Assembly (NCBI RefSeq): GCF_003611605.1
Contig: NZ_RAVX01000011.1
Location: 68,811 to 132,810, forward strand
Direction: 5' to 3'
DNA from: Corallococcus sp. AB011P
Lineage (GTDB): Bacteria; Myxococcota; Myxococcia; Myxococcales; Myxococcaceae
Length of the DNA: 64,000 bases
Position 1 is the stretch's first letter. Each line of letters opens with the position of its first letter. A program made the position numbers and the translations under genes. Of this stretch, positions 1-64,000 are shown piece by piece. The notes beneath the pieces are model-generated. The model had not been told where the DNA came from and made no database searches. It worked only from the letters and a program-made list of their open reading frames with translations.

Positions 1-1031
1 CCGGCCGCGGCCTCTCGCAGCGCGTCCGCCACCGCCGCCGAGCGCGAGCCGTCGTCCACGATGCACAGCTCCCAGTGCGGGTACACCTGCGCGCGCACGG
101 ACGCGACGCATGCGCGGAGGACGTCCACCGGCGTCTCCCAGGCGGGCGTGACCAGGCTGAACCGCGGCTGGCGCTCCAGCCGGGCCAGCGCGGCGGTCGC
201 GTCGCGGACCTCGCGGGCCTCCTGCGCCAGGGCTTCGCGCGTGTACGTCTCCGGAGCGGGCAAGAGCACGGCGGGACGGGCCGCGCCCAGGAGGTGCCGC
301 AACAGGCGGACGGTCGCGTGATTGAAGGCGACCTGCCGCCGCCACAGCTCGCGCCACAGGGGCAGGCCCACCGCTCCGGCCTCTTGCGACAGCACGTCGC
401 AGCGGGCCTCCAGCGCATCCAGCGCCTCGGCGGCGCCCTCGGTCCGCAAGGGCCATCCGGATCCAGAGAGCAGGTCCACGACCGCGAGGTTCCAGGCCCG
501 CTGCGCCTCCAGCCCTGGCACGGAAGGAAGCCACCGGCCCACCGCGCCCAGGGGCCGCGGATCCGCGAGGCGTGAGAGGTCCTCGCGCGCCAGCTCCGGC
601 AGCGTCCGCTCCGGCCGCCGGATCAACGCCCTCAGCCGCAGGTCGAAGCGCAGCTGGCGGTCCAGCACCCACCGCTGCAAGGGCGAAAGCCCCCGCGTTC
701 CCCAGCGTTTGGCGGCGGTGATAACCGGGCCCCAGCGCGCGCGGTGCGACCGCGGTACGTCGAAGCCCAGCACCTCGACGAAGACATCGTGCGGCGGATG
801 CGCTCGACCGTCGGGAGATCCTGACGCGGACGCCGCAGCGGACGATGGCTTCCGGTCGGTCGACGCCAACGTCGCGACCTCGGCAGCTGAGGATGGTTTC
901 CGGTCGGCTGGGGTCAACGTCGCGACCTCCGCAGCAGAGGAGGGCTTCCGGTCAGCAGGGCCCGACGTCACACCCTCGACGCGTGGTGTCTCTCGCGGGC
1001 CACGAGGGCCGTCACTGCCGGCGGCGCCCAT
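1..1031 (-). CDS. Glycosyltransferase family 2 protein, N-terminal 343 aa only; gene continues past the left window edge
   Basis: Reverse-strand translation from the ATG at 1031 gives MGAAGSDGPRGP... A little before the window edge it reads QVYPHWELCIVDDGS, the canonical GT2 nucleotide-binding motif. The N-terminus contains three 16-aa repeats (DRKPSSAAEVATL). Confidence 0.55.
   Translation of the reverse strand, partial: MGAAGSDGPRGPRETPRVEGVTSGPADRKPSSAAEVATLTPADRKPSSAAEVATLASTDRKPSSAAASASGSPDGRAHPPHDVFVEVLGFDVPRSHRARWGPVITAAKRWGTRGLSPLQRWVLDRQLRFDLRLRALIRRPERTLPELAREDLSRLADPRPLGAVGRWLPSVPGLEAQRAWNLAVVDLLSGSGWPLRTEGAAEALDALEARCDVLSQEAGAVGLPLWRELWRRQVAFNHATVRLLRHLLGAARPAVLLPAPETYTREALAQEAREVRDATAALARLERQPRFSLVTPAWETPVDVLRACVASVRAQVYPHWELCIVDDGSRSAAVADALREAAA
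841..984. repeat. Three tandem 48-bp repeats (third degenerate) inside the partial GT2 gene
   Basis: The unit gacgatggcttccggtcggtcgacgccaacgtcgcgacctcggcagct recurs at 841, 889 and 937. Confidence 0.7.
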
Positions 1032-1035
1032 CGTC

Positions 1036-2457
1036 TCAGCGTCCGTTGCCGGATTTGATCCGGTTCGCCAGGGCCTTGAGCGTGCCGTGGACCCAGGGGA
1101 TGCCATGCACGCGGGCGTTCAGTGCATCCACCACCCGGTGGCGGAACTCCCGGGCCTGGAGCGTCTCGTCGCGGATCCGCGCCACTGCGTCCACCCAGGC
1201 CTCCAGGGGGCGCACCAGCCAGGTCCCCGGAGCCACGGCGACGGCCGGCGGCTCGCGCGGCCCCCGCACCTCGCACGAGGCAATGCCACCCACGAACACC
1301 GGAGGAAACAGCGCCCCCATCCGCGCGGGCAGGTCCTCGAGTCCCGACTCCATCGCCACCGGGAAGGGCCCGATGCGACTACGGTCGATGACCATCGCGT
1401 GGACGAGCTCCGGGTGGAGCACCAACTGCTCCACCTCCAGCCGCTCGCCCAGAGGGAACGGCACCTTCGCGCGCACATAGGGCGGGGTCCCCTCCCCGGA
1501 CGCCCACTCGGTGCGGAACGCCCGCGCCAAAGCCCAGGCCTCACGGCCCGTCTGGAGCGCGCGCACCAACTCCACGAAGTGACGCGGGTACACCACGCAC
1601 CGAGCATCCACGAACGCCAGGTACTGTCCCCGGACCTCGCGCATGGCCTCCGCGTACAGGGCCCCCGAGGGCGCGCGTACGGTGCGCGCCTGGAACGACC
1701 CCAGCCTGCCGTAGCGCTCCAGCGCCGCCTCCGCGGCGGACAGGTCCACACCTTCGGGCGCCGCGAGCAACAGCTCCAGCGGCTGCTGCTCCTGACAAGC
1801 CAGCGCGAAGAGGGTCTCGTCGAGCGCCGCGTCCCGCGTCCCCGGCTCCACCGTGACGACGACGCTCAGCAGCCCCGCCACCGGTGCGCGCACGGGCCCG
1901 TCCGGCACCGCGACGTAGAGCCCCTCTTCCACCTGCGTGGACGGCGACAGTTGGGCCAGCAGCGCCCGCAGCGCCTGCGCGGTGTCCTCCGCCAGCGCCG
2001 TGCCCCCGGGCGCGCACGGCACCACCTCGCGGTGCGCCACGCGGTAGCCCGCCTCGGCCAGCCGCCGCAGCATCCGCTGTTCGGAGAGCCCCGCGCGCAC
2101 CGGCGCTTCCCCCGTCAGCGCGCCCATCAGCGCCCGCGCCGAGCCTGCGTTGCGCAGGCTGAACACCAGCTCCGCCCCCGGCGCCTCGCGCCGCAGCGCC
2201 TCCAGCCCCGCCTCCAGCACCCGCTCGACCGCGTCGCCCTCCAGCACCACCAGCGCCGGCGCGGGGCCCTTGCCCCGCTTCCACTCCGGCCCCGGCAGCT
2301 CCCGCACGGAGCCGCCCCGCGCCCGCAGGGCCTCCGCCAGCGCTGGCGACGCGCCCACCAGGCACACCGCCGCGCCCGCGCGCGCACGCGACAGCACCAG
2401 CGCCACCCACCGCTCGGACGCGGCGGACGGGGGCACCTCTTCGGACAGAGCGTTCAC
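1036..2457 (-). CDS. Hypothetical methyltransferase/glycosyltransferase-like protein of the polysaccharide locus
   Basis: The 602-aa track ORF at 1036..2844 has an Arg-rich junk N-terminus that overlaps the GT2 gene. The likely true start is the GTG at 2455-2457, which overlaps the TGA of the upstream gene (GTGA). The remaining 473 aa have a GT2-like second half (YLAFVDARCVV). Confidence 0.4.
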   Translation of the reverse strand: MNALSEEVPPSAASERWVALVLSRARAGAAVCLVGASPALAEALRARGGSVRELPGPEWKRGKGPAPALVVLEGDAVERVLEAGLEALRREAPGAELVFSLRNAGSARALMGALTGEAPVRAGLSEQRMLRRLAEAGYRVAHREVVPCAPGGTALAEDTAQALRALLAQLSPSTQVEEGLYVAVPDGPVRAPVAGLLSVVVTVEPGTRDAALDETLFALACQEQQPLELLLAAPEGVDLSAAEAALERYGRLGSFQARTVRAPSGALYAEAMREVRGQYLAFVDARCVVYPRHFVELVRALQTGREAWALARAFRTEWASGEGTPPYVRAKVPFPLGERLEVEQLVLHPELVHAMVIDRSRIGPFPVAMESGLEDLPARMGALFPPVFVGGIASCEVRGPREPPAVAVAPGTWLVRPLEAWVDAVARIRDETLQAREFRHRVVDALNARVHGIPWVHGTLKALANRIKSGNGR

Positions 2458-3310
2458 CAGCGCCTCCGAGCGAACTCCAGGTGGTGCCGGAAGTCCGCGA
2501 TGCCCGAGAACCGCCGCCCGGGCTTGAGGATGTCGGGCGTCTGGAACGGCTCGCCGCCCAGCAGCGCGTACTCCCGCAGGCGGGCGTTCATGAAGGCCGC
2601 GTCCCCGTACTTCGCCCCGAGCAGGGCCGCGCTGCGGCGGACCATCCGCTCGCGCACGGGGCTCTCCTCCCGGGTGACGGTGTAGTGGTGCACCAGCGCG
2701 GCGGGCGCCACCCGGATGGACAGCCCGGACGCCCTCGCTCGCCACGACAGGTCCACGTCCTCGCAGTACATGAAGAAGCGCTCGTCGAAGCCACCCACCC
2801 GCGCGTGCAGCTTCTTCGTCATCAGCAGCACGCAGCCGCTGCACCAGGGCGTCTCACCCGTCGACGGATGGTACGGCTTGGGGTGCTCGTCCGGGAACAG
2901 CCGGGCCTCCACCAGCCCCGTGTCCGCCCGCTGATCCGCCTCCCGCGCCAGCTCCCGCACGCAGTCCGGATGCAGCAGCCCGTCCGGGTTCACGCAGACG
3001 TAGTACCGCGCCCCGCCCGAGCCGAAGGCCTCCGCCATCATCCGGTTGTGCGCGGCCCCGAAGCCCAGGTTCCTCCCGGCGTGCCGGTAGTCCGCGTCCG
3101 CGTCCAGCCGCGCCACCCGCGCGCGCAGCGTGTCGTCCGGCGAGTTGTCCAGCCAGACGACCCGGAACGCGGGCGCACCCGGGGCCTCGCGGTTCCACCG
3201 GAGCGACTCCCACAGCCGCTCCAGCTCCCGCTCCGGGTTCCGGTAAAGCACGATGCCCAGCCAGATGCCCGGCCCCCCCCCGTTCGCCGAAGCAGGGCCG
3301 CTCACGATCC
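2454..3310 (-). CDS. Glycosyltransferase family 2 (rhamnosyltransferase-like), O-antigen/polysaccharide biosynthesis
   Basis: GT2 hallmarks are present (VVWLDNSPDD, YYVCVNPDG, CEDVDLSWRA). The ORF lists an ATG at 3419 but it overlaps wzt. A GTG near 3308 (VSGPAS...) is the more plausible start. Confidence 0.7.
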
Positions 3311-4612
3311 GACGTCTCGCACTGGCGCCACGCGAGCCGCGGCGCCCTCCACGATCCACCGGTGAGGAGGCCGCGTCACGCCTCCGTCCTGCACGCTGGA
3401 GCGCACCTCGAAGGTGCACGCCTCCTCACGCTTCTCCCGCACCTGCCCCGCCCGGTCGCGCACCACCACCGTGAACGCGTAGCGCCCCGCGGTGAGGCCC
3501 AGCCGGTCCACCACGAAGCGCACCGTCCCGCTGCCGGCCGCCGCCGCGCAGAAGGGCACGTCCTCCGCGAACGTGTCCGTGGCGTGAACCAGCACCCCGT
3601 CCGCCCGGGTGAGCTCCAGCCCCAGGCCCAGCTCCGGCGCGGGCGTGCGCGCGGTGTACGCCACGCTCAGCTCCAGGCCGTCCTCCGTGTCCACGCACTC
3701 CACCGCCCCGCCGTCCCGGCCCCGCAGCCGCACCGCGTCCACGGTGAGCGGGGACGGTTCGCCCTGGGACGCCGCCAGCGACGGCAGCGCACCGCCGTCC
3801 GACGCCAGCGCGGGCGACTCCATGGACATGCCGCGCTCCTCCGCCAGCGCCACCGCGCGGCGGTAGCTGCGGATGACGTCCGCGGGCGGGCCGAACTCGC
3901 GGATGCGCCCGGCGTCGATCCACGCGCCCAGGTCGCACCAGCGCTCCAGCGTCCCCAGGTCGTGGGTGACGATGACGATGGTCTTCCCGGCCCGCTTGAA
4001 CTCCGTCATCTTCGCCAGGCTCTTCTTGCCGAAGTGCTCGTCACCGACGGCGAGGATCTCGTCGATGATGAGGATGTCCGGGTCCACGTGCGTGGCCACG
4101 GAGAACGCCAGGCGCATGTACATGCCGCTGGAGTAGGTGCGCACCGGCTCGTCGATGAAGTCGCCCAGCTCGCTGAAGGCGATGATCTCATCCATGCGCG
4201 CCTTCACCTCCGCGCGCGACATCCCCAGGATGATGCCGTTGATGAGGATGTTCTCCCGGCCGGAGAAGTCCGGGTGGAAGCCCGCGCCCAGGTCCAACAG
4301 CGCGCTGATGCGCCCGTTGATGTCGATGGTGCCCGTGGTGGGCGTGTAGATGCCGGTGATGAGCTTGAGCAGCGTGCTCTTGCCGGAGCCGTTGCGCCCG
4401 ATGATGCCCACCGTCTTGCCGCGGGGCACCACCAGGTCAATGCCCCGGAGCGCTTCGATCATGGACCTGCCGTCCGTGTCGCGCTGGCCGCGAAGGAGGC
4501 GGATGAGCTCCGACTTGATGGTGGTGTACTCGCGCCGGATGGTGCTCTTCCGGAAGCGCTTCACCACGTTGCGGAGCACGATGGCGTCCGGAGACGCGAT
4601 GGCACTGGTCAT
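3302..4612 (-). CDS. wzt: Polysaccharide/O-antigen ABC transporter ATP-binding protein with C-terminal carbohydrate-binding extension
   Basis: It has Walker A GRNGSGKST, a signature YSSGMYMRLAF and Walker B ILIIDE, plus a roughly 190-aa C-terminal extension typical of Wzt. The true start is the ATG at 4610-4612 (MTSAIASP), which overlaps the wzm stop as ATGA. Confidence 0.85.
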   Translation of the reverse strand: MTSAIASPDAIVLRNVVKRFRKSTIRREYTTIKSELIRLLRGQRDTDGRSMIEALRGIDLVVPRGKTVGIIGRNGSGKSTLLKLITGIYTPTTGTIDINGRISALLDLGAGFHPDFSGRENILINGIILGMSRAEVKARMDEIIAFSELGDFIDEPVRTYSSGMYMRLAFSVATHVDPDILIIDEILAVGDEHFGKKSLAKMTEFKRAGKTIVIVTHDLGTLERWCDLGAWIDAGRIREFGPPADVIRSYRRAVALAEERGMSMESPALASDGGALPSLAASQGEPSPLTVDAVRLRGRDGGAVECVDTEDGLELSVAYTARTPAPELGLGLELTRADGVLVHATDTFAEDVPFCAAAAGSGTVRFVVDRLGLTAGRYAFTVVVRDRAGQVREKREEACTFEVRSSVQDGGVTRPPHRWIVEGAAARVAPVRDVGS

Positions 4613-5445
4613 ATGAACTCCGCGAAGTCCTCGCGGCGGCGCTCGAAGATGCCCGCCGCGATCCACAGCAGCGCCAGGGAAATGCCCAACCACATCAGGA
4701 GCGGGCCGGGCTGCGGCAGCTGGTGTTCGTAGAAGATGGCCTGGTAGGACGTCACCATCACCCCCATGGGGTTGAGCAGCACGACCGGCGCCCGGACCGC
4801 CTCTGGCAGCGAGTCCACCCGGTAGAACACCGGCGTGACGAAGAACCACATCGTCAGCAGGTTGGCGATGATCTGCTGCAGGTCCCGGAACGTCACGTTG
4901 AGCGCGGACACGATGTAGACGAGCGCCACCGTCATGCACAGCTGGGTGAGCATCACCACCGGGAAGGCCACCACGTGCCAGGTGGGCACGTAGCCCAGGA
5001 GCAGCCCCAGCGCCACCATCAGCGGCAGGGACAGCACGTAGTTGCACAGGTTGGTCACCACCACCGTGGCCGGCAGCACCTGCGCGGGGAAGCGCACCTT
5101 GGTGAGCAGGTCGCGCCGGTCACTGATGGCGCTGGCGCCGGTCCCCAGGGACGTGGCGAACCAGATCCATGGGAGCAACCCCACGAAGACGAAGAACGTG
5201 TACCCGGGGATGTTCTGCCGCATGTAGACGGTGAACAGCAGCGAGTAGACGCCCATCTGGAGCATCGGGTTGAGGAACGTCCAGAAGAAGCCGAGCACCG
5301 AGTTCCGGTACCGCGCCTTCAGCTCGCGCTGGGTCAGGCTGAGCAGGAGGCCCCGGTACAGGTAGAGCTCACGGAGGTTGCGAAGCATGCGGCGCCATCC
5401 ATACCTCAAGCCCCCGGAAGGTGTCAGGCACGGGACTCCAGCCAT
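4609..5445 (-). CDS. wzm: ABC-2 type polysaccharide/O-antigen exporter permease
   Basis: The protein is ABC-2 permease-like with six predicted TM segments (…YRNSVLGFFWTFLNPML…). An alternative start is MLRNL at 5390. Confidence 0.85.
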   Translation of the reverse strand: MAGVPCLTPSGGLRYGWRRMLRNLRELYLYRGLLLSLTQRELKARYRNSVLGFFWTFLNPMLQMGVYSLLFTVYMRQNIPGYTFFVFVGLLPWIWFATSLGTGASAISDRRDLLTKVRFPAQVLPATVVVTNLCNYVLSLPLMVALGLLLGYVPTWHVVAFPVVMLTQLCMTVALVYIVSALNVTFRDLQQIIANLLTMWFFVTPVFYRVDSLPEAVRAPVVLLNPMGVMVTSYQAIFYEHQLPQPGPLLMWLGISLALLWIAAGIFERRREDFAEFI

Positions 5446-5499
5446 CCACGCGAAAGCCCGTCTGGCTGGCAGCCCTCGCGACCCTCCGTGAGGACGTCT

Positions 5500-5540
5500 G
5501 GGAAAAGAAAAAGGCCCCCTGGTTTCCCAGAGGGCCTTTG
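5500..5540 (-). terminator. Rho-independent terminator downstream of the tRNA-Gly pair
   Basis: On the minus strand a GC hairpin (aggccctctgg/ccagggggcct) is followed by TTTTTCTTTTCCC. Confidence 0.5.
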
Positions 5541-5542
5541 AT

Positions 5543-5617
5543 TGGAGCGGGAAAAGGGATTTGAACCCTCGACCCTCGCCTTGGCAAGGCGATGCTCTAC
5601 CGCTGAGCTATTCCCGC
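5543..5617 (-). tRNA. tRNA-Gly (anticodon GCC), CCA encoded
   Basis: The reverse complement is GCGGGAATAGCTCAGCGGTAGAGCATCGCCTTGCCAAGGCGAGGGTCGAGGGTTCAAATCCCTTTTCCCGCTCCA. It folds as a cloverleaf with anticodon loop CTTGCCAAG. Confidence 0.9.
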
Positions 5618-5647
5618 ATCAGGTACTGCGGTGCTGCGTGCTTCGTT

Positions 5648-5722
5648 TGGAGCGGGAAAAGGGATTTGAACCCTCGACCCTCGCCTTGGCAAGGCGATGC
5701 TCTACCGCTGAGCTATTCCCGC
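5648..5722 (-). tRNA. tRNA-Gly (anticodon GCC), identical second copy
   Basis: This is an identical 75-nt copy 105 bp upstream of the first, separated from it by a 30-bp spacer. Confidence 0.9.
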
Positions 5723-5804
5723 ATCAGGTACCGCTGTGTTGCTTGCCACCCGGTTGGTGCCGCGCCGGAGGTGGGGTGCGATATACAGAGGCCCTTCGGA
5801 CACG

Positions 5805-6494
5805 TCAAACACTTTTCGCATCCGGATCCGTGCTGCCCCGGCGGGCAAGCATGTTGAGGAACGCGCGAAAGTAGACGACGGCGCTCCACACGGAGAACGC
5901 ACCCGACAGGTACACCAGCACCTTGCCCACCTGGTTGTAGTCCACGGTGACGACGCGGAAGCCCACGTCCAGCGGGTGCACGTAGTGGACGCACAGGGAG
6001 ATGATCCCCACCAGCTGGAGGGACGTCTTCCACTTCCCCTCCTGCCCCGCGGCGATGACCATGCCTTCACTGGCGGCGATGGTGCGCAGGCCGGTGACGA
6101 TGAACTCGCGGGCCAGGAGCACGATGACGACCCAGGCGGCGATGCGGCCCAGGCGCACCATCATCACCAGGGCGGCCATGGCGATGAGCTTGTCCGCCAG
6201 CGGATCCATGAACTTGCCCACCACGGTGATGAGGTTCCAGCGGCGGGCCAGGTAGCCGTCAATCACGTCGGTGATGGCGGCCAGCGCGAACACCAGGGCG
6301 GCCACCAGCGAGTGCAGGGGATCCGCGTCGTAGGTGAGCCAGACGAACACGGGGATGAGGAGGATGCGCCCCAGCGTCAGCATGTTGGGCAGGTTCCAGA
6401 ACTCCTGCACCAGGATGCTGGGACGGCGGGACGCGCGGCGGCGGGCCCGCTCCTCGCGCTTGCGCTGCTTCCTGAGGGCTCGCTCGGTGGCCAT
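5805..6494 (-). CDS. pgsA: CDP-diacylglycerol--glycerol-3-phosphate 3-phosphatidyltransferase
   Basis: It carries the CDP-alcohol phosphatidyltransferase motif DVIDGYLAR...GKFMDPLADK and is a multi-TM protein. The Lys/Arg-rich N-terminal 37 aa may be spurious, and an alternative start at 6383 is possible. Confidence 0.8.
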   Translation of the reverse strand: MATERALRKQRKREERARRRASRRPSILVQEFWNLPNMLTLGRILLIPVFVWLTYDADPLHSLVAALVFALAAITDVIDGYLARRWNLITVVGKFMDPLADKLIAMAALVMMVRLGRIAAWVVIVLLAREFIVTGLRTIAASEGMVIAAGQEGKWKTSLQLVGIISLCVHYVHPLDVGFRVVTVDYNQVGKVLVYLSGAFSVWSAVVYFRAFLNMLARRGSTDPDAKSV

Positions 6495-6505
6495 GGGCGC
6501 GCGTT

Positions 6506-8266
6506 CTACCGGACCCCGAGTGCGATGAGGGCAAATCCTTCACCGCCCAGCTCCACCGCCGCCTTCAGTGTCTCCCCGCCAGCGGAGGTCACGAGCGGCA
6601 CCACGCGGGGCGTGAGGTTGCCCACCCAGCCCACCAGGTGCGTGAGGGGCACCATCACCGGCTGGTCCATGGCCACCGGCACCGAGCGCAGCGGACCCGT
6701 CAGGCTGAGCAGCACCCGCCCCTGCCCGCGCAGGTGCACCAGGTCCAGGTCCTGGGCCAGGTCCGACGGCACGCGGCCGTTCTCGAAGACGACGGGCTCC
6801 TCGAAGGCGAAGACGCACGCGTCGCGCAGGTAGACGGACTCGTCGTCCAGGGAGACAGCGACCCACTGCCGCCCGGACACGGGCTCCAGGTGCAGCGTCC
6901 CCTGCCCCCGGGCGCGCACCATGGACTGGTCGCCCTCGCCAAAGGGCTTGTCCGTGGCCCGGCCCCGGAAGCGCTTCATCTCCGGCTGGAAGGTGACCTG
7001 GCCGCGCACGGCGATCAGCCCCTCCAGGCGCGTGAGCAGCTCGCCCTCCACCGCGAGCGCCATGGCGGACGCGCCCTGGGTGAAGGGCTGGCCCGGCGCC
7101 GCGCCCGGCAGCGCCACCGAGGGCACCCACGCGGTGAGCACGGGCGGATTCGCGCCCGCTCCGGCGTCAGTCGAGGAAGGCGGCTCGGCGGAGCGGGTCA
7201 GCTGAACCGGCGCGGCGGGCCGGGTCGCTTCCGGCGGCTCGCTCGTGGCCAGCGCGGCGAAGGTCTCCGCGAAGGCGTCGCCGGGCTCCGACTCCAGGTC
7301 GGACGCGAGGACGGGCGGCTCCTCGGAGACCTCGATCTCCTCCGACACCGGCGTGGGGGGCAGCTCGTCGGCGACCTCGACGTCGGCCCCGGAGGTGTCC
7401 GCGTCCGTGGTGGCGGCGAGCTCCGCGTCTTCCTCGAAGGTGCTCGCGCCAGCGGCGAGGCTGGGGTCCTCATCCTCCTGGACCTGGGTCGCGGCGCGCG
7501 AGGTGAAGGCGTGGTCGTCCGTGGGAGCGGGCGGGCCCTCTTCCTCCGCGAAGAGCAGGTCATCGTCCGGTGCCTTCGCGGCGGCCTGGGGCGGCGGCGC
7601 GGCGGGGGTGCGAGGAGCGCGGGGCGCCTCATCCAGACCGAACTGGGCTCCCCAGTCGCTCTCGCCAGAAGCAGACGTGGTCGCGGGCGGCGCGGCGGTG
7701 GCGGGCTCCTCCTCCTCGCGCGGACGGGCCGGCGCGGGGGCCGCGGGCGGACGGCTGTAGACCTCGCCAGCGATGGCGCGCGACATCTTCTCCGCCATGG
7801 CGTCGCTGCCGGACAGCAGGAAGTGCTCGCGCGCGCGGCCGTACTCGCCCATCTGGGCGAAGGTCAGGCCCAGGTAGTTGTGGGCCTTCTTGTGGTCCGG
7901 GGCCAGGTCGGTGGCGGTCTCGAACTCGCGCGCCGCGCGCTGGAGCGCGTTCGTCTTCAGGTAGACGAGCCCCAGGTTCACCCGCAGCGTGGGGTCCACC
8001 GGGTTGTCCCGCACGAGCATCTCGTACAGGTCGGCGGCGCGGTCGAAGAGGCCCAGCTTGAAATACGTCAGGCCCAGGAGGTTCTGGGCCTTCTCGTGGC
8101 GCGGCTGGAGCTGGTGCGCACGCTCCAGGAAGTCCTTCGCTTCGGTGACCTTGCCGGCGCCCAGCAGCTCGCTCCCGCGATGGAGCTGCTGCAGGAACTC
8201 CTCGTCAGCGGGGCCCGGTGGCTTCGTCCCCTTCGTGCGCGTCGTCATTCTCGGGTGTGGGCTCAC
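6506..8266 (-). CDS. TPR-repeat protein with low-complexity linker and C-terminal AIM24-like (DUF124) domain
   Basis: The N-terminus has TPR helices, the middle is Pro/Ala/Glu-rich, and the last roughly 200 aa resemble AIM24/TRAP-like beta-rich domains. Confidence 0.55.
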   Translation of the reverse strand: MSPHPRMTTRTKGTKPPGPADEEFLQQLHRGSELLGAGKVTEAKDFLERAHQLQPRHEKAQNLLGLTYFKLGLFDRAADLYEMLVRDNPVDPTLRVNLGLVYLKTNALQRAAREFETATDLAPDHKKAHNYLGLTFAQMGEYGRAREHFLLSGSDAMAEKMSRAIAGEVYSRPPAAPAPARPREEEEPATAAPPATTSASGESDWGAQFGLDEAPRAPRTPAAPPPQAAAKAPDDDLLFAEEEGPPAPTDDHAFTSRAATQVQEDEDPSLAAGASTFEEDAELAATTDADTSGADVEVADELPPTPVSEEIEVSEEPPVLASDLESEPGDAFAETFAALATSEPPEATRPAAPVQLTRSAEPPSSTDAGAGANPPVLTAWVPSVALPGAAPGQPFTQGASAMALAVEGELLTRLEGLIAVRGQVTFQPEMKRFRGRATDKPFGEGDQSMVRARGQGTLHLEPVSGRQWVAVSLDDESVYLRDACVFAFEEPVVFENGRVPSDLAQDLDLVHLRGQGRVLLSLTGPLRSVPVAMDQPVMVPLTHLVGWVGNLTPRVVPLVTSAGGETLKAAVELGGEGFALIALGVR

Positions 8267-8894
8267 GGCTGCTGGCCTCGGCCTGGGCGAGCCGCTCGCG
8301 CTCCTTGTAGTGTTGGTAGAGCTGGAGGACCTTGCGCACGTATTCCTGCGTCTCGGCGTACGGCGGCACCTGGCCTCCGTACTTCTTCACCGCGTCAGGC
8401 CCGGCGTTGTACGCGGCGACCATCTTCACCATGTCGCCGTCGAACATGTTGGCCAGCACGCGCAGGTACCGCACGCCGCCCTCGATGTTTTCCTTCGAGT
8501 CGAAGATGTCCTTCACGTACATGTCCGACGCGGTGCCCGGCATGAGCTGCATCAACCCGCTGGCGCCCTTGTGGCTGAGCGCGTTCGGGTTGAAGTTGCT
8601 CTCCGTGTGCATGATGGCGCGCACCAGCGCCGGCGGGATGCGATAGCGCAGCGCCGCGGTGGTGATGTGCGGATCCAGCTCCGCGGGCGTCCGCGAGCGG
8701 CCCCGCACGGGCGCGGACTTGGCCGGCGCGGGCGTGAAGGTCCCGGACAGCTTGCGGGCCTTGCGCGCGCCTCCGGGCGGCACGTTCGTGTAGACGATGG
8801 TGCCGTCCTTCTCCACGTAGCTGTAGATACCGTCCGAGGCGGCGGCCGGGAGGGCGGCGGTCAGCAGGACGACGAGGGCGGTCAGGACACGCAT
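8205..8894 (-). CDS. Lytic transglycosylase (SLT domain) with signal peptide
   Basis: The SLT catalytic motif is present (ES...GLMQL...AYNAG), preceded by an N-terminal signal peptide. Confidence 0.8.
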   Translation of the reverse strand: MRVLTALVVLLTAALPAAASDGIYSYVEKDGTIVYTNVPPGGARKARKLSGTFTPAPAKSAPVRGRSRTPAELDPHITTAALRYRIPPALVRAIMHTESNFNPNALSHKGASGLMQLMPGTASDMYVKDIFDSKENIEGGVRYLRVLANMFDGDMVKMVAAYNAGPDAVKKYGGQVPPYAETQEYVRKVLQLYQHYKERERLAQAEASSREPTPENDDAHEGDEATGPR

Positions 8895-8977
8895 GGCGGC
8901 GGTGCGAAACCTTAGACAACGCCCGGAAAGTCCTCAAGAAAACGCCTTGTTTCCAGCACTTACCGCCATTAAGGCTG

Positions 8978-10570
8978 TTGGCCATGCCCCATCGGTTCGA
9001 TTTCCTGGTCATGGGCGGCGGCGTGGCCGGACTGTCGTTCGCCCTGCAGGCGGCCCGGCACGGCACGGTCGCCGTGCTCACCAAGCGTGAGCGCGGCGAA
9101 GGCAACACCGCCTACGCCCAGGGGGGCATCGCCGGAGTGTTGTCCCCCACGGACACCTTCGACTCGCACATCGATGACACGCTCGTCGCGGGTGCGGGCC
9201 TGTGCCACCGCGACGCGGTGGAGGTGACGGTGCGGGAGGGCCCCGCGCGCCTCAAGGAGCTGGTGGCGCTGGGCGCGGCGTTCGACCAGCGGAGCGGCGA
9301 GTTCGACCTCACGCGCGAGGGTGGCCATTCCGCCCGCCGGATCATCCACGCGGGCGACATCACCGGCCGCGAGGTGCAGCGGGCGCTGCTGGCCGCGTGC
9401 GACGAGCAGCCCAACATCACCTTCTTCCAGAACACGGCCGCCATCGACCTCATCCTGGACCGGCGTCCGCATACCCCGGCCGGCAGCCGGTGCCTGGGCA
9501 CGTACGCGCTGATGGAGGACGGCTCCATCGAGCGTTTCCTCTCCAAGGTGACGGTGCTGGCCACCGGCGGCGCGGGCAAGGTGTACCTCTACACGTCCAA
9601 CCCGGACGTCGCGACGGGTGACGGCGTGGCCATGGCGTACCGCGCGGGCGCGCGCGTGGCGAACATGGAGTTCTACCAGTTCCACCCCACGTGCCTCTTC
9701 CACCCGGAGGCCAAGAGCTTCCTGATCAGCGAAGCGCTGCGCGGCGAGGGCGGCAAGCTGCGGCTCAAGGGCGGCCAGACGTTCATGGACCGCTACCACC
9801 CCATGAGGGATCTGGCCCCGCGCGACGTGGTGGCGCGCGCCATCGACGCGGAGCTCAAGCGCACGGGCAACGACTGCGTCTACCTGGACATGACGCACCT
9901 GGGCCGCGCGTTCCTCACCGAGCGCTTCCCCAACATCTACGCCACCTGCAAGGCCTTCAACATCGACATGGCGGTGCAGCCCATCCCAGTGGTGCCCGCG
10001 GCCCACTACCAGTGCGGCGGCGTGGTGACGGACCTGCACGGGCGCACCAACATCCCGGGCCTCTACGCCATCGGCGAGGTGTCCTGCACGGGCCTGCATG
10101 GCGCGAACCGGCTCGCGTCCAACTCGCTGCTGGAGGGCCTGGTGTTCGGCCACCGCGCGGTGCAGGTGGCGTCGGAGGAGCTGGCGTCGCTGACGCTGCC
10201 GAAGGAGGACCCGCCAGCCTGGGACTCCGGCAGCGCGGTGGACTCCGACGAGAGCGTGGTCGTCACCCACAACTGGGATGAGATCCGCCGGCTGATGTGG
10301 AACTACGTGGGCATCGTCCGCACGGACAAGCGGCTGATGCGCGCGCGGCGGCGGCTGGAGCTGCTGCGCGAGGAGATCCGCGACTACTACTGGCGCTTCA
10401 AGGTCACCCGCGACGTCATCGAGCTGCGCAACATCGCGGAGGTGGCGCACCTCATCGTGGACTGCGCGAGCCGCCGCAAGGAGAGCCGGGGCCTGCACTA
10501 CACCCTGGACTATCCCCACACGGACGAGCACCAGGGCACGCGCGACACCGTCCTCTCCCGGGAGCTGTGA
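8978..10570 (+). CDS. nadB: L-aspartate oxidase
   Basis: It has the FAD-binding GGGVAGL motif and is full-length with fumarate reductase/succinate dehydrogenase flavoprotein-family motifs. Confidence 0.9.
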   Translation: MAMPHRFDFLVMGGGVAGLSFALQAARHGTVAVLTKRERGEGNTAYAQGGIAGVLSPTDTFDSHIDDTLVAGAGLCHRDAVEVTVREGPARLKELVALGAAFDQRSGEFDLTREGGHSARRIIHAGDITGREVQRALLAACDEQPNITFFQNTAAIDLILDRRPHTPAGSRCLGTYALMEDGSIERFLSKVTVLATGGAGKVYLYTSNPDVATGDGVAMAYRAGARVANMEFYQFHPTCLFHPEAKSFLISEALRGEGGKLRLKGGQTFMDRYHPMRDLAPRDVVARAIDAELKRTGNDCVYLDMTHLGRAFLTERFPNIYATCKAFNIDMAVQPIPVVPAAHYQCGGVVTDLHGRTNIPGLYAIGEVSCTGLHGANRLASNSLLEGLVFGHRAVQVASEELASLTLPKEDPPAWDSGSAVDSDESVVVTHNWDEIRRLMWNYVGIVRTDKRLMRARRRLELLREEIRDYYWRFKVTRDVIELRNIAEVAHLIVDCASRRKESRGLHYTLDYPHTDEHQGTRDTVLSREL

Positions 10571-10576
10571 GCACCC

Positions 10577-11341
10577 ATGTCCCGTCCGCGCCGCATGCTG
10601 GATGACCTCCCCGGCCCCTCCGGGCTGGGAGACACGCAGGACAACGCGCCACGTGGACAGGGCGGGGACGGACCGCCCCCTGGCCCGCAGCAGCCCCGGC
10701 CCGCGCTGCCCACGCCCTACGTCAGCTTCGCCATCATCGCGGGCGCGGTGGTGATGTTCTTCCTCAGCCAGTCACTGGGCCGGCCGCTCATCGTCGACAG
10801 GACGAACTACGGCATCGTGGGGCCGCTGGCGCTCTACGGGCCGTGGGTTCGCGACGGCGAGTACTGGCGCCTGCTGGGCATGGTGTTCGAGCACGGCGGC
10901 GCGATGCACCTGTTCTTCAACATGGCCGCCGTCTATTCGCTGGGCGCGTCGCTGGAGCGCGGCATTGGAAGCCTGAGGTTCCTGGGGCTGTCGCTCGTCA
11001 CCGCGCTGGGCGGCTCCGCGTTCGCGCTCTTCTTCAACTTCGACATCGTGACGGTGGGCGCGTCCGGAATGATTCTCGGCTGGGGCGGCGCGATGCTGCC
11101 CATCCTCAACCAGCAGGGCCGCCGGGAGCATCTCTTCTGGCTCCTGCAGGTGGCGGTCATCAGCGTGCTGCCCGGGGTGAGCTGGGCGGGGCACCTGGGC
11201 GGCTTCGTCTTCGGCCTGCCCTGCGGCATGGCGCTGCGCATGGGCCCGAAGTTCTACTCGCGCGCCATCCCCGTCCTGCTGTTCATCGCCGCGGCGCTGG
11301 CCGTGGTCGCCGCCCATCCCGGGCGCCTTGGAGGCCTTTGA
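10577..11341 (+). CDS. Rhomboid family intramembrane serine protease
   Basis: The catalytic GASGMILGW and AGHLGGF motifs are present in a multi-TM protein. Confidence 0.8.
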   Translation: MSRPRRMLDDLPGPSGLGDTQDNAPRGQGGDGPPPGPQQPRPALPTPYVSFAIIAGAVVMFFLSQSLGRPLIVDRTNYGIVGPLALYGPWVRDGEYWRLLGMVFEHGGAMHLFFNMAAVYSLGASLERGIGSLRFLGLSLVTALGGSAFALFFNFDIVTVGASGMILGWGGAMLPILNQQGRREHLFWLLQVAVISVLPGVSWAGHLGGFVFGLPCGMALRMGPKFYSRAIPVLLFIAAALAVVAAHPGRLGGL

Positions 11342-11343
11342 CG

Positions 11344-11946
11344 ATGGCTGAAACCCCCGTGCGCAGCGTCTGCGTCTTCTGTGGCTCGCGCTCCGGCGTG
11401 CGCGCCGAGTACCGCGAGGCCGCGTCCAGGATGGGGGCCGCGCTGGCGAAGCGGGGCCTGACGCTCGTCTACGGCGGCGCCAGCGTGGGGTTGATGGGCG
11501 CGGTGGCGGACGCGGTCATCGCCAACGGCGGCAAGACCGTGGGCGTGCTGCCCCACTTCATGGACGCGAAGGAGCTGGCCCACCCGCGGCTGACGGAGCT
11601 GCACCGGGTGGACTCCATGCACTCGCGCAAGGCGATGATGGCCGAGCGCGCGGACGCCTTCGTCGCCCTGCCCGGCGGCTTCGGCACGCTGGACGAGCTC
11701 TTCGAAATCGTCACCTGGGCGCAGCTGGGCCTGCACCGCAAGCCCATGGGCCTGTTGGACGTGGACGGCTTCTTCCAGCCGCTGCTCGCGATGGCGAAAC
11801 AGATGGTGGAGGCGGGCTTCGTCCCGGAGACGCAGGGCGTGCCCTTCGCGGTGAATGCCTCGCCGGACGCGCTCCTGGACCGCCTGCTCGCGGGACCCAC
11901 GATGCCGCTCACGTCGAAGTGGCTGAAGGACGGCCAGCAGACCTGA
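11344..11946 (+). CDS. LOG family protein (cytokinin riboside 5'-monophosphate phosphoribohydrolase-like)
   Basis: The PGGFGTLDELFE and GGASVGLMG motifs are present. The start is the ATG at 11344. The 367-aa track ORF is an out-of-context N-terminal extension. Confidence 0.85.
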   Translation: MAETPVRSVCVFCGSRSGVRAEYREAASRMGAALAKRGLTLVYGGASVGLMGAVADAVIANGGKTVGVLPHFMDAKELAHPRLTELHRVDSMHSRKAMMAERADAFVALPGGFGTLDELFEIVTWAQLGLHRKPMGLLDVDGFFQPLLAMAKQMVEAGFVPETQGVPFAVNASPDALLDRLLAGPTMPLTSKWLKDGQQT

Positions 11947-11964
11947 GGGCCGTCCCCGCCGCGT

Positions 11965-12594
11965 TCAGCGCGCGTGGACCTTCAGCTCCGCGTTCCCCAG
12001 CGACGAGGCGACGCGGAGCATCACCTTCTCGGTGCCATCCGGGATGACGGGCTGGCCGTCCGCGAACGTCTTGGGGAAGCGCACGCGGTAGCCCACCCAG
12101 AAGAGGCTGGCGTACGGGTAGTAGGCGCGCACGTTGAGGTCCGCCCGGCCCAGGCGGCGGATCTCCATGGGCGTGATTTCGCCCGCGGGCGTCACCAGCG
12201 CGATCCGCCAGATGCTGTTGCGGTGGGCGAAGTCGTCGTAGCGGTAGTCGTTGACGTGCACCGCCAGGTAGAACTCGTGGAACTTCGCCGCGTCCGCCTG
12301 TTCCTCCGACAGGAGCTGCTCCACCTTCGCGGCGGGCAGCGTCTGGAAGATGGCGCGGCGGTGGACACGGGCCTCGCGGAAGGCGGGCGTCTGGAACGTG
12401 GCCCCCGCGAAGACGCGCGTGTCGAAGCCGTCGTAGATCTCCTTGCGGTCCGAGTACCGGTCCAACACCGCGAGGTAGGCGGCCTCCTGCTTGGGGTCAT
12501 CCAGCGTGGGCGCGGGCTCACCGACGACGGGGGGCGCGGTGGAGCAGCCGCCCAGCGCGCCCAGCAGCACCGCGGCCACCAGCAGCCTTCTCAC
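11965..12594 (-). CDS. Hypothetical lipoprotein
   Basis: It has a lipobox LGALGGC and no recognisable domain. Confidence 0.5.
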   Translation of the reverse strand: MRRLLVAAVLLGALGGCSTAPPVVGEPAPTLDDPKQEAAYLAVLDRYSDRKEIYDGFDTRVFAGATFQTPAFREARVHRRAIFQTLPAAKVEQLLSEEQADAAKFHEFYLAVHVNDYRYDDFAHRNSIWRIALVTPAGEITPMEIRRLGRADLNVRAYYPYASLFWVGYRVRFPKTFADGQPVIPDGTEKVMLRVASSLGNAELKVHAR

Positions 12595-13166
12595 GGGATG
12601 AAGTCCTTGCGCGTGAACAGCGTGGTGAGGCGGTGGCCGGTGGCTTCCACGGCCTCGCGTCCGCCCTCCAGCCGGTCCACCAGCGCGAAGGCGCCCAGCA
12701 CCGTCAGGCCCTCCAGCTTCGCGCGCTCAATCGCCTTGAGCGTGGACGCACCGGTGGTCACCACGTCCTCCACGATGGCCACCGGGGCGCCGGGGCCCAG
12801 CGCGGACAGGCCTTCAATCCACTGGCCGGTGCCGTGGCCCTTGGGCTCCTTGCGCACGATGAACGCGTGCAGGGACTTCTGGCCGCCGCCCTCCAGGAAG
12901 CTGGTGAGGCTCACCGCCGACGCGAGCGGATCCGCGCCCAGCGTCAGCCCGCCCGCGGCCACCGCGGACGGAGCGTCGCGCCGGATGGCCTCCAGCAGCA
13001 GCCGGCCGATGAGGTAGTGGCCCTCGGCGAGCAGCGCCGTGCGCTTGCAGTCGATGTAGAAATCCGACTCCTTGCCGGAGGAGAGCACCACGCGCCTGCG
13101 CTCGAAGGAGCGCTGCGTGAGCACCTCCAGGAGCCGGGCGCGGTCGCGTTCGAGCGTTTCCGCCAT
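12591..13166 (-). CDS. pyrE: Orotate phosphoribosyltransferase
   Basis: It has the PRTase motif VAIVEDVVTTGAS and is full-length. Confidence 0.9.
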   Translation of the reverse strand: MAETLERDRARLLEVLTQRSFERRRVVLSSGKESDFYIDCKRTALLAEGHYLIGRLLLEAIRRDAPSAVAAGGLTLGADPLASAVSLTSFLEGGGQKSLHAFIVRKEPKGHGTGQWIEGLSALGPGAPVAIVEDVVTTGASTLKAIERAKLEGLTVLGAFALVDRLEGGREAVEATGHRLTTLFTRKDFIP

Positions 13167-13169
13167 GGC

Positions 13170-14486
13170 CTACAGACCCTCCAGGTACGCCACCAGCTGC
13201 GCCGAGTAGCGCAGCTGCATCAGCAGCTCCGCCTTGCGCGATTCGTCCAGCGCGGCGAACACGTCCGCGAGCAGCGAGAGGTCCTGGTTGAGGGCGCCCA
13301 TGCGCTGCGCGACGTCCACCGCCAGCTCGTCCGCGTCGATCTCCTCCTCGACGCCCTCCGGAGCCAGCGTCTCCTCGGTGGCGAGCGCCTTCTCCAGCAT
13401 GTCGCGCACCGGCGCCGTCAGCCGGCCTTCGGCCTCCAGCGACTCGCGCTTGGCCTCCAGCACGTCGTGCTCCACCGGCGAGGCGTGGATGGCCTCCGCC
13501 AGGGACAACAGGAGCGCGTCCTCGTCGGACAGCTCCTCGTGCACGCGCACCTGGACCTGGTCGCGCTTGAGGAAGCGCAGCGCCGCCACGCGCCGGAAGC
13601 CGCAGATGAGCTGATAGCGCTCCTCGCCGCGCGGGCGCACGTCCACCGGGAACAGCTGGCCCAGGCGCGCCAGGTCCGTCGCCAGCTCGGACACGTCGCC
13701 CTCGTCCCGCAGGCGGAAGGTGGTGTCCTCCTCCAATCGCTCCAGCGGCAACACCATCGACGTCACCTGTCCCATCACGCGCGGCTCGATGGCCTGCGCG
13801 TGGGGCTCCCCTTCCGAAGTCGCCGCGCCATCGTTGGCGCCCTGTTCCGAACTTTCGCCGGAGCCCGCGTCCTCCTGGCTCGCACGGCTCGCCACGTCCC
13901 AGATGCCGGCGCTCAGCAGCGCGTCGTCCGCGCCCGATACCGGACCGGAGGGCGGCTCCGCCACCACGTCCTTCGCCTCGCCGCCACCGTCGCTGCCCGT
14001 GCCAGAGGCGTCCTGGACGCTCTCACCCGAGGACAGCTCCACGTAGCGGCCGGGGCCGGCAGAGGCCTCCGCGTCCGCCGGGGGACTGGTGCCCTCGCCC
14101 TGCCCGGTCGCACCTGCTCCTTCCGGTTCGCCACCGTGAGCGGAAGCTCCGCCCGGCGTCGCGGCGTCCCCGGTGGGAGCCTCCTCTCCGGTGCGGCTCG
14201 GCGACTCGCCGCCCTCGGTACGTGCCTCCGGTTCACCGGACGCTCCGGCGGCCGTGCTGGCCTCGGTCGCGCTCGCGGTGGCCTGCCCACCCTCTCCGGG
14301 CAGGTCGGTCTGCGCCCCACCCGCTTCAGCCTGGGGGGCACCTTCCGGCGGCACGTCTCCACTCGCGCCCTCGCCGTGCTTCGGCGCGGACGCGTCAGCC
14401 GCTCCCTCCTGCTGGGACGGCATTGCGTTCTCCCCAGGCGTGCCCGGCATCCCTTCCTGTCCCTCGGCCCTGTGCTCGGCGTCCAT
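13170..14486 (-). CDS. padC: ParB/Srx-like domain protein (PadC-like bactofilin adaptor) with long acidic disordered N-terminus
   Basis: The C-terminal ParB-like nuclease fold motif ([14 protein letters not shown]) is present and the gene sits immediately downstream of three bactofilin genes, the same arrangement as bacNOP-padC in Myxococcus xanthus. Confidence 0.6.
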
Positions 14487-14547
14487 GGTGGCACCCCCGG
14501 TTGTTCCACCCCCGCGCCGCCGGAAACGACGGCGCGGCGGGCGGGCT

Positions 14548-15261
14548 CTAACGGGACTTCTTCACCACGACCTTCTTCTTCGCGCCAGCACCCATCACGC
14601 GGGTAAGGGGCGCGCCGGCACTGCTCGCCTGCTCAGTGACTACCGGACGCGGAGGCTCCGGAGCCCGGGTCGTGGTCGCGGCGGGCGGCGGGGGCGGCGG
14701 CAGCGGCTTGGCCGACGGACGGGCCACGACGGTGGCCGGCGCCGACGCGGGCTGCGTGCGCGCGGGAGGCGGGGGCGGCGTCGGGGCGGCGCGCGGCGGG
14801 GCGGCCGGCGGCGTCGGAGGACGCGGCGGGGTGGCGCCCGGACGCACCGTGGGGCGCGTCACCGCCTGGGGGCGGGCCACGGCGGGGCGTTCGGACGGCA
14901 GCCGGCCCGGTTCCACGTCTCCCATGTCCACGCGGCCGCGGAAGCTGGCCCCGTCCACGATGATGACGCGGGGGGCGCGGATGTCGCCCACCATGCGGCC
15001 CTCGCGGGTGAGTTCCACGCTCTCCGTGGCGTTGATGTTGCCCACCACCACGCCGCTGACGATGGCGTTTCGCACCGCCACGTTGGCCTTCACCACGCCG
15101 GACGGCTCCACGATGAGGGTGCGGCTGAGGGTGAGCTCACCCTCGACGCGCCCGCGGACCGTGAGGTCCTCGTCACCCGTGAGCCGACCGCTGATGAGGA
15201 TGGAAGGCCCCACCACGGTGTTGTCGACGGAGTTGCCTGCAAGATCCTTCGCGGTCGCCAC
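14548..15261 (-). CDS. bacP: Bactofilin with long Pro-rich C-terminal tail
   Basis: It has a DUF583/bactofilin beta-helical core and a roughly 110-aa Pro/Ala tail. Confidence 0.8.
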
Positions 15262-15264
15262 GGA

Positions 15265-15588
15265 TCAGCGCTCCTTCATGTCCATGTCGACGTTGCCCTT
15301 GAAGGAGGCACCGTCGGCGATGAGGATGCGCGGGGCCTTGATGTCGCCCACCACGCGGCAGTCCGTCTTCAGCTCGACCTTGTCGCTGGCGGCGATGTTG
15401 CCCGTCACGCGGCCGGCGATCTCCACGTTCTGCGTCTCGATGTCCGCCTCGACGACGCCCGAGCCCTCCACGTAGAGGCTCTCCTTGAGGGAGATCTTCC
15501 CCTTCACGGTGCCCTGGATGACCAGGTCCTCGTCCCCGGAGATCTCCCCGTCGATGACGATGCTCGAGCCAATGATCGTATTCGCCAT
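15265..15588 (-). CDS. bacO: Bactofilin
   Basis: It is a 107-aa protein consisting of a bactofilin core. Confidence 0.8.
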   Translation of the reverse strand: MANTIIGSSIVIDGEISGDEDLVIQGTVKGKISLKESLYVEGSGVVEADIETQNVEIAGRVTGNIAASDKVELKTDCRVVGDIKAPRILIADGASFKGNVDMDMKER

Positions 15589-15650
15589 GAGTGTGTCCGC
15601 CTTCTCGAAGCTGTGCGCATGGGGGGCCGTGGGTCGGTCCCCGGTGGATG

Positions 15651-15992
15651 CTAGATGTCGTCCGGCAACTTCACGTCCATCTCGATGGAGCCGTTGAACA
15701 CGGCGCCATCCTCGATGACGACCCGCGGGGCCTTGATGTCGCCCGCGACCTTCGCCGAGGCGTTGATGGCCACGCGCGTGGAGGCGTCGATGTTGCCGCT
15801 CGCCTCGCCGTTGATGGTCAGTTCCTCGGCGCGGATGTCCGCCTGCACCTTGCCGGTGCCTTCGATGGTGAGGTGGTTCTTCAGGGCGATCTGCCCCTCC
15901 ACGCGTCCTTCGATGACCAGGTCCCCTCCGCCCGTGAGGTTGCCCCTGATGACGATGCCCTTGCCAATGATGCCCGTTTCACCCTGTGCCAT
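15651..15992 (-). CDS. bacN: Bactofilin
   Basis: It is a 113-aa protein consisting of a bactofilin core. Confidence 0.8.
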   Translation of the reverse strand: MAQGETGIIGKGIVIRGNLTGGGDLVIEGRVEGQIALKNHLTIEGTGKVQADIRAEELTINGEASGNIDASTRVAINASAKVAGDIKAPRVVIEDGAVFNGSIEMDVKLPDDI

Positions 15993-16045
15993 GAGGTGAT
16001 CCTCGCCAGCGCCTGCTCCGTCGGGAGCGGGGCGACCTGATTATG

Positions 16046-16882
16046 TCAGAGATGCGCGGAGATCCAGCCGGAGATGTCCTGGAACACCGTCGCGCGGTCC
16101 CGCTCGTTGAGCGGCTCGTGCCGCATGCCGGGGTACTCCTTGAACTTCTTGTCCGCCGTCCCCGCCGCTTCGAAGAAGGCCCGCGCCGCCGCCGGCAGCG
16201 CCACCCCGTCCTCCTGGCCGCACAGCACGAACAGCGGCACTTGAATCTTCGGCGCCAGCCCGAGCGTCTGGGCCTGGGCGGCCGTGGACTCCACGAACCA
16301 GCGAGGCGTGGCGAAGGGCACGTAGAGCGGGTCCGCCCCGACCGCCTTCTGGATGTCCGGGTCGGTGCTGAGCATGTCCGGGGCCAGGCCCGAGGGGACC
16401 TTCATCCACGGCACCAGGGTGCCCACCATGCGCGCGGCGAGCACCTTCGCGGCCGGCGGGGTGATGGCCAGCTTGAGGTAGGGCGCGGAGAGGATGGCGC
16501 CGGAGAGGCCCTCCAGCCTCCCGGCCAGGGCGTGCGCCGCCATCAGGCCGCCGTGGCTGTGGGCGAGCAGGAAGATCTTCTCGTTGCCCGCGGCCTTGCG
16601 CACGCGCTGCCAGAAGCCGTCCAGGTCGTCGAGGAACTCGGTCCACTTCGCGGCGTAGGCGCGCCGGCCGTCCGCGCGGCCGTGGCCCCGGTAGTCGAAG
16701 CCGTGCACGGCGAAGCCGTCCTGCACCAGCGCGTCGATGACGGGCCGGTAGCGGCCGATGTGGTCGCCGTAGCCGTGGACGATGGCGACGTGCGCGCGGG
16801 GAGCCGTGTCCGGCAGGTCCAGCGTCCAGAACAGCCGGGTGTTGTCCTTCCCGGTGAAGAAGCCTTCGTCGTGGCGGGCCAT
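16046..16882 (-). CDS. Alpha/beta hydrolase (lysophospholipase/monoacylglycerol lipase-like)
   Basis: It has HGYGDH and the nucleophile elbow AHSHGG. Confidence 0.8.
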   Translation of the reverse strand: MARHDEGFFTGKDNTRLFWTLDLPDTAPRAHVAIVHGYGDHIGRYRPVIDALVQDGFAVHGFDYRGHGRADGRRAYAAKWTEFLDDLDGFWQRVRKAAGNEKIFLLAHSHGGLMAAHALAGRLEGLSGAILSAPYLKLAITPPAAKVLAARMVGTLVPWMKVPSGLAPDMLSTDPDIQKAVGADPLYVPFATPRWFVESTAAQAQTLGLAPKIQVPLFVLCGQEDGVALPAAARAFFEAAGTADKKFKEYPGMRHEPLNERDRATVFQDISGWISAHL

Positions 16883-16894
16883 GAGCCCGGGACC

Positions 16895-18745
16895 TTAGCG
16901 GCCCGGCGCGGTCGAGGGTAGCGCCTTCAACTTGCGCTCCAGGGTGGTGCGCTGGTCCGCGGGCTCGGCGGCCTCCGGCTCCAGCGTCAGCACCTCCAGC
17001 GCGCGCTGCCAGGTCCGGACGGCCTCCGGGGCGCGGCCCGCCTTGAGGTACGCGTCCCCCAGGTGCTCCAGGATGGCGGGGTCGTCCGGGGACAGCTCCA
17101 CCGCGCGCTCCAGGACCTCCACGGCCTTCTTCGCGTCGCCGCGCTGGAAGAGCACCCACCCCAGCGAGTCCACGTAGGCCCCGTTGTCCGGCCGGAGCGC
17201 CAGCGCGCGGCGCACCAGCCGCTCCGCCTCGTCCAGGCCCCGGCCCCGCTGCGCCATCACGTAGCCCATGAAGTTCAGCGCGGCGGAATGGTCCGGCTTC
17301 AGCGCGAGCACCGCCCGCATGCGCGACAGCGCCCCCGGTACGTCGCCCTGGCGCTCCAGCAGGGTGCCCAGGGCGAACTGCAGGTCCTGGTTCCTCGGCG
17401 CCTTCGCGACGGCGTCCCTCAAGAGCGCGAGCGCGTCCGGAGCCCGGCCCTGGCGCTCCAGCAGGATGGCCAGCGCGTCGTACGCCAGCGCCCCGCCCTC
17501 CCCCGCCAGCACCTCGCGCAGCACGCCTTCCGCTCGCGCCGCGTCCCCGCCGCGCTCCAGCGCCCGGGCGTAGCCGACGCGCACCTCCACGTCGTCAGGC
17601 GCTTCCGACATGGCCGCGCGGTAGAGCGCCAGCGCGCGCGGATGGTCTCCCGCCAGCGACAAGCAGCGGGCCTGGCGCACTCGGGCGTCGGGGAACACCT
17701 CCGAGTCCGGGGGCACGCCCGCGAAGTCCGCGGCCGCGATGGAGAAGCGGCGCGTGCGCTCCGCGACGAGCCCCGCGTAGTACGCCAGCCGGGGCTCGTC
17801 CGGCGCGTCCTTGCGCGCGGCGTCCAGCACCTCCTTCGCGGCGGCGGACTCTCCGGAGGCCAGGTAGTTGAAGGCCACGCGCACGGCGAGCTCCGGCGAC
17901 GCGGAGAGCGACAGCAGCCGGTCGAAGTACGCCCGCGCCCGGGTCACCGACCCGCCCTTCAGCGCGGCACGGCCCGCGGACAGCAGCACCTCACGGCTGT
18001 CCGGATCCGCCTCCAGCGCGCGGGCCAGCGCGTCCTCCGCATCCCTCGGCTTGCCGGAGTCCTCGTAGAGCCGGGCCAGCGTGGACCACACCTCCACGTC
18101 GCCCGGGTCGCGCTCGGAGGCCTTCGCGAGCAGGCGCTCCGCGCGGGCCGCGTCGCCGCGCTCGGCCAGGACGAGCCCCAGCCGCCGGTAGCCGGAGGCC
18201 TCTCCGGGCAGCGCGTGGGCCAGCGACTCCACGACCTTCACCGCCTCGTCGGGGTCCTTCGCGTCCAGGTACAGCTGCGACAGGACGAGGTACGCCTCCG
18301 GTTCGCGAGGGCGCAGGGCCACCGCGCGGCGCAGGTGCTGCTTCGCGCGCGCCGTGCGGCCGGACTCCAGCAACACCCGGCCCAGGAGCACGTGGGCGGC
18401 GTAGTGCGTGGGGGCCTTCTCCACGGCCCGGCGCAGCTCGCGCTCGGCGCGCTCCAGGTCGCCCAGGCGAGCGTACTCCTCGCCCAACTGGGTGAGGAGG
18501 GTCGGGTTGCCGTCGTCGGTGGCGAGCGCCAGCCGCAGCTCGTCCACCGAGGCCCGGTGGTTGCCCTCCAGGTGCATCAGCCGCGCCTGGAGGTAGTGCG
18601 CGTAGCTGGCGGACGACGCGGACGGCTCGTCGTCGCGGCTGCTCGCATCCATGGCCTCGCGCATCGCCTCGCGGTCGACGTGCGGGGCCGGAGCCTTCCT
18701 CGCGGGCGCGGCCCCCGAACCCCCGGCGGCCAGCGCGAGGCACAT
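16895..18745 (-). CDS. Secreted TPR-repeat protein
   Basis: Multiple TPR repeats are present. The ATG at 18952 overlaps the upstream histidine kinase gene. The plausible start is at or near the ATG at 18745 (MCLALAAG signal-like) or a GTG just upstream. Confidence 0.65.
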   Translation of the reverse strand: MCLALAAGGSGAAPARKAPAPHVDREAMREAMDASSRDDEPSASSASYAHYLQARLMHLEGNHRASVDELRLALATDDGNPTLLTQLGEEYARLGDLERAERELRRAVEKAPTHYAAHVLLGRVLLESGRTARAKQHLRRAVALRPREPEAYLVLSQLYLDAKDPDEAVKVVESLAHALPGEASGYRRLGLVLAERGDAARAERLLAKASERDPGDVEVWSTLARLYEDSGKPRDAEDALARALEADPDSREVLLSAGRAALKGGSVTRARAYFDRLLSLSASPELAVRVAFNYLASGESAAAKEVLDAARKDAPDEPRLAYYAGLVAERTRRFSIAAADFAGVPPDSEVFPDARVRQARCLSLAGDHPRALALYRAAMSEAPDDVEVRVGYARALERGGDAARAEGVLREVLAGEGGALAYDALAILLERQGRAPDALALLRDAVAKAPRNQDLQFALGTLLERQGDVPGALSRMRAVLALKPDHSAALNFMGYVMAQRGRGLDEAERLVRRALALRPDNGAYVDSLGWVLFQRGDAKKAVEVLERAVELSPDDPAILEHLGDAYLKAGRAPEAVRTWQRALEVLTLEPEAAEPADQRTTLERKLKALPSTAPGR

Positions 18746-18786
18746 CACGGCGGCACGGCTGAGGAGCGGGAGCGGGCGCACGCGGG

Positions 18787-21300
18787 CTAGTGGACCTCGG
18801 GCGGGGGCGCCCCCAGCTTCTCCAGCAGCTTCTCCACCGGATCGCTGTCCTGGCTGACGTCCGCCATGGCGGCCCGGTACTCGATGGAGGTCACCTGCTC
18901 CACGTCCGGCATCAGGCGGTTGATGACCGTGCGCGCCGCGTCCGCGTTGCACTCGGGCAGCACCACCGCGAAGACGCCCAGCCCCAGATGGGAGATGGAG
19001 TCCGGGTGGCGCACGCGCTTGCGCATCACCTCCGCCATGTTGGGCGGCATGACGTCCAGCTCGCGGTCCGGACGCAGCACCGCCAGCGTGAGGGCGCGGT
19101 GGTAGCGCCGGCTGCGGGCCACCTCCTGCTCCAAGCGCAGGAGCAGGCCGCGGCGGTCGAGCAGGCCCGTCGCCGGATCGCTGCCGGTGCGCCGCTGCAG
19201 CGAGTTCGTCTTGTCCTGCTGTTCCTTGTCGCCCTGGCGCAGCTTGAGCGCGCGCTCGGTGCGGTTGAGCAGCTCCACCGCGTTGAAGGGCTTGGCCATG
19301 TAGTCCACCGCGCCCAGGTTGAGCGCGCGGACCTTGTCGGCCACGCCCTGGTGGGCGGACAGGAGGATGACCGGGATGTGCGCCGTGTCCGACGAGGACT
19401 TGAGCGCCATGGCCGCGTCCAGACCGTCCAGCTTGGGCAGGAACACGTCCATCACCACCAGGTCCGGCCGTGAAGCGCGCGCCTTCGCCAGGCCCTCCGC
19501 GCCGTCGCGCGCCACCTCCACGCGGTACTTCGAGCGCAGCACCTCCGACAGCACCGCCGCGATTTCGGGCTCGTCCTCCACCACCAGCACGCGCGGCTGC
19601 TCGGGCGCGGCGCCGGGCGCGGGCTGCGGCCGGGGGTTGCGCGCGGCCTCCTGCGCCAGGGGCAGCGTGAAGACGAAGGTGCAGCCGCCGTCGGCCGGGC
19701 TCTCCGCCCAGATTTCACCGCCGTGCAGCTCCACGAACTCCTTGCAGATGGCCAGCCCCAGCCCCGTGCCCTTGGGCCCGTGACGGTACCGGTCGAAGAC
19801 GAGGTGCAGCTCGTCCGGGGGAATGCCCACCCCGTTGTCGCTCACCATCACCCGCACCGCGTCGCCGTCCGGCCGCGACAGCCGCTGCGTGCGCACCACC
19901 ACCACGCCCGGGTCGCTGGCGTGCTGGATGGCATTGCTGATGAGGTTCTGCAGCACCTCGTGCAGCTTCACCTCGTCGCCAATCAGCATCAGGCTGTCGG
20001 GGCACTCGGAGCGCAGCGACACGGCCTTCTCCGCCGCGAGGATCTCCAGCTCCGCCACGGCGTCGCGGCACAGCTGCGCCACGTCCAGCACGCGGGGCTC
20101 GATGGAGAGACGCGCCGCCTCGCCCTTGCCCTTCTCCAGCAGGGACTCGACCAGGGTGAGGATCTTCCGGCCCTGGCGGATCATCGCCTCCGCGGACTGC
20201 TTCTGCTGCGTCTCCAGCGGCCCTTCCAACAGCAGCCGGCCGTGCCCCAGGAGCACCTGGAGCGGCGCGCGCAGGTCGTGGCTGCACACCGCGATGATCT
20301 CATCCTTGAGGCGGTTGAGCTCCTTCAGGCGGCGGTTCGCGTCGTTGAGCTCGCGGTAGCGCTCCACGTACGCCAGCTCCAGGTCCTCGCGCTTCTTCTT
20401 CACCGCCGTGTGCAGGCGCGCGTTGCGGATGGAGTTGGCGAGCACACCCGCCACCGCCTCCGCGAACTCCTGCTCGTCGCGCCCGATGGACGCCTCGCCC
20501 TTGGACACGCGCAGGAAGAGCGCGCCCAGCAGGTCGTCCTGGCAGATGAGCGGCTGCACCAGGATGGACTTCACGCCTTGCGGCAACAGCGACGTGCGCA
20601 CCTCCGCCATCAGCGGGTCGCGCTGCGCCTCTTCAATCAGGACGGGCTGCCGCGTCTCCAGCGCGCGGCGCAGCTCCGGGTAGCGCGCCACCTCGATGTC
20701 CAGCTGGACGAGGCTGGGGTCCTCCTGCGTCGCGACGACCGTGGCCGTGCGCGCGTGGCTGCCCTCCACCAGCACCACGGAGCAGCGGTCCGTGCCCGTC
20801 ACCTGGCCGACCTTCTCCACCGCGATGCGGAGGATCTCCTCCAGCTCCAGCGAGCTGGTGGCCGCCTGGGTGATTTCGAGCAGCATCCCCATGCGCATCC
20901 GGATGCGCTCCTCGCGCTCCTTGAGCCTCCAGGCGCGCAGGGCGGACTCCAGCCGGGGCACCAGCTCATCCGCGCCACGCACGAAGTCGTCCACCGCCAG
21001 CCGCTTGAAGGCCTCCGCCGAGCGCGCGCGGCCCTGATCCACCAGCACCGGCAGGCGCTGGAGCTTGTCCGTCTTGCGCACCGTCTCCAGCAGCTCCGCC
21101 GCCCGCTTGGCCGTCACCGCCAGGAGCACCACCTCCGGCTGGAGCTGATCCACCATCTCCGCCAGCCCGGTCTCCCGTTCCGTGGAGGCGCACTGGTAGC
21201 CACTCGCCGTGAGCCGCTCCACCAGCGCGTCACCCGCGGCCTTCGCCGCGAGCACCAGCACCCGCCCCCGCTGCTCAGACGACAACATCTCGATCCTCAC
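18787..21300 (-). CDS. sgmT: Hybrid sensor histidine kinase: pseudo-receiver, GAF, HisKA/HATPase, REC, degenerate GGDEF (SgmT-like c-di-GMP receptor kinase)
   Basis: It has an H-box AVCSHDLRAPL, an N/G box DNGVGIP...GTGLGLAI and a REC domain (LVVEDE...DLVVMDVFLPKLDG). A C-terminal GGDEF-fold domain is present but GGDEF is replaced by HLGLGVF. The architecture and genomic position match M. xanthus SgmT. Confidence 0.75.
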   Translation of the reverse strand: MRIEMLSSEQRGRVLVLAAKAAGDALVERLTASGYQCASTERETGLAEMVDQLQPEVVLLAVTAKRAAELLETVRKTDKLQRLPVLVDQGRARSAEAFKRLAVDDFVRGADELVPRLESALRAWRLKEREERIRMRMGMLLEITQAATSSLELEEILRIAVEKVGQVTGTDRCSVVLVEGSHARTATVVATQEDPSLVQLDIEVARYPELRRALETRQPVLIEEAQRDPLMAEVRTSLLPQGVKSILVQPLICQDDLLGALFLRVSKGEASIGRDEQEFAEAVAGVLANSIRNARLHTAVKKKREDLELAYVERYRELNDANRRLKELNRLKDEIIAVCSHDLRAPLQVLLGHGRLLLEGPLETQQKQSAEAMIRQGRKILTLVESLLEKGKGEAARLSIEPRVLDVAQLCRDAVAELEILAAEKAVSLRSECPDSLMLIGDEVKLHEVLQNLISNAIQHASDPGVVVVRTQRLSRPDGDAVRVMVSDNGVGIPPDELHLVFDRYRHGPKGTGLGLAICKEFVELHGGEIWAESPADGGCTFVFTLPLAQEAARNPRPQPAPGAAPEQPRVLVVEDEPEIAAVLSEVLRSKYRVEVARDGAEGLAKARASRPDLVVMDVFLPKLDGLDAAMALKSSSDTAHIPVILLSAHQGVADKVRALNLGAVDYMAKPFNAVELLNRTERALKLRQGDKEQQDKTNSLQRRTGSDPATGLLDRRGLLLRLEQEVARSRRYHRALTLAVLRPDRELDVMPPNMAEVMRKRVRHPDSISHLGLGVFAVVLPECNADAARTVINRLMPDVEQVTSIEYRAAMADVSQDSDPVEKLLEKLGAPPPEVH

Positions 21301-21742
21301 GGCGCGCCTCCGCCCCGCCCAGACAGGGAACGACGTCGCGGAAACCCGTTGGGTGCGAAAGAGGTCATGGTCGATTCCGGATCATGCCGTCTAACCCGTC
21401 CGCGGGCCAGCAGATGAACAGGGCTCTCCTCAAGCGAGAGGGGTGGGAAAAGGCGCGCGACGTATACCCCGGACCGGTGTTCTTCCTCCGGAATCCCGCA
21501 CGCGCGTGATGGTCCGATGACCGGAAACCGCCCGCCCACCCCCTTGTAGGGGTGGAATCCCACGAAAACAGTCAGGCTGTCACTTTCTTCCAACACCACC
21601 CTTCCCGTCCGGTTGGCGGCTGGGCGGGCGGGCAGGCGCCGGGCGGGGATTTTCAGGGGTTCTCTCGATCAGGACTCCGGGGGAAGGGCCCTGGGACGTG
21701 GCCCCGCCCGCTTCCCGAGGGAGCGCGGTAGAGTGCGAAACC

Positions 21743-23320
21743 ATGCACTCCGTCCCTTCGCGCCCGTTCGCGCCGCGGGCCTTCCTGGCCTTGCTGACCC
21801 TCTGTGCTTCCGTGTTCGCCGCCTGTGGTGGTGAGAAGCCGGCTCCCATTCCGGACCCGCCGACGGTGACACTCACCGTGCCGCAGCCGAACACGGCGGC
21901 CCCGTCGCTGACGGTGCGGGTCATCGTGTCCGGGTGTGACTCCGTGTCGCGGGTGGACATCTACGACCGGGACACGTTCCTGAAGACCGTGCCCTACACC
22001 AGCGGGTCCATGGACTTCGAGCTGGCCCAGAATGAGATCAAGTACACCCGCGGGCTCGCCGTCAGCCTGTCGCTCAACGCGCGGGCGACGTGCGCGGACG
22101 GCCGGACGAACTCGTCCCAGCCTCAGCCGGCCACGTTCCTGCCGGTGACGAAGGTCATCAAGGATCCGGATCCCAACGGCCAGGTGGTGACGGACTTCTT
22201 CACCGCCGAGGGCAGCGGCACGAACGTCGCCTTCATCGGGTGCGGCATCACCACGACCGGCACCGGCACGCTCTACCGCGTGGACTCGGCGGGCGTGGTG
22301 AGAAACTCCCTGGAGATGCAGATCCCCTGCAGCGCGGCCACGGTCGTCACCGAACTGAATCCGACCAGCAACAAGCGCTGGGTGTGGACCCCGGGCTTCG
22401 GCGCGATCGCCGTGGACTCGAACTTCGTCGTCTCGGGCAAGACGGCGCCGTCCTACAAACTGAAGAACCTGTCCGTCATGAGCAACGGCGACGCGCTCGT
22501 GAGTGACGGTCCTACCGTGTCGCGGCTCCAGCACACTGCGACGGGCGGCACCTTCCAGTGGACCTACCAGCAGCCGTGGGCGCCCGTGGGGCCGGCGAAG
22601 CAGGTGGCCGAGAAGGTCCTCATCCCCATCGTGCGCGTGCCCCAGGTGTCGACCGGGCTCCTGGTGGAGCTGGTGGTGGTCACGGTCGACGCGACCAAGA
22701 CGGGGGGGGGAGCCCCCTCCACGGTGGATGAGCGCACCATTCTGCAGTTCACGGGCGCGGTGGAGCATCCCCCGCTCACTGCGTTCAACACCGACGGCTC
22801 GGTCATCTACATCTCCTTCCCCTTCAACAACAACCAGGCGCGCGTGCAGGCGTGCCTGACCGCACAGGACGGCTGCGAGGGCTCGGCGCACAAGTGGGAT
22901 TCGCAATTCTTCCCCGTGGAGATCCAGGGCGTGTTCCCCTATGCGGCGGGCTCGCGGCTGGCCATCGTGGGCCTGCAGCGCGTCTGGTTCCTGGACAGCG
23001 AAAACGGCCTCGTCGCCAACAAGGGCGGCACCTCCGTGGACGCGTCCGGCCAGTTGCTGATCCTCCAGGTCCAGATGGGCCGCGCCACCAGCTCCGAGTT
23101 CTACATCCTGGCCGGCCCGGCCCCGGGTTCCTCCGGCCTGCCCACCATGCCCCAGGAGATCATCGCGGTGGACACCGCCGAAAAGGGCGAGCTGTTCCGC
23201 TACGAGGTCTCCAGCAGCCTGTCCTGCTCCGTGGATGACAGCGGGCGGCTGTGGATGCGCCTGGGCAACAACCTGGTCCAGGCACTCACGCTGCCCGAAT
23301 ACCGCGCCGTCAAGCCGTGA
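21743..23320 (+). CDS. Hypothetical secreted lipoprotein (about 526 aa)
   Basis: It has a lipoprotein signal ALLTLCASVFAACGG and no recognised domain. A start at MHSVP is preferred over the upstream ATG at 21698. Confidence 0.55.
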   Translation: MHSVPSRPFAPRAFLALLTLCASVFAACGGEKPAPIPDPPTVTLTVPQPNTAAPSLTVRVIVSGCDSVSRVDIYDRDTFLKTVPYTSGSMDFELAQNEIKYTRGLAVSLSLNARATCADGRTNSSQPQPATFLPVTKVIKDPDPNGQVVTDFFTAEGSGTNVAFIGCGITTTGTGTLYRVDSAGVVRNSLEMQIPCSAATVVTELNPTSNKRWVWTPGFGAIAVDSNFVVSGKTAPSYKLKNLSVMSNGDALVSDGPTVSRLQHTATGGTFQWTYQQPWAPVGPAKQVAEKVLIPIVRVPQVSTGLLVELVVVTVDATKTGGGAPSTVDERTILQFTGAVEHPPLTAFNTDGSVIYISFPFNNNQARVQACLTAQDGCEGSAHKWDSQFFPVEIQGVFPYAAGSRLAIVGLQRVWFLDSENGLVANKGGTSVDASGQLLILQVQMGRATSSEFYILAGPAPGSSGLPTMPQEIIAVDTAEKGELFRYEVSSSLSCSVDDSGRLWMRLGNNLVQALTLPEYRAVKP

Positions 23321-23329
23321 CGGCGGCCC

Positions 23330-24070
23330 TCAGGGCCTGTCGGCGACGAGGAGCGCTTCCACGTTGCCGGCGGGCCCGGGCACGGGTGAGTCCATCACCC
23401 CACGAACGCTGAGCCCGTGCTCGCGCACGAACGCCGTCACGGTGTCGATGGCGTCCTGCCGCGCTTCCGGGTCGCGCACCACGCCGCCCTTGCCCACCCG
23501 CTCCGGCCCCACCTCGAACTGGGGCTTCACCAGGGCGATGAGCAGGCCGCCCGGTGAGAGGAACGGCAGCACCGACGGCAGCACCTGGGTGAGCGAGATG
23601 AAGCTCACGTCGATGACGACCACGCCCACCTTCTCCGGCAGGTCCTCGTCCGTGAGGTAGCGCGCGTTGACCCGCTCGCGGGAGCGCACGCGCGGGTCCA
23701 CGCGCAGCTTCTCGTGCAGTTGGCCGTAGCCCACGTCGATGGCGTGCACCCGCACCGCGCCGTGCTGGAGAAGGCAGTCGGTGAAGCCGCCGGTGCTGGC
23801 GCCGATGTCCGCGCCCACGCGGCCCGTCACGTCCAGGCCGAAGCGGTCCATGGCCGCCTTCAGCTTGAGGCCGCCGCGCGACACGTACGGCAGCACCTCG
23901 CCCTTGAGGCGCAGCTCGGCCTCCACGGGGACCAGGGAGCCGGGCTTGTCCACGCGCTGGTCCGCCACCACCACCTGGCCGGCGAGGATGAGCGCCTGCG
24001 CCTTGGTGCGCGACTCGGCGAGCCCGCGCTCCACGACCAGCACGTCCAGGCGTTCCTTCTTCGGCTTCAC
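23330..24070 (-). CDS. tlyA: TlyA family rRNA (cytidine-2'-O)-methyltransferase
   Basis: It has an S4 domain plus an FtsJ-like methyltransferase domain (GADIGASTGGFTD). Confidence 0.85.
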   Translation of the reverse strand: MKPKKERLDVLVVERGLAESRTKAQALILAGQVVVADQRVDKPGSLVPVEAELRLKGEVLPYVSRGGLKLKAAMDRFGLDVTGRVGADIGASTGGFTDCLLQHGAVRVHAIDVGYGQLHEKLRVDPRVRSRERVNARYLTDEDLPEKVGVVVIDVSFISLTQVLPSVLPFLSPGGLLIALVKPQFEVGPERVGKGGVVRDPEARQDAIDTVTAFVREHGLSVRGVMDSPVPGPAGNVEALLVADRP

Positions 24071-25824
24071 CGGCTCTCCTCTCCCAGCAGCGCACGGCCC
24101 GCGCGCCGCAGGCCCGCCGCGTCCAGTCCCAGCTGCGTGCGCTGCACCCGCGCGTCCCCGTGCGGCAGGAAGACATCCGGCATGCCCAGGAGCGTCACCC
24201 GGGGGGACACGCCCGACGCGGCGTACAGCTCCAGCACCGCGCTGCCCAGGCCGCCCCGCACGGTGCCCTCCTCCGCCACCACCACGTGCCCGCCCGCCGC
24301 GGCCTCCAGGAGCGCGGCCTCATCCAGGGGCCACGCCCGGCGCGCGTCCAGCACGCTCCAGTCCGGCTCGCTCCGCACGGCCTCCAGCGCGGACAGGCCC
24401 AGCGGGCCCAGCGTCACCAGCGTCAGCCGCGAGCCGGCCACGCGCTTCAGCCAGCGGGCGCCCGACACAGACACCTCGGACTCCGTTCGCGCCAGCTCCG
24501 GCGGGAGGTCCGGCAACGTGCCGCGCGGGAAGCGCAGCACGGAGGGCCCGGGGGCCTGGAGCGCGGTGGCGAGCATGGGCCCCAGGTCCTCCCCCACCAC
24601 CGGGGCCCACTGCGTGAGGCCCGGCAGCGGCCGGAGGAAGGACACGTCGTAGGCGCCCTGGTGCGTGGCGCCGTCCGCGCCCACGAGCCCCGCCCGGTCC
24701 ACCGCGAAGACGACGGGCAACCCCGGCAGGCACACGTCGTGGACGATCTGGTCGTACGCGCGCTGGAGGAAGGTGGAGTAGATGACGCACACCGGCTTCG
24801 CGCCCGCCGCGGCCAGCCCCGCGCAGAACGTCACCGCGTGCTGCTCCGCGATGCCCACGTCGTGCACGCGGTCCGGGAAGCGCGCCTTCAGGCCGGTGAG
24901 CGCGCTGCCCTCCAGCATCGCGGGCGTCACGGCCACCACGCGCGGATCCCGCTCCAGCGCATCACCCAGCACCTGGGCGAAGGCCTCGCTGTACGTGGGC
25001 CGTCCCCCGCGCGAGCGCACCAGCTTGCCGTCGCGCCACTCGTACGGCCCCATCGCGTGGCCGCGCGTCTGCTCGTCGGCCTCCGCGGGCGGAAAGCCCC
25101 GCCCCTTCTTCGTCAGCGCGTGCACCACCACCGGGCGCGATGACGCCTTCGCCTCGCGCAGCGCCCGCGTGAGCGCGCCCAGGTCGTGCCCGTCCACCGG
25201 GCCCAGGTAGGTGAAGCCCAGCGACTCGAAGAAGGCGCGGGCGTTGCGCGTGCGCAGGAGCGCGGGGATGGCGCCCACGTTCGCGCTGATGGACATCTGG
25301 TTGTCGTTGAGCACCACCACGAGCGGCAGCGGGCTGCCCCCCGCGTTGTTGAGCCCCTCGAAGCTCAGGCCCCCGGTGAGCGCGCCGTCGCCCACCACCG
25401 CCACCACGTGGCCCGAGTGGCCCAGCTGCCGCCGGCCGGAGAGCAGGCCCAGCGCAGCGGAGATGGCCGTGCACGCATGCCCGGCCGCCAGCGCGTCATG
25501 GTGGCTCTCCCGCGGATCCAGGAACGGCGCGATGCCGTCCGCCTGCCGCAGCGTGTGCATGCGGTCGCGCCGGCCGGTGAGCAGCTTGTGCGCGTACGCT
25601 TGGTGCCCCACGTCGAAGAGGAGCGCGTCCTGCGGCGTGTGGAAGACGCGGTGCAGGGCCACCACCAATTCCACCGCGCCCAGCGACGCGCCCAGGTGGC
25701 CGCCCACGCGGCCACACGTGGTGATGATGGCCTCGCGCAGCTCCTCGCACAGGCCGGGCAGCGCGTCCTCGGGGAGCGCGCGCACATCCGCGGGAGACGC
25801 GACACCAGACAGCACGTCCGCCAT
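24067..25824 (-). CDS. dxs: 1-deoxy-D-xylulose-5-phosphate synthase
   Basis: It has TPP-binding and transketolase-like motifs (GHLGASLG, GDGALTGG). Confidence 0.9.
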   Translation of the reverse strand: MADVLSGVASPADVRALPEDALPGLCEELREAIITTCGRVGGHLGASLGAVELVVALHRVFHTPQDALLFDVGHQAYAHKLLTGRRDRMHTLRQADGIAPFLDPRESHHDALAAGHACTAISAALGLLSGRRQLGHSGHVVAVVGDGALTGGLSFEGLNNAGGSPLPLVVVLNDNQMSISANVGAIPALLRTRNARAFFESLGFTYLGPVDGHDLGALTRALREAKASSRPVVVHALTKKGRGFPPAEADEQTRGHAMGPYEWRDGKLVRSRGGRPTYSEAFAQVLGDALERDPRVVAVTPAMLEGSALTGLKARFPDRVHDVGIAEQHAVTFCAGLAAAGAKPVCVIYSTFLQRAYDQIVHDVCLPGLPVVFAVDRAGLVGADGATHQGAYDVSFLRPLPGLTQWAPVVGEDLGPMLATALQAPGPSVLRFPRGTLPDLPPELARTESEVSVSGARWLKRVAGSRLTLVTLGPLGLSALEAVRSEPDWSVLDARRAWPLDEAALLEAAAGGHVVVAEEGTVRGGLGSAVLELYAASGVSPRVTLLGMPDVFLPHGDARVQRTQLGLDAAGLRRAGRALLGEESR

Positions 25825-26717
25825 CAGGACTTCCGCTCCACCGTGTAGCGCGCCAGCGCCGCCAGCGGACCGTCCACGCCCTCCAGTGGGCGCACCGCCG
25901 CCTCCGCCCGGGCCACCAGCTCATCGGCCATGCGGCGCGACTCGTCCAGCCCCACCACCGCCGGGAAGGTGAAGCGCCCGGCCTCCGCGTCCGCGCCCAC
26001 CGGCTTGCCCATGGCCTCCGCGCTGGAGGTCACGTCCAGCACGTCGTCGGCGATCTGGAAGGCCAGGCCCACCGCTTCACCGTACGTCACCGCGCTCACG
26101 AGCGCCGCCGCGTCGCCCCCGGCAGCCAGGACGCCCATCCGGCACGCCGCGAGGATGAGCGCGCCCGTCTTCATCCGGTGCAGCCGCAGGAGGTAGTCCA
26201 GCGTCGCGGTCCGGTCCGCCGCGATGTCCAGCACCTGCCCGCCCACCATCCCGCTCGCGCCCGCCGCGCGCGCCAGCTCCACGCACAGGATGCCGCGCAC
26301 CGGCTCCGGCCCTCCGGCGAGCACGTGGAAGGCCTCCGTCAACAGGCCGTCTCCGGCCAGCAGCGCCAGCGGTTCGCCGTAGACCTTGTGGCTCGTGGGC
26401 AGGCCCCGGCGCAGGTCGTCGTTGTCCAGGCAGGGCAGGTCGTCGTGCACCAGCGAATAGGTGTGCACGTACTCCAGCGCGCACGCCGCGTCCGCCACCA
26501 CGGCGTTGTCGGTGCTCGCCTTCGCCACCGCGTCCGCGAAGGCCAGGCACAGCACCGGGCGCAGGCGCTTGCCGCCCGCGAGCAGCGAGTAGCGCATGGC
26601 CTCCGCCAGCCGCGGCGGTGTGCCCTCGGGACCCAGGCGGTCCGCGCGTTCGAGCAGGAGCGCCTCCACTCGCGACTGATGCGTGCGCATGAAGGGTTCC
26701 AGGTTGAAAGCGGCCAT
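25824..26717 (-). CDS. ispA: Polyprenyl synthetase (farnesyl/geranylgeranyl diphosphate synthase)
   Basis: Both aspartate-rich motifs are present, LVHDDLPCLDNDDLRRG and FQIADDVLD. Confidence 0.85.
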   Translation of the reverse strand: MAAFNLEPFMRTHQSRVEALLLERADRLGPEGTPPRLAEAMRYSLLAGGKRLRPVLCLAFADAVAKASTDNAVVADAACALEYVHTYSLVHDDLPCLDNDDLRRGLPTSHKVYGEPLALLAGDGLLTEAFHVLAGGPEPVRGILCVELARAAGASGMVGGQVLDIAADRTATLDYLLRLHRMKTGALILAACRMGVLAAGGDAAALVSAVTYGEAVGLAFQIADDVLDVTSSAEAMGKPVGADAEAGRFTFPAVVGLDESRRMADELVARAEAAVRPLEGVDGPLAALARYTVERKS

Positions 26718-26722
26718 CGGCG

Positions 26723-27112
26723 TCAGGGCTCCTTCGCCACGTCAGCGGGGATGAGTTCGCGGATGCGCTTGACGAGCGCGTCCAGCTCCAGCGGCTTCAC
26801 GAAGTAGTCGGCCGCGCCGACCTCCATGCCGCGCCGCTTGTCCTCCGGGTCTCCCCGCCCGCTGATGAAGATGATGGGGATGTCCCGGAACTGCTTGTTC
26901 TGCTTCACGGCCTGACACAGCTCGAAGCCGTTGATCCAGGACATGTTCACGTCCAGGAGGATGGCGTGCGGCCGGTGCAGCTCGAGCGACGCGACGAGCC
27001 GCAGGCCATTGGCCGCGGACGTGACCTCGAACCCCTCGGCCCCCAGGGCCTCGGCGAGCAGCTCACGCGTGTCGCGGTCGTCATCGACAATCGTAATCTT
27101 CGGCTTCGACAT
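26723..27112 (-). CDS. Single-domain response regulator (REC)
   Basis: It is 129 aa with a CheY-like D-D-K constellation (DDD...LLDVNM...K). Confidence 0.8.
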   Translation of the reverse strand: MSKPKITIVDDDRDTRELLAEALGAEGFEVTSAANGLRLVASLELHRPHAILLDVNMSWINGFELCQAVKQNKQFRDIPIIFISGRGDPEDKRRGMEVGAADYFVKPLELDALVKRIRELIPADVAKEP

Positions 27113-27139
27113 GCCCGGCCTCCGCCCTTCCCCTGATGC

Positions 27140-27478
27140 CTAGAACGGGACATCGTCCTCCGGTGGCGGACGCGCCTGCGCGGTCGTCCGGGGGGCAGCC
27201 TGGGGAGCGGGACGGGCCGCCACCGCCAGCGGCGCCACCACGTCCTGGCCGTCCTCGTCCACCAGCAGCTGCTCGATTCGCTGCTCGGCCTCCGTGAGCA
27301 GCTTCTCGCCCCGGCGGACGAGGCGGATGCCCTCCTCGAACGCCTTGAGCGACTCTTCCAGTGACAGGTCGCCGCCTTCCAGCCGCGCCACTGTCTCTTC
27401 CAGGCGCGACACCACGTCCCCGTACTGCTCCGGGGCAGGCTCCACCTTGGGGTTCTTGTCCGACTTCGCCACGGCCAT
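27140..27478 (-). CDS. xseB: Exodeoxyribonuclease VII small subunit
   Basis: It is XseB-like (LEESLKAFEEGIRLVR) and lies adjacent to xseA. Confidence 0.8.
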   Translation of the reverse strand: MAVAKSDKNPKVEPAPEQYGDVVSRLEETVARLEGGDLSLEESLKAFEEGIRLVRRGEKLLTEAEQRIEQLLVDEDGQDVVAPLAVAARPAPQAAPRTTAQARPPPEDDVPF

Positions 27479-27521
27479 CCACCTCTCCCCGAGCGGGGCG
27501 CGGAATGTAGAGGGTGGCCCG

Positions 27522-29234
27522 CTAGCAGTCCACCGGGCCTTTCAGGCTGGTAACGGTCGCTTCGATTTCTTCACACCCTCCCAGGGTTTTCGCCCCGTGG
27601 GCCGCCAGCTTGATGCCCAGCACGTCCCCCACCACCACGTCCGCCATGGAGCGCACCACGACGCCGTCCCGCTGGCGGAACGTCACCGCGTAGCCGCGAG
27701 ACATCACCTTCAGGGGGCTCAGGGCGTCCAGGCGGCCCCCCAACCGTCCGAAGTGCGTCTGCGCGGAGGCCAACATGCCCCGCTGCAGCTCCAGGAGCCG
27801 CGAGCGCGCCTGGGCCACCTTCGCCCGCTCGGCCGCCACCCGCGCCGTGGGGGATTGCCGCTCCAGCCCCAGCCGCGCGTCCGCCAGCGCGCCCCGCCGC
27901 CGGGTGACTCCCGCGCGCGCCGCCTCCGACAGGCGCATGGCCAGCTTGAGCAGGTGCGCCCGCTGCTCCGACAACCGCGTCTGGGGCCGCGCCCGCTGCA
28001 GCCGCTCCTGAAGGGCGCGCAGCGTCTCCCGGTGCTCGCGCGTGCGGGGGCGCAGCACGCGCATCATCGCCTCCACCTGTTCGGACAGGTGCAGGCGCTG
28101 GTGGTTCACCTCGCGGCGAGGGTCCGGCAGCCGCGCGCGAAGCTGGCCCTGGCGCCCGCGCAGCTCCAGCACCCGCCGCTCCATGGCCCGGCGCAGCCGG
28201 CCAGACTGCGTGGCCAGCGTCAGCTCCAGGTCGGCGAGAACCGGGGCCAGCCGCTCCGCCGCCGCGCTGGGCGTGGGCGCGCGCAGGTCCGCGACGAAGT
28301 CCGAGATGGTGAAGTCGATTTCGTGGCCGATGGCGGACACCACCGGCACCGGCGAGGCGAAGATGGCGCGCGCCACCCGCTCCTCGTTGAACGTCCAGAG
28401 GTCCTCCACGGAGCCTCCGCCGCGCGTCACGACGATGACGTCCACGTCGGTGCGCGAAAGCCGCTCGATGGCCCGCGCCACGTCCTCCGCGGCGCCCTCG
28501 CCCTGCACGCGCGCGTCCGCCAGCAGCACGCCCAGCCGGGGGTTGCGCGAGTGCAGCACGCGCAGGAAGTCCTGGAGCGCCGCGCCGGTGCGGCTGGTGA
28601 CGACGCCGATGCGCCGGGGCAGGAACGGCACGGGCCGGGGCGGCCGCACGCGCCGGTCGCCAATGAGCCCCTCCGCCGCCAGCCGCTGCTTGAGCTGCTC
28701 GAACGCGAGCGCCAGCGCACCCTCGCCCACCGGCTCCAGCCGGGACACGATGAGGCTGTAGCGGCCCTGCGGCTCGTACAGGTCCACGCTGCCCTCGGCC
28801 ACCACCTCCATGCCGTCGCGCAGCGCGAAGCGGATCCGCCCCGCCATGGACGCCCACACCTTCGCGTCGATGGAGGCGTCCGCGTCCTTGAGCGTGAAGT
28901 ACCAGTGGCCGCGCGCGTTGGCGCCGCGGAAGCTGGACACCTCGCCGCGCACCAGCACGCGCGGGAAGCGCGACTCCACCGTCTGCTTGATCTGCCGGGT
29001 GAGCTCGCCCACCGACAACACCGTGCGCTCCGGGCGCGGCGGCGGGGTGACGGCGGCCGGGGGCGGCGGAGCGACTTCGGCCGCCGGCGCGGTGGGCGGG
29101 GCCGCGGGCGGCTTGCCTCCACTGGCGGCCTTCGCCGGCGCGGGACGCAAGGGGGGGAGCAGCGACGTGCCGAACAGGTCGCCCTGCCCCGGCGTCTCGG
29201 CCGGGGGCGGCTCCAGCCCCTTGCGCTTCTTCAT
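27522..29234 (-). CDS. xseA: Exodeoxyribonuclease VII large subunit with Pro-rich N-terminal extension
   Basis: It has an OB-fold plus the XseA catalytic domain. The start is the ATG at 29232-29234 (MKKRKG), which overlaps the upstream stop as ATGA. The 725-aa track ORF over-extends. Confidence 0.85.
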   Translation of the reverse strand: MKKRKGLEPPPAETPGQGDLFGTSLLPPLRPAPAKAASGGKPPAAPPTAPAAEVAPPPPAAVTPPPRPERTVLSVGELTRQIKQTVESRFPRVLVRGEVSSFRGANARGHWYFTLKDADASIDAKVWASMAGRIRFALRDGMEVVAEGSVDLYEPQGRYSLIVSRLEPVGEGALALAFEQLKQRLAAEGLIGDRRVRPPRPVPFLPRRIGVVTSRTGAALQDFLRVLHSRNPRLGVLLADARVQGEGAAEDVARAIERLSRTDVDVIVVTRGGGSVEDLWTFNEERVARAIFASPVPVVSAIGHEIDFTISDFVADLRAPTPSAAAERLAPVLADLELTLATQSGRLRRAMERRVLELRGRQGQLRARLPDPRREVNHQRLHLSEQVEAMMRVLRPRTREHRETLRALQERLQRARPQTRLSEQRAHLLKLAMRLSEAARAGVTRRRGALADARLGLERQSPTARVAAERAKVAQARSRLLELQRGMLASAQTHFGRLGGRLDALSPLKVMSRGYAVTFRQRDGVVVRSMADVVVGDVLGIKLAAHGAKTLGGCEEIEATVTSLKGPVDC

Positions 29235-30979
29235 CGCGACAGCTTCTCGACCCAGCCCTGGGCCTTGCCGTGCAGCTCGTCGTCGGGCGGCGTCATCGCG
29301 ACGACGTCGCGGAACTTGGGCAGCGCGTCCTCCGGGCTGGAGTCCTTGATGGAGTAGGCCTGCATGTACAGGTCCTTCGCCTTGGCCTTGAGGTCGTTGA
29401 CGATGTTGGCGGCGCCCGTGTGGCTGGGGTCCGCCTGGAGCGCGCGGCGGGCGAACTCCATGGCGCGCGACCACTGGCCGGCGGCCTTCGCGCCCGCGGC
29501 GCTCTTGTAATAGATGTTCCCCGCGCGGGTGCCCGCGTTGCGCGCCATCTTGCTCGTGCGCCCGTCGGTGATGTCCTTGTCCAGCGCGAGCAGGCGGGTG
29601 AGGCCCTTGGCGTCCAGGTCCTCCAGCTTCTTGTAGAGGTTGCCGAACTCCGTCATCTGCCCCATCAGCTGCTTGCACTGGGGCGTCTTGGCCGAGCACG
29701 CGTTGAGGATGGCCACCGCGCCGGTGATGTCAGCGTCGCGGAAGCGGTCCACCGCGGGCTCCCACGGCTTGGGCACCGCGGCCACACGCACGGGGTCCGG
29801 ACGCGTCAGGTCCGCGATGACGCGCACGGCGTCGTCGTTGACGAGCTTGCCGTCGCGGTGCTCGGGGAAGGTCGCGAGCACGTCGTCGGTGATGGCCTTG
29901 GCCTTCTGCACGTTCTCCAGCTGGCGGGAGTCCAGCAGCCCCTTGGCCTCCTTCGTGCGCTTGTCGGCGGCGTCCGTCAGGTTCCTGCGCGCCGTCTTCA
30001 GCTGCTCGTAGAGCTGGGTGTCGCTGGTCACCTTCTCGATGGACGCCTTCGCGCTGGCCAGCTCGCCCTTGTCCAGCGCCGCCTGGGCCGTGCCCAGGTG
30101 GTTCTGGTTGGGGATCTCCCGCTCCGCGGCCTTCAGGTAGTCCGCCACGCCGGGGTAGTCCGGCGCCTGGGCGTGGAGCTCCTCCAGCTTCGCCTTGGCC
30201 TGCTGCCACTGGCCCTCGCGCACCAGGTTCTTGGCATCCTGGAAGAGGCCGCCCAGCTGCTCGCGGTAGTTGCGCTGCTCCGCCTCGATGCGGCCCTGCT
30301 CCTCCGCCTGTTGCCGCATGCGCGAGCGCACGACGCCCAGGCCCGCGAAGAGCACCACCAGCACGGCGACGCCCGCGAGCTTCATCCGCATGCGCTTGCG
30401 CTGCGCCTCCGGAGTGAGCTCCGCGGCGGCAGCGGCGCGCGACGTCTGCGGGCGCGCGCGGCCCTCCCGGGCGGGACGCGGGGGCACGGCCGTGGGACCG
30501 CGGCCCGCCGCCGTGGACGGACGGGGCCGGGGGCCGGTGGGGGCCTGCACCTTCGCGGTGCTGTTGGCGGTGTCCTCGTAGCGCAGCTCCGAGTCACCCA
30601 GCGTGATGACGTCGCCGTTGGCGAGGAGCGTCTCCTCGGAGATGGGCTCGCCGTTGACGATGGTTCCGTTGCCGGAGCCCATGTCACTGACCATCCAGCC
30701 GGCGGACTCCTTGCGCAGCGTCACGTGCTTGCGCGAGACGGACGTGTCCTGGATGCAGATGGGGTTGTCGGTGGCGCGGCCGACCGTGTACTCGAGCTCG
30801 GAGAGCGCGAACTCCTCGCCCTCCATGGGGCCGGCGACGACGACGAGCTTCGCGGGGCGGGCCGCGGCGGCACCGGCGGTCGACCGGCGGACCGGCGCGC
30901 GCGAACCAGTCCCCGAGGAGGGCGTACCGGATGTAGGCCGTCGGCGGGCGGGGGGAGGTGCGTTCGACATGGAGGTCAC
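29231..30979 (-). CDS. FHA-domain protein with one TM segment and C-terminal TPR-like helical domain
   Basis: The N-terminus has FHA motifs (GRATDNPICIQDTSVSRKHV...GSGNGTIVNG). A TM segment KLAGVAVLVVLFAGLGVV is followed by a roughly 350-aa helical domain. Confidence 0.7.
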   Translation of the reverse strand: MTSMSNAPPPARRRPTSGTPSSGTGSRAPVRRSTAGAAAARPAKLVVVAGPMEGEEFALSELEYTVGRATDNPICIQDTSVSRKHVTLRKESAGWMVSDMGSGNGTIVNGEPISEETLLANGDVITLGDSELRYEDTANSTAKVQAPTGPRPRPSTAAGRGPTAVPPRPAREGRARPQTSRAAAAAELTPEAQRKRMRMKLAGVAVLVVLFAGLGVVRSRMRQQAEEQGRIEAEQRNYREQLGGLFQDAKNLVREGQWQQAKAKLEELHAQAPDYPGVADYLKAAEREIPNQNHLGTAQAALDKGELASAKASIEKVTSDTQLYEQLKTARRNLTDAADKRTKEAKGLLDSRQLENVQKAKAITDDVLATFPEHRDGKLVNDDAVRVIADLTRPDPVRVAAVPKPWEPAVDRFRDADITGAVAILNACSAKTPQCKQLMGQMTEFGNLYKKLEDLDAKGLTRLLALDKDITDGRTSKMARNAGTRAGNIYYKSAAGAKAAGQWSRAMEFARRALQADPSHTGAANIVNDLKAKAKDLYMQAYSIKDSSPEDALPKFRDVVAMTPPDDELHGKAQGWVEKLSR

Positions 30980-31006
30980 CGCGTCCTGCTGAGGGGGGCA
31001 CGGGCC

Positions 31007-34000
31007 CTAAAGCTCGTGCTCATAGGCTTTTTCCTGCGCGAGATTGTGGCAGCGATGCTCGGCCGTAGGGAAGCGTCTCCGTACGTCTTCCAGGGTCGCG
31101 ACCGCATCCCGTCGGCTGCGGAACTGAACCGCCCGCTGGAACTGCATCATCAGCTGGCTGCAGCGGTGGTCCAGCTCCGTTGAAATCTGGGCGATCCGCT
31201 CCCGGACGTCCTCGTAAAGCTCCGGCTTTTCGTCCAGCGCTTCCAGGGTGATCCACGCGGCGCGGTACTCCCGCCACGCCTTGAACAGGTTCTCCGCGCC
31301 CACGTCCTTGAGCTCGTAGAAGCGGGCCCCCGCCTTCGCGGCCTCCCGGGCGGAGGAGACCAGCTGATCCGGCGGCAGCTCCGGCACCGGGATGACCTCC
31401 AGCCGCAGGTTCCAGATGCGCCACGGGTCGCGGCCGGGCGGGTTGAGGGCGTTGTCGAAGAGGAGCTGGTTGTTGGCGTTGCGCCGCAGGAGGCTGGGCG
31501 GGAGGACCTGCTCCAGCTCGCGCTCGGCCGTCTGCGCAGTGTCCGGGGGCACCCAGCCCAGGGATACGCCGTTGAGGGACAGGTTGACCTCGTCCCGGGC
31601 GATGCCGCTGGCCTGGTAGTGCAGCACCGCCACCGCGCGCGTGGGGGACACGAAGCGGAAGTCGAAGAGCTTGTCGTCGGCGTGGACCCAGCGCACACCG
31701 TCGCCCAGGCCGAAGGAGTCCGTCACCGGCTCCATGCCCAGCTTGAAGGGTTCGCGGCCCGGGAGCCGGATGGCCGTGGGGGCCGCGAGCGCTACGAGCA
31801 GCGTCACCACGCCCAGCATGGCCACGACCGCCAGCGACGCGAAGCCGATGCGCTTGGGCAGCGACTGGCGCTGCCAGAAGAGGAGGAACCGGCCCTGGAG
31901 CGACTTGCCCAGCTGACGCCGCTTGCGGGCCTTGTCGGCGGCGGACGAGGGCTCGACCTTCGCGACGACCGTCACCGGGCCGTTGGGCACGGGCTGGGCG
32001 ACGGAGTCCTCCAGGTCGGCGGGCACGGGCAGGGTGGCGTCACCCTCCACGTCCGGAGCGGGTACGCGGGCCAGTGGGGATTCGCCCGGCGGCGGGCCGG
32101 GGGGGATCCAGGCCGGAGGAGGCGCCACGGCCGGTGCGGCGGGCCCGGGCGCGACCTGGCCCGTGAAGGTCCCCGAGGCCCGAGTCTCCTCGGGGGCCGC
32201 GGAGAAATCATCGTCCTGGCCGACGAAGGTCGAGGGCTCGCTGGAGTCGATCGCGGCGGCGGGCGCGCTCACGACGCGGACCGGCGGGGCCACGAGCGGA
32301 CTGACCGGGGTGATGGGCCGGAGTTCGAGGAGCGTCCGCTCCTCGGGCTCCTCCATCGCCGGCGGAGGCAGCGCGGGCGAGGCCTCCTGCTGCGGCGGCG
32401 CCACTTCCAGGGGCGGCGCTTCCGGGGCCGCCGGAATCGCCATCAGCGTGCGCTCCTCGGGCTCGTCCAGCTCCGGGAAGGGCAGCACGGGAGGCGGCAC
32501 GGCGGCGGGATTGGGCGAGCCCACCGTGGAGATCGCCATCAGCGTGCGCTCCTCGGGCTCGTCCAGCTCCGGGAAGGGCAGCACGGGAGGCGGCGCGGCG
32601 GCGGGATTGGGCGAGCCCACCGTGGAGATCGCCATCAGCGTGCGCTCCTCGGGCTCGTCCAGCTCCGGGAAGGGCAGCACGGGAGGCGGCGCGGCGGCGG
32701 GCTCGGGTGCGGCCGCCGTGGGAATCGCCATCAGCGTGCGCTCCTCGGGTTCGTCCGGCACCATGGGGGCCAAGCCCACGGGAGGCGGTGCGACGGAAGG
32801 CCGTGCTGGAGGCGGCGGAGCCATCAGCCCCGGCGGCGACATCAACGGCAGGCCGGGCGCGGAAGCCGCGGCCCCCCGGGCCGCCGGAGCAGTGGACGCG
32901 CGCGCGGCGCCAAGCCCCAGCGAGGGACGGTTCAGCGCGGGCGCACCGACACCGGGCAGGTTCGCGACGGCGTGCCGCTTCGCGGGAGCCGCTGGTTCAA
33001 CGGGAACTGCCGCGACCTTCTCCGGAGCGGAGGCCGCCGTCGGGGCAGGAGTTCCGGCCGCGGGAAGCTCGATCGCCGTGGGGTGCGAGGGCGCCGGGGC
33101 AGCCTCCGGCGCGGACGACCGGCCCGGTCCCGAGGCACCGACCGCTGACAGTCCCGGCCCGGAGGCCCGGACGGAGGCGGAAGCGCCCGAAGCCTTGTTC
33201 GCCGCCGAGGCGCTCAGCACCGGGGGGCCAGCAGGAGCCTTGGCCGGAGCACCCGGCGCCGAAGGCCCCGACACGGGAGGTGCGGCGGGAACCTTGCCCG
33301 AAGCAGCGGACGCGGAGGCTCCCAGCACAGGAGGCCCGGCGGGAACCTTGCCCGAAGCAGCGGACGCGGAGGCCCCCAGCACAGGAGGCCCGGCGGGAAC
33401 CTTGCCCGAAGCAGCGGACGCGGAGGCCCCCAGCACTGGAGGTCCGGCGGGAACCTTGCCCGAAGCAGCGGACGCGGAGGCACCCAGCACTGGAGGCCCG
33501 GCGGGAGGCTTGAGCGAAGTCGCCGCACCCGGCGCGGAGGCCCCCAGCACAGGAGGCCCCGGAGGAGTCCGGACCGGTGCAGCCGCGCCTGGCACCGAGG
33601 CACTGACCGCAGGAAGATCCGGAGCGGAGGGCCGCTTCGGTGTAGCGGCCGCGGGCAGCGGCATCGCCGGGGTCGCCCCACCCTTCGCGGCGGGCACGGC
33701 CATTCCCGGGCGCGGTAGGGATGCAGGCCGGGCCATGGCCGGCATCGACTGCTGGTAGCTCGTGGGCGCCGCTTCGATCTCCGCGAGCGAGGCCTGCTCC
33801 ACGCCCTGCGGCGACACCCTCGCGTGGGGCGGCGCGAGCACCCGCCGGATGGGCCGGGTGACGTCGTTGTCATCCTCCGGCGGCACCCACACGAAGGTGA
33901 ACTCCACCGGCCCCACGGTGATGCGGTCGCCGTCGCGCAGCTGCTTCTCGCCGCCCAGCGGCTGGCCGTTCAGCTGCGTGCCGTTCGCGCTGCCAACGTC

Positions 34001-34105
34001 CTCCGCGAAGTAGCGCCCATCCCTGGCCGTGATGCGGGCATGACGCCGGGAGACACCGTGGTCATGCAGCACCAGGTCGTTCTCCGAGGTCCGGCCGATC
34101 TTCAC
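31007..34105 (-). CDS. Giant FHA-domain protein (1032 aa): FHA, long Pro/Ala-rich repeat linker, TM, C-terminal globular domain
   Basis: The N-terminus is an FHA domain (GRTSENDLVLHDHGVSRRHARI...GSANGTQLNG). It is followed by 18-aa repeats (x4) and 32-aa repeats (about x4), then a TM segment FASLAVVAMLGVVTLLVALAA and a roughly 270-aa C-terminal domain. Confidence 0.7.
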   Translation of the reverse strand: MKIGRTSENDLVLHDHGVSRRHARITARDGRYFAEDVGSANGTQLNGQPLGGEKQLRDGDRITVGPVEFTFVWVPPEDDNDVTRPIRRVLAPPHARVSPQGVEQASLAEIEAAPTSYQQSMPAMARPASLPRPGMAVPAAKGGATPAMPLPAAATPKRPSAPDLPAVSASVPGAAAPVRTPPGPPVLGASAPGAATSLKPPAGPPVLGASASAASGKVPAGPPVLGASASAASGKVPAGPPVLGASASAASGKVPAGPPVLGASASAASGKVPAAPPVSGPSAPGAPAKAPAGPPVLSASAANKASGASASVRASGPGLSAVGASGPGRSSAPEAAPAPSHPTAIELPAAGTPAPTAASAPEKVAAVPVEPAAPAKRHAVANLPGVGAPALNRPSLGLGAARASTAPAARGAAASAPGLPLMSPPGLMAPPPPARPSVAPPPVGLAPMVPDEPEERTLMAIPTAAAPEPAAAPPPVLPFPELDEPEERTLMAISTVGSPNPAAAPPPVLPFPELDEPEERTLMAISTVGSPNPAAVPPPVLPFPELDEPEERTLMAIPAAPEAPPLEVAPPQQEASPALPPPAMEEPEERTLLELRPITPVSPLVAPPVRVVSAPAAAIDSSEPSTFVGQDDDFSAAPEETRASGTFTGQVAPGPAAPAVAPPPAWIPPGPPPGESPLARVPAPDVEGDATLPVPADLEDSVAQPVPNGPVTVVAKVEPSSAADKARKRRQLGKSLQGRFLLFWQRQSLPKRIGFASLAVVAMLGVVTLLVALAAPTAIRLPGREPFKLGMEPVTDSFGLGDGVRWVHADDKLFDFRFVSPTRAVAVLHYQASGIARDEVNLSLNGVSLGWVPPDTAQTAERELEQVLPPSLLRRNANNQLLFDNALNPPGRDPWRIWNLRLEVIPVPELPPDQLVSSAREAAKAGARFYELKDVGAENLFKAWREYRAAWITLEALDEKPELYEDVRERIAQISTELDHRCSQLMMQFQRAVQFRSRRDAVATLEDVRRRFPTAEHRCHNLAQEKAYEHEL
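32330..32790. repeat. 96-bp tandem repeats (three near-perfect copies plus degenerate flanking copies) encoding PVLPFPELDEPEERTLMAI... units
   Basis: The unit atcgccatcagcgtgcgctcctcgggctcgtccagctccgggaagggcagcacgggaggcggc... starts at 32436, 32532, 32628 and 32724. Confidence 0.8.
33291..33510. repeat. Four tandem 54-bp repeats encoding (GKVPAGPPVLGASASAAS)x4
   Basis: The unit accttgcccgaagcagcggacgcggaggcccccagcacaggaggcccggcggga recurs at 33291, 33345, 33399 and 33453. Confidence 0.8.
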
Positions 34106-34178
34106 TTCGGCCTGCTCGAAGGCGAGCTCCCGTCCAACCTGGAGCCCCTGGGTGATGGTGAGCAGGATGGGCAGAGGA

Positions 34179-35069
34179 CTAGCCCCCGACGTTGCCGAAC
34201 ATGAACTGGAACACGATGGGCCCGAAGAGCACCATGAACACCGTCGGGAAGATGCAGGCGATGAGCGGGAAGAGCATCTTCACCGGTGCCTCGCCCGCCA
34301 GCTTCTCCGCGCGCTGCGTGCGGTCGATGCGCATCTGCGTGGACTGGATGCGCAGCACCTTGCCCAGGCTCGTGCCCATCTTGTCCGCCTGGATCAGCGC
34401 CGTGACGAACGTCGTCAGGGACGGCAGGTCCACACGCACGATCATGCTCTTGAGCCCCTCTTCACGCGTCTTGCCCATCTTGAGCTGCTTGAGCACCAGC
34501 TGCAGCTCTTCACGCAGCGGACCCTGGCGGCCCTTCTCCACCACCTTCGCCAGAGCACCCGTGAAGTCCATGCCCGCTTCCACCGACAGCGTCAGCAGGT
34601 CCAGGTTGTACGGAAGCGCGCGGCTGATGGCCAGGTGCCGGCGCTTCACCTGATCGTTCAACCAGATGAGCGGATAGAACAGGCCCAGCAGCATCACCAG
34701 CAGCGACCAGGCCAGGTTCGACCCGAGGCCGTTGACGACGAACAGGCCGACCAGCAGGCCGAAGAAGGCGCTGATCTCCTGCAGCGCCATGATGTCCTCG
34801 GGCTTGTACTGGGACGGCTCGCCCGCCTTGATCAGCTTGCGGCGCGTCTTGGACTCGTAGCCCGGCCACATGAAGCGCCGGTTCATCGCGCCCAGCTTGC
34901 GGATGGCGACGGAGCCCGCGCCCTTCATGCCGCCCGCGGACTCGTCGCGGACTTCCGTGAGGAAGCGCTCCAGGAGGTTGGAGTACAGGCCGATGCCCAG
35001 GAACGCCACCGCGCCCGCGGTCAGCAGTGCCGAGCCGCCCATCAGCAGAAATGTCAGGACTTCCTGCAC
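34179..35069 (-). CDS. tadC: Type II secretion system F family protein (TadC-like inner membrane platform)
   Basis: It has the GspF/T2SSF domain with three TM segments. Confidence 0.8.
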   Translation of the reverse strand: MQEVLTFLLMGGSALLTAGAVAFLGIGLYSNLLERFLTEVRDESAGGMKGAGSVAIRKLGAMNRRFMWPGYESKTRRKLIKAGEPSQYKPEDIMALQEISAFFGLLVGLFVVNGLGSNLAWSLLVMLLGLFYPLIWLNDQVKRRHLAISRALPYNLDLLTLSVEAGMDFTGALAKVVEKGRQGPLREELQLVLKQLKMGKTREEGLKSMIVRVDLPSLTTFVTALIQADKMGTSLGKVLRIQSTQMRIDRTQRAEKLAGEAPVKMLFPLIACIFPTVFMVLFGPIVFQFMFGNVGG

Positions 35070-35082
35070 GGTGCGCCTCGTT

Positions 35083-35928
35083 TCAGATGTCGATGTTGAC
35101 GATGCGCCGGATGATGAGGATGCCCATGATCTCCATGATGGCGATGATGGTCACCAGGATGTAGCCGAAGATGTGGTTCATCATCGGCTCCATCAGGTCC
35201 GGACGCATGTAGTTGAGCACCAGGCCGAGCACCGCCGGCATGGCCGCGACGATCCACCCTTGAAGCTTGCCCTGGGACGTCAGCGCGTCGATCTTGCCTT
35301 CCAGACGGAAGCGCTCGCGGATCACCGTGGAGATGGTCTCGAACATCTCCGCCATGTTGCCGCCCAGCTGGCGCGCGATGTTGGTGGACACCACCACCAG
35401 CTCCAGGTCGTCGCTGCCCACGCGGCGGCCCATGTTGATGAGCGCCTCCTCCAGCGGCACGCCCAGCTTCACTTCCTTCACGAAGAGGCCGAACTCCTGG
35501 GACAGGGGCGGCATCGCTTCGCGCGCCACGTGCTCGATGGCCTGGGGGAACGTGAGGCCCGCCTTGAACGCGTTGGCCATGGCCTGCAGCGCGTCCACCA
35601 ACTGCACGTTGAACTTCTTGATGCGGCGCTTGCGGTAGTGCTTCACGAGCAGCATCGGCAGGAAGAAGCCGAAGATGGTCGCGAGCACCGCCAGGATGGG
35701 GTTGAAGATGATGTAGCTGAGGATGCCCAGGAGGCACATGCAGGCGATGTTGAGGATCAACATCTGCCGCGGGTCGATGAAGAGGAACATGTCGCTCAAG
35801 TCGTTCATCGACTTGGCGACGTACCGCTCCTGGTACTGCTCATACGCCTTCGACAGGACGCTGAAGATCACCAGGCTGAAGAAGAACACCGAGCCGGTGA
35901 CGAGAAGGAGGACGATACCTGCGAGCAT
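35083..35928 (-). CDS. tadB: Type II secretion system F family protein (TadB-like inner membrane platform)
   Basis: It has a T2SSF domain and is the paralogous partner of the adjacent gene. Confidence 0.8.
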   Translation of the reverse strand: MLAGIVLLLVTGSVFFFSLVIFSVLSKAYEQYQERYVAKSMNDLSDMFLFIDPRQMLILNIACMCLLGILSYIIFNPILAVLATIFGFFLPMLLVKHYRKRRIKKFNVQLVDALQAMANAFKAGLTFPQAIEHVAREAMPPLSQEFGLFVKEVKLGVPLEEALINMGRRVGSDDLELVVVSTNIARQLGGNMAEMFETISTVIRERFRLEGKIDALTSQGKLQGWIVAAMPAVLGLVLNYMRPDLMEPMMNHIFGYILVTIIAIMEIMGILIIRRIVNIDI

Positions 35929-36006
35929 GGGCGCGAATCCCCGGGGGATGAGGGAGGGGTCGGCAGGGCCGCTTCAGCCTTGAACGAAGCGGCCCCGCGC
36001 GCGGAA

Positions 36007-36825
36007 CTACGGAGAGCCGGCCGAGGCCTTCTCGCCGCCGCCGCTGCCCTTGATGATCTGGATGATCTCCCGGCGCTTCTGCTCCAGCACGCGGGTGCGC
36101 TCACCGGAGAGCAGCGTGCTGATGGTGGCGCGGCCGCGTTCCTCGATGAGGTCCACGTCGTCCTCGTTGCGCAGGGACAGGGTCAGCTGCCCCAGCTCCG
36201 CCGCCAGCACCAGGATCTCCGCCTCTTCCGGCAGCACCATCAGCGAGACGTTGGAGTACTCGCGCTGGTTCTCCGGGATGAGGTTGATGTTCGTGGTGCC
36301 GGTGATCTTGCCCGTGGCGACCACGATGATGTTCTGCAGCAGCGTCACCGCGACGCTCTCGTCCGTCTGCGGATCGCGGAACGTGCCGATGATGTCCACG
36401 TGGTCGTTCGGGCGGATCCACCCGCCCACGGACGTGGTCTGCTTCGCCTCGATGGTGATGGCGCGCGCCTTCTTCTGCACCTTCGTGGACAGGCGCTCGG
36501 CGGCCTTCGTCGTCTCGAACTGGCTCCAGAGGATGGGGTCGCCGGCCTGCAGCGCCACCAGCACCTTCTGGTTCACGATGTAGTTGGCGGAGTCCGGCTT
36601 CACCACCGACGAGGTGACGAACTGCTCCGGCACGGAGCGCTGGGAGATCATCTCGTACGTGATGACCGAACCCTCGGGCATGTCCTGGCCCGCCACCACC
36701 ACGGGCACCAGGTTCCACCCGCGGCGCACATCCGATTCCTTCTTCTTGATGGCCGAGTAGGCCACGATGCCCGCGAGCAAACCGAGCACCAGTGCGACGA
36801 CGAGTGGGGTCTTACCCTTCAACAT
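36007..36825 (-). CDS. cpaB: Flp pilus assembly protein CpaB/RcpC
   Basis: It has an N-terminal TM segment followed by SAF/RcpC-like domains. Confidence 0.8.
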   Translation of the reverse strand: MLKGKTPLVVALVLGLLAGIVAYSAIKKKESDVRRGWNLVPVVVAGQDMPEGSVITYEMISQRSVPEQFVTSSVVKPDSANYIVNQKVLVALQAGDPILWSQFETTKAAERLSTKVQKKARAITIEAKQTTSVGGWIRPNDHVDIIGTFRDPQTDESVAVTLLQNIIVVATGKITGTTNINLIPENQREYSNVSLMVLPEEAEILVLAAELGQLTLSLRNEDDVDLIEERGRATISTLLSGERTRVLEQKRREIIQIIKGSGGGEKASAGSP

Positions 36826-37058
36826 GGTTCAAAGTCCTCCAGAACGGTGGGGCGCCGTCGTGGCGGCAGGACTGCTTTGGACGAGGGGGCAATGCCAGGG
36901 CGCGAACGAGGCAAGATGTTAGCCATGCCCCAGAGCAGGTGTCAAAACCACCTCTCGCGACAAAGCGGAATCCCGGGACCTCCGGAGCTCACGGAGCCTG
37001 CCCGCCCAAGGGGGAGGACGGCTCGACGCAGCGAGTTGATCCGCGGCCTTTGCGTCCC

Positions 37059-37361
37059 TCAGGGGAACGGCAGGTTCAGCACGAAGTAAAACGAGTCGTA
37101 ATAGATCTGGTACGCCTCGAGGAACAGGTCGATGACGTTGGTCTGCCGGTCGTCCGTCCAGCGGATCTTCACCGTGGCGCCGATGACGAGCCCGACGATC
37201 AACACCCAGTTGATCATCGAGTACTCCACCATGGCCTGGCCACGGCGGGCCCGGCGCGGGGAGCGCGGCGGTGACTTCCGGGGGCTGTTCACGGGGGGAG
37301 CGTGCACGTCCGACGTCATGTCCCCATTATCCAGGACCCGGGCCCCGGACGCATCGGTCAT
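37059..37361 (-). CDS. Flp/Tad-type pilin (class III signal peptide)
   Basis: It has the Flp motif G/QAMVEYSMINWVLIVGLVIG (G-x4-EY followed by a hydrophobic stretch). It has an unusually long leader of 27-41 aa depending on the start. Its GC content is locally lower, about 55%. Confidence 0.6.
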   Translation of the reverse strand: MTDASGARVLDNGDMTSDVHAPPVNSPRKSPPRSPRRARRGQAMVEYSMINWVLIVGLVIGATVKIRWTDDRQTNVIDLFLEAYQIYYDSFYFVLNLPFP

Positions 37362-37379
37362 GTGGACTGCCGCCCTCCC

Positions 37380-38837
37380 CTACTGGGCGGGCTGGGAAGG
37401 GGCGGCCTTGGCCGGAGCAGACGCCGGAGCCGTGGGGGGCGCGGCCTGACGCAGGCGGCGCTGGGCCAGCTGCGCCGCGCTGGAGCCGGGGGCCTCCGTG
37501 AGGATCTGCCCGCAGACGGCGGCGGCCTCCTGGGTCCGGCCCTGGACGGACTCCGACTCGCAGAGCCGTGAGAGCAGGGCCACCCGCTCGCTGCCGCTGG
37601 CTCCGGCCGCGAGCGCGGCGCGCAGCAGCTGGGCCTCCCGGGCGCGGTCACCCTGGTTCGCGGCGGCCTGGGCCTGGGCGGACAGGTCGCGCGCCGTCAT
37701 CGCCTCCTTGGAGGCGGACTTCTCCATGGGCGCCGGCTTCGAGGCCTCCGCGCGGGCGGACTCCCGCTTGGGCATGGCGGTCGAAGGCGCCGGGGGCGTG
37801 GACGGAGGCGTCGCACCTCCGAGGGAGCCCACGGCGGAGGGGGCCATGGGCGCGGCCTGGACCACGGGCGCGGAGGCCACGGAAGGAGGCGGCGGAGGCG
37901 CACCCGCGGCGACGCTCTCGTCGTCGTCCGAGGCGAGCCCACGGCCATAGGCCGCCTCACCCAGCCGCAGGGAGGCGCCCGCCGAGCCCATGGCCTTGTC
38001 GCTGAGCTTGCCCGAGGAGCGCCGTCGCGCGGGTTCATCCTTCGCGACGTAGCCGTCGTTGGCCGCCTCTTCCTTCGGAGGCGCCTCCGGCATGACCGCC
38101 CCGGCCGTCGCCTGCTCGAGCGCGGCGAACTCGCCGTCCGCGTCCCGGACGGCCTTGGACATCTTCTTCTTGGGAGCCTCGGCGTCCGCGCGGCGCTCCA
38201 GCAGCGCGCCACCGCTGCCCGCGTTCATCCAGTCCGACGGACGGGCCGCGGCGGTGCCCTTGCGCTGCACCTTGGCCTCCACCTGGTTCTTCTGGAGCTC
38301 CATCTCGCTCGGCGCGGCCGCCAGTGCGTCCGAGGCACCTTCGGGCACGTCCACTTCGAGGGTCGCGCTCGAAGGCGCGGGGGCCATCGCGGCCGGGGCG
38401 CGCTTGTCCCGCGTCTGCGATTCCTGCTTCGCCGCCAACATCGGGCTGGGGGCCTCCCGCTGCGACAGGTTTGGCGCCAGATCGATGTTCTCGCTCACCG
38501 TCAACGTCAGGAGGCCGAAGGTACCCACCGTAGCCAGGCCCACCGCGGGCAGCAGGAAGCGGCGCCAGCGCGAGGGCTTCGGCTCGGGGCCGGCGGCGGC
38601 GCGGCGCGCGGACTGCTGCGCGTACGCGAGCAGCGACTCCAGGCCCGCGTCCGGCGCGGGCTCCGACGACAGCTGCGCCATGGTGGTGCGCACGCCGCGG
38701 ATGTCCGCCAGCGCCTTCGTGCAGCGCGCACAGCCCTGGACGTGCTGCTCCAGTGCGTGGGCCTCCGACGCGGGCAGCTCGCCGTAGGCGAAGTCGAGGA
38801 GCCGGTCCTCGTGCGCGTGGGCATTCTGGGCATTCAT
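37380..38837 (-). CDS. Zinc-finger anti-sigma factor with TM segment and large extracytoplasmic domain ending in a TPR-like segment
   Basis: The N-terminus has the ZAS motif HxxxCxxC (HVQGCARCTKAL). It has a single TM segment, and its start overlaps the ECF sigma stop as ATGA. Confidence 0.7.
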   Translation of the reverse strand: MNAQNAHAHEDRLLDFAYGELPASEAHALEQHVQGCARCTKALADIRGVRTTMAQLSSEPAPDAGLESLLAYAQQSARRAAAGPEPKPSRWRRFLLPAVGLATVGTFGLLTLTVSENIDLAPNLSQREAPSPMLAAKQESQTRDKRAPAAMAPAPSSATLEVDVPEGASDALAAAPSEMELQKNQVEAKVQRKGTAAARPSDWMNAGSGGALLERRADAEAPKKKMSKAVRDADGEFAALEQATAGAVMPEAPPKEEAANDGYVAKDEPARRRSSGKLSDKAMGSAGASLRLGEAAYGRGLASDDDESVAAGAPPPPPSVASAPVVQAAPMAPSAVGSLGGATPPSTPPAPSTAMPKRESARAEASKPAPMEKSASKEAMTARDLSAQAQAAANQGDRAREAQLLRAALAAGASGSERVALLSRLCESESVQGRTQEAAAVCGQILTEAPGSSAAQLAQRRLRQAAPPTAPASAPAKAAPSQPAQ

Positions 38838-39514
38838 CCCGCCACCGTCCTTCCATCCTCCGACAGGTCGCCGTCCACGCCCAGCTCACCCAGGCGGCGG
38901 CGCAGGCCCTCCAACGCGTAGCGCATGCGGCTCTTCACCGTGTTCTCGGACACGCCCGTCACCTCGGCGATCTCCTTGAACGGGATGCCGCTGTACTCGC
39001 GCAGCACGAACACCTCGCGCTGCTCCTCCGGCAGGGCCGACAGGGCCCGCTCCAACAGGGGCCGGAGGCGGGCGTTGTGCGCGCCCCGCTCCGGGCTGGC
39101 CCCGGCATCCGGCAGCCCCTCGCCCAGCGGACGTCCCTCGTCGCCGTCGGCACCCGCCGAGGGGGCTTCCAGGGACGTCGTCTGGCGGTAGCTCTCTTTG
39201 CGCGTGCTGTCCACGCAGAGGTTCCTCGCGATGGTGTACAGCCAGGTCGTGAACCGGGCCTTGGGCTCGTATTCCCGGGCGCTGCGGACCACCTTGAGCC
39301 AGGTCTCCTGCAGCACGTCCTCCGCCCGCGCCCTGTGGCCCACGAAGCGCAGGATGAAGTTGAACACCGGCGCGCGGTGCTTGCGCACCAACGCATCGAA
39401 CGCACGCGCGTTTCCCGCCTGGAAGGCGAGCATCAGCTGCTCGTCTGAGGTTTCGGGTGCCAAACTTCCCCCAGTGCCCATGAAGCCACGGGTGCCATCC
39501 CCTTCACCGCCCAA
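38834..39514 (-). CDS. ECF-family RNA polymerase sigma factor
   Basis: Sigma70 region 2 (FDALVRKHRAPVFNFILRFV...DVLQETWLKV) and region 4 are present. An alternative start is MGTGG at 39481. Confidence 0.8.
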   Translation of the reverse strand: MGGEGDGTRGFMGTGGSLAPETSDEQLMLAFQAGNARAFDALVRKHRAPVFNFILRFVGHRARAEDVLQETWLKVVRSAREYEPKARFTTWLYTIARNLCVDSTRKESYRQTTSLEAPSAGADGDEGRPLGEGLPDAGASPERGAHNARLRPLLERALSALPEEQREVFVLREYSGIPFKEIAEVTGVSENTVKSRMRYALEGLRRRLGELGVDGDLSEDGRTVAG

Positions 39515-39545
39515 GGCCTGTAACGGACAGCCGTGCGCGAAAGGT

Positions 39546-39965
39546 CTATTCCGGCCGTGGCCGCCGGTAAGTGGCGAGAATGACAGGGACCGCCACCCCT
39601 GTCACCAGAAGTGCCTGCGCCAGCAGCACCGCCGGTAACGGGCGCTGCACATGCACGTACAGCGAGCGGCCGAGCCCCACTCCCAACAGGATGCCCGTCA
39701 GCGTACGAACCGCGTTGGAACCCGAAGCGGGCCGGAAGCGTCCCACCGCCCAGTCCACGAGCGCGGGCAGCGTGAGCGCCAGCACCACCGGCACGTCCCA
39801 CTCCCACCTGAGCGGCGCCTTCAGCGCGAACAGTCCGAGGAACACGGCGGCGAGCACCGGATACGTGCCCAGGCACCGCGCGCACACGCGCACGCCCGCG
39901 AGCACGTACGTGCGGTTGTACTCATCCGGGTGATGATGGCTGAGCCAGAACACCGGCACCTCCTC
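39546..39965 (-). CDS. DUF2085 family membrane protein
   Basis: It has the [10 protein letters not shown] motif and three or four TM segments. The start is uncertain: the ATG at 40094 overlaps the upstream ABC gene and a GTG near 39965 is likelier. Confidence 0.5.
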
Positions 39966-40973
39966 CGGACGCGGAAACAGCGGGCCCGTCCTGCACGTTG
40001 CGCGAATCCCCTTCGGCCAGGAAGCACGCCGCGGCGTGGCCTCCACCCAGGGGATACAGCGGGGGTGACTCGCGGCGGCAGCGCTCCATCGCATGCGGGC
40101 AGCGCGGATGGAACGCGCAGCCGGTCGGCGGCGACAGGGGCGAAGGCGGCTCTCCCGGCAGCAGCAGCCGCGCGCTGGGACGCTCCGGATCCGGCACCGG
40201 CACCGCGGACAGCAGCGCCTGCGTGTACGGATGGCGAGGCCCTGCGTACAGCGACCGGGACGGCGCCACCTCCACGATGCGGCCCAGGTACATCACCGCC
40301 ACGCGCGTGGACACGTACTCAACAATCTTCAGGTCGTGCGCGATGAAGACGTACGTGAGCCCGCGCTCGCGCTGCAGGTCCACCAGCAGGTTGACGATCT
40401 GCGCCTGGATGGAGACGTCCAGCGCGCTGATGGGCTCGTCCGCCACCACCAGGTCCGGACGCAACGCGATGGCACGTGCAATGCCGATGCGTTGACGCTG
40501 GCCGCCGGAGAACTCGTGCGGGTAGCGGTGCCGCGCCTCGCGAGGCAGCCCCATGGCGTCGAGCAGCGCCAGCACCTCGTCCTCGCGCGCCTTGCCCTTC
40601 GCGAGGCCGTGGATGGCGAAGGGCTCCGCGAGGATGTCCCCCACCGTCATGCGCGGGTTGAGCGACGCGTAGGGGTCCTGGAAGACGAGCTGCATCTGTC
40701 GTCGTAGCGGCCGCAGCTCGCGCTGCGACAGGCCGGTCAGCTCGCGCCCGGCCACGCGGATGGAGCCGGATGTCGGGTCGATGAGCCGCAGCACCGCGCG
40801 GCCCAACGTGCTCTTGCCGCAGCCGCTCTCCCCCACCAGGCCCAGCGTCTCGCCGCGGGCGACGTCGAAGGACACGCCGTCCACCGCGCGCACCGTGCCG
40901 CGCGTGCGGCCCAACAAGCCGCCCTTCACCGGGAAGTGCACCTTGAGGTCGCGCACCTGGACCAGCGGTTCGC

Positions 40974-40977
<4 letters not shown>
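39922..40977 (-). CDS. ABC transporter ATP-binding protein, DppF/OppF type with C-terminal oligo_HPY domain
   Basis: It has [23 protein letters not shown] and the C-terminal GCAFHPRCP. The start is the ATG at 40977 (MSEPLVQ). Confidence 0.85.
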
Positions 40978-41980
<1,003 letters not shown>

Positions 41981-41984
<4 letters not shown>

Positions 41985-43000
41985 TTCTGGGCCAGCTCCT
42001 CCAGGAACTCCGCCTCCTGGATGAGCCCCTTGCGGATGAGCAGGCGGATGAGGCTCGCGACCATGCGCGCGGGCTTCACCTTCTCCGTGTCCAGGCTGGC
42101 CTCTTCACCGCGCGAGATGCGGTCGATGTCGTCCAGCACCGCCAGGTCCTCCTCGGAGAAGTCCGGCTTGGGCGTGAGCGCCACGGACGGCTTCACGCCC
42201 TGCGCGGCGCCGCCGAAGAGCACCACCGGCACGCGCGGCTTGCTCGGGTCCTCCGGCTCCGCGGGGGGCGGAGGCGGGGCCGGCGGACGGGCCGCGGCGG
42301 GCGGAGGCGGCGGACGCGGGGCCTTGGGGACCTTGGGACGGGGCGTGGAGCCCAGGATGTCCTCCAGCACCTCCGCGCCGTCGGCGGACGCGTCGCCCTC
42401 GTGCGGCGGCGGCGGCGGCAGGTCCCAGTCCAGCGTCGGCGGCGCGGGCGGACGCGGCGGCGTGGGCGCACGCGCGGCGGCCGGGGGGGGCGGCGGCGAC
42501 GGCAGGATGTCCGGCGAATCGTCTTCGTCCATGTCCATCGGTTCAGCCTCCACGATGTCCAGGGGCTCGCCCCGGCCTCTCGCCAGTGCCTGCTCCAGGT
42601 CGTCCGACGAGGCGACGAACACCTTGAGCGGCTTGCGCAGCTGGAAGCGCAGCTCATCCACCAGCATCAGGTTGCCCGGGTCTTCCACCGCGACGTGGAT
42701 CTTCTCACTGCGGCCGTCCTGCTCCGAAGCGAAGAGGAGCACCCGGTGCTCGCTCTGGAAGTCCATGGACACCAGCGAGGACACCGCATGCGGGATGTAC
42801 TCGGGGAGCTCCACGAACGGCAGCTCGTGCTGCGCCGCCAGCGCCTTCGCGATGTCCCGGCCCGTGCACAGGCCCATGGACACCAGCACCTCACCCAGCT
42901 TGCGGCCCTGGCCGCGCCGTCCGGACGCGAGGGCCTGCTTCACCTGCTCGTCCGTCACCACTCCGGCCTGGACGAGGAGTTCACCAATCTTCTTGCGCAT
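41981..43000 (-). CDS. Stand-alone MshEN / T2SSE_N domain protein (predicted c-di-GMP receptor), no ATPase domain
   Basis: The N-terminus has tandem 24-aa MshEN motifs, [24 protein letters not shown]...Q and [25 protein letters not shown]. These are followed by a GspE_N fold, a Pro-rich linker and a conserved C-terminal helix. Confidence 0.7.
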
Positions 43001-43009
43001 GGCCGGGGG

Positions 43010-43759
43010 CTACCGCTTGACCTTGGCGAGGTATTCCTCGCGGGAGAAAACGCCCTTCTCGATGAGCAGCTCCACCATGGCCTTCAGCGCCGCGACCTCC
43101 TTGCGCTGGACCTCCTCCACGCTCTTGAGCAGCTCCGCGGGGCTGCCAGAGGCCGCGCGAGGCGGCTCCGGCGGGGGGGCCTGGCGGGGAGGCGGAGCGG
43201 CGGCGGGCTTGGGGGACATGGCGACGGCGGCGGCCGGGTCCAGGTCCTTGAGGTTCTTCACGACGGTGCGGCCCTGCGCGTCCACCACCTTGAAGTTGGT
43301 GTCCGCGTCCTCCAGCTCCGCCGTCTCCTCGTAGAGGCGCGCGAACGCCCGCGCCACGGAGGTGCGCCCCGCCACGTTGGCCACGATGCGGCACTTGGAC
43401 AGGGCCCGCAGCTCGTCCAGCACACGCACGTTGAGCGGGTCCGACATGGCGACGACCAGCGTCTTGCCGTCGTCGCGCAGTTGCAGCGGCACCACGGAGA
43501 AGTCGCGCGCCGTCTGCGCCGGAATCTTGGCCTTCACGTGCGGCGGCACCATCTGCACGGAGTCCAGGTTCACCGCCGGCATGCCCAGCTGCTTCGACAA
43601 GGCGCGCACGAGGATGTCCTCGGAGACGAGGTTCATCCGGACGAGGATCTCGCCCAGCTTCCCGCCCCACTTGGCCTGCTCGGCGAGCGCCGCCTTGAGC
43701 TGGCTCTCCTGCAGGACGTTCGCCTTGATCAGCAGTTCTCCAAGCTTGATCTGTGCCAT
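43010..43759 (-). CDS. Stand-alone MshEN / T2SSE_N domain protein (second paralog)
   Basis: It has tandem motifs KLGELLIKANVLQESQLKAALAEQ and KLGEILVRMNLVSEDILVRALSKQ. Its architecture matches the downstream paralog. Confidence 0.7.
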   Translation of the reverse strand: MAQIKLGELLIKANVLQESQLKAALAEQAKWGGKLGEILVRMNLVSEDILVRALSKQLGMPAVNLDSVQMVPPHVKAKIPAQTARDFSVVPLQLRDDGKTLVVAMSDPLNVRVLDELRALSKCRIVANVAGRTSVARAFARLYEETAELEDADTNFKVVDAQGRTVVKNLKDLDPAAAVAMSPKPAAAPPPRQAPPPEPPRAASGSPAELLKSVEEVQRKEVAALKAMVELLIEKGVFSREEYLAKVKR

Positions 43760-43818
43760 GTCGTGCGCGCCATAGTACCCGGTTTGCGCCGGGACGCTGC
43801 CTTTCGACGCCTGGAAGC

Positions 43819-44649
43819 TCAGGAACCCGGCGCGGGGGGCGGCTGAGACACCGCCCCCTCCGAGCGGACCTCCTGGCCCCGCGCGTCGACGTCCACCACC
43901 TTCGCCCCCTCGGGCGCGCCCAGCTCGTAGAGGGTCAGGTCCGGGCGGCCGTTGAGGCGGATGTCCGTGTACTTCAGGTCCAGCCGGGTGTCCGCCGTGG
44001 CGGCGATGAGGTGCACCTTGTCCGGGAAGAACTGGTCGCCCCGCTGCTGGAAGTCCTCGAACGCCAGGTCGTAGCCCGGCACGCCCCGGACCTCGCTCTT
44101 CACCACGCGCAGGTGCTTGGGATCCACGCGCAGTGTCTGCGTCGCCGGTCCCCGCTGGAGCTTGAGCACGTACACCCGCTCCTTCTCGTCCAGCTCCAGG
44201 GTCATGGACTCCGGCGGCAGGAGGGGGACCTGCCCCAGCATCACCGCCACCAGCTCCTCGCTCGGCAGGACGACAGGCAGGAAGCGGGACACGTTCTCCG
44301 CGCTCGCGGGGCCCTGGAGGTACGTGTTCTCCCGCGCCTGGTAGATGCCGAAGCGCTCGCCATCGGACACGAGCGAGGCCACCGGGCGGTTGAAGAAGTC
44401 GTACGTCTCCAGGTGGATGAGGGCCGGGCGGGTGATGGAGAGATAGGTGGAGAGCGTTCCACTGCCCTGGGGCGAGTCGACGTGCAGCTTGGCGTCACCC
44501 TCCAGGGTCACCACCTTCGCCTGCCGCTCGCGCACGTGCTGGTAGAGCGTCTGGGCATCCTCGATGCGGCCCTCCGGACCGAACTCGAGACGTTTGGGGC
44601 AGGCCGAACAGAGGAGGACCAGGAAGATTGCGGCGGCTGCGCGGTTCAT
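43819..44649 (-). CDS. LolA/LolB-like outer-membrane lipoprotein (DUF4292-like)
   Basis: It has a lipobox LVLLCSAC and an all-beta predicted fold. It is divergent from tolQ. Confidence 0.45.
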   Translation of the reverse strand: MNRAAAAIFLVLLCSACPKRLEFGPEGRIEDAQTLYQHVRERQAKVVTLEGDAKLHVDSPQGSGTLSTYLSITRPALIHLETYDFFNRPVASLVSDGERFGIYQARENTYLQGPASAENVSRFLPVVLPSEELVAVMLGQVPLLPPESMTLELDEKERVYVLKLQRGPATQTLRVDPKHLRVVKSEVRGVPGYDLAFEDFQQRGDQFFPDKVHLIAATADTRLDLKYTDIRLNGRPDLTLYELGAPEGAKVVDVDARGQEVRSEGAVSQPPPAPGS

Positions 44650-44691
44650 ATGTCCTAGTGTGAGCCAGGGCCGCCTGCCCGGTCATCCATC

Positions 44692-45423
44692 ATGAGCCTG
44701 AACGATCTACTTCATTACCTTCGCCTGGGCGGCGTCACCCTCGCCCTCCTCCTGGGCGCCTCCGTGGTGGCCCTGGGCGTGGCCATCGAGCGGCTCATCG
44801 CCCTCTGGGGCGTGAGCGAGCGCTCCCGCAACCTGGGGGAGATCGTCCAGAAGCACCTCCTCCGGGGTGACATGGCCGCCGCCCGCACCGCCGCCGAGCG
44901 CTCCGACGCCGTGGCGGCCGACATCTTCCTCGCCGGGTTCGACCGCTGGGAGCGCTCCCGCTCCACTGGCGGCAACGGCATCGAGTCCGCCGTTGAGCGC
45001 GAGCGCGCCCAGGTGGGGCTCAAGCTGCGGCGCAACCTGTGGCTGCTCGCCACCATCGGTTCGACGACGCCCTTCGTGGGCCTCTTCGGCACCGTGGCCG
45101 GCATCATGCGCTCCTTCAAGGACCTGGGCGTGGACGTGGAGGCCGGTGGCACCGGCGGCTCCGCGGCCGTGATGACGGGCATCTCCGAAGCGCTCGTCGC
45201 CACCGCCGTGGGCATCCTCGTCGCCGTGCAGGCGATGGTCTTCTACAACTACTTCCAGGCCCGGCTGTCCCGCGTGCTGGTGGAGCTGCGCCTCCTGGGC
45301 GACGAGTTCGCGGAGGTGCTCAAGGAGCGCTCGGCCGGCGGCCCGCTGCCGGACGCCACGCCGCCCCCGCGTGAGAGCGCCACGCCCCCGGCTGCCCGCC
45401 CGGATCCGCAGCCCGCCTCGTAA
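44692..45423 (+). CDS. MotA/TolQ/ExbB proton channel family protein
   Basis: It has three TM segments and a conserved C-terminal TM motif (TTPFVGLFGTVAGIM). Confidence 0.8.
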   Translation: MSLNDLLHYLRLGGVTLALLLGASVVALGVAIERLIALWGVSERSRNLGEIVQKHLLRGDMAAARTAAERSDAVAADIFLAGFDRWERSRSTGGNGIESAVERERAQVGLKLRRNLWLLATIGSTTPFVGLFGTVAGIMRSFKDLGVDVEAGGTGGSAAVMTGISEALVATAVGILVAVQAMVFYNYFQARLSRVLVELRLLGDEFAEVLKERSAGGPLPDATPPPRESATPPAARPDPQPAS

Positions 45424-45438
45424 GGAGACACGCCCACC

Positions 45439-45894
45439 ATGGCCATGGGAAAGACGCCCGGCTCGGGCGACGACGAGGTGGAGGGCGCGGGCTTCGCGGA
45501 GATCAACATCACGCCGCTGACGGACGTGATGCTCGTGCTGCTCATCATCTTCATGGTGACCAGCTCGGTCATCACCCAGCAGGGCCCGGGCGGCGGCGCC
45601 AAGGCGGGCCTCAAGGTGAACCTGCCCAAGGGCGGCGCCGCGGACGTCACCGCGCGCACCACCGACCTGTCCGTGGCGGTGCTGGCGGACGGCCGCTTCG
45701 TGCTCGCGGGCAACGTCGTCGCGGAGGCGGAGCTGAAGCAGGCCTTCGACAACGCGAAGAACCAGAACCCCGACACCGTGGTGATTGTTCAGGCGGACGA
45801 AGGCGTCCCCCACGGCACCGTGGTGCAGGTGATGGAGCTGGCGAAGAAGGCCGGCCTCGCGCAGCTCGCCATCGGCGTGCGCGAAGGCGACTAG
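45439..45894 (+). CDS. ExbD/TolR family protein
   Basis: It has an N-terminal TM segment INITPLTDVMLVLLIIFMV and the conserved Asp of the ExbD fold. Confidence 0.8.
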   Translation: MAMGKTPGSGDDEVEGAGFAEINITPLTDVMLVLLIIFMVTSSVITQQGPGGGAKAGLKVNLPKGGAADVTARTTDLSVAVLADGRFVLAGNVVAEAELKQAFDNAKNQNPDTVVIVQADEGVPHGTVVQVMELAKKAGLAQLAIGVREGD

Positions 45895-45927
45895 TCGGCG
45901 TGCGCTAAAGCAACCAGGCTCAGGCCC

Positions 45928-45980
45928 GAAAAGGAAAAGGCCCCCCGGCGCGTCACGTGCCGGAGGGCCTTCTTCATTTC
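45928..45980. terminator. Bidirectional rho-independent terminator between convergent exbD and acyl-CoA dehydrogenase genes
   Basis: A hairpin ggccccccggc-loop-gccggagggcc is flanked by A-rich (aaaaggaaaagg) and T-rich (ttcttcattt) tracts. Confidence 0.5.
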
Positions 45981-45998
45981 AGGACTTCAGACGCCGCT

Positions 45999-47843
<1,845 letters not shown>

Positions 47844-48041
47844 GGCCACTCCTGCGTAGGGGCTCGCTGCCTGCCTGCTTCCCGCAGGGCGGGAAAAAGT
47901 AAGGGTCAGCGGCCCATGTGACGCAGGAAGTGTGGCGTCGACTGATTTTTGAGTCAACCCAAGATGACACCCCGCGTTGACGAGCGGTCGAAGCCGCCCT
48001 TCTCGAACGCGGGAATTCGCCTTGGAACGCCCCTGGAAAGC

Positions 48042-48746
48042 CTACTTCTTGGCCTTCTTCGCGGCCGGGAGGGACGCCGTCTTGGCGGCCGGCTTCTCCC
48101 GGGGGGCGGTCTTCTTGGACGAGGCGCCGGTGCGGGGCTCGCCCGCCTCCTCGTCATCGTCCTCGTCGTCTTCGTCCCGGTCGCGTTCCGGGGCAGCGGG
48201 CGGCGGGGCGTTGGTGGCGGCCTCCGGGGTGGCGGGCGCCGGGACGACCAGGCTCTCGCGGGGCACCTCCACCACGATGGGGGACTGGCCGGAGCGCTGC
48301 CGGTTCTCGTCCTCCAGGGAGTAGAAGAGCTGGATCTGCGAGCCGCCCTTCATGACGAGCTCGCCCTTCTGGTTCTCCGCCCAGAGGTCGATTTCGACGA
48401 AGTACCGGCCGCCGGAGCCGTGGCGGTCGCTCACGCGGCCCTTGCAGACCACGGTGTCGCCCGGCCACACCATCTTGATGAAGCGGACGTTGTAGCGCCG
48501 CAGCTGGCCGCCGCGGGCCCAGTCGCTGATGAGCTGGCCCAACATGCCCATGACGAGCATGCCGGGGGCGTAGACGGACGGCATGCCCACGCTCTTGGCG
48601 TAGAGCTCGTCCACGTGCACGGGGTTGTAGTCGCCGGAGGCGCCCGCGTAGCGCGACAGCTGGACGCGGTCCACCGGGGCCTTGGCCAGCGCCGGCAGCT
48701 CGTCACCGACGCGGATGGATTCGAAGTAGAGCTTGCGCGCGGGCAT
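48042..48746 (-). CDS. MaoC-like (R)-specific enoyl-CoA hydratase hot-dog subunit with acidic and Lys/Ala-rich histone-H1-like C-terminal tail
   Basis: It has a MaoC hot-dog core, followed by DEDDEDDDEE and then AAKTASLPAAKKAKK. Confidence 0.75.
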   Translation of the reverse strand: MPARKLYFESIRVGDELPALAKAPVDRVQLSRYAGASGDYNPVHVDELYAKSVGMPSVYAPGMLVMGMLGQLISDWARGGQLRRYNVRFIKMVWPGDTVVCKGRVSDRHGSGGRYFVEIDLWAENQKGELVMKGGSQIQLFYSLEDENRQRSGQSPIVVEVPRESLVVPAPATPEAATNAPPPAAPERDRDEDDEDDDEEAGEPRTGASSKKTAPREKPAAKTASLPAAKKAKK

Positions 48747-49195
48747 CAGGCGTTCTCCTTGGCGGCACGCACCACGAGGGTCCGGCGGGCGCGGAAGACG
48801 AGGTTGCCCTCTTCGTCCCGGCCTTCGTCCTCGATGACCGCGATGTCCATCTTGCCGGACATGCCCGGCCGCTCGAAGACGTCCGACACGCGGGTGGACA
48901 CGTAGATGCGGTCCCCCGCGAAGATGGGCCGCTCGTAGTCGAAGCCCTGCTCGGCGTGCAGCAGGCTCTTGATGCCCACCCCCAGCAGCTCACGGAGGTC
49001 CGCGGCGGAATGGAACGACGCGGGGAACGTGGGCGGTGCGACGATGGTGGGGTAGCCCGAGGCGCGGGCGTACTCCTCGTCGTAGTAGATGGGATTGTAG
49101 TCGCCGATTGCCTCGGCGAAGCGCCGGATGGCGCCCTTCTCCACCTCGTTGAGCGTCGGCGGCGAGGCGCGGCCAATCGCGTTCTTGTCCAGCAT
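48746..49195 (-). CDS. MaoC N-terminal-type hot-dog subunit (HadA-like partner)
   Basis: It is a 149-aa hot-dog fold protein translationally coupled to the downstream MaoC gene. Confidence 0.7.
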   Translation of the reverse strand: MLDKNAIGRASPPTLNEVEKGAIRRFAEAIGDYNPIYYDEEYARASGYPTIVAPPTFPASFHSAADLRELLGVGIKSLLHAEQGFDYERPIFAGDRIYVSTRVSDVFERPGMSGKMDIAVIEDEGRDEEGNLVFRARRTLVVRAAKENA

Positions 49196-49215
49196 TTGCC
49201 TCTCCTGATGAACCT

Positions 49216-50217
49216 TCAGCGACCTGACGGAAGCTCGAGCACCGTCAGGAGCCCGGCCTCCGCGGCCGTCAAACGTGGCGCGGCATTCACCAGCGCGTTC
49301 GCGGTGGCCCGGTCGCCCGCCACTCCCCCCGGTATCTCAAGCACCAGCCTGGGATCCGCGTCGATCTCAATGCGATCCCGTGGGTTGTCCGCCCCTACCG
49401 CGATGGTCAGCTCCAGGCGGACCCGCTCCTGCCCCTCCTCCAAACCCACCACGGACTGGAACATGCCCGCGACGCGGCCTTTCTTCACGACAAATGCGCC
49501 GCCGTTGATGTCCTCCTCGGCGAACACGGGCGTGACCTCCTCCTCGAAGTCGTCGCAGTCCAGCCCCAGCCCCACCGCCGCCAGCGCCGCGGACTCCACC
49601 AGCCCCACGTGGCCCAGCTCCTCGCGGTCCACCAGGTCGAAGAACTCCTCCTCCGACAGGCCCGCGCCCACCTTGCGCTGCAGGGCCTCACGGCGCGTGC
49701 GAGCGTCCACCACGCGGCTGGCCAGCACCTTGCGCACGGGGCCGCACACCTGACCGGCGGTGGCCACCAGGCGGTCCAGCACGAAGCCCGGGTTCACGCC
49801 CGTGCCCACGATGGCGACGCCCGCCTTCTCCGCGGCGCGCTCCAGCTTCTCCGCCAGCTCCGGGTACTTGAGGTGCGGGAACGCCAGCTCCTCGCAGGTG
49901 CTGGCCACCGGCAGGCCCAGCTTCAGCGCGTCCAGCAGCTGATCCATCACCTGGGCGAGCCGCGAGCTGGTGGCGTGCAGCACCACCACGCCCTTGCGGC
50001 GCCCCACGGCGCGCTCCAGCGAGTCCGCCACCTTGAAGCGCGGGCCGGCCAGCCCCAGCACGTCGCCCAGGGGACGACCCACCAGGGAGGGCTGCGAATC
50101 CACCGCGCCCATCAACTCCACTTCGGGGGACGACAGGGCGGCCCTGGCAATCTCCTGCCCGATAAACCCCAGCCCCATCACCACCACCGGCACCGGCCCA
50201 TCAGGGGCTCTAGCCAT
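49216..50217 (-). CDS. DapB-like NAD(P)-binding oxidoreductase (amine dehydrogenase / dihydrodipicolinate reductase family)
   Basis: It has a Rossmann fold with VMGLGFIGQ and DapB-family-like topology. Confidence 0.55.
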   Translation of the reverse strand: MARAPDGPVPVVVMGLGFIGQEIARAALSSPEVELMGAVDSQPSLVGRPLGDVLGLAGPRFKVADSLERAVGRRKGVVVLHATSSRLAQVMDQLLDALKLGLPVASTCEELAFPHLKYPELAEKLERAAEKAGVAIVGTGVNPGFVLDRLVATAGQVCGPVRKVLASRVVDARTRREALQRKVGAGLSEEEFFDLVDREELGHVGLVESAALAAVGLGLDCDDFEEEVTPVFAEEDINGGAFVVKKGRVAGMFQSVVGLEEGQERVRLELTIAVGADNPRDRIEIDADPRLVLEIPGGVAGDRATANALVNAAPRLTAAEAGLLTVLELPSGR

Positions 50218-50463
50218 CGGAGATTGCTCCCGAATTCCAAGGGGTTACAGCCATTTACGTTGGGTAGGAGGCCACCATAGAACACGGCTCGACGGGCAGG
50301 CAAGCAGGACGTGGAATCCAGCGACCGCCTGTTTCAGGGAAACCTCAAGAATTCCGGTAGTTTGGCGGTACTGGAAAGCTTGGGGGGGCCTGTTTGGCCG
50401 CCTGCGGACCGGCTATAAGAGTCTGAGAAAAACGCAGCCCACTCGCTCGGAGCGTATCAGCCC

Positions 50464-51585
50464 ATGGCCCGAATCCTCGTGGTGGACGACGACGTGCTCA
50501 TCCTCGCGGCGCTGTCCCGGATCCTCCACGCGGAGGGTTACGAGGTCGTGACACACAGCGACCCCGTGCTGGCGGCGCGGGAGCAGGGGTTCGACGTCGT
50601 CCTCACGGACTTCATGATGCCGTACCTCAACGGCATCGAGCTGTTGTCGGCGCTCCGGGAGAAGAACCCTCGCGCGGTGCGGCTGATGCTGACGGCGGCG
50701 GCGGACTTCAAGACGGCGTCGGAGGCGGTGAACCGGGGCGAGGTCTTCCGGTTGCTGGGCAAGCCGTGGGCGCTGAGCGAGCTGACCAGCAGCGTGAGGC
50801 AGGCCATCGAGCACCACCGGCTGGTGGCGGCCAACGAGCGGCTGACACGCGAGGTCGCGGAGAAGAACGCGGAGCTCCTGTCCATCAACGAGGGGCTGGA
50901 GCGACGGGTCATCGAGCGCACCACGGGGCTTCTGGACGGGCTCATCAGCGCGCTGGACTACCGCGACACGGAGACGCAGTGGCACTCGCGGCGCGTGTCG
51001 CTGTACGCGCGGCGGCTGGCGCAGGAGATCGGCCTCACCGGACCGGCGCTGGACGTGGTGGAGCAGGGCGCGCTCCTGCACGACATCGGGAAGATTGGCG
51101 TGCGGGACTCCATCCTGCTCAAGCCCGGGCCGCTCACGCCGGATGAATGGGTGGAGATGAAGCTGCACCCGGAGTTCGGCTACCGGATGCTGGCGAAGAT
51201 GCCCTATCTGCATGAGGCGGCGCTCATCGTCCTGCAGCACCAGGAGCGCTGGGACGGCAAGGGCTATCCGCTGGGGCTCCAGGGCGAGGAGATCGTCATC
51301 GGGGCGCGCATCTTCTGCCTCGTGGACACGCTGGACGCCATCACCTCCGACCGGCCCTATCGCAAGGGACGCCCCATGAGCGTGGCGCGCGACGAGGTCC
51401 GCCGCTGCGCGGGCACGCAGTTCGACCCGATGCTCGCGGAGGCGTTCCTCGGTCTGCCGGAGACGGAGTGGGCCCGCATCCGCCGCGAGGTGGAGATGAT
51501 GGAGGAGTCGGAGAGCCACCGCTGGACGGGCGCGAAGCTCAACGCCCAGGGCGAGCCGGTGCCCGCGCGCGCCGCCGGGGCCTGA
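50464..51585 (+). CDS. Response regulator with HD-GYP c-di-GMP phosphodiesterase domain
   Basis: It has a REC domain (VVDDD...DVVLTDFMMP...K), an HD motif HDIGK and a GYP motif HQERWDGKGYP. Confidence 0.85.
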   Translation: MARILVVDDDVLILAALSRILHAEGYEVVTHSDPVLAAREQGFDVVLTDFMMPYLNGIELLSALREKNPRAVRLMLTAAADFKTASEAVNRGEVFRLLGKPWALSELTSSVRQAIEHHRLVAANERLTREVAEKNAELLSINEGLERRVIERTTGLLDGLISALDYRDTETQWHSRRVSLYARRLAQEIGLTGPALDVVEQGALLHDIGKIGVRDSILLKPGPLTPDEWVEMKLHPEFGYRMLAKMPYLHEAALIVLQHQERWDGKGYPLGLQGEEIVIGARIFCLVDTLDAITSDRPYRKGRPMSVARDEVRRCAGTQFDPMLAEAFLGLPETEWARIRREVEMMEESESHRWTGAKLNAQGEPVPARAAGA

Positions 51586-51602
51586 CGCGCGAGGGGCCGG
51601 CC

Positions 51603-53699
51603 TCAGGGGGCGCGAGTGCCGACGACGACCTCGTCGATGATCGTGCCCTCCAGGAGCGCGTCCACGACGTCCAGGCCTTGAATCACTTCGCCGAAGGCCG
51701 TGTAGCGGCCGTCCAGGTGCGGCTGCGGCGAGTGGGTGAAGAAGAACTGGCTGCCGCCGGTGTCCTTGCCCGACAGCGCCATCCCCACGGTGCCCCGCGC
51801 ATACGGCCGGCGCGTCATCTCACAGCGGATGGAGTAGCCGGGACCACCCTCCCCGTCTCCGCGCGGGTCTCCGCCCTGCGCGACGAAGTCCGGCACCACG
51901 CGGTGGAAGGTGATGCCCCGGAAGTAGCCCTGCTTCGCGAGCGCCACCAGGTTGCCGCCCGTGAGCGGCGCTTCCGGATCCAACAGGACGGTGATGTCGC
52001 CCTTGCGCGTGCGCAGCGTGAGCGTCGTGCCAGAAGGCGCTGCCGGCGGACGGTACGTCTCCGGAGGCAACTCCACGCGGGCGGAACGGACCGGAGCACC
52101 CAAGAGTGACGTGAGCGACTCGGCCGCGACCCGGCGCACGTTGGCGTGAGGATGGCTCAGCCACTCGCGCAGGCGCGGTTCCGCGGCCTTTCCCTGCAAC
52201 GCGACGAGCGCGCCGGCCACCGCCTCCGCCAGGTCCGGCTCCTTGGGGACGCGGTCGGCCAGGGCCTGCACCGCGGTCAGGGCCTCGGCGTCCTTCAGCT
52301 TGCCGGCGGCGGCCGCGGCCTGCCCCGCCACCACCGCGTCCCCTCCTCCGATGAGCGCGCGAATGGGCGCCATCGCTTCGGGCACGGGACGTTCGGAGAG
52401 GGCATCCAGCGCGGCGCCGCGCACGATGGGACTGACGTGGTCCAGGTACGGCACCGCGAACGCAGCGCCGGTGGGCTGCCCCTTGAACTGCGCCACCTCG
52501 TGCAGTCCCAGCGCGAGCCATCGGGCTTCGGGGACGCGGCCGTAGCCGCACTGGAGCACCTGATCCAACGCGCCCTGCTGCCTGTCCATGGCCGCCGCGA
52601 AACGGCAGTCCAGCCAGGCGAGGTCCGCGCGGGCTTCGTCGGACACAGCGGCGCGGTCTGCTTCCGCCAGCGCACTCCTCAGGCGCGACAACACCGGCCG
52701 GCCCTGGAGCGGAAGTCCCTGCTGCGCCACCGCCAGCAACGCGTGGCCCTGCGCCGCCTTTCCCTCCGCGACCTGCTTCGCCCGGTACACCTGGCCTTCC
52801 AATGCGAGCAGCGGATTACAAGGCGATCCGGCCTCGCACTTCGCGGCGAGCTTCGCCAGTGCACGCGCCGCCTCCGCCGACACGCGGGGCGTGGCGTCGC
52901 CCAGCGTCAGGTTCAGCGCCAGCCAGTCCCGCGGGCTGCCCACGTCGCCCAGGCCCTTCACGCAGAGGGCCATCACATCCGGATGCCCGTTGGCCGGACA
53001 GGAGCGAAGTGCATCCACGGCGTCCAGCCGCTTCGACGCCGCCAGGAGGTACGCCCCGGCGAGGTTCACCTCGCTCCGCACGCGGGGGTTCAGCAGCGCG
53101 CGGATCGTCTCCAAGGGGACGCTCGCCACGGCCGCGGCTCCGGCCTTGCGCGCGGCCACGCCCAGCGCCGTCGCCGCGGCCTCGGACCAGGGACCACTGG
53201 CCGGAGACAGCCGGGCCGTCAGCACCTCCACCGCACCGGGCGTGGCCAGCTTGCCCAGGGCCTCCAGCAGCGTGATGCGCACCCAGCCGTCGGCTTCCGT
53301 GGCCTCGGCGTGCACCAGCGCTTGCGTAAGCGCTGTCCGTGCGTCCTCCGGCAGCGGCTCCCACGACTGCGCCAGCTCACCCGCCGCGAAGGCGGCCTCG
53401 TCGCGCACGGCCTTGTCCGGCGCCGTCAGCCCGGAGAGGACGGCGTCCAACGTCGCCACGTCCTGGATGCGCGCCAGGGCCCGGAGGGCGCGCACACGCA
53501 CGGCCACTTCCGGCGCGGCGGTGGCGAGCCGCACCAGGTCACCGCCTCCCAGCGAGCGGCGGTCCTCCCAGTCCTGGATTTGCTCGATGACCCGTGAGGG
53601 CTCGACCTGGGGCGGGGGCACGTCGGGTGTCGGCACCGAACGGACACAAGCGCTCACGAGGAGGAATCCGGCGGACACGGCGGCGGGCAGGCGGGCCAT
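51603..53699 (-). CDS. HEAT-repeat lipoprotein fused to C-terminal cyclophilin-type peptidyl-prolyl isomerase
   Basis: The start is the ATG at 53699 (MARLPAAVSAGFLLVSAC lipobox). About 500 aa of HEAT/PBS-lyase-like repeats are followed by a cyclophilin domain (FHRVVPDFVAQGGDP). The 1228-aa track ORF is over-extended. Confidence 0.75.
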   Translation of the reverse strand: MARLPAAVSAGFLLVSACVRSVPTPDVPPPQVEPSRVIEQIQDWEDRRSLGGGDLVRLATAAPEVAVRVRALRALARIQDVATLDAVLSGLTAPDKAVRDEAAFAAGELAQSWEPLPEDARTALTQALVHAEATEADGWVRITLLEALGKLATPGAVEVLTARLSPASGPWSEAAATALGVAARKAGAAAVASVPLETIRALLNPRVRSEVNLAGAYLLAASKRLDAVDALRSCPANGHPDVMALCVKGLGDVGSPRDWLALNLTLGDATPRVSAEAARALAKLAAKCEAGSPCNPLLALEGQVYRAKQVAEGKAAQGHALLAVAQQGLPLQGRPVLSRLRSALAEADRAAVSDEARADLAWLDCRFAAAMDRQQGALDQVLQCGYGRVPEARWLALGLHEVAQFKGQPTGAAFAVPYLDHVSPIVRGAALDALSERPVPEAMAPIRALIGGGDAVVAGQAAAAAGKLKDAEALTAVQALADRVPKEPDLAEAVAGALVALQGKAAEPRLREWLSHPHANVRRVAAESLTSLLGAPVRSARVELPPETYRPPAAPSGTTLTLRTRKGDITVLLDPEAPLTGGNLVALAKQGYFRGITFHRVVPDFVAQGGDPRGDGEGGPGYSIRCEMTRRPYARGTVGMALSGKDTGGSQFFFTHSPQPHLDGRYTAFGEVIQGLDVVDALLEGTIIDEVVVGTRAP

Positions 53700-54092
53700 G
53701 CTCGACTGGGCTAGGTCAATTCCCCGCGAAAATCCAGGGGTTATGCCGCTGAACAGGTTTGACAGCCGCGCGCCGGGGCCGGGAAGATATCGGGCCGTTT
53801 CCCCCCTCCCGGAGCACCGGCCCTGAACTGCCCAGGCTGCAATCGCAAGGTCGCGGAAGACACCGCCATCTGCCCACACTGCGACCACATCATCGACGAG
53901 TCCTTCCTCGGGGGAGCCGGGGATGAGGGGGACTCGGGCGGCGATGACGAGAGCACCGGAGTCCGCCCGCCGCCGCGGTCGCGGCCCCCTCCGGCCCGCG
54001 CCGCTCCGGAGCCTCGCGCACGCCCTGCTCCGGCCCGCGCCAGGACGGGCGCCCGCCCCGCCACGCCGCCGCCGAGCGACGACGCCACCAAC

Positions 54093-54770
54093 GTGCGCAG
54101 CATGGACGACATCGCCCGGGAGAAGGCCCAGCGTGCCGCTCCTCCCGCCCGGGGCGGTGGCGCAGCCAAGGCCGCTCCCGCCCGCGCGCCGGCCCGTCGC
54201 GCCCCGGCGCCCGCCCGCGTCGAGGAGGACGAGGACGACGTGGGCGACGCGGTGGCGGATCCCTGGTCCCGCGAGGCCCGGGAGCTGGAGTCGCCCCGCT
54301 CGCCCATTGACGATCCGGAGGTCCTGCTGGACGACGCGCGCTCGTTCCTGCGCGAGCTGGAGGGCGGCGACCGCATCGCGTTCTGGGGCGCGACGCTGGT
54401 GGTGCTCTCCTGCTTCATGCCGTGGAAGGAGACGGCGGCGGACGGCGACTTCCTGGGCCTCATCAGCCTGGGGTTCATCTCCTTCCTCTTCGCCGTGGCG
54501 ACCATGGTCTTCGTGGGCCTGCGGGCGCGTCAGGTGATGACCTGGGTGAACCCCATGCTGCCGTGGGGCGCGCAGATGTTCTGCAGCGTGGTGACCCTCG
54601 TCTGGTCGCTGGTGTTCCTGAAGCTGTCCTCGGACACCACCCTCGTGCCGTCGCCGCTGGGCAACGCGGAGATGATGAACTCGTCGCCGAGCATCGGCTG
54701 TTTCCTGGGCATCCTCGGCGGCGTCGTCGCGGTGCTGGGCACCCTGATGGGCCTGAAGCGCCAGGACTAG
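54093..54770 (+). CDS. Membrane protein (three or four TM segments); probably longer, with an upstream in-frame zinc ribbon (see findings)
   Basis: Its C-terminal half is hydrophobic. The in-frame upstream region 53763-54092 encodes CPGC...CPHC. Confidence 0.5.
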   Translation: MRSMDDIAREKAQRAAPPARGGGAAKAAPARAPARRAPAPARVEEDEDDVGDAVADPWSREARELESPRSPIDDPEVLLDDARSFLRELEGGDRIAFWGATLVVLSCFMPWKETAADGDFLGLISLGFISFLFAVATMVFVGLRARQVMTWVNPMLPWGAQMFCSVVTLVWSLVFLKLSSDTTLVPSPLGNAEMMNSSPSIGCFLGILGGVVAVLGTLMGLKRQD

Positions 54771-54828
54771 GCCCCCGAGTTTTTCGCTGCCGCGCCGGAC
54801 GTGAGGCGGGCTACCGTCGCCCGCCATC

Positions 54829-55764
54829 ATGTCCGACGCCACGCCCCTCTCCCGCCTCCTCGACGCGCTGGGCTCGGCCGTCGTGGGCCAGCCCCGCGTG
54901 CTGGCCGACCTGGTGACGGCCTTCCTCGCGCGCGGCCACGTGCTGCTGGAAGGCGTGCCCGGGGTCGCCAAGACGCTCACCGCGCGCAGCATGGCGGGAG
55001 CGCTGGGCCTGTCCTTCTCCCGCGTGCAGTTCACCCCGGACCTGATGCCCGCGGACATCCTGGGCACCAACGTCTTCCAGCCGCAGGAGCAGACCTTCCG
55101 CCTGATGAAGGGCCCCGTCTTCACGGAGGTCCTGGTCGCGGATGAGATCAACCGCACGCCGCCCAAGACGCAGGCGGCGCTCCTGGAGGCCATGGAGGAG
55201 CGGCAGGTCACCATCGACGGCGTCACCCACGCGCTGCCGCCGCAATTCTTCGTCGTCGCCACGCAGAACCCGCTGGAGCTGGAGGGCACCTATCCCCTCC
55301 CCGAGGCGCAGCTGGACCGCTTCCTCATGCGCGTGCGCGTGGGCTACCCGGATGGCGAAGCGGAGACCTCGCTCCTGCGCGCCTTCCACCAGCGCGAGGG
55401 CCGGCCACCCGCGGTGTCCCGCGTGCTGGACGCTGGCACGCTGACGGAGCTGCAGGACCGCGCGGCGCGCGTCGCGTGCGACGACTCCATCCTCCAGTAC
55501 GTGGTGCAGCTCGTGCGCGACACCCGCGCCCACCCCCGCGTGCGGCTGGGCGCGAGCCCCCGTGCCGCGCAGGCCCTGCTCGCGGCGGCCAAGGCGCACG
55601 CGGCGCTCCGGGGCACCGACTTCGTCACGCCGGATGACGTGAAGGCCGTCACGCCGAGCGTCCTCAACCACCGCCTCCTCCTCAAGGCCGAGGCGGAGGT
55701 GGAGGGCCTCACCGCGGACGACGTGCTGAAGCAGATGCTCGAACGGGTGCGAGTGCCCCGGTGA
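54829..55764 (+). CDS. MoxR-family AAA+ ATPase
   Basis: It has Walker A GVPGVAKT and Walker B VLVADEINR, with AAA_3 architecture. Confidence 0.9.
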   Translation: MSDATPLSRLLDALGSAVVGQPRVLADLVTAFLARGHVLLEGVPGVAKTLTARSMAGALGLSFSRVQFTPDLMPADILGTNVFQPQEQTFRLMKGPVFTEVLVADEINRTPPKTQAALLEAMEERQVTIDGVTHALPPQFFVVATQNPLELEGTYPLPEAQLDRFLMRVRVGYPDGEAETSLLRAFHQREGRPPAVSRVLDAGTLTELQDRAARVACDDSILQYVVQLVRDTRAHPRVRLGASPRAAQALLAAAKAHAALRGTDFVTPDDVKAVTPSVLNHRLLLKAEAEVEGLTADDVLKQMLERVRVPR

Positions 55765-57086
55765 GCCTCGGGCGCCCCGTCCCCAGCGGCCTCGCCGTGG
55801 CGCTGTTCGCCGGAGCGATGGTGCCCGCCGCGCTCGCGGTGGCGAGCCCCGCCTTCGGGTGGCTGGCGCTCGCGGTGGACGTGGCCGTCCTGCTCCTGTG
55901 CGCGGTGGACTTCCTGCGCGCGCCGCATGCCCGAGACGTCGACGCGCGCCGCGAGGTGGAGCCCATCCTCTCCTCCGGCGTGGACAACACCGTGCGCTGG
56001 GAGCTGCGTTCGCGCACGGACCGGCCCGTGCGCGGTGAGCTGCGCGACGAGCCGCCCCTGGACGTGGAGAGCCACGGCCACCGTCAGGCCTTCTCACTGG
56101 AGCCGAACGACGCCACGCGGCTGACGTACCGCGTGCACCCTCCCTCCCGGGGCGACGCGCGCTTTGGCGACGTGAACCTGCGCCTGATGGGGCCGCTGGG
56201 CCTGTGCTCGCGGCAGGTGCGGCTGCCCGCGGGCCAGGACGTGAAGGTGTATCCGGACCTGCGCGCCCTGTCGCGCGAGGCGCTGACGCTGGCGCGCTCG
56301 TCGGAGGCCGTGTCCGCGCGCACGCTCCTGCGCAAGTCCGTGGAGGGCCGCGAGTTCGAATCGCTGCGCGAGTACCGGCCCGGCGACGACTACCGCCACA
56401 TCGACTGGAAGTCCTCCGCGCGCCATGGCCACACGCTGGTGCGCACGTGGCAGCCGGAGCGCAACCAGCCGGTGCTGCTGCTGCTGGACTGCGGCCGTCA
56501 CATGGCGGGCCGGGTGCAGGGGCGCCGGAAGCTGGACCACGCGGTGGACGCGGCGCTGCGGCTGGCGCGCGTGAGCCTGGACGCGGGCGACGTGGTGGGC
56601 GTGCTCGCGTTCGCCAGCGACGTGCGCACCTTCCTGCCCCCGCGCAAGGGCGCGGAGCACCTGCGCCTCATCACCGAGTCGCTCTACCGCGCGGAGGCCG
56701 GCCTGGAGGAGAGCGACTACGGCCGCGCGTTCGACTTCGCCTTCGCCCGCCAGACGCGCCGCGCGCTGGTGGTGCTCTTCACCGACCTGGTGGACCCGGA
56801 CGCGTCCTCCGCGCTCCTCACGCGCACGCTGGCCCTGCGCCCCCGGCACCTGCCCGTCGTCGCGTCGCTGCTGGACGAGGACCTGGAGGCCGCCGCCACG
56901 GACGTGCCCGGCGACGCGACGTCCGCCTACGCGCGGCAGGTCGCCTCCCGCATGGAGTCCGAGTACCGCCGCACCGCCACCACCCTGCGTGACGCGGGGG
57001 CGCTGGTGGTGCGCGCACCGGCACGCGGATTCGGCGCTGCTGCACTCAACGTGTACCTGGACGTGAAGGCGCGCGGGCGGCTCTGA
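55761..57086 (+). CDS. DUF58 (vWA-like) protein, MoxR partner
   Basis: It has the DUF58 motif LREYRPGDDYRHIDWK. Its start overlaps the moxR stop. Confidence 0.8.
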   Translation: MSLGRPVPSGLAVALFAGAMVPAALAVASPAFGWLALAVDVAVLLLCAVDFLRAPHARDVDARREVEPILSSGVDNTVRWELRSRTDRPVRGELRDEPPLDVESHGHRQAFSLEPNDATRLTYRVHPPSRGDARFGDVNLRLMGPLGLCSRQVRLPAGQDVKVYPDLRALSREALTLARSSEAVSARTLLRKSVEGREFESLREYRPGDDYRHIDWKSSARHGHTLVRTWQPERNQPVLLLLDCGRHMAGRVQGRRKLDHAVDAALRLARVSLDAGDVVGVLAFASDVRTFLPPRKGAEHLRLITESLYRAEAGLEESDYGRAFDFAFARQTRRALVVLFTDLVDPDASSALLTRTLALRPRHLPVVASLLDEDLEAAATDVPGDATSAYARQVASRMESEYRRTATTLRDAGALVVRAPARGFGAAALNVYLDVKARGRL

Positions 57087-57142
57087 GCGCTCACGACGCA
57101 TTCGTCAAGCCCTTTGAGACATTCCCACGCTCGCGCGCGCAT

Positions 57143-60049
57143 GTGTCGCTCCGCCGAACAGCGCGCTTGCCAATCGCGCGGAGGCCGAGTTTTCGGCCTC
57201 CGGGAGGACCCCCTTTACAGATGCGGATCGCTCCCCAGAATGGCGCGCCTCAACTGTTCGCGCGTACGCGCGCACGCTCCAAACCGGACGGGAGGCGGGA
57301 CTTGGCGGAGGTCGCGAGGGGTTTGAAGCTGGAAGTGGAAGCGGACGCCGCGGCCATCGCGGCCCGTGCCGCGGAGGAGCTGGTGGAGGCGGGGCTGACG
57401 CCCTTCCACGAGCGGCTCCTCGCCGAGGAACTGCTCGCGCGCAGCGGTGACACGCAGCAGCGGCTGGCGAACGCGCTGGCCGAAGCGAAGGTGGACCTCA
57501 ACCCCCACCAGGTCGAAGCAGCGATGTTCGCGCTGGACGCGCTGTCGCGCGGCGGCTGCATGCTCGCGGACGAGGTGGGCCTGGGGAAGACCATCGAGGC
57601 GGGCCTCGTCATCGCCCAGCTCATGGCGGAGGGGAAGAACCGCATCCTCATCCTGGCCCCCGCGGTGCTGCGCGCGCAGTGGAACGCTGAGCTGCGCGAG
57701 AAGTTCGACCTGGACAGCGTCCTCGTCGACGGCCGCGACGTGAAGAAGCACAACAACTGCTTCGATCAGCCCTTCCCCGTCATCTGCTCGCACCCGTTCG
57801 CGGCGAACCGCTCCGCGCTCGTGTCGGAGATTCCGTGGGACCTGATCATCATCGACGAGGCCCACCGGCTCCGGAACGCGCACCGTCCCAACAACAAGAC
57901 GGGCCAGGCGCTGCGCGCGTCGCTGGCGGGCCGCCCCAAGCTGCTGCTCACCGCCACCCCGCTCCAGAATGACCTGATGGAGCTGTTCGGCCTGATGTCG
58001 CTCCTGGACGAGCAGATCCTGGGCCCCGAGCACGCCTTCCGCAGCCGCTACCGCGCGGACGAGGGCGGCGGCATGACGGAGGCCGCCGCGTGTGAGCTCA
58101 AGGAGCGGCTGGCCCCGGTGGTGCAACGCACGCTGCGCCGTCAGGTGCGCGAGTACGTCCGCTACACCAACCGCCGCAGCATCGTGGAGGACTTCCTCCC
58201 CTCCCCCGAGGAGCACGACCTCTACGAGAAGGTCAGTGAGTACCTGCAGCGCTCGGAGGCCGCGGCCATCGAGCCGGGCAAGAAGACGCTCCTGACGCTG
58301 TGCTACCGCAAGCTGTTGGCCTCCTCCACGTTCGCCATCGCGCCCACGCTGCGGCGGCTGTCGGAGAACCTGGAGAAGCGCCTGACGGCCGCGCGACTGG
58401 GACAGCAGGCCCTGTCGCTCTTCGAGCCGGAAGAGGCCAAGCAGTTCGTGGAGGAAGGCGAGGAGTGGTCCGACGACCCCGCCAAGGCGCCCCAGGTCCG
58501 CACGCTGGAGCAGGAAGTCTGGGAGCTGCGCCAGTACGCGGACCTCGCGGACTCCATCCGCATCAACGCCAAGGGCGAGGCGCTCAAGCGCGCCCTGGAC
58601 CGCACCTTCGCGGTGATGCGCACGCACTCCTGGCCGGAGAAGGCGCTCATCTTCACGGAGTCCAAGCGCACGCAGCAGTACCTCTTCAGGCTGCTGTCGG
58701 AGCACGGCTACAAGGACAAGATCTCCCTCCTGTCCGGCGACGCGGGTGGCACGCCCGAGGAGCGCCGGGCGCTGGTGGAGGAGTTCCGCCACAAGACGCA
58801 GATCCTCATCTGCACGGAGGCCGGTGCCGAAGGCCTCAACCTCCAGTTCTGCAACCTGGTGGTGAACTACGACCTGCCGTGGAACCCGCAGCGCGTGGAG
58901 CAGCGCATCGGCCGGTGCCACCGCTACGGCCAGCAGCGCGACGTGCTGGTGGTGAACTTCCTCAACCGGCAGAACGCGGCGGACGCGCGCCTGTTCGAGC
59001 TGCTGGAGAAGAAGCTCAACCTCTTCGACGGCGTGTTCGGCGCGTCCGACGAAATCCTGGGCGCGCTGGAGAGCGGCGTCGACTTCGAGCGGCGCGTGCT
59101 GGACATCTACCAGTCCTGCCGCGACCCGAAGGACATCAACGTCGCCTTCGACAAGCTGCGCGAGGAGCTGGAGGGCACCATCAACCAGCGCATGACGTCG
59201 ATGCGCTCGGTGGTGCTGGAGCGCTTCGACGGCGACGTGCGCCGCCGGCTGCGCGTGGCGGGAGACGCGGCCAAGGAGGTCGTGGCCAAGCGCCAGCAGG
59301 AGGCGAAGGCGCTCACCGGCTCCGTGCTGGGCAGCCGCACCTCCGGACGGCTCCAGGTGGCCAAGGCCGCCTATGCGGTGCGCGACCGCACCCAGGACAC
59401 CGTCAGCTACCTGCAGCTGGACGCGGCGGGGCTCCCCTCGCGGCTGGCGCGGCTGGCCGGCAGCGAGGGCTGGTGGTTCGTCTACAAGTTCGAAACCACG
59501 GGCCTCAAGCCGGAGGAGAAGCTGGTCCACCTGGTGCTGGTGAAGGACCGGGATGGCGGCTTCCGCGCCCTGCCGCTGACGGACGGTGTCCACTTCACGA
59601 AGCTCGACGCCAAGGAAGAGAAGCGCCGGCAGCCCGCGCCGGTGTCGGTCCAGCTCATGCAAGAGCAGTCGCTCATGACCGCCAAGGATGAGCTGATTCG
59701 GGCCGCGGAACGGCGCAACGCGTTGGAGCTGGACAAGGCCAAGGAGCGCGCGGACCGCTACGTCGAGGACTGCCTGATGGAGTCCCGCGAGGTGGTGGAG
59801 TCCGCCCGCCAGGCGTGGTTCGACGCGCGCAAGGAAGTCTCCGGCATCGAGGACGTCGCGGAGCGCGCGAAGGCGCGGGCGCACTCGGACCGGCAGGAGC
59901 GCGACTACCGCCGCAAGCTGGCGTCGCTGCGCAACGAGGAGGAGAAGCGCTACGCCTCCAAGGACCGGCAGATGGCGGAGCTGGCGAACAAGGCGCGCGT
60001 GACGGAGAAGCGCACCCTCATCGCCTCCGCCTACTTCTGGCTGTCTTGA
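57143..60049 (+). CDS. SNF2-family helicase (RapA/HepA-like) with long C-terminal coiled-coil extension
   Basis: It has DEVGLGKT, DEAHRLRN, LLLTATPLQN and helicase-C NYDLPWNPQRVEQRIGRCHRYGQ. An alternative start is MRIAP at 57221. Confidence 0.85.
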   Translation: MSLRRTARLPIARRPSFRPPGGPPLQMRIAPQNGAPQLFARTRARSKPDGRRDLAEVARGLKLEVEADAAAIAARAAEELVEAGLTPFHERLLAEELLARSGDTQQRLANALAEAKVDLNPHQVEAAMFALDALSRGGCMLADEVGLGKTIEAGLVIAQLMAEGKNRILILAPAVLRAQWNAELREKFDLDSVLVDGRDVKKHNNCFDQPFPVICSHPFAANRSALVSEIPWDLIIIDEAHRLRNAHRPNNKTGQALRASLAGRPKLLLTATPLQNDLMELFGLMSLLDEQILGPEHAFRSRYRADEGGGMTEAAACELKERLAPVVQRTLRRQVREYVRYTNRRSIVEDFLPSPEEHDLYEKVSEYLQRSEAAAIEPGKKTLLTLCYRKLLASSTFAIAPTLRRLSENLEKRLTAARLGQQALSLFEPEEAKQFVEEGEEWSDDPAKAPQVRTLEQEVWELRQYADLADSIRINAKGEALKRALDRTFAVMRTHSWPEKALIFTESKRTQQYLFRLLSEHGYKDKISLLSGDAGGTPEERRALVEEFRHKTQILICTEAGAEGLNLQFCNLVVNYDLPWNPQRVEQRIGRCHRYGQQRDVLVVNFLNRQNAADARLFELLEKKLNLFDGVFGASDEILGALESGVDFERRVLDIYQSCRDPKDINVAFDKLREELEGTINQRMTSMRSVVLERFDGDVRRRLRVAGDAAKEVVAKRQQEAKALTGSVLGSRTSGRLQVAKAAYAVRDRTQDTVSYLQLDAAGLPSRLARLAGSEGWWFVYKFETTGLKPEEKLVHLVLVKDRDGGFRALPLTDGVHFTKLDAKEEKRRQPAPVSVQLMQEQSLMTAKDELIRAAERRNALELDKAKERADRYVEDCLMESREVVESARQAWFDARKEVSGIEDVAERAKARAHSDRQERDYRRKLASLRNEEEKRYASKDRQMAELANKARVTEKRTLIASAYFWLS

Positions 60050-60064
60050 GGAGCACGAGCCCCT

Positions 60065-60415
60065 TCACAGGGGCTTGAGCCGCACCCACGTCGCGCCCCA
60101 GCCTCCGTCCGCTTCGGAGGCGGTCTGGAAGCCTTCCACTTCCGGCAGCGTGGGCAGCAGGGACTGCACGGTGCGCCTCAGCGCGCCCGTGCCCTTGCCG
60201 TGGATGATGCGCACGTCGAGCACGCCCTTCTGGCGGCAGGCCCAGAGGTACTCGGTGACGAGTTCCTTCACCTCGCGAGGCTGGAAGAGATGCAGGTCGA
60301 GGTTTCCATCGACCGGAATTTCTACCGCTCCCAGCTCGCCTCCCAGCTCATCTGGCGTGGGCGGAGGCTCCGGACCCTCCGGCGGCAGGGGCGGGAGTGG
60401 CTTTCGGCGTGACAC
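60065..60415 (-). CDS. Smr-domain protein
   Basis: It is Smr-like (LDLHLF...IIHGKGTGALRRTV). Confidence 0.6.
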   Translation of the reverse strand: MSRRKPLPPLPPEGPEPPPTPDELGGELGAVEIPVDGNLDLHLFQPREVKELVTEYLWACRQKGVLDVRIIHGKGTGALRRTVQSLLPTLPEVEGFQTASEADGGWGATWVRLKPL

Positions 60416-60665
60416 CGTAGCGGGCCTCCTCCTGGCGCTGCTTCTCCTCGGCCGCCAGACGCTGACGCTCGCGCGCCAGCCGGAACTGTTCCTTGAGGCT
60501 GGTGATCTCCCCCTTGAGCGAGGTGATGTCCTCTTTCACTGCTCGCGGGTGGCTCTCATCAGTCTGGTCCACGTGATTGCCCGCACGCTTGCCCTCCGAG
60601 CCGGCTCCACCGGCGGAGGTCATCTGCATCAACAGCGCGGCCAGGGTCATCACCATCATGAGCAT
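60348..60665 (-). CDS. Small hypothetical coiled-coil protein (possible)
   Basis: It has a hydrophobic N-terminus and a heptad-like DITSLKGEITSLKEQ segment. It overlaps the Smr ORF by 68 nt in another frame, so at most one of the two extents is correct. Confidence 0.25.
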   Translation of the reverse strand: MLMMVMTLAALLMQMTSAGGAGSEGKRAGNHVDQTDESHPRAVKEDITSLKGEITSLKEQFRLARERQRLAAEEKQRQEEARYGVTPKATPAPAAGGSGASAHAR

Positions 60666-60697
60666 TCACGTAAGCAAGCGCCGTGCTCGCGCGCAAG

Positions 60698-61756
60698 TCA
60701 TGTTGCGTGAACGGCGCCTCTCTGGCCGCCCTCCTCCTTGTGTGACACGACGCGCTCCGCCAGCCGGACGGCGGACAGGGGGGCGCTCCCTTCCGCCTTG
60801 TTGTTGATGGTCACGAAGACGGGGCGGTCGCGCCGCACCGCGGCCATGCACACGCGGGCCAGCACGTCGCGGGTGCCCACGTCCTCGTCCACCAACTGGT
60901 TGAAGGGCGCGTAGCGGGCGTAGGCCTCCTCGTAGCCCAGGTTCGGCGGAAGCATCCAGCGCACCACCACGGCGCGGGCCTCGAAGGCGCGCGTGAGCTT
61001 CGCCTGCCGCGCGACGGGCGGCATGTGGGCCCACACCGCGAGCACCGGACTCACGCCCGTGTCCGCGAGCGCCTGGGCGAAGCCCTCCGTGAGCAGCTCC
61101 TCGTTGCGCACCTCCACCGCGTACAGCGGGCCCCGGGGCAGCGCGGAGAAGAACGCGTGCAGCCGCTCCACGAAGCGGCCCGCGCCGCCCAGCGCCGCGG
61201 GGTCCTGTGGCGGGAACTGGAAGACGAGCGGCCCGGCCTTGTCGCCCAGCCCTTCCAGGAACGGCGCCACCACGTGGTCCACGGCGTAGGCCGCCTGGAG
61301 GAAGCGCTCGTTCACCTGCCCCCGGTGCGCGCCGTACCGCTCGTGCACGGGGAAGCGCGCCAGCGTGCAGGCCTCGTGGGCCTTCACCAGGAAGCGGAAG
61401 CCGTCCGGCACCTGCTGCGCGTACTCGGCGAAGGTGGTGGCCGGCACCGGCGCGTAGAACGTCCGGTCGATGCCCACCGTGCGCAGCACCGGGTGGTGCG
61501 CGTAGGCAGCCAGGCCCTCGCGCGCCAGCTGGGTCGTGCTGGCCTCATGGTCATAGACGAGCCCGTTCCAACCCGGGAAGGTCCACGACGACGTGCCCAG
61601 GTAGACGCCGCGCGGAAGCTGCTCGCCCAGCATGCGCAGGCTGTCGGACGGCTCGGCGGGCCCCACCGGCTGGGTCCTGCGCCGAGACGACGCCGGGGGC
61701 TCCTCCACCGCGCCGGTGAAGAGGTCGAATTGCGCGGGACGTCGCGGTGCGCTCAT
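60698..61756 (-). CDS. DUF72 family protein
   Basis: It has the DUF72 signature GTSSWTFPGW. Confidence 0.8.
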   Translation of the reverse strand: MSAPRRPAQFDLFTGAVEEPPASSRRRTQPVGPAEPSDSLRMLGEQLPRGVYLGTSSWTFPGWNGLVYDHEASTTQLAREGLAAYAHHPVLRTVGIDRTFYAPVPATTFAEYAQQVPDGFRFLVKAHEACTLARFPVHERYGAHRGQVNERFLQAAYAVDHVVAPFLEGLGDKAGPLVFQFPPQDPAALGGAGRFVERLHAFFSALPRGPLYAVEVRNEELLTEGFAQALADTGVSPVLAVWAHMPPVARQAKLTRAFEARAVVVRWMLPPNLGYEEAYARYAPFNQLVDEDVGTRDVLARVCMAAVRRDRPVFVTINNKAEGSAPLSAVRLAERVVSHKEEGGQRGAVHAT

Positions 61757-62021
61757 GCGTGCAGCTCCTCTCCCACGGAGGGGACGGCGGGGAAGCCCTG
61801 GGAGTAATCCCCGAGCCCAGGCGATGCAGCAGGTTGCCCGGATTCAAGGGGACGTGCCAGGTTTCCGGCACGCTCTCCAGGCGGACGGGCACGCACGGAC
61901 AGTCCTCCTCCGAGCACGACGGTATGTGATTGGACCTTTGTCCAAATGCAAATGCAGTCGCCTCGCTGTAAGCTATTTAAACCGAGGAATTCAGCACTAC
62001 CCATGTAAAGCTTGAACGGGA

Positions 62022-62966
62022 TTGCAACGGCTGGGGGGCATCATGGACTGGTCGTTGACCGCGTCGCTGCTCGCGGAGCGGGACACGCGCCCCATCGTCG
62101 TGATGGACCGGCGCGGCCGCATCGAATTGGCGAACGGCGCGTTCACGTCGCTCCTGGGCCGGCCCCGTGAGGAGTTGTTGGGTCGCCGCTGGACGGATGT
62201 CTGCACACCACGCGAGCACGGGCGCGAGGTGGGACAGGCGCTGCGGGCCATCTTCACCAGCGCCGAGACCCGGCTGGAGACGGAGGTGCTCACGCGTGAC
62301 GGCGAGCGGCTGTCGGTGGAGCTGGACGTGGCCGCAGTGGGCCGCCCTCCCCTGCGGCTGGTGGCCATCATCACGCGCGCCTCTCCGCCCCTCTCCGTCC
62401 CCGAGCGCACCGTCGCCCCGGAGCCGGCCCCGGCCCAGGGGCCCCACCAGGACCTGAGCTACGAAATCTCCACCGAACTGTCGTCGTTCGGGACGCTCAA
62501 GGCGGTGTGGACCTCCGGGGAGGCGCGGCAGGAGGAGATGGTGGGCCGGCAGTGCTTCGGCGCCTTCGCGCAACGCGACGCCCCCTGCCTGGACTGCCCG
62601 CTGACGATGGCCGCGCCTGCCTCCTGGCCGCACACCATCGTGCGGCAGGCCTCCGAGCACGCCGAGGGCTATGAGGTCGTCACCGCCACGCCCACGGGCG
62701 CCGGCACCGCGCGTGTCAGCGTTCACACCATCGGTGATGAAACACTCAGCGGCCTCTTCGAGGCGAAGGTGCGGCGCATGGCGAACGCCGCGCGGCTGTC
62801 CGAGCGGGAAGGCGATGTCTTGCGATATCTCGCGCTCGGCCGCTCGCCGACCGACATCTCGACCGTGTTAGGGATTACCGAGCGCACTGTGAAATTCCAC
62901 CAGGCCAACCTGCTCCGGAAGCTGGGCGCGGAGACGCGGTACGACCTGCTTCGCCTGTTCTTCTGA
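62022..62966 (+). CDS. PAS-domain LuxR-family transcriptional regulator
   Basis: It has an N-terminal PAS-like fold and a C-terminal LuxR HTH (EREGDVLRYLALGRSPTDISTVLGITERTVKFHQANLLRKLG). An alternative start is MDWSL at 62043. Confidence 0.75.
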   Translation: MQRLGGIMDWSLTASLLAERDTRPIVVMDRRGRIELANGAFTSLLGRPREELLGRRWTDVCTPREHGREVGQALRAIFTSAETRLETEVLTRDGERLSVELDVAAVGRPPLRLVAIITRASPPLSVPERTVAPEPAPAQGPHQDLSYEISTELSSFGTLKAVWTSGEARQEEMVGRQCFGAFAQRDAPCLDCPLTMAAPASWPHTIVRQASEHAEGYEVVTATPTGAGTARVSVHTIGDETLSGLFEAKVRRMANAARLSEREGDVLRYLALGRSPTDISTVLGITERTVKFHQANLLRKLGAETRYDLLRLFF

Positions 62967-63141
62967 GCAGGGCACCTTCCCTCCGGGACAGCTTTCACGC
63001 CGTTGACTTTGGAGGATGCTGGGACTTCGACTCCGGAGTCTTGTGGGTCGGGGGGGCCGTTGCCCATGGGCAGCGCCAGTCAAATCCGTCTCATCAAACA
63101 CATACAGTCTATGTGGACTTCCGTCCAAGGGCGTGCTGTCC

Positions 63142-64000
63142 GTGAGTGACACTCCGGGCTGGGACGACGTGATGCGGGAGTTCCTCATCGAGTCCCGCGA
63201 GCACGTGCAGAGCATCGAGGCGACGGTGCTGGAGCTGGAGGCGCGGCCGGGCTCGCAGCCGTTGCTCGCGCAGCTGTTCCGGGCCCTGCACACCGTGAAG
63301 GGCACCTGCGGCTTCCTGGGCTTCAGCCGCCTGGAGGCGCTGATGCACGCCGCCGAGGAGATGCTCGGCCTGGCGCGCGACCGGCGCCTGGTGCTGGACC
63401 GCGAACGTGTGTCCACGCTCCTGGCAGCGGCGGACGCGGCGCGCGGGACGCTGGAGCACATCGAGGCGACAGGCTTGGAGCCCGCGGTGGACCACTCCGC
63501 GCTGCTCGCTCGCATGGCGGGCGCCGCGGCGGGCTCCGCGCCGCTGGAGGTGTCCGAGCCCCTGACGCCTCCGGGCGCCCTGCCCTGGCGCGGCGCCGCG
63601 ACCGGGGTGGACTCCAAGCTGCGCGTGGACGTGGCGCTGCTGGACCGGTTGATGAACCTGATGGGCGAGCTGGTGCTGGCTCGCAACCGCATCCTTCAGT
63701 GCGCGGCCTCGCCCACGCCGGGCGCGGACCTGCTCACCGCGTCGCAGCGGCTGGACGTCGTCACCACGCAGGTGCAGCAGGTGGTGATGAAGACGCGGCT
63801 CCAGCCGGTGGGCCAGGTGTGGAACCGCTTCCCCCGGCTGGTGCGGGAGCTGGCGCACGGGTGCGGCAAGCAGGTGCGGCTGCAACTGCAGGGCGCGGAC
63901 ACGGAGCTGGACAAGACGCTGGTGGAGGCGCTGCATGATCCGCTCACCCACCTCTTGCGCAACGCCGTGGACCACGGCGTGGAGACGCCCGAGCAGCGCC
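63142..64000 (+). CDS. cheA: Chemotaxis histidine kinase CheA, 5' portion (continues past the right window edge)
   Basis: It has an Hpt domain LFRALHTVKGTCGFLGF, a dimerization segment VDVALLDRLMNLMGELVLARN and a start of the HATPase N-box LTHLLRNAVDHGVE. It probably starts at the GTG at 63142 (VSDTPGWDDVMREF); ATG at 63172 is an alternative. Confidence 0.8.
   Translation, partial: MSDTPGWDDVMREFLIESREHVQSIEATVLELEARPGSQPLLAQLFRALHTVKGTCGFLGFSRLEALMHAAEEMLGLARDRRLVLDRERVSTLLAAADAARGTLEHIEATGLEPAVDHSALLARMAGAAAGSAPLEVSEPLTPPGALPWRGAATGVDSKLRVDVALLDRLMNLMGELVLARNRILQCAASPTPGADLLTASQRLDVVTTQVQQVVMKTRLQPVGQVWNRFPRLVRELAHGCGKQVRLQLQGADTELDKTLVEALHDPLTHLLRNAVDHGVETPEQR

Follow-up and report, generated by a model that had tools for sequence, protein, structure and literature searches.

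The window analyzed here, 64,000 nucleotides of the genome of Corallococcus sp. AB011P, contains two neighboring minus-strand genes that encode stand-alone MshEN proteins, P2 (249 aa; 43010..43759) and P1 (339 aa; 41981..43000). The P1 start lies 9 nt beyond the P2 stop, and the GC3 values of the two open reading frames (0.92 and 0.95) are typical of real genes in a genome of 71% GC. Both proteins match the Pfam model PF05157 (MshEN; curated cut-off 23.1 bits) over residues 59-141 in P1 (E 2e-12, 47.3 bits) and 58-147 in P2 (E 5e-15, 55.6 bits), and both match the NCBIfam model NF053729, 'cyclic di-GMP-binding domain, MshE-related' (cut-off 38 bits), over residues 4-57 in P1 (59.7 bits) and 5-57 in P2 (64.8 bits), so that both subdomains of MshEN c-di-GMP receptors are recognized in each. 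Sequence matches in the PDB were the N-domains of PilF, PilB, and MshE. No T2SSE/PilB/CpaF-type ATPase domain was found in P1, P2, or the window ORFs scanned (the edge ORF at 1-1106 excepted); neither protein matches the T2SSE core model PF00437 or has its Walker A/B, Asp, and His boxes, and both ORFs stop after a C-terminal helical hairpin. The public label 'general secretion pathway protein GspE', carried by proteins of the P1/P2 type, is therefore a misnomer and misleading. A frameshifted pilus ATPase remnant 3' of P1 is ruled out, the ORFs there being intact Dpp/Opp-type ABC ATPases. The earlier note had described two free MshEN proteins of these sizes with no pilus-type ATPase core and no such remnant downstream; these statements hold, and its MshEN domain call is borne out by Pfam, NCBIfam, and motif conservation. 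We predict from the sequence that P1 and P2 are cytoplasmic c-di-GMP receptor proteins with no enzymatic domain.

The MshEN_N subdomain of P2 (43589..43747), identified from NF053729, a motif tally, and the helices of an AF2 model, is a four-helix bundle with two 24-residue motifs, KLGELLIKANVLQESQLKAALAEQ (motif I, residues 5-28) and KLGEILVRMNLVSEDILVRALSKQ (motif II, residues 34-57), separated by 5 residues. Its counterpart in P1 (42830..42991; NF053729 and motif tally) has a partly degenerate motif I at residues 4-27 and an intact motif II at residues 34-57, with a spacer of 6 residues. All four copies begin with K instead of R, both P2 copies carry N instead of G at position 10, and in P1 motif I positions 2 and 17 are I and V and the final Q is replaced by G. 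Both proteins thus carry the tandem motif that had been read from them, but the exact consensus quoted at the time, which begins with R, fails at positions 1 and 10 and in P1 motif I. The consensus has since been widened to (R/K/L)LG (PMC11731258), and the tandem pattern (R/K/L)LGxx(L/V/I)(L/V/I)xxG(L/V/I)(L/V/I)xxxxLxxxLxxQ, with a spacer of about 5, is found in full in P2 and in part in P1 motif I. In PilF GSPII-B, which has K at position 1, KD is 6 nM, compared with 150 nM for the K167R mutant (PMC11731258).

Across 72 orthologues of P2, residues L2, G3, L6, L17, L21, and Q24 are invariant in both motifs. Mutating the equivalents of these residues in V. cholerae MshE lowers or abolishes c-di-GMP binding (PMC5013675 Supplementary Table 1), with a loss of about 10-fold for Q32A and Q61A (PMC5013675). 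Among 55 orthologues of P1, G3, L21, and Q24 of motif II are invariant, while motif I usually has V at position 17 and differs between orthologues at position 24 (G in the window). The c-di-GMP-contact residues are kept under strong purifying selection. Two departures from the consensus, the partly degenerate motif I of P1 (Q24 to G, L17 to V) and the N for G at position 10 of P2, count against a reading of the pair as a c-di-GMP input.

The AF2 model of P2 has a mean pLDDT of 89.5, with MshEN_N helices at residues 6-12, 18-31, 35-41, and 47-58. A Foldseek search, run with the P2 model only, matched 5htl, 8pdk, and 9g1w with a probability of 1.00, and the model compares with c-di-GMP-bound V. 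cholerae MshE (5htl_B) at a target TM-score of 0.85 and an rmsd of 2.2 A. The bundle is followed by the MshEN_C subdomain, a T2SSE_N1-like alpha/beta unit in P2 (residues 58-147; 43319..43588; pLDDT 97-98) that is also present in P1 (residues 59-141; 42578..42826; pLDDT 94-97). Both proteins therefore show the two-subdomain arrangement of a four-helix bundle and an alpha/beta C subdomain, with AF2 pLDDT of about 95-98 over residues 1-145, and the GspE-N1-like fold that had been placed after the motifs is supported by the PF05157 matches and by the fit of the P2 model to 5htl_B. In P1, residues 146-282 (42155..42565; pLDDT 45-65) form a disordered Pro/Ala-rich linker in which 44 of the 137 residues are Pro. 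This segment is Pro-rich, as first described, but it is not a plain spacer: invariant columns in an alignment of 44 orthologues (A4) mark short conserved motifs inside it, namely PPPPP (195-199), L215-L216-G217, and VPVV.FGGAA (257-266).

P2 ends in a helical hairpin (residues 207-248, ...EVAALKAMVELLIEKGVFSREEYLAKVK; 43016..43141) whose helices, 207-234 and 240-248, are modeled at pLDDT 93-96 and whose residues L232 and G236 hardly vary across the family alignment of 53 sequences (A1). The C-terminal module of P1 (41987..42154; AF2 and alignment A4) comprises a helix at 283-296 and a hairpin at 310-338, with AF2 helices at 310-323 and 329-338. hhalign shows the two hairpins to be homologous (probability 96%, E 2.7e-9), and the hairpin is retained even by P1-like proteins of 573-1412 aa at distant loci; the short conserved helix first noticed at the C-terminus does exist, and takes the form of a helix-turn-helix hairpin in both proteins. 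A SHOCT-like identity for the hairpin was dropped, with no relevant Pfam match up to E 10. The P1 C-terminus also aligns over 20 columns with the P1 N-terminal half-motif (hhalign probability 84%, E 7e-6, compared with 22% for P2), a weak hint that the hairpin might be a third, glycine-less half MshEN_N repeat. Since the conserved extras consist of the linker motifs and the hairpin alone, with no fused output domain, any output must pass via a partner protein.

In Myxococcus xanthus, Operon 24 runs from MXAN_4667 to MXAN_4662, with the pair at its head (Kuzmich 2022 Table S2); a strong TSS maps to position -5 of MXAN_4667, MXAN_4666 and MXAN_4667 are both expressed in growth, and MXAN_4662 has its own TSS (Kuzmich 2022). 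Transferred to the window, the M. xanthus mapping would place the promoter of P2 and P1 at 43764..43777 on the minus strand, with a candidate -10 box TACTAT (43777-43772) and a TSS at 43764, 5 nt ahead of the P2 ATG, and a TAnnnT hexamer stands at equal spacing in M. xanthus and in two MAGs. A consensus promoter scan of 39400-44800 in this GC-rich genome returned no promoter-like site, and a terminator scan of the same interval returned one site, at 43068-43051 inside the P2 coding sequence, which is no more than shuffled sequences give.

Further minus-strand genes follow P1. A DppD/OppD-like ABC ATPase gene (40974..41984; Pfam ABC_tran and oligo_HPY, NCBIfam) has a GTG start that overlaps the P1 TGA stop (GTGA), and the ATG of a DppF/OppF-like ABC ATPase gene (39922..40977) overlaps the stop of its predecessor (ATGA). 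They are followed by a gene for a DUF2085 small membrane protein (PF09858, E 8.7e-10; 39546..40094 as the longest ORF, with a true start probably near 39950), which has a 135-aa homologue in M. xanthus and shares 37-38% identity with its DUF2085 counterparts at two low-GC loci, L085 and L090, and by genes for an ECF sigma factor (38834-39514; MXAN_4662 equivalent) and a zf-HC2 anti-sigma factor (37380-38837; MXAN_4661 equivalent). Immediately 5' of P2 is a DUF4292/LolB-like lipoprotein gene (43819..44649, minus strand), which is co-conserved with the pair and falls outside the mapped M. xanthus operon, the TSS lying between it and MXAN_4667. The window also encodes an SgmT-like GAF-HK-REC kinase with a weak, degenerate GGDEF domain and an RR-HD-GYP protein. 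As first described, the neighborhood was one of Tad and c-di-GMP genes; both kinds are present, the kinase and the HD-GYP protein confirming the c-di-GMP-rich context, but the operon with its two ABC ATPases, DUF2085, and ECF sigma factor had been overlooked.

Downstream of the anti-sigma factor gene, a Kil-type Tad-like cluster (cluster 2; 29231..37361, minus strand) is the counterpart of MXAN_4648-4661 in Seef et al. It encodes an Flp prepilin (37059-37361), recognized by its Flp G/AMVEY motif, and, by Pfam, CpaB/RcpC (36007-36825), TadB (35083-35928), TadC (34179-35069), and FHA proteins (31007-34105 and 29231-30979), all on the minus strand. The M. xanthus operon of the pair borders directly on MXAN_4661, the 'putative zinc-finger' gene that closes the kil cluster 2 gene list (Seef 2021). 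We counted features within 10 kb at 72 related loci that had at least 8 kb of downstream sequence. Tad/Kil-type genes were present at 63 of the 72, over a range of 37-100% P2 identity and 44-74% GC, an ECF sigma factor lay downstream at 69, and DUF2085 was found at 65; the counted loci are phylogenetically non-independent, and synteny alone is weak evidence among close Myxococcaceae. The association of the pair with Tad genes persists down to 37-39% P2 identity and 44-50% GC, although deep cases on long contigs are few (L085, L090, L112, L120, and, in the 45-55% identity group, the seven loci whose contigs extend at least 8 kb downstream, which include L144, L145, L148, L154, L165, and L167). 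At L090 (GC 50%), a single strand carries MshEN242-MshEN635-DUF2085-83aa-CpaB-TadB-TadC-FHA, with no ABC or ECF genes, and at L085 (GC 44%) a PilZ-MshEN-MshEN573-DUF2085 string adjoins Flp, TadE, and TadG-like genes. Four other, distant members of the family (P0226, P0209, P0198, and P0152) lie on contigs too short for context and may be paralogues rather than orthologues. Adjacency to kil genes, by which an accessory component of the Kil-type Tad-like apparatus (Seef et al. 2021) may be recognized, is a feature of 63 of the 72 loci. The earlier note had remarked on a nearby Tad-like operon and had called for a map of co-occurrence; mapped as synteny, the link is stronger than it had stated.

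The direct orthologues of P2 and P1 are MXAN_4667 and MXAN_4666 (83-86% and 55-61% identity), which have the same gene order. P2 shares 86% identity with its counterpart in M. xanthus DK1622 (P0019 in our set), and its 83-86% identity between Corallococcus and Myxococcus matches the conservation of neighboring metabolic enzymes. In P1, motif I ends in G in the window and in R in M. xanthus, and motif II starts with K and R, respectively. MXAN_4667 and MXAN_4666, with which STAUR_5448 and STAUR_5447 of Stigmatella are grouped as the closest known pair, had already been catalogued together with these Stigmatella genes as MshEN proteins (Wang et al. 2016, PMC5013675 supplement). The M. xanthus pair is classed there as 'Predicted c-di-GMP binding' (Supplementary Table 3) and belongs to the 70-gene c-di-GMP set of Kuzmich et al. 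2022; MshEN proteins number 17-22 in M. xanthus, and MshEN architectures lacking an ATPase are well known. The novelty first attributed to a free MshEN pair is accordingly lost: the pair itself is not new, and the new point is its lasting adjacency to Tad-like Kil genes across very distant relatives. In the literature searched, we found no published function for MXAN_4666 or MXAN_4667, no mention of MXAN_4662 to MXAN_4669 in main texts, no reports of binding, interaction, or phenotype for P1, P2, or their orthologues, no mutant or localization reports tying the pair to contact-dependent killing or prey-contact foci, and no link between c-di-GMP and the Kil system.

We propose, with a probability of roughly 0.55, that P2 and P1 serve the Kil-type Tad-like machine as an input module for c-di-GMP. 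Domain identity, fold, motif conservation, the M. xanthus operon, and deep synteny are documented above; c-di-GMP binding by P1 and P2, their partner, and the direction of effect we infer. A single transcript starting just 5' of P2 would yield both proteins, from within a conserved string of DUF4292, P2, P1, in some lineages the ABC ATPases, DUF2085, ECF sigma and anti-sigma factors, and Flp-CpaB-TadB-TadC-FHA. c-di-GMP would be bound across both 24-residue motifs of MshEN_N, and binding would turn MshEN_C relative to MshEN_N, as in PilF GSPII-B; this reorientation would alter binding by MshEN_C, the P1 linker motifs, and the C-terminal hairpins to a partner, which could be a Kil machine component or the membrane protein DUF2085. 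In this way the Tad-like machine would be coupled, in its assembly or its activity, to the c-di-GMP level. P1 and P2 would operate in trans, much as an MshE or PilB regulatory N-domain detached from its motor, with the motor (KilF in M. xanthus) encoded in another cluster. The pilus motor, which the earlier note had suggested as the target, is one candidate alongside the platform, DUF2085, and the sigma/anti-sigma pair.

A fuller version of this proposal, which we put forward tentatively and consider rather improbable in all its particulars, is that the pair and DUF2085 form a c-di-GMP-responsive recruitment or activation module for the Kil predation machine, in effect a split MshE-type motor whose regulatory N-domain is a free protein, is tethered at the membrane by DUF2085, and gates the assembly or activity of the FHA-CpaF motor KilF on the TadB/TadC platform; the two paralogous copies may then pair through their homologous C-terminal hairpins. 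Several observations count against the link to Kil. MXAN_4666 and MXAN_4667 are not among the kil genes listed by Seef et al., and the Kil ATPase KilF bears an FHA domain and not an N1-docking partner (Seef 2021). Around the distant pair L089, an 8-kb interval contains no Tad gene, and the genes translationally coupled to P1 in Myxococcaceae are those of the ABC ATPases, not Tad genes.

The last point bears on an alternative that we judge unlikely, in which the pair regulates the co-transcribed Dpp/Opp-type ABC ATPases in c-di-GMP-responsive transport of peptides or other substrates and the Tad neighborhood is incidental. The GTGA and ATGA overlaps bind P1 and the two ABC genes into a chain that belongs to one mapped operon in M. 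xanthus, and in one clade (L103-L108) P1 is missing and the DppD/OppD-like gene directly follows P2. Moreover, no permease or binding-protein gene was seen near the ABC pair, which makes it an 'orphan' that might need a partner. The ABC genes, however, are confined to the Myxococcaceae/Archangiaceae-like part of the tree and thin out with divergence, being present at 42/42 loci with at least 70% P2 identity, 6/21 at 55-70%, 1/7 at 45-55%, and 0/2 below 45%, whereas these divergent lineages keep the MshEN pair, DUF2085, and Tad genes. Given this patchiness, the ABC ATPase genes look like a lineage-specific insertion into an older MshEN-DUF2085-Tad string.

The high frequency of the ECF sigma factor (69 of 72 loci) would also fit a pair that signals to the ECF sigma/anti-sigma system, for example by binding the zf-HC2 anti-sigma factor, and so controls kil transcription and not the machine. 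MXAN_4662 is in the pair's operon, and the kil genes include its partner, MXAN_4661; RsiG-WhiG of Streptomyces is a precedent for c-di-GMP-dependent sigma/anti-sigma control. This too we hold to be improbable: L085 and L090 keep the pair, DUF2085, and Tad genes with no ECF sigma factor, MXAN_4662 has a TSS of its own, and we know of no MshEN protein that binds an anti-sigma factor.

We assign a similarly small chance to P1 and P2 being structural adaptors in which c-di-GMP binding is lost or inconsequential, the motif serving bundle stability and the synteny reflecting inherited order. Binding has been lost in many MshEN domains, such as those of XpsE and VC PilB, motif residues are mostly hydrophobic core residues too, and the degenerate P1 motif I and the N at position 10 of both P2 motifs also favor this reading. 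Yet Q24, which contacts the ligand and is not a core residue, is one of the P2 residues that never vary in either motif among the 72 orthologues, as is G3, and the synteny has outlasted large GC shifts and gene insertions. Least probable is that the pair cooperates with the DUF4292/LolB-like lipoprotein encoded upstream and the divergent ExbB/ExbD in an envelope process energized by proton-motive force, since DUF4292, though directly 5' of P2 at 108/125 loci and adjoined by ExbB/ExbD at most loci above about 55% P2 identity, is separated from MXAN_4667 by the strong M. xanthus TSS and is absent from this position at all 6 loci below 45% P2 identity (L085 and L090 among them), with ExbB/ExbD undetected in the 45-51% group.

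c-di-GMP matters for motility and development in M. xanthus, and a preprint from 2026 still treats the spatial determinants of the Kil machine at prey contacts as unknown. Through comparative synteny, two catalogued but unstudied MshEN genes and DUF2085 become candidates for a link between c-di-GMP and Kil. The split-motor version of the c-di-GMP input proposal, if true, would offer a molecular handle on why Kil foci form only at prey contacts; if the Kil link fails, P1 and P2 are ordinary paralogous c-di-GMP receptor candidates among the approximately 20 of each Myxococcus genome.

Among characterized systems, the N-domain of V. cholerae MshE (PDB 5HTL) shares with P1 and P2 the two-subdomain fold, the tandem 24-residue motif, and the L, G, L, L, and Q contacts, but P2 differs from it in having K at position 1 and N at position 10, and the V. 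cholerae domain is fused to a T2SSE ATPase core where P1 and P2 end in a linker and helical hairpin. GSPII-B of T. thermophilus PilF (PDB 8PDK), a structural match, has K at position 1 of motif I, as P1 and P2 do, and this K variant binds c-di-GMP with nanomolar affinity, binding that reorients the C-terminal subdomain (PMC11731258); it belongs to a tandem array of three GSPII domains inside a pilus ATPase, whereas P1 and P2 are free proteins. The FimX-PilZ-PilB system of X. citri (PDB 7LKM family) offers an analogy in that separate c-di-GMP receptors act in trans on a pilus machine via the MshEN-like N-domain of PilB, although there an EAL domain, joined by a PilZ adaptor, serves as the receptor, and the MshEN-like domain is part of the ATPase and is acted upon instead of being a free sensor. 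The E. coli glycosyltransferase NfrB, Methylobacillus EpsG, M. xanthus FrgA, and fusions to REC, HD-GYP, and CheA show that MshEN is portable beyond pilus ATPases; in all of these an output domain is fused to MshEN, while P1 and P2 have only linker motifs and a hairpin.

Two ORFs on the minus strand, P2 (43010-43759, 249 aa) and P1 (41981-43000, 339 aa), are separated by 9 nt, and their GC by codon position is that expected of real genes. The window, with a GC content of ~71%, matches the Corallococcus coralloides chromosome, and the L002 copy of P2 is 100% identical. Both proteins matched NF053729 (NCBIfam c-di-GMP motif domain, residues ~4-57) and PF05157 (Pfam MshEN, residues ~58-147) with scores above the curated cut-offs, and their only matches in a PDB sequence search were the N-terminal domains of PilF, PilB, MshE, and XpsE. 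An AlphaFold2 model of P2, using a family alignment of 53 sequences as input, had a mean pLDDT of 89.5 and superposed with c-di-GMP-bound MshE (5htl_B; target TM-score 0.85, rmsd 2.2 Å), while in the P1 model a confident MshEN domain (1-145) is followed by a disordered linker (146-282) and then by three helices at the C-terminus. A T2SSE/CpaF ATPase domain was found in neither protein, nor in any window ORF scanned. These domain matches, models, and the missing T2SSE/CpaF domain therefore confirm the observation, made in the earlier note, of two free MshEN proteins without an ATPase core.

The short conserved C-terminal helix described in that note is real and forms a helix-turn-helix hairpin that is homologous in P1 and P2 (hhalign probability 96%). 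The hairpin is conserved family-wide, with P2 L232 and G236 nearly invariant in the 53-sequence alignment, and distant organisms keep it in P1-like proteins as long as 573, 635, and 1412 aa. The supposed Pro-rich spacer is indeed 32% proline in P1, but it is not plain: it contains the invariant short motifs PPPPP, LLG, VPVV.FGGAA, and DL..L...R, which look like docking motifs. Giant P1-like proteins of 1412-1837 aa occur in four loci (L077, L078, L089, and L129; e.g., L089:8830-13068), with the N-terminal MshEN domain and C-terminal hairpin as their only recognisable parts and no Pfam match in the middle region. Searching 1.8 billion representatives with phmmer yielded 17,318 relatives, the best 150 of which were mostly proteins of 200-300 aa that aligned end to end; thus, stand-alone proteins consisting of MshEN and hairpin are a large family and no oddity. 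Most database entries for family proteins P0001-P0120 and P0271-P0390 are named 'general secretion pathway protein GspE', with a single entry called 'Type IV fimbrial assembly, ATPase PilB'; despite these names, none of these proteins contains an ATPase domain.

Downstream of P1 lie two Dpp/Opp-type ABC ATPase genes (39922-41984, minus strand), joined by 4-nt overlaps: GTGA between the P1 stop and the GTG start of the DppD/OppD-like gene, and ATGA between the stop of the latter and the ATG start of the DppF/OppF-like gene. No permease or substrate-binding gene was found near them. They are followed by DUF2085, an ECF sigma factor with a zf-HC2 anti-sigma factor, and then a Flp-type prepilin (G/AMVEY), CpaB, TadB, TadC, and two FHA proteins. 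The prepilin ORF (37059-37361, minus strand, 100 aa; RRGQ/AMVEYSMI followed by a hydrophobic helix) had no Pfam match, has a homologue in the low-GC locus L085, and is probably a KilK-like major pilin. The Flp-CpaB-TadB-TadC-FHA stretch is cluster 2 of Kil, the Tad-like prey-killing apparatus of M. xanthus; this cluster comprises MXAN_4648-4661, and its last gene, reported as a "putative zinc-finger" protein (Seef et al.), is the anti-sigma factor. The gene for the ATPase KilF is located in Kil cluster 1 (Seef et al.).

The pair itself is not new. Its M. xanthus orthologues, MXAN_4666 (MRKIGELLVEAG...) and MXAN_4667 (MAQIKLGELLIKANVLQESQL...), were aligned with Stigmatella STAUR_5447 and STAUR_5448 in the supplementary material of Wang et al. 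2016 and listed there under "Predicted c-di-GMP binding" (PMC5013675), the same prediction as ours. Non-ATPase MshEN proteins are also common: M. xanthus has up to 22 MshEN genes, with many non-ATPase architectures (Wang et al. 2016, PMC5013675), or 17 MshEN proteins by the count of Kuzmich et al. 2022. The latter study found expression of both genes in growing cells, with a mild decrease in development (log2FC -0.4 to -0.8), and placed MXAN_4667 first in Operon 24, followed by 4666, 4665, 4664, 4663, and 4662, with a strong TSS at -5 of MXAN_4667. In the window, a TACTAT hexamer 7 nt ahead of P2 position -5 fits this TSS. No main-text mention of the locus tags MXAN_4662-4667 was found in the literature searched, and what is new here is the comparative genomics of the pair's gene neighbourhood.

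We pooled 166 loci with a P2-like gene, collected as 80 genome and 80 metagenome loci and a few contigs via individual family members. Among these non-independent samples, a P1-like gene lay directly downstream of P2 in 97 of 105 loci with at least 1.2 kb of downstream sequence; in the 72 loci with at least 8 kb downstream, we found Tad/Kil-type genes within 10 kb (63), an ECF sigma factor (69), DUF2085 (65), and Dpp/Opp-type ABC ATPases (49). Several Tad/Kil misses reflect large insertions that shift the cluster past the fetched flank; no Tad gene was found within 8 kb of the distant MshEN pair in L089. P1 is absent in one metagenomic clade (L103-L108, P2 identity 61-64%), where P2 abuts the DppD/OppD-like gene (e.g., L103:4402-6300). 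The clearest cases of the MshEN pair and DUF2085 beside Tad genes are two low-GC contigs. L090 (GC 50%) encodes, on one strand, MshEN(242)-MshEN(635)-DUF2085-83aa-CpaB-TadB-TadC-FHA, with CpaB, TadB, and TadC 55%, 61%, and 53% identical to those of the window, and L085 (GC 44%) encodes PilZ-MshEN(255)-MshEN(573)-DUF2085 adjoining Flp, TadE, and TadG-like genes. One rival explanation is that the pair controls the co-transcribed ABC ATPases, whose genes were present in 42 of 42 loci at P2 identities of at least 70%, 6 of 21 at 55-70%, 1 of 7 at 45-55%, and 0 of 2 below 45%. This lineage dependence and the L090 and L085 gene orders therefore suggest that the MshEN pair and DUF2085 beside Kil-type Tad genes are the old, stable unit; the ABC ATPases appear to be a later, lineage-specific insertion between P1 and DUF2085 in Myxococcaceae/Archangiaceae-like lineages. 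The pair might instead control the ECF sigma/anti-sigma pair. In both low-GC loci, DUF2085 is followed by a double CxxC zinc-ribbon protein of 83-84 aa that is conserved between them (L085:9969-10223 and L090:11135-11386); no homologue of that protein was found in the window or in Myxococcaceae loci, which have the ECF sigma/anti-sigma pair in its place.

According to a third rival, P1 and P2 are non-binding scaffolds. The tandem 24-residue motif described in the earlier note (positions 1-24 numbered after Wang et al.) is present in both proteins. In P1, motif II is intact and motif I has I2, V17, and G instead of Q24. The two P2 copies, set apart by a 5-residue spacer, each carry K1, L2, G3, L6, L17, L21, and Q24; of these, L2, G3, L6, L17, L21, and Q24 are invariant in either copy across 72 P2 orthologues. 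The 55 P1 orthologues compared conserve motif II, with residue 24 of motif I varying between Q, K, R, and G. In VcMshE, mutating L10, L39, L29, or L58 lowered affinity 10- to 38-fold, Q32A and Q61A 9- to 12-fold, and G40I 72-fold, and G11L abolished detectable binding (PMC5013675 Suppl. Table 1). K1 lies outside the consensus quoted in the earlier note but is no defect: PilF GSPII-B, with K167 at this position, binds with a KD of 6 nM, K167R is 25-fold weaker, and the consensus has been widened to (R/K/L)LG (PMC11731258). By these conserved contact residues and the tolerated lysine, P2 is therefore a strong candidate c-di-GMP binder and P1 a reasonable one, both as predictions.

Upstream of P2 are a DUF4292/LolB-like lipoprotein gene, in 108 of 125 loci with at least 1.2 kb upstream, and, farther on, a divergent TolQ/ExbB-TolR/ExbD pair (together 43819-45894); the lipoprotein fell just short of the Flavobacterium LolB1 model (49.1 bits, cut-off 50). 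A last rival is an envelope role for the pair with DUF4292/ExbBD. The SgmT-like receptor kinase and HD-GYP protein that had been noted nearby were both found. The former (18787-21300, minus strand) is a GAF-HisKA-HATPase-REC hybrid kinase whose C-terminal 170 aa matched GGDEF weakly and in part (26.6 bits, best stretch at profile positions 3-39), consistent with a degenerate, receptor-type domain. The response-regulator HD-GYP protein (50464-51585, plus strand) is encoded ~7 kb upstream of the pair; almost every Myxococcaceae/Archangiaceae locus keeps it in this place, and the same holds for an acyl-CoA dehydrogenase, two MaoC dehydratases, and a DAP-DH-like gene. Elsewhere in the window, three tandem bactofilin genes are followed by a ParB-N-domain protein (13170-15992, minus strand), an arrangement similar to that of BacNOP-PadC, a module for chromosome segregation in M. 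xanthus. Two ORFs with gene-like GC3, 21698-23320 (plus strand, 540 aa) and 1036-2844 (minus strand, 602 aa), had no Pfam match; the latter, which overlaps further ORFs, could be spurious.

The domain assignment and fold, the conservation of the contact residues, the M. xanthus co-transcription, and the deep synteny are established. Beyond these, we propose that c-di-GMP would bind the MshEN_N bundle and reorient MshEN_C, by analogy with PilF GSPII-B (PMC11731258), altering how MshEN_C, the linker motifs, and the hairpins bind a partner and thereby coupling a Kil-type machine to c-di-GMP. Candidate partners are the motor KilF, the TadB/TadC platform, DUF2085, and the sigma/anti-sigma pair. The c-di-GMP switch for a pilus machine suggested earlier is a reasonable reading, for which conserved gene order raises the support. 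The interest of P1 and P2 lies in the candidate link that they offer from c-di-GMP to the Kil predation machine, one that is concrete and cheap to test.
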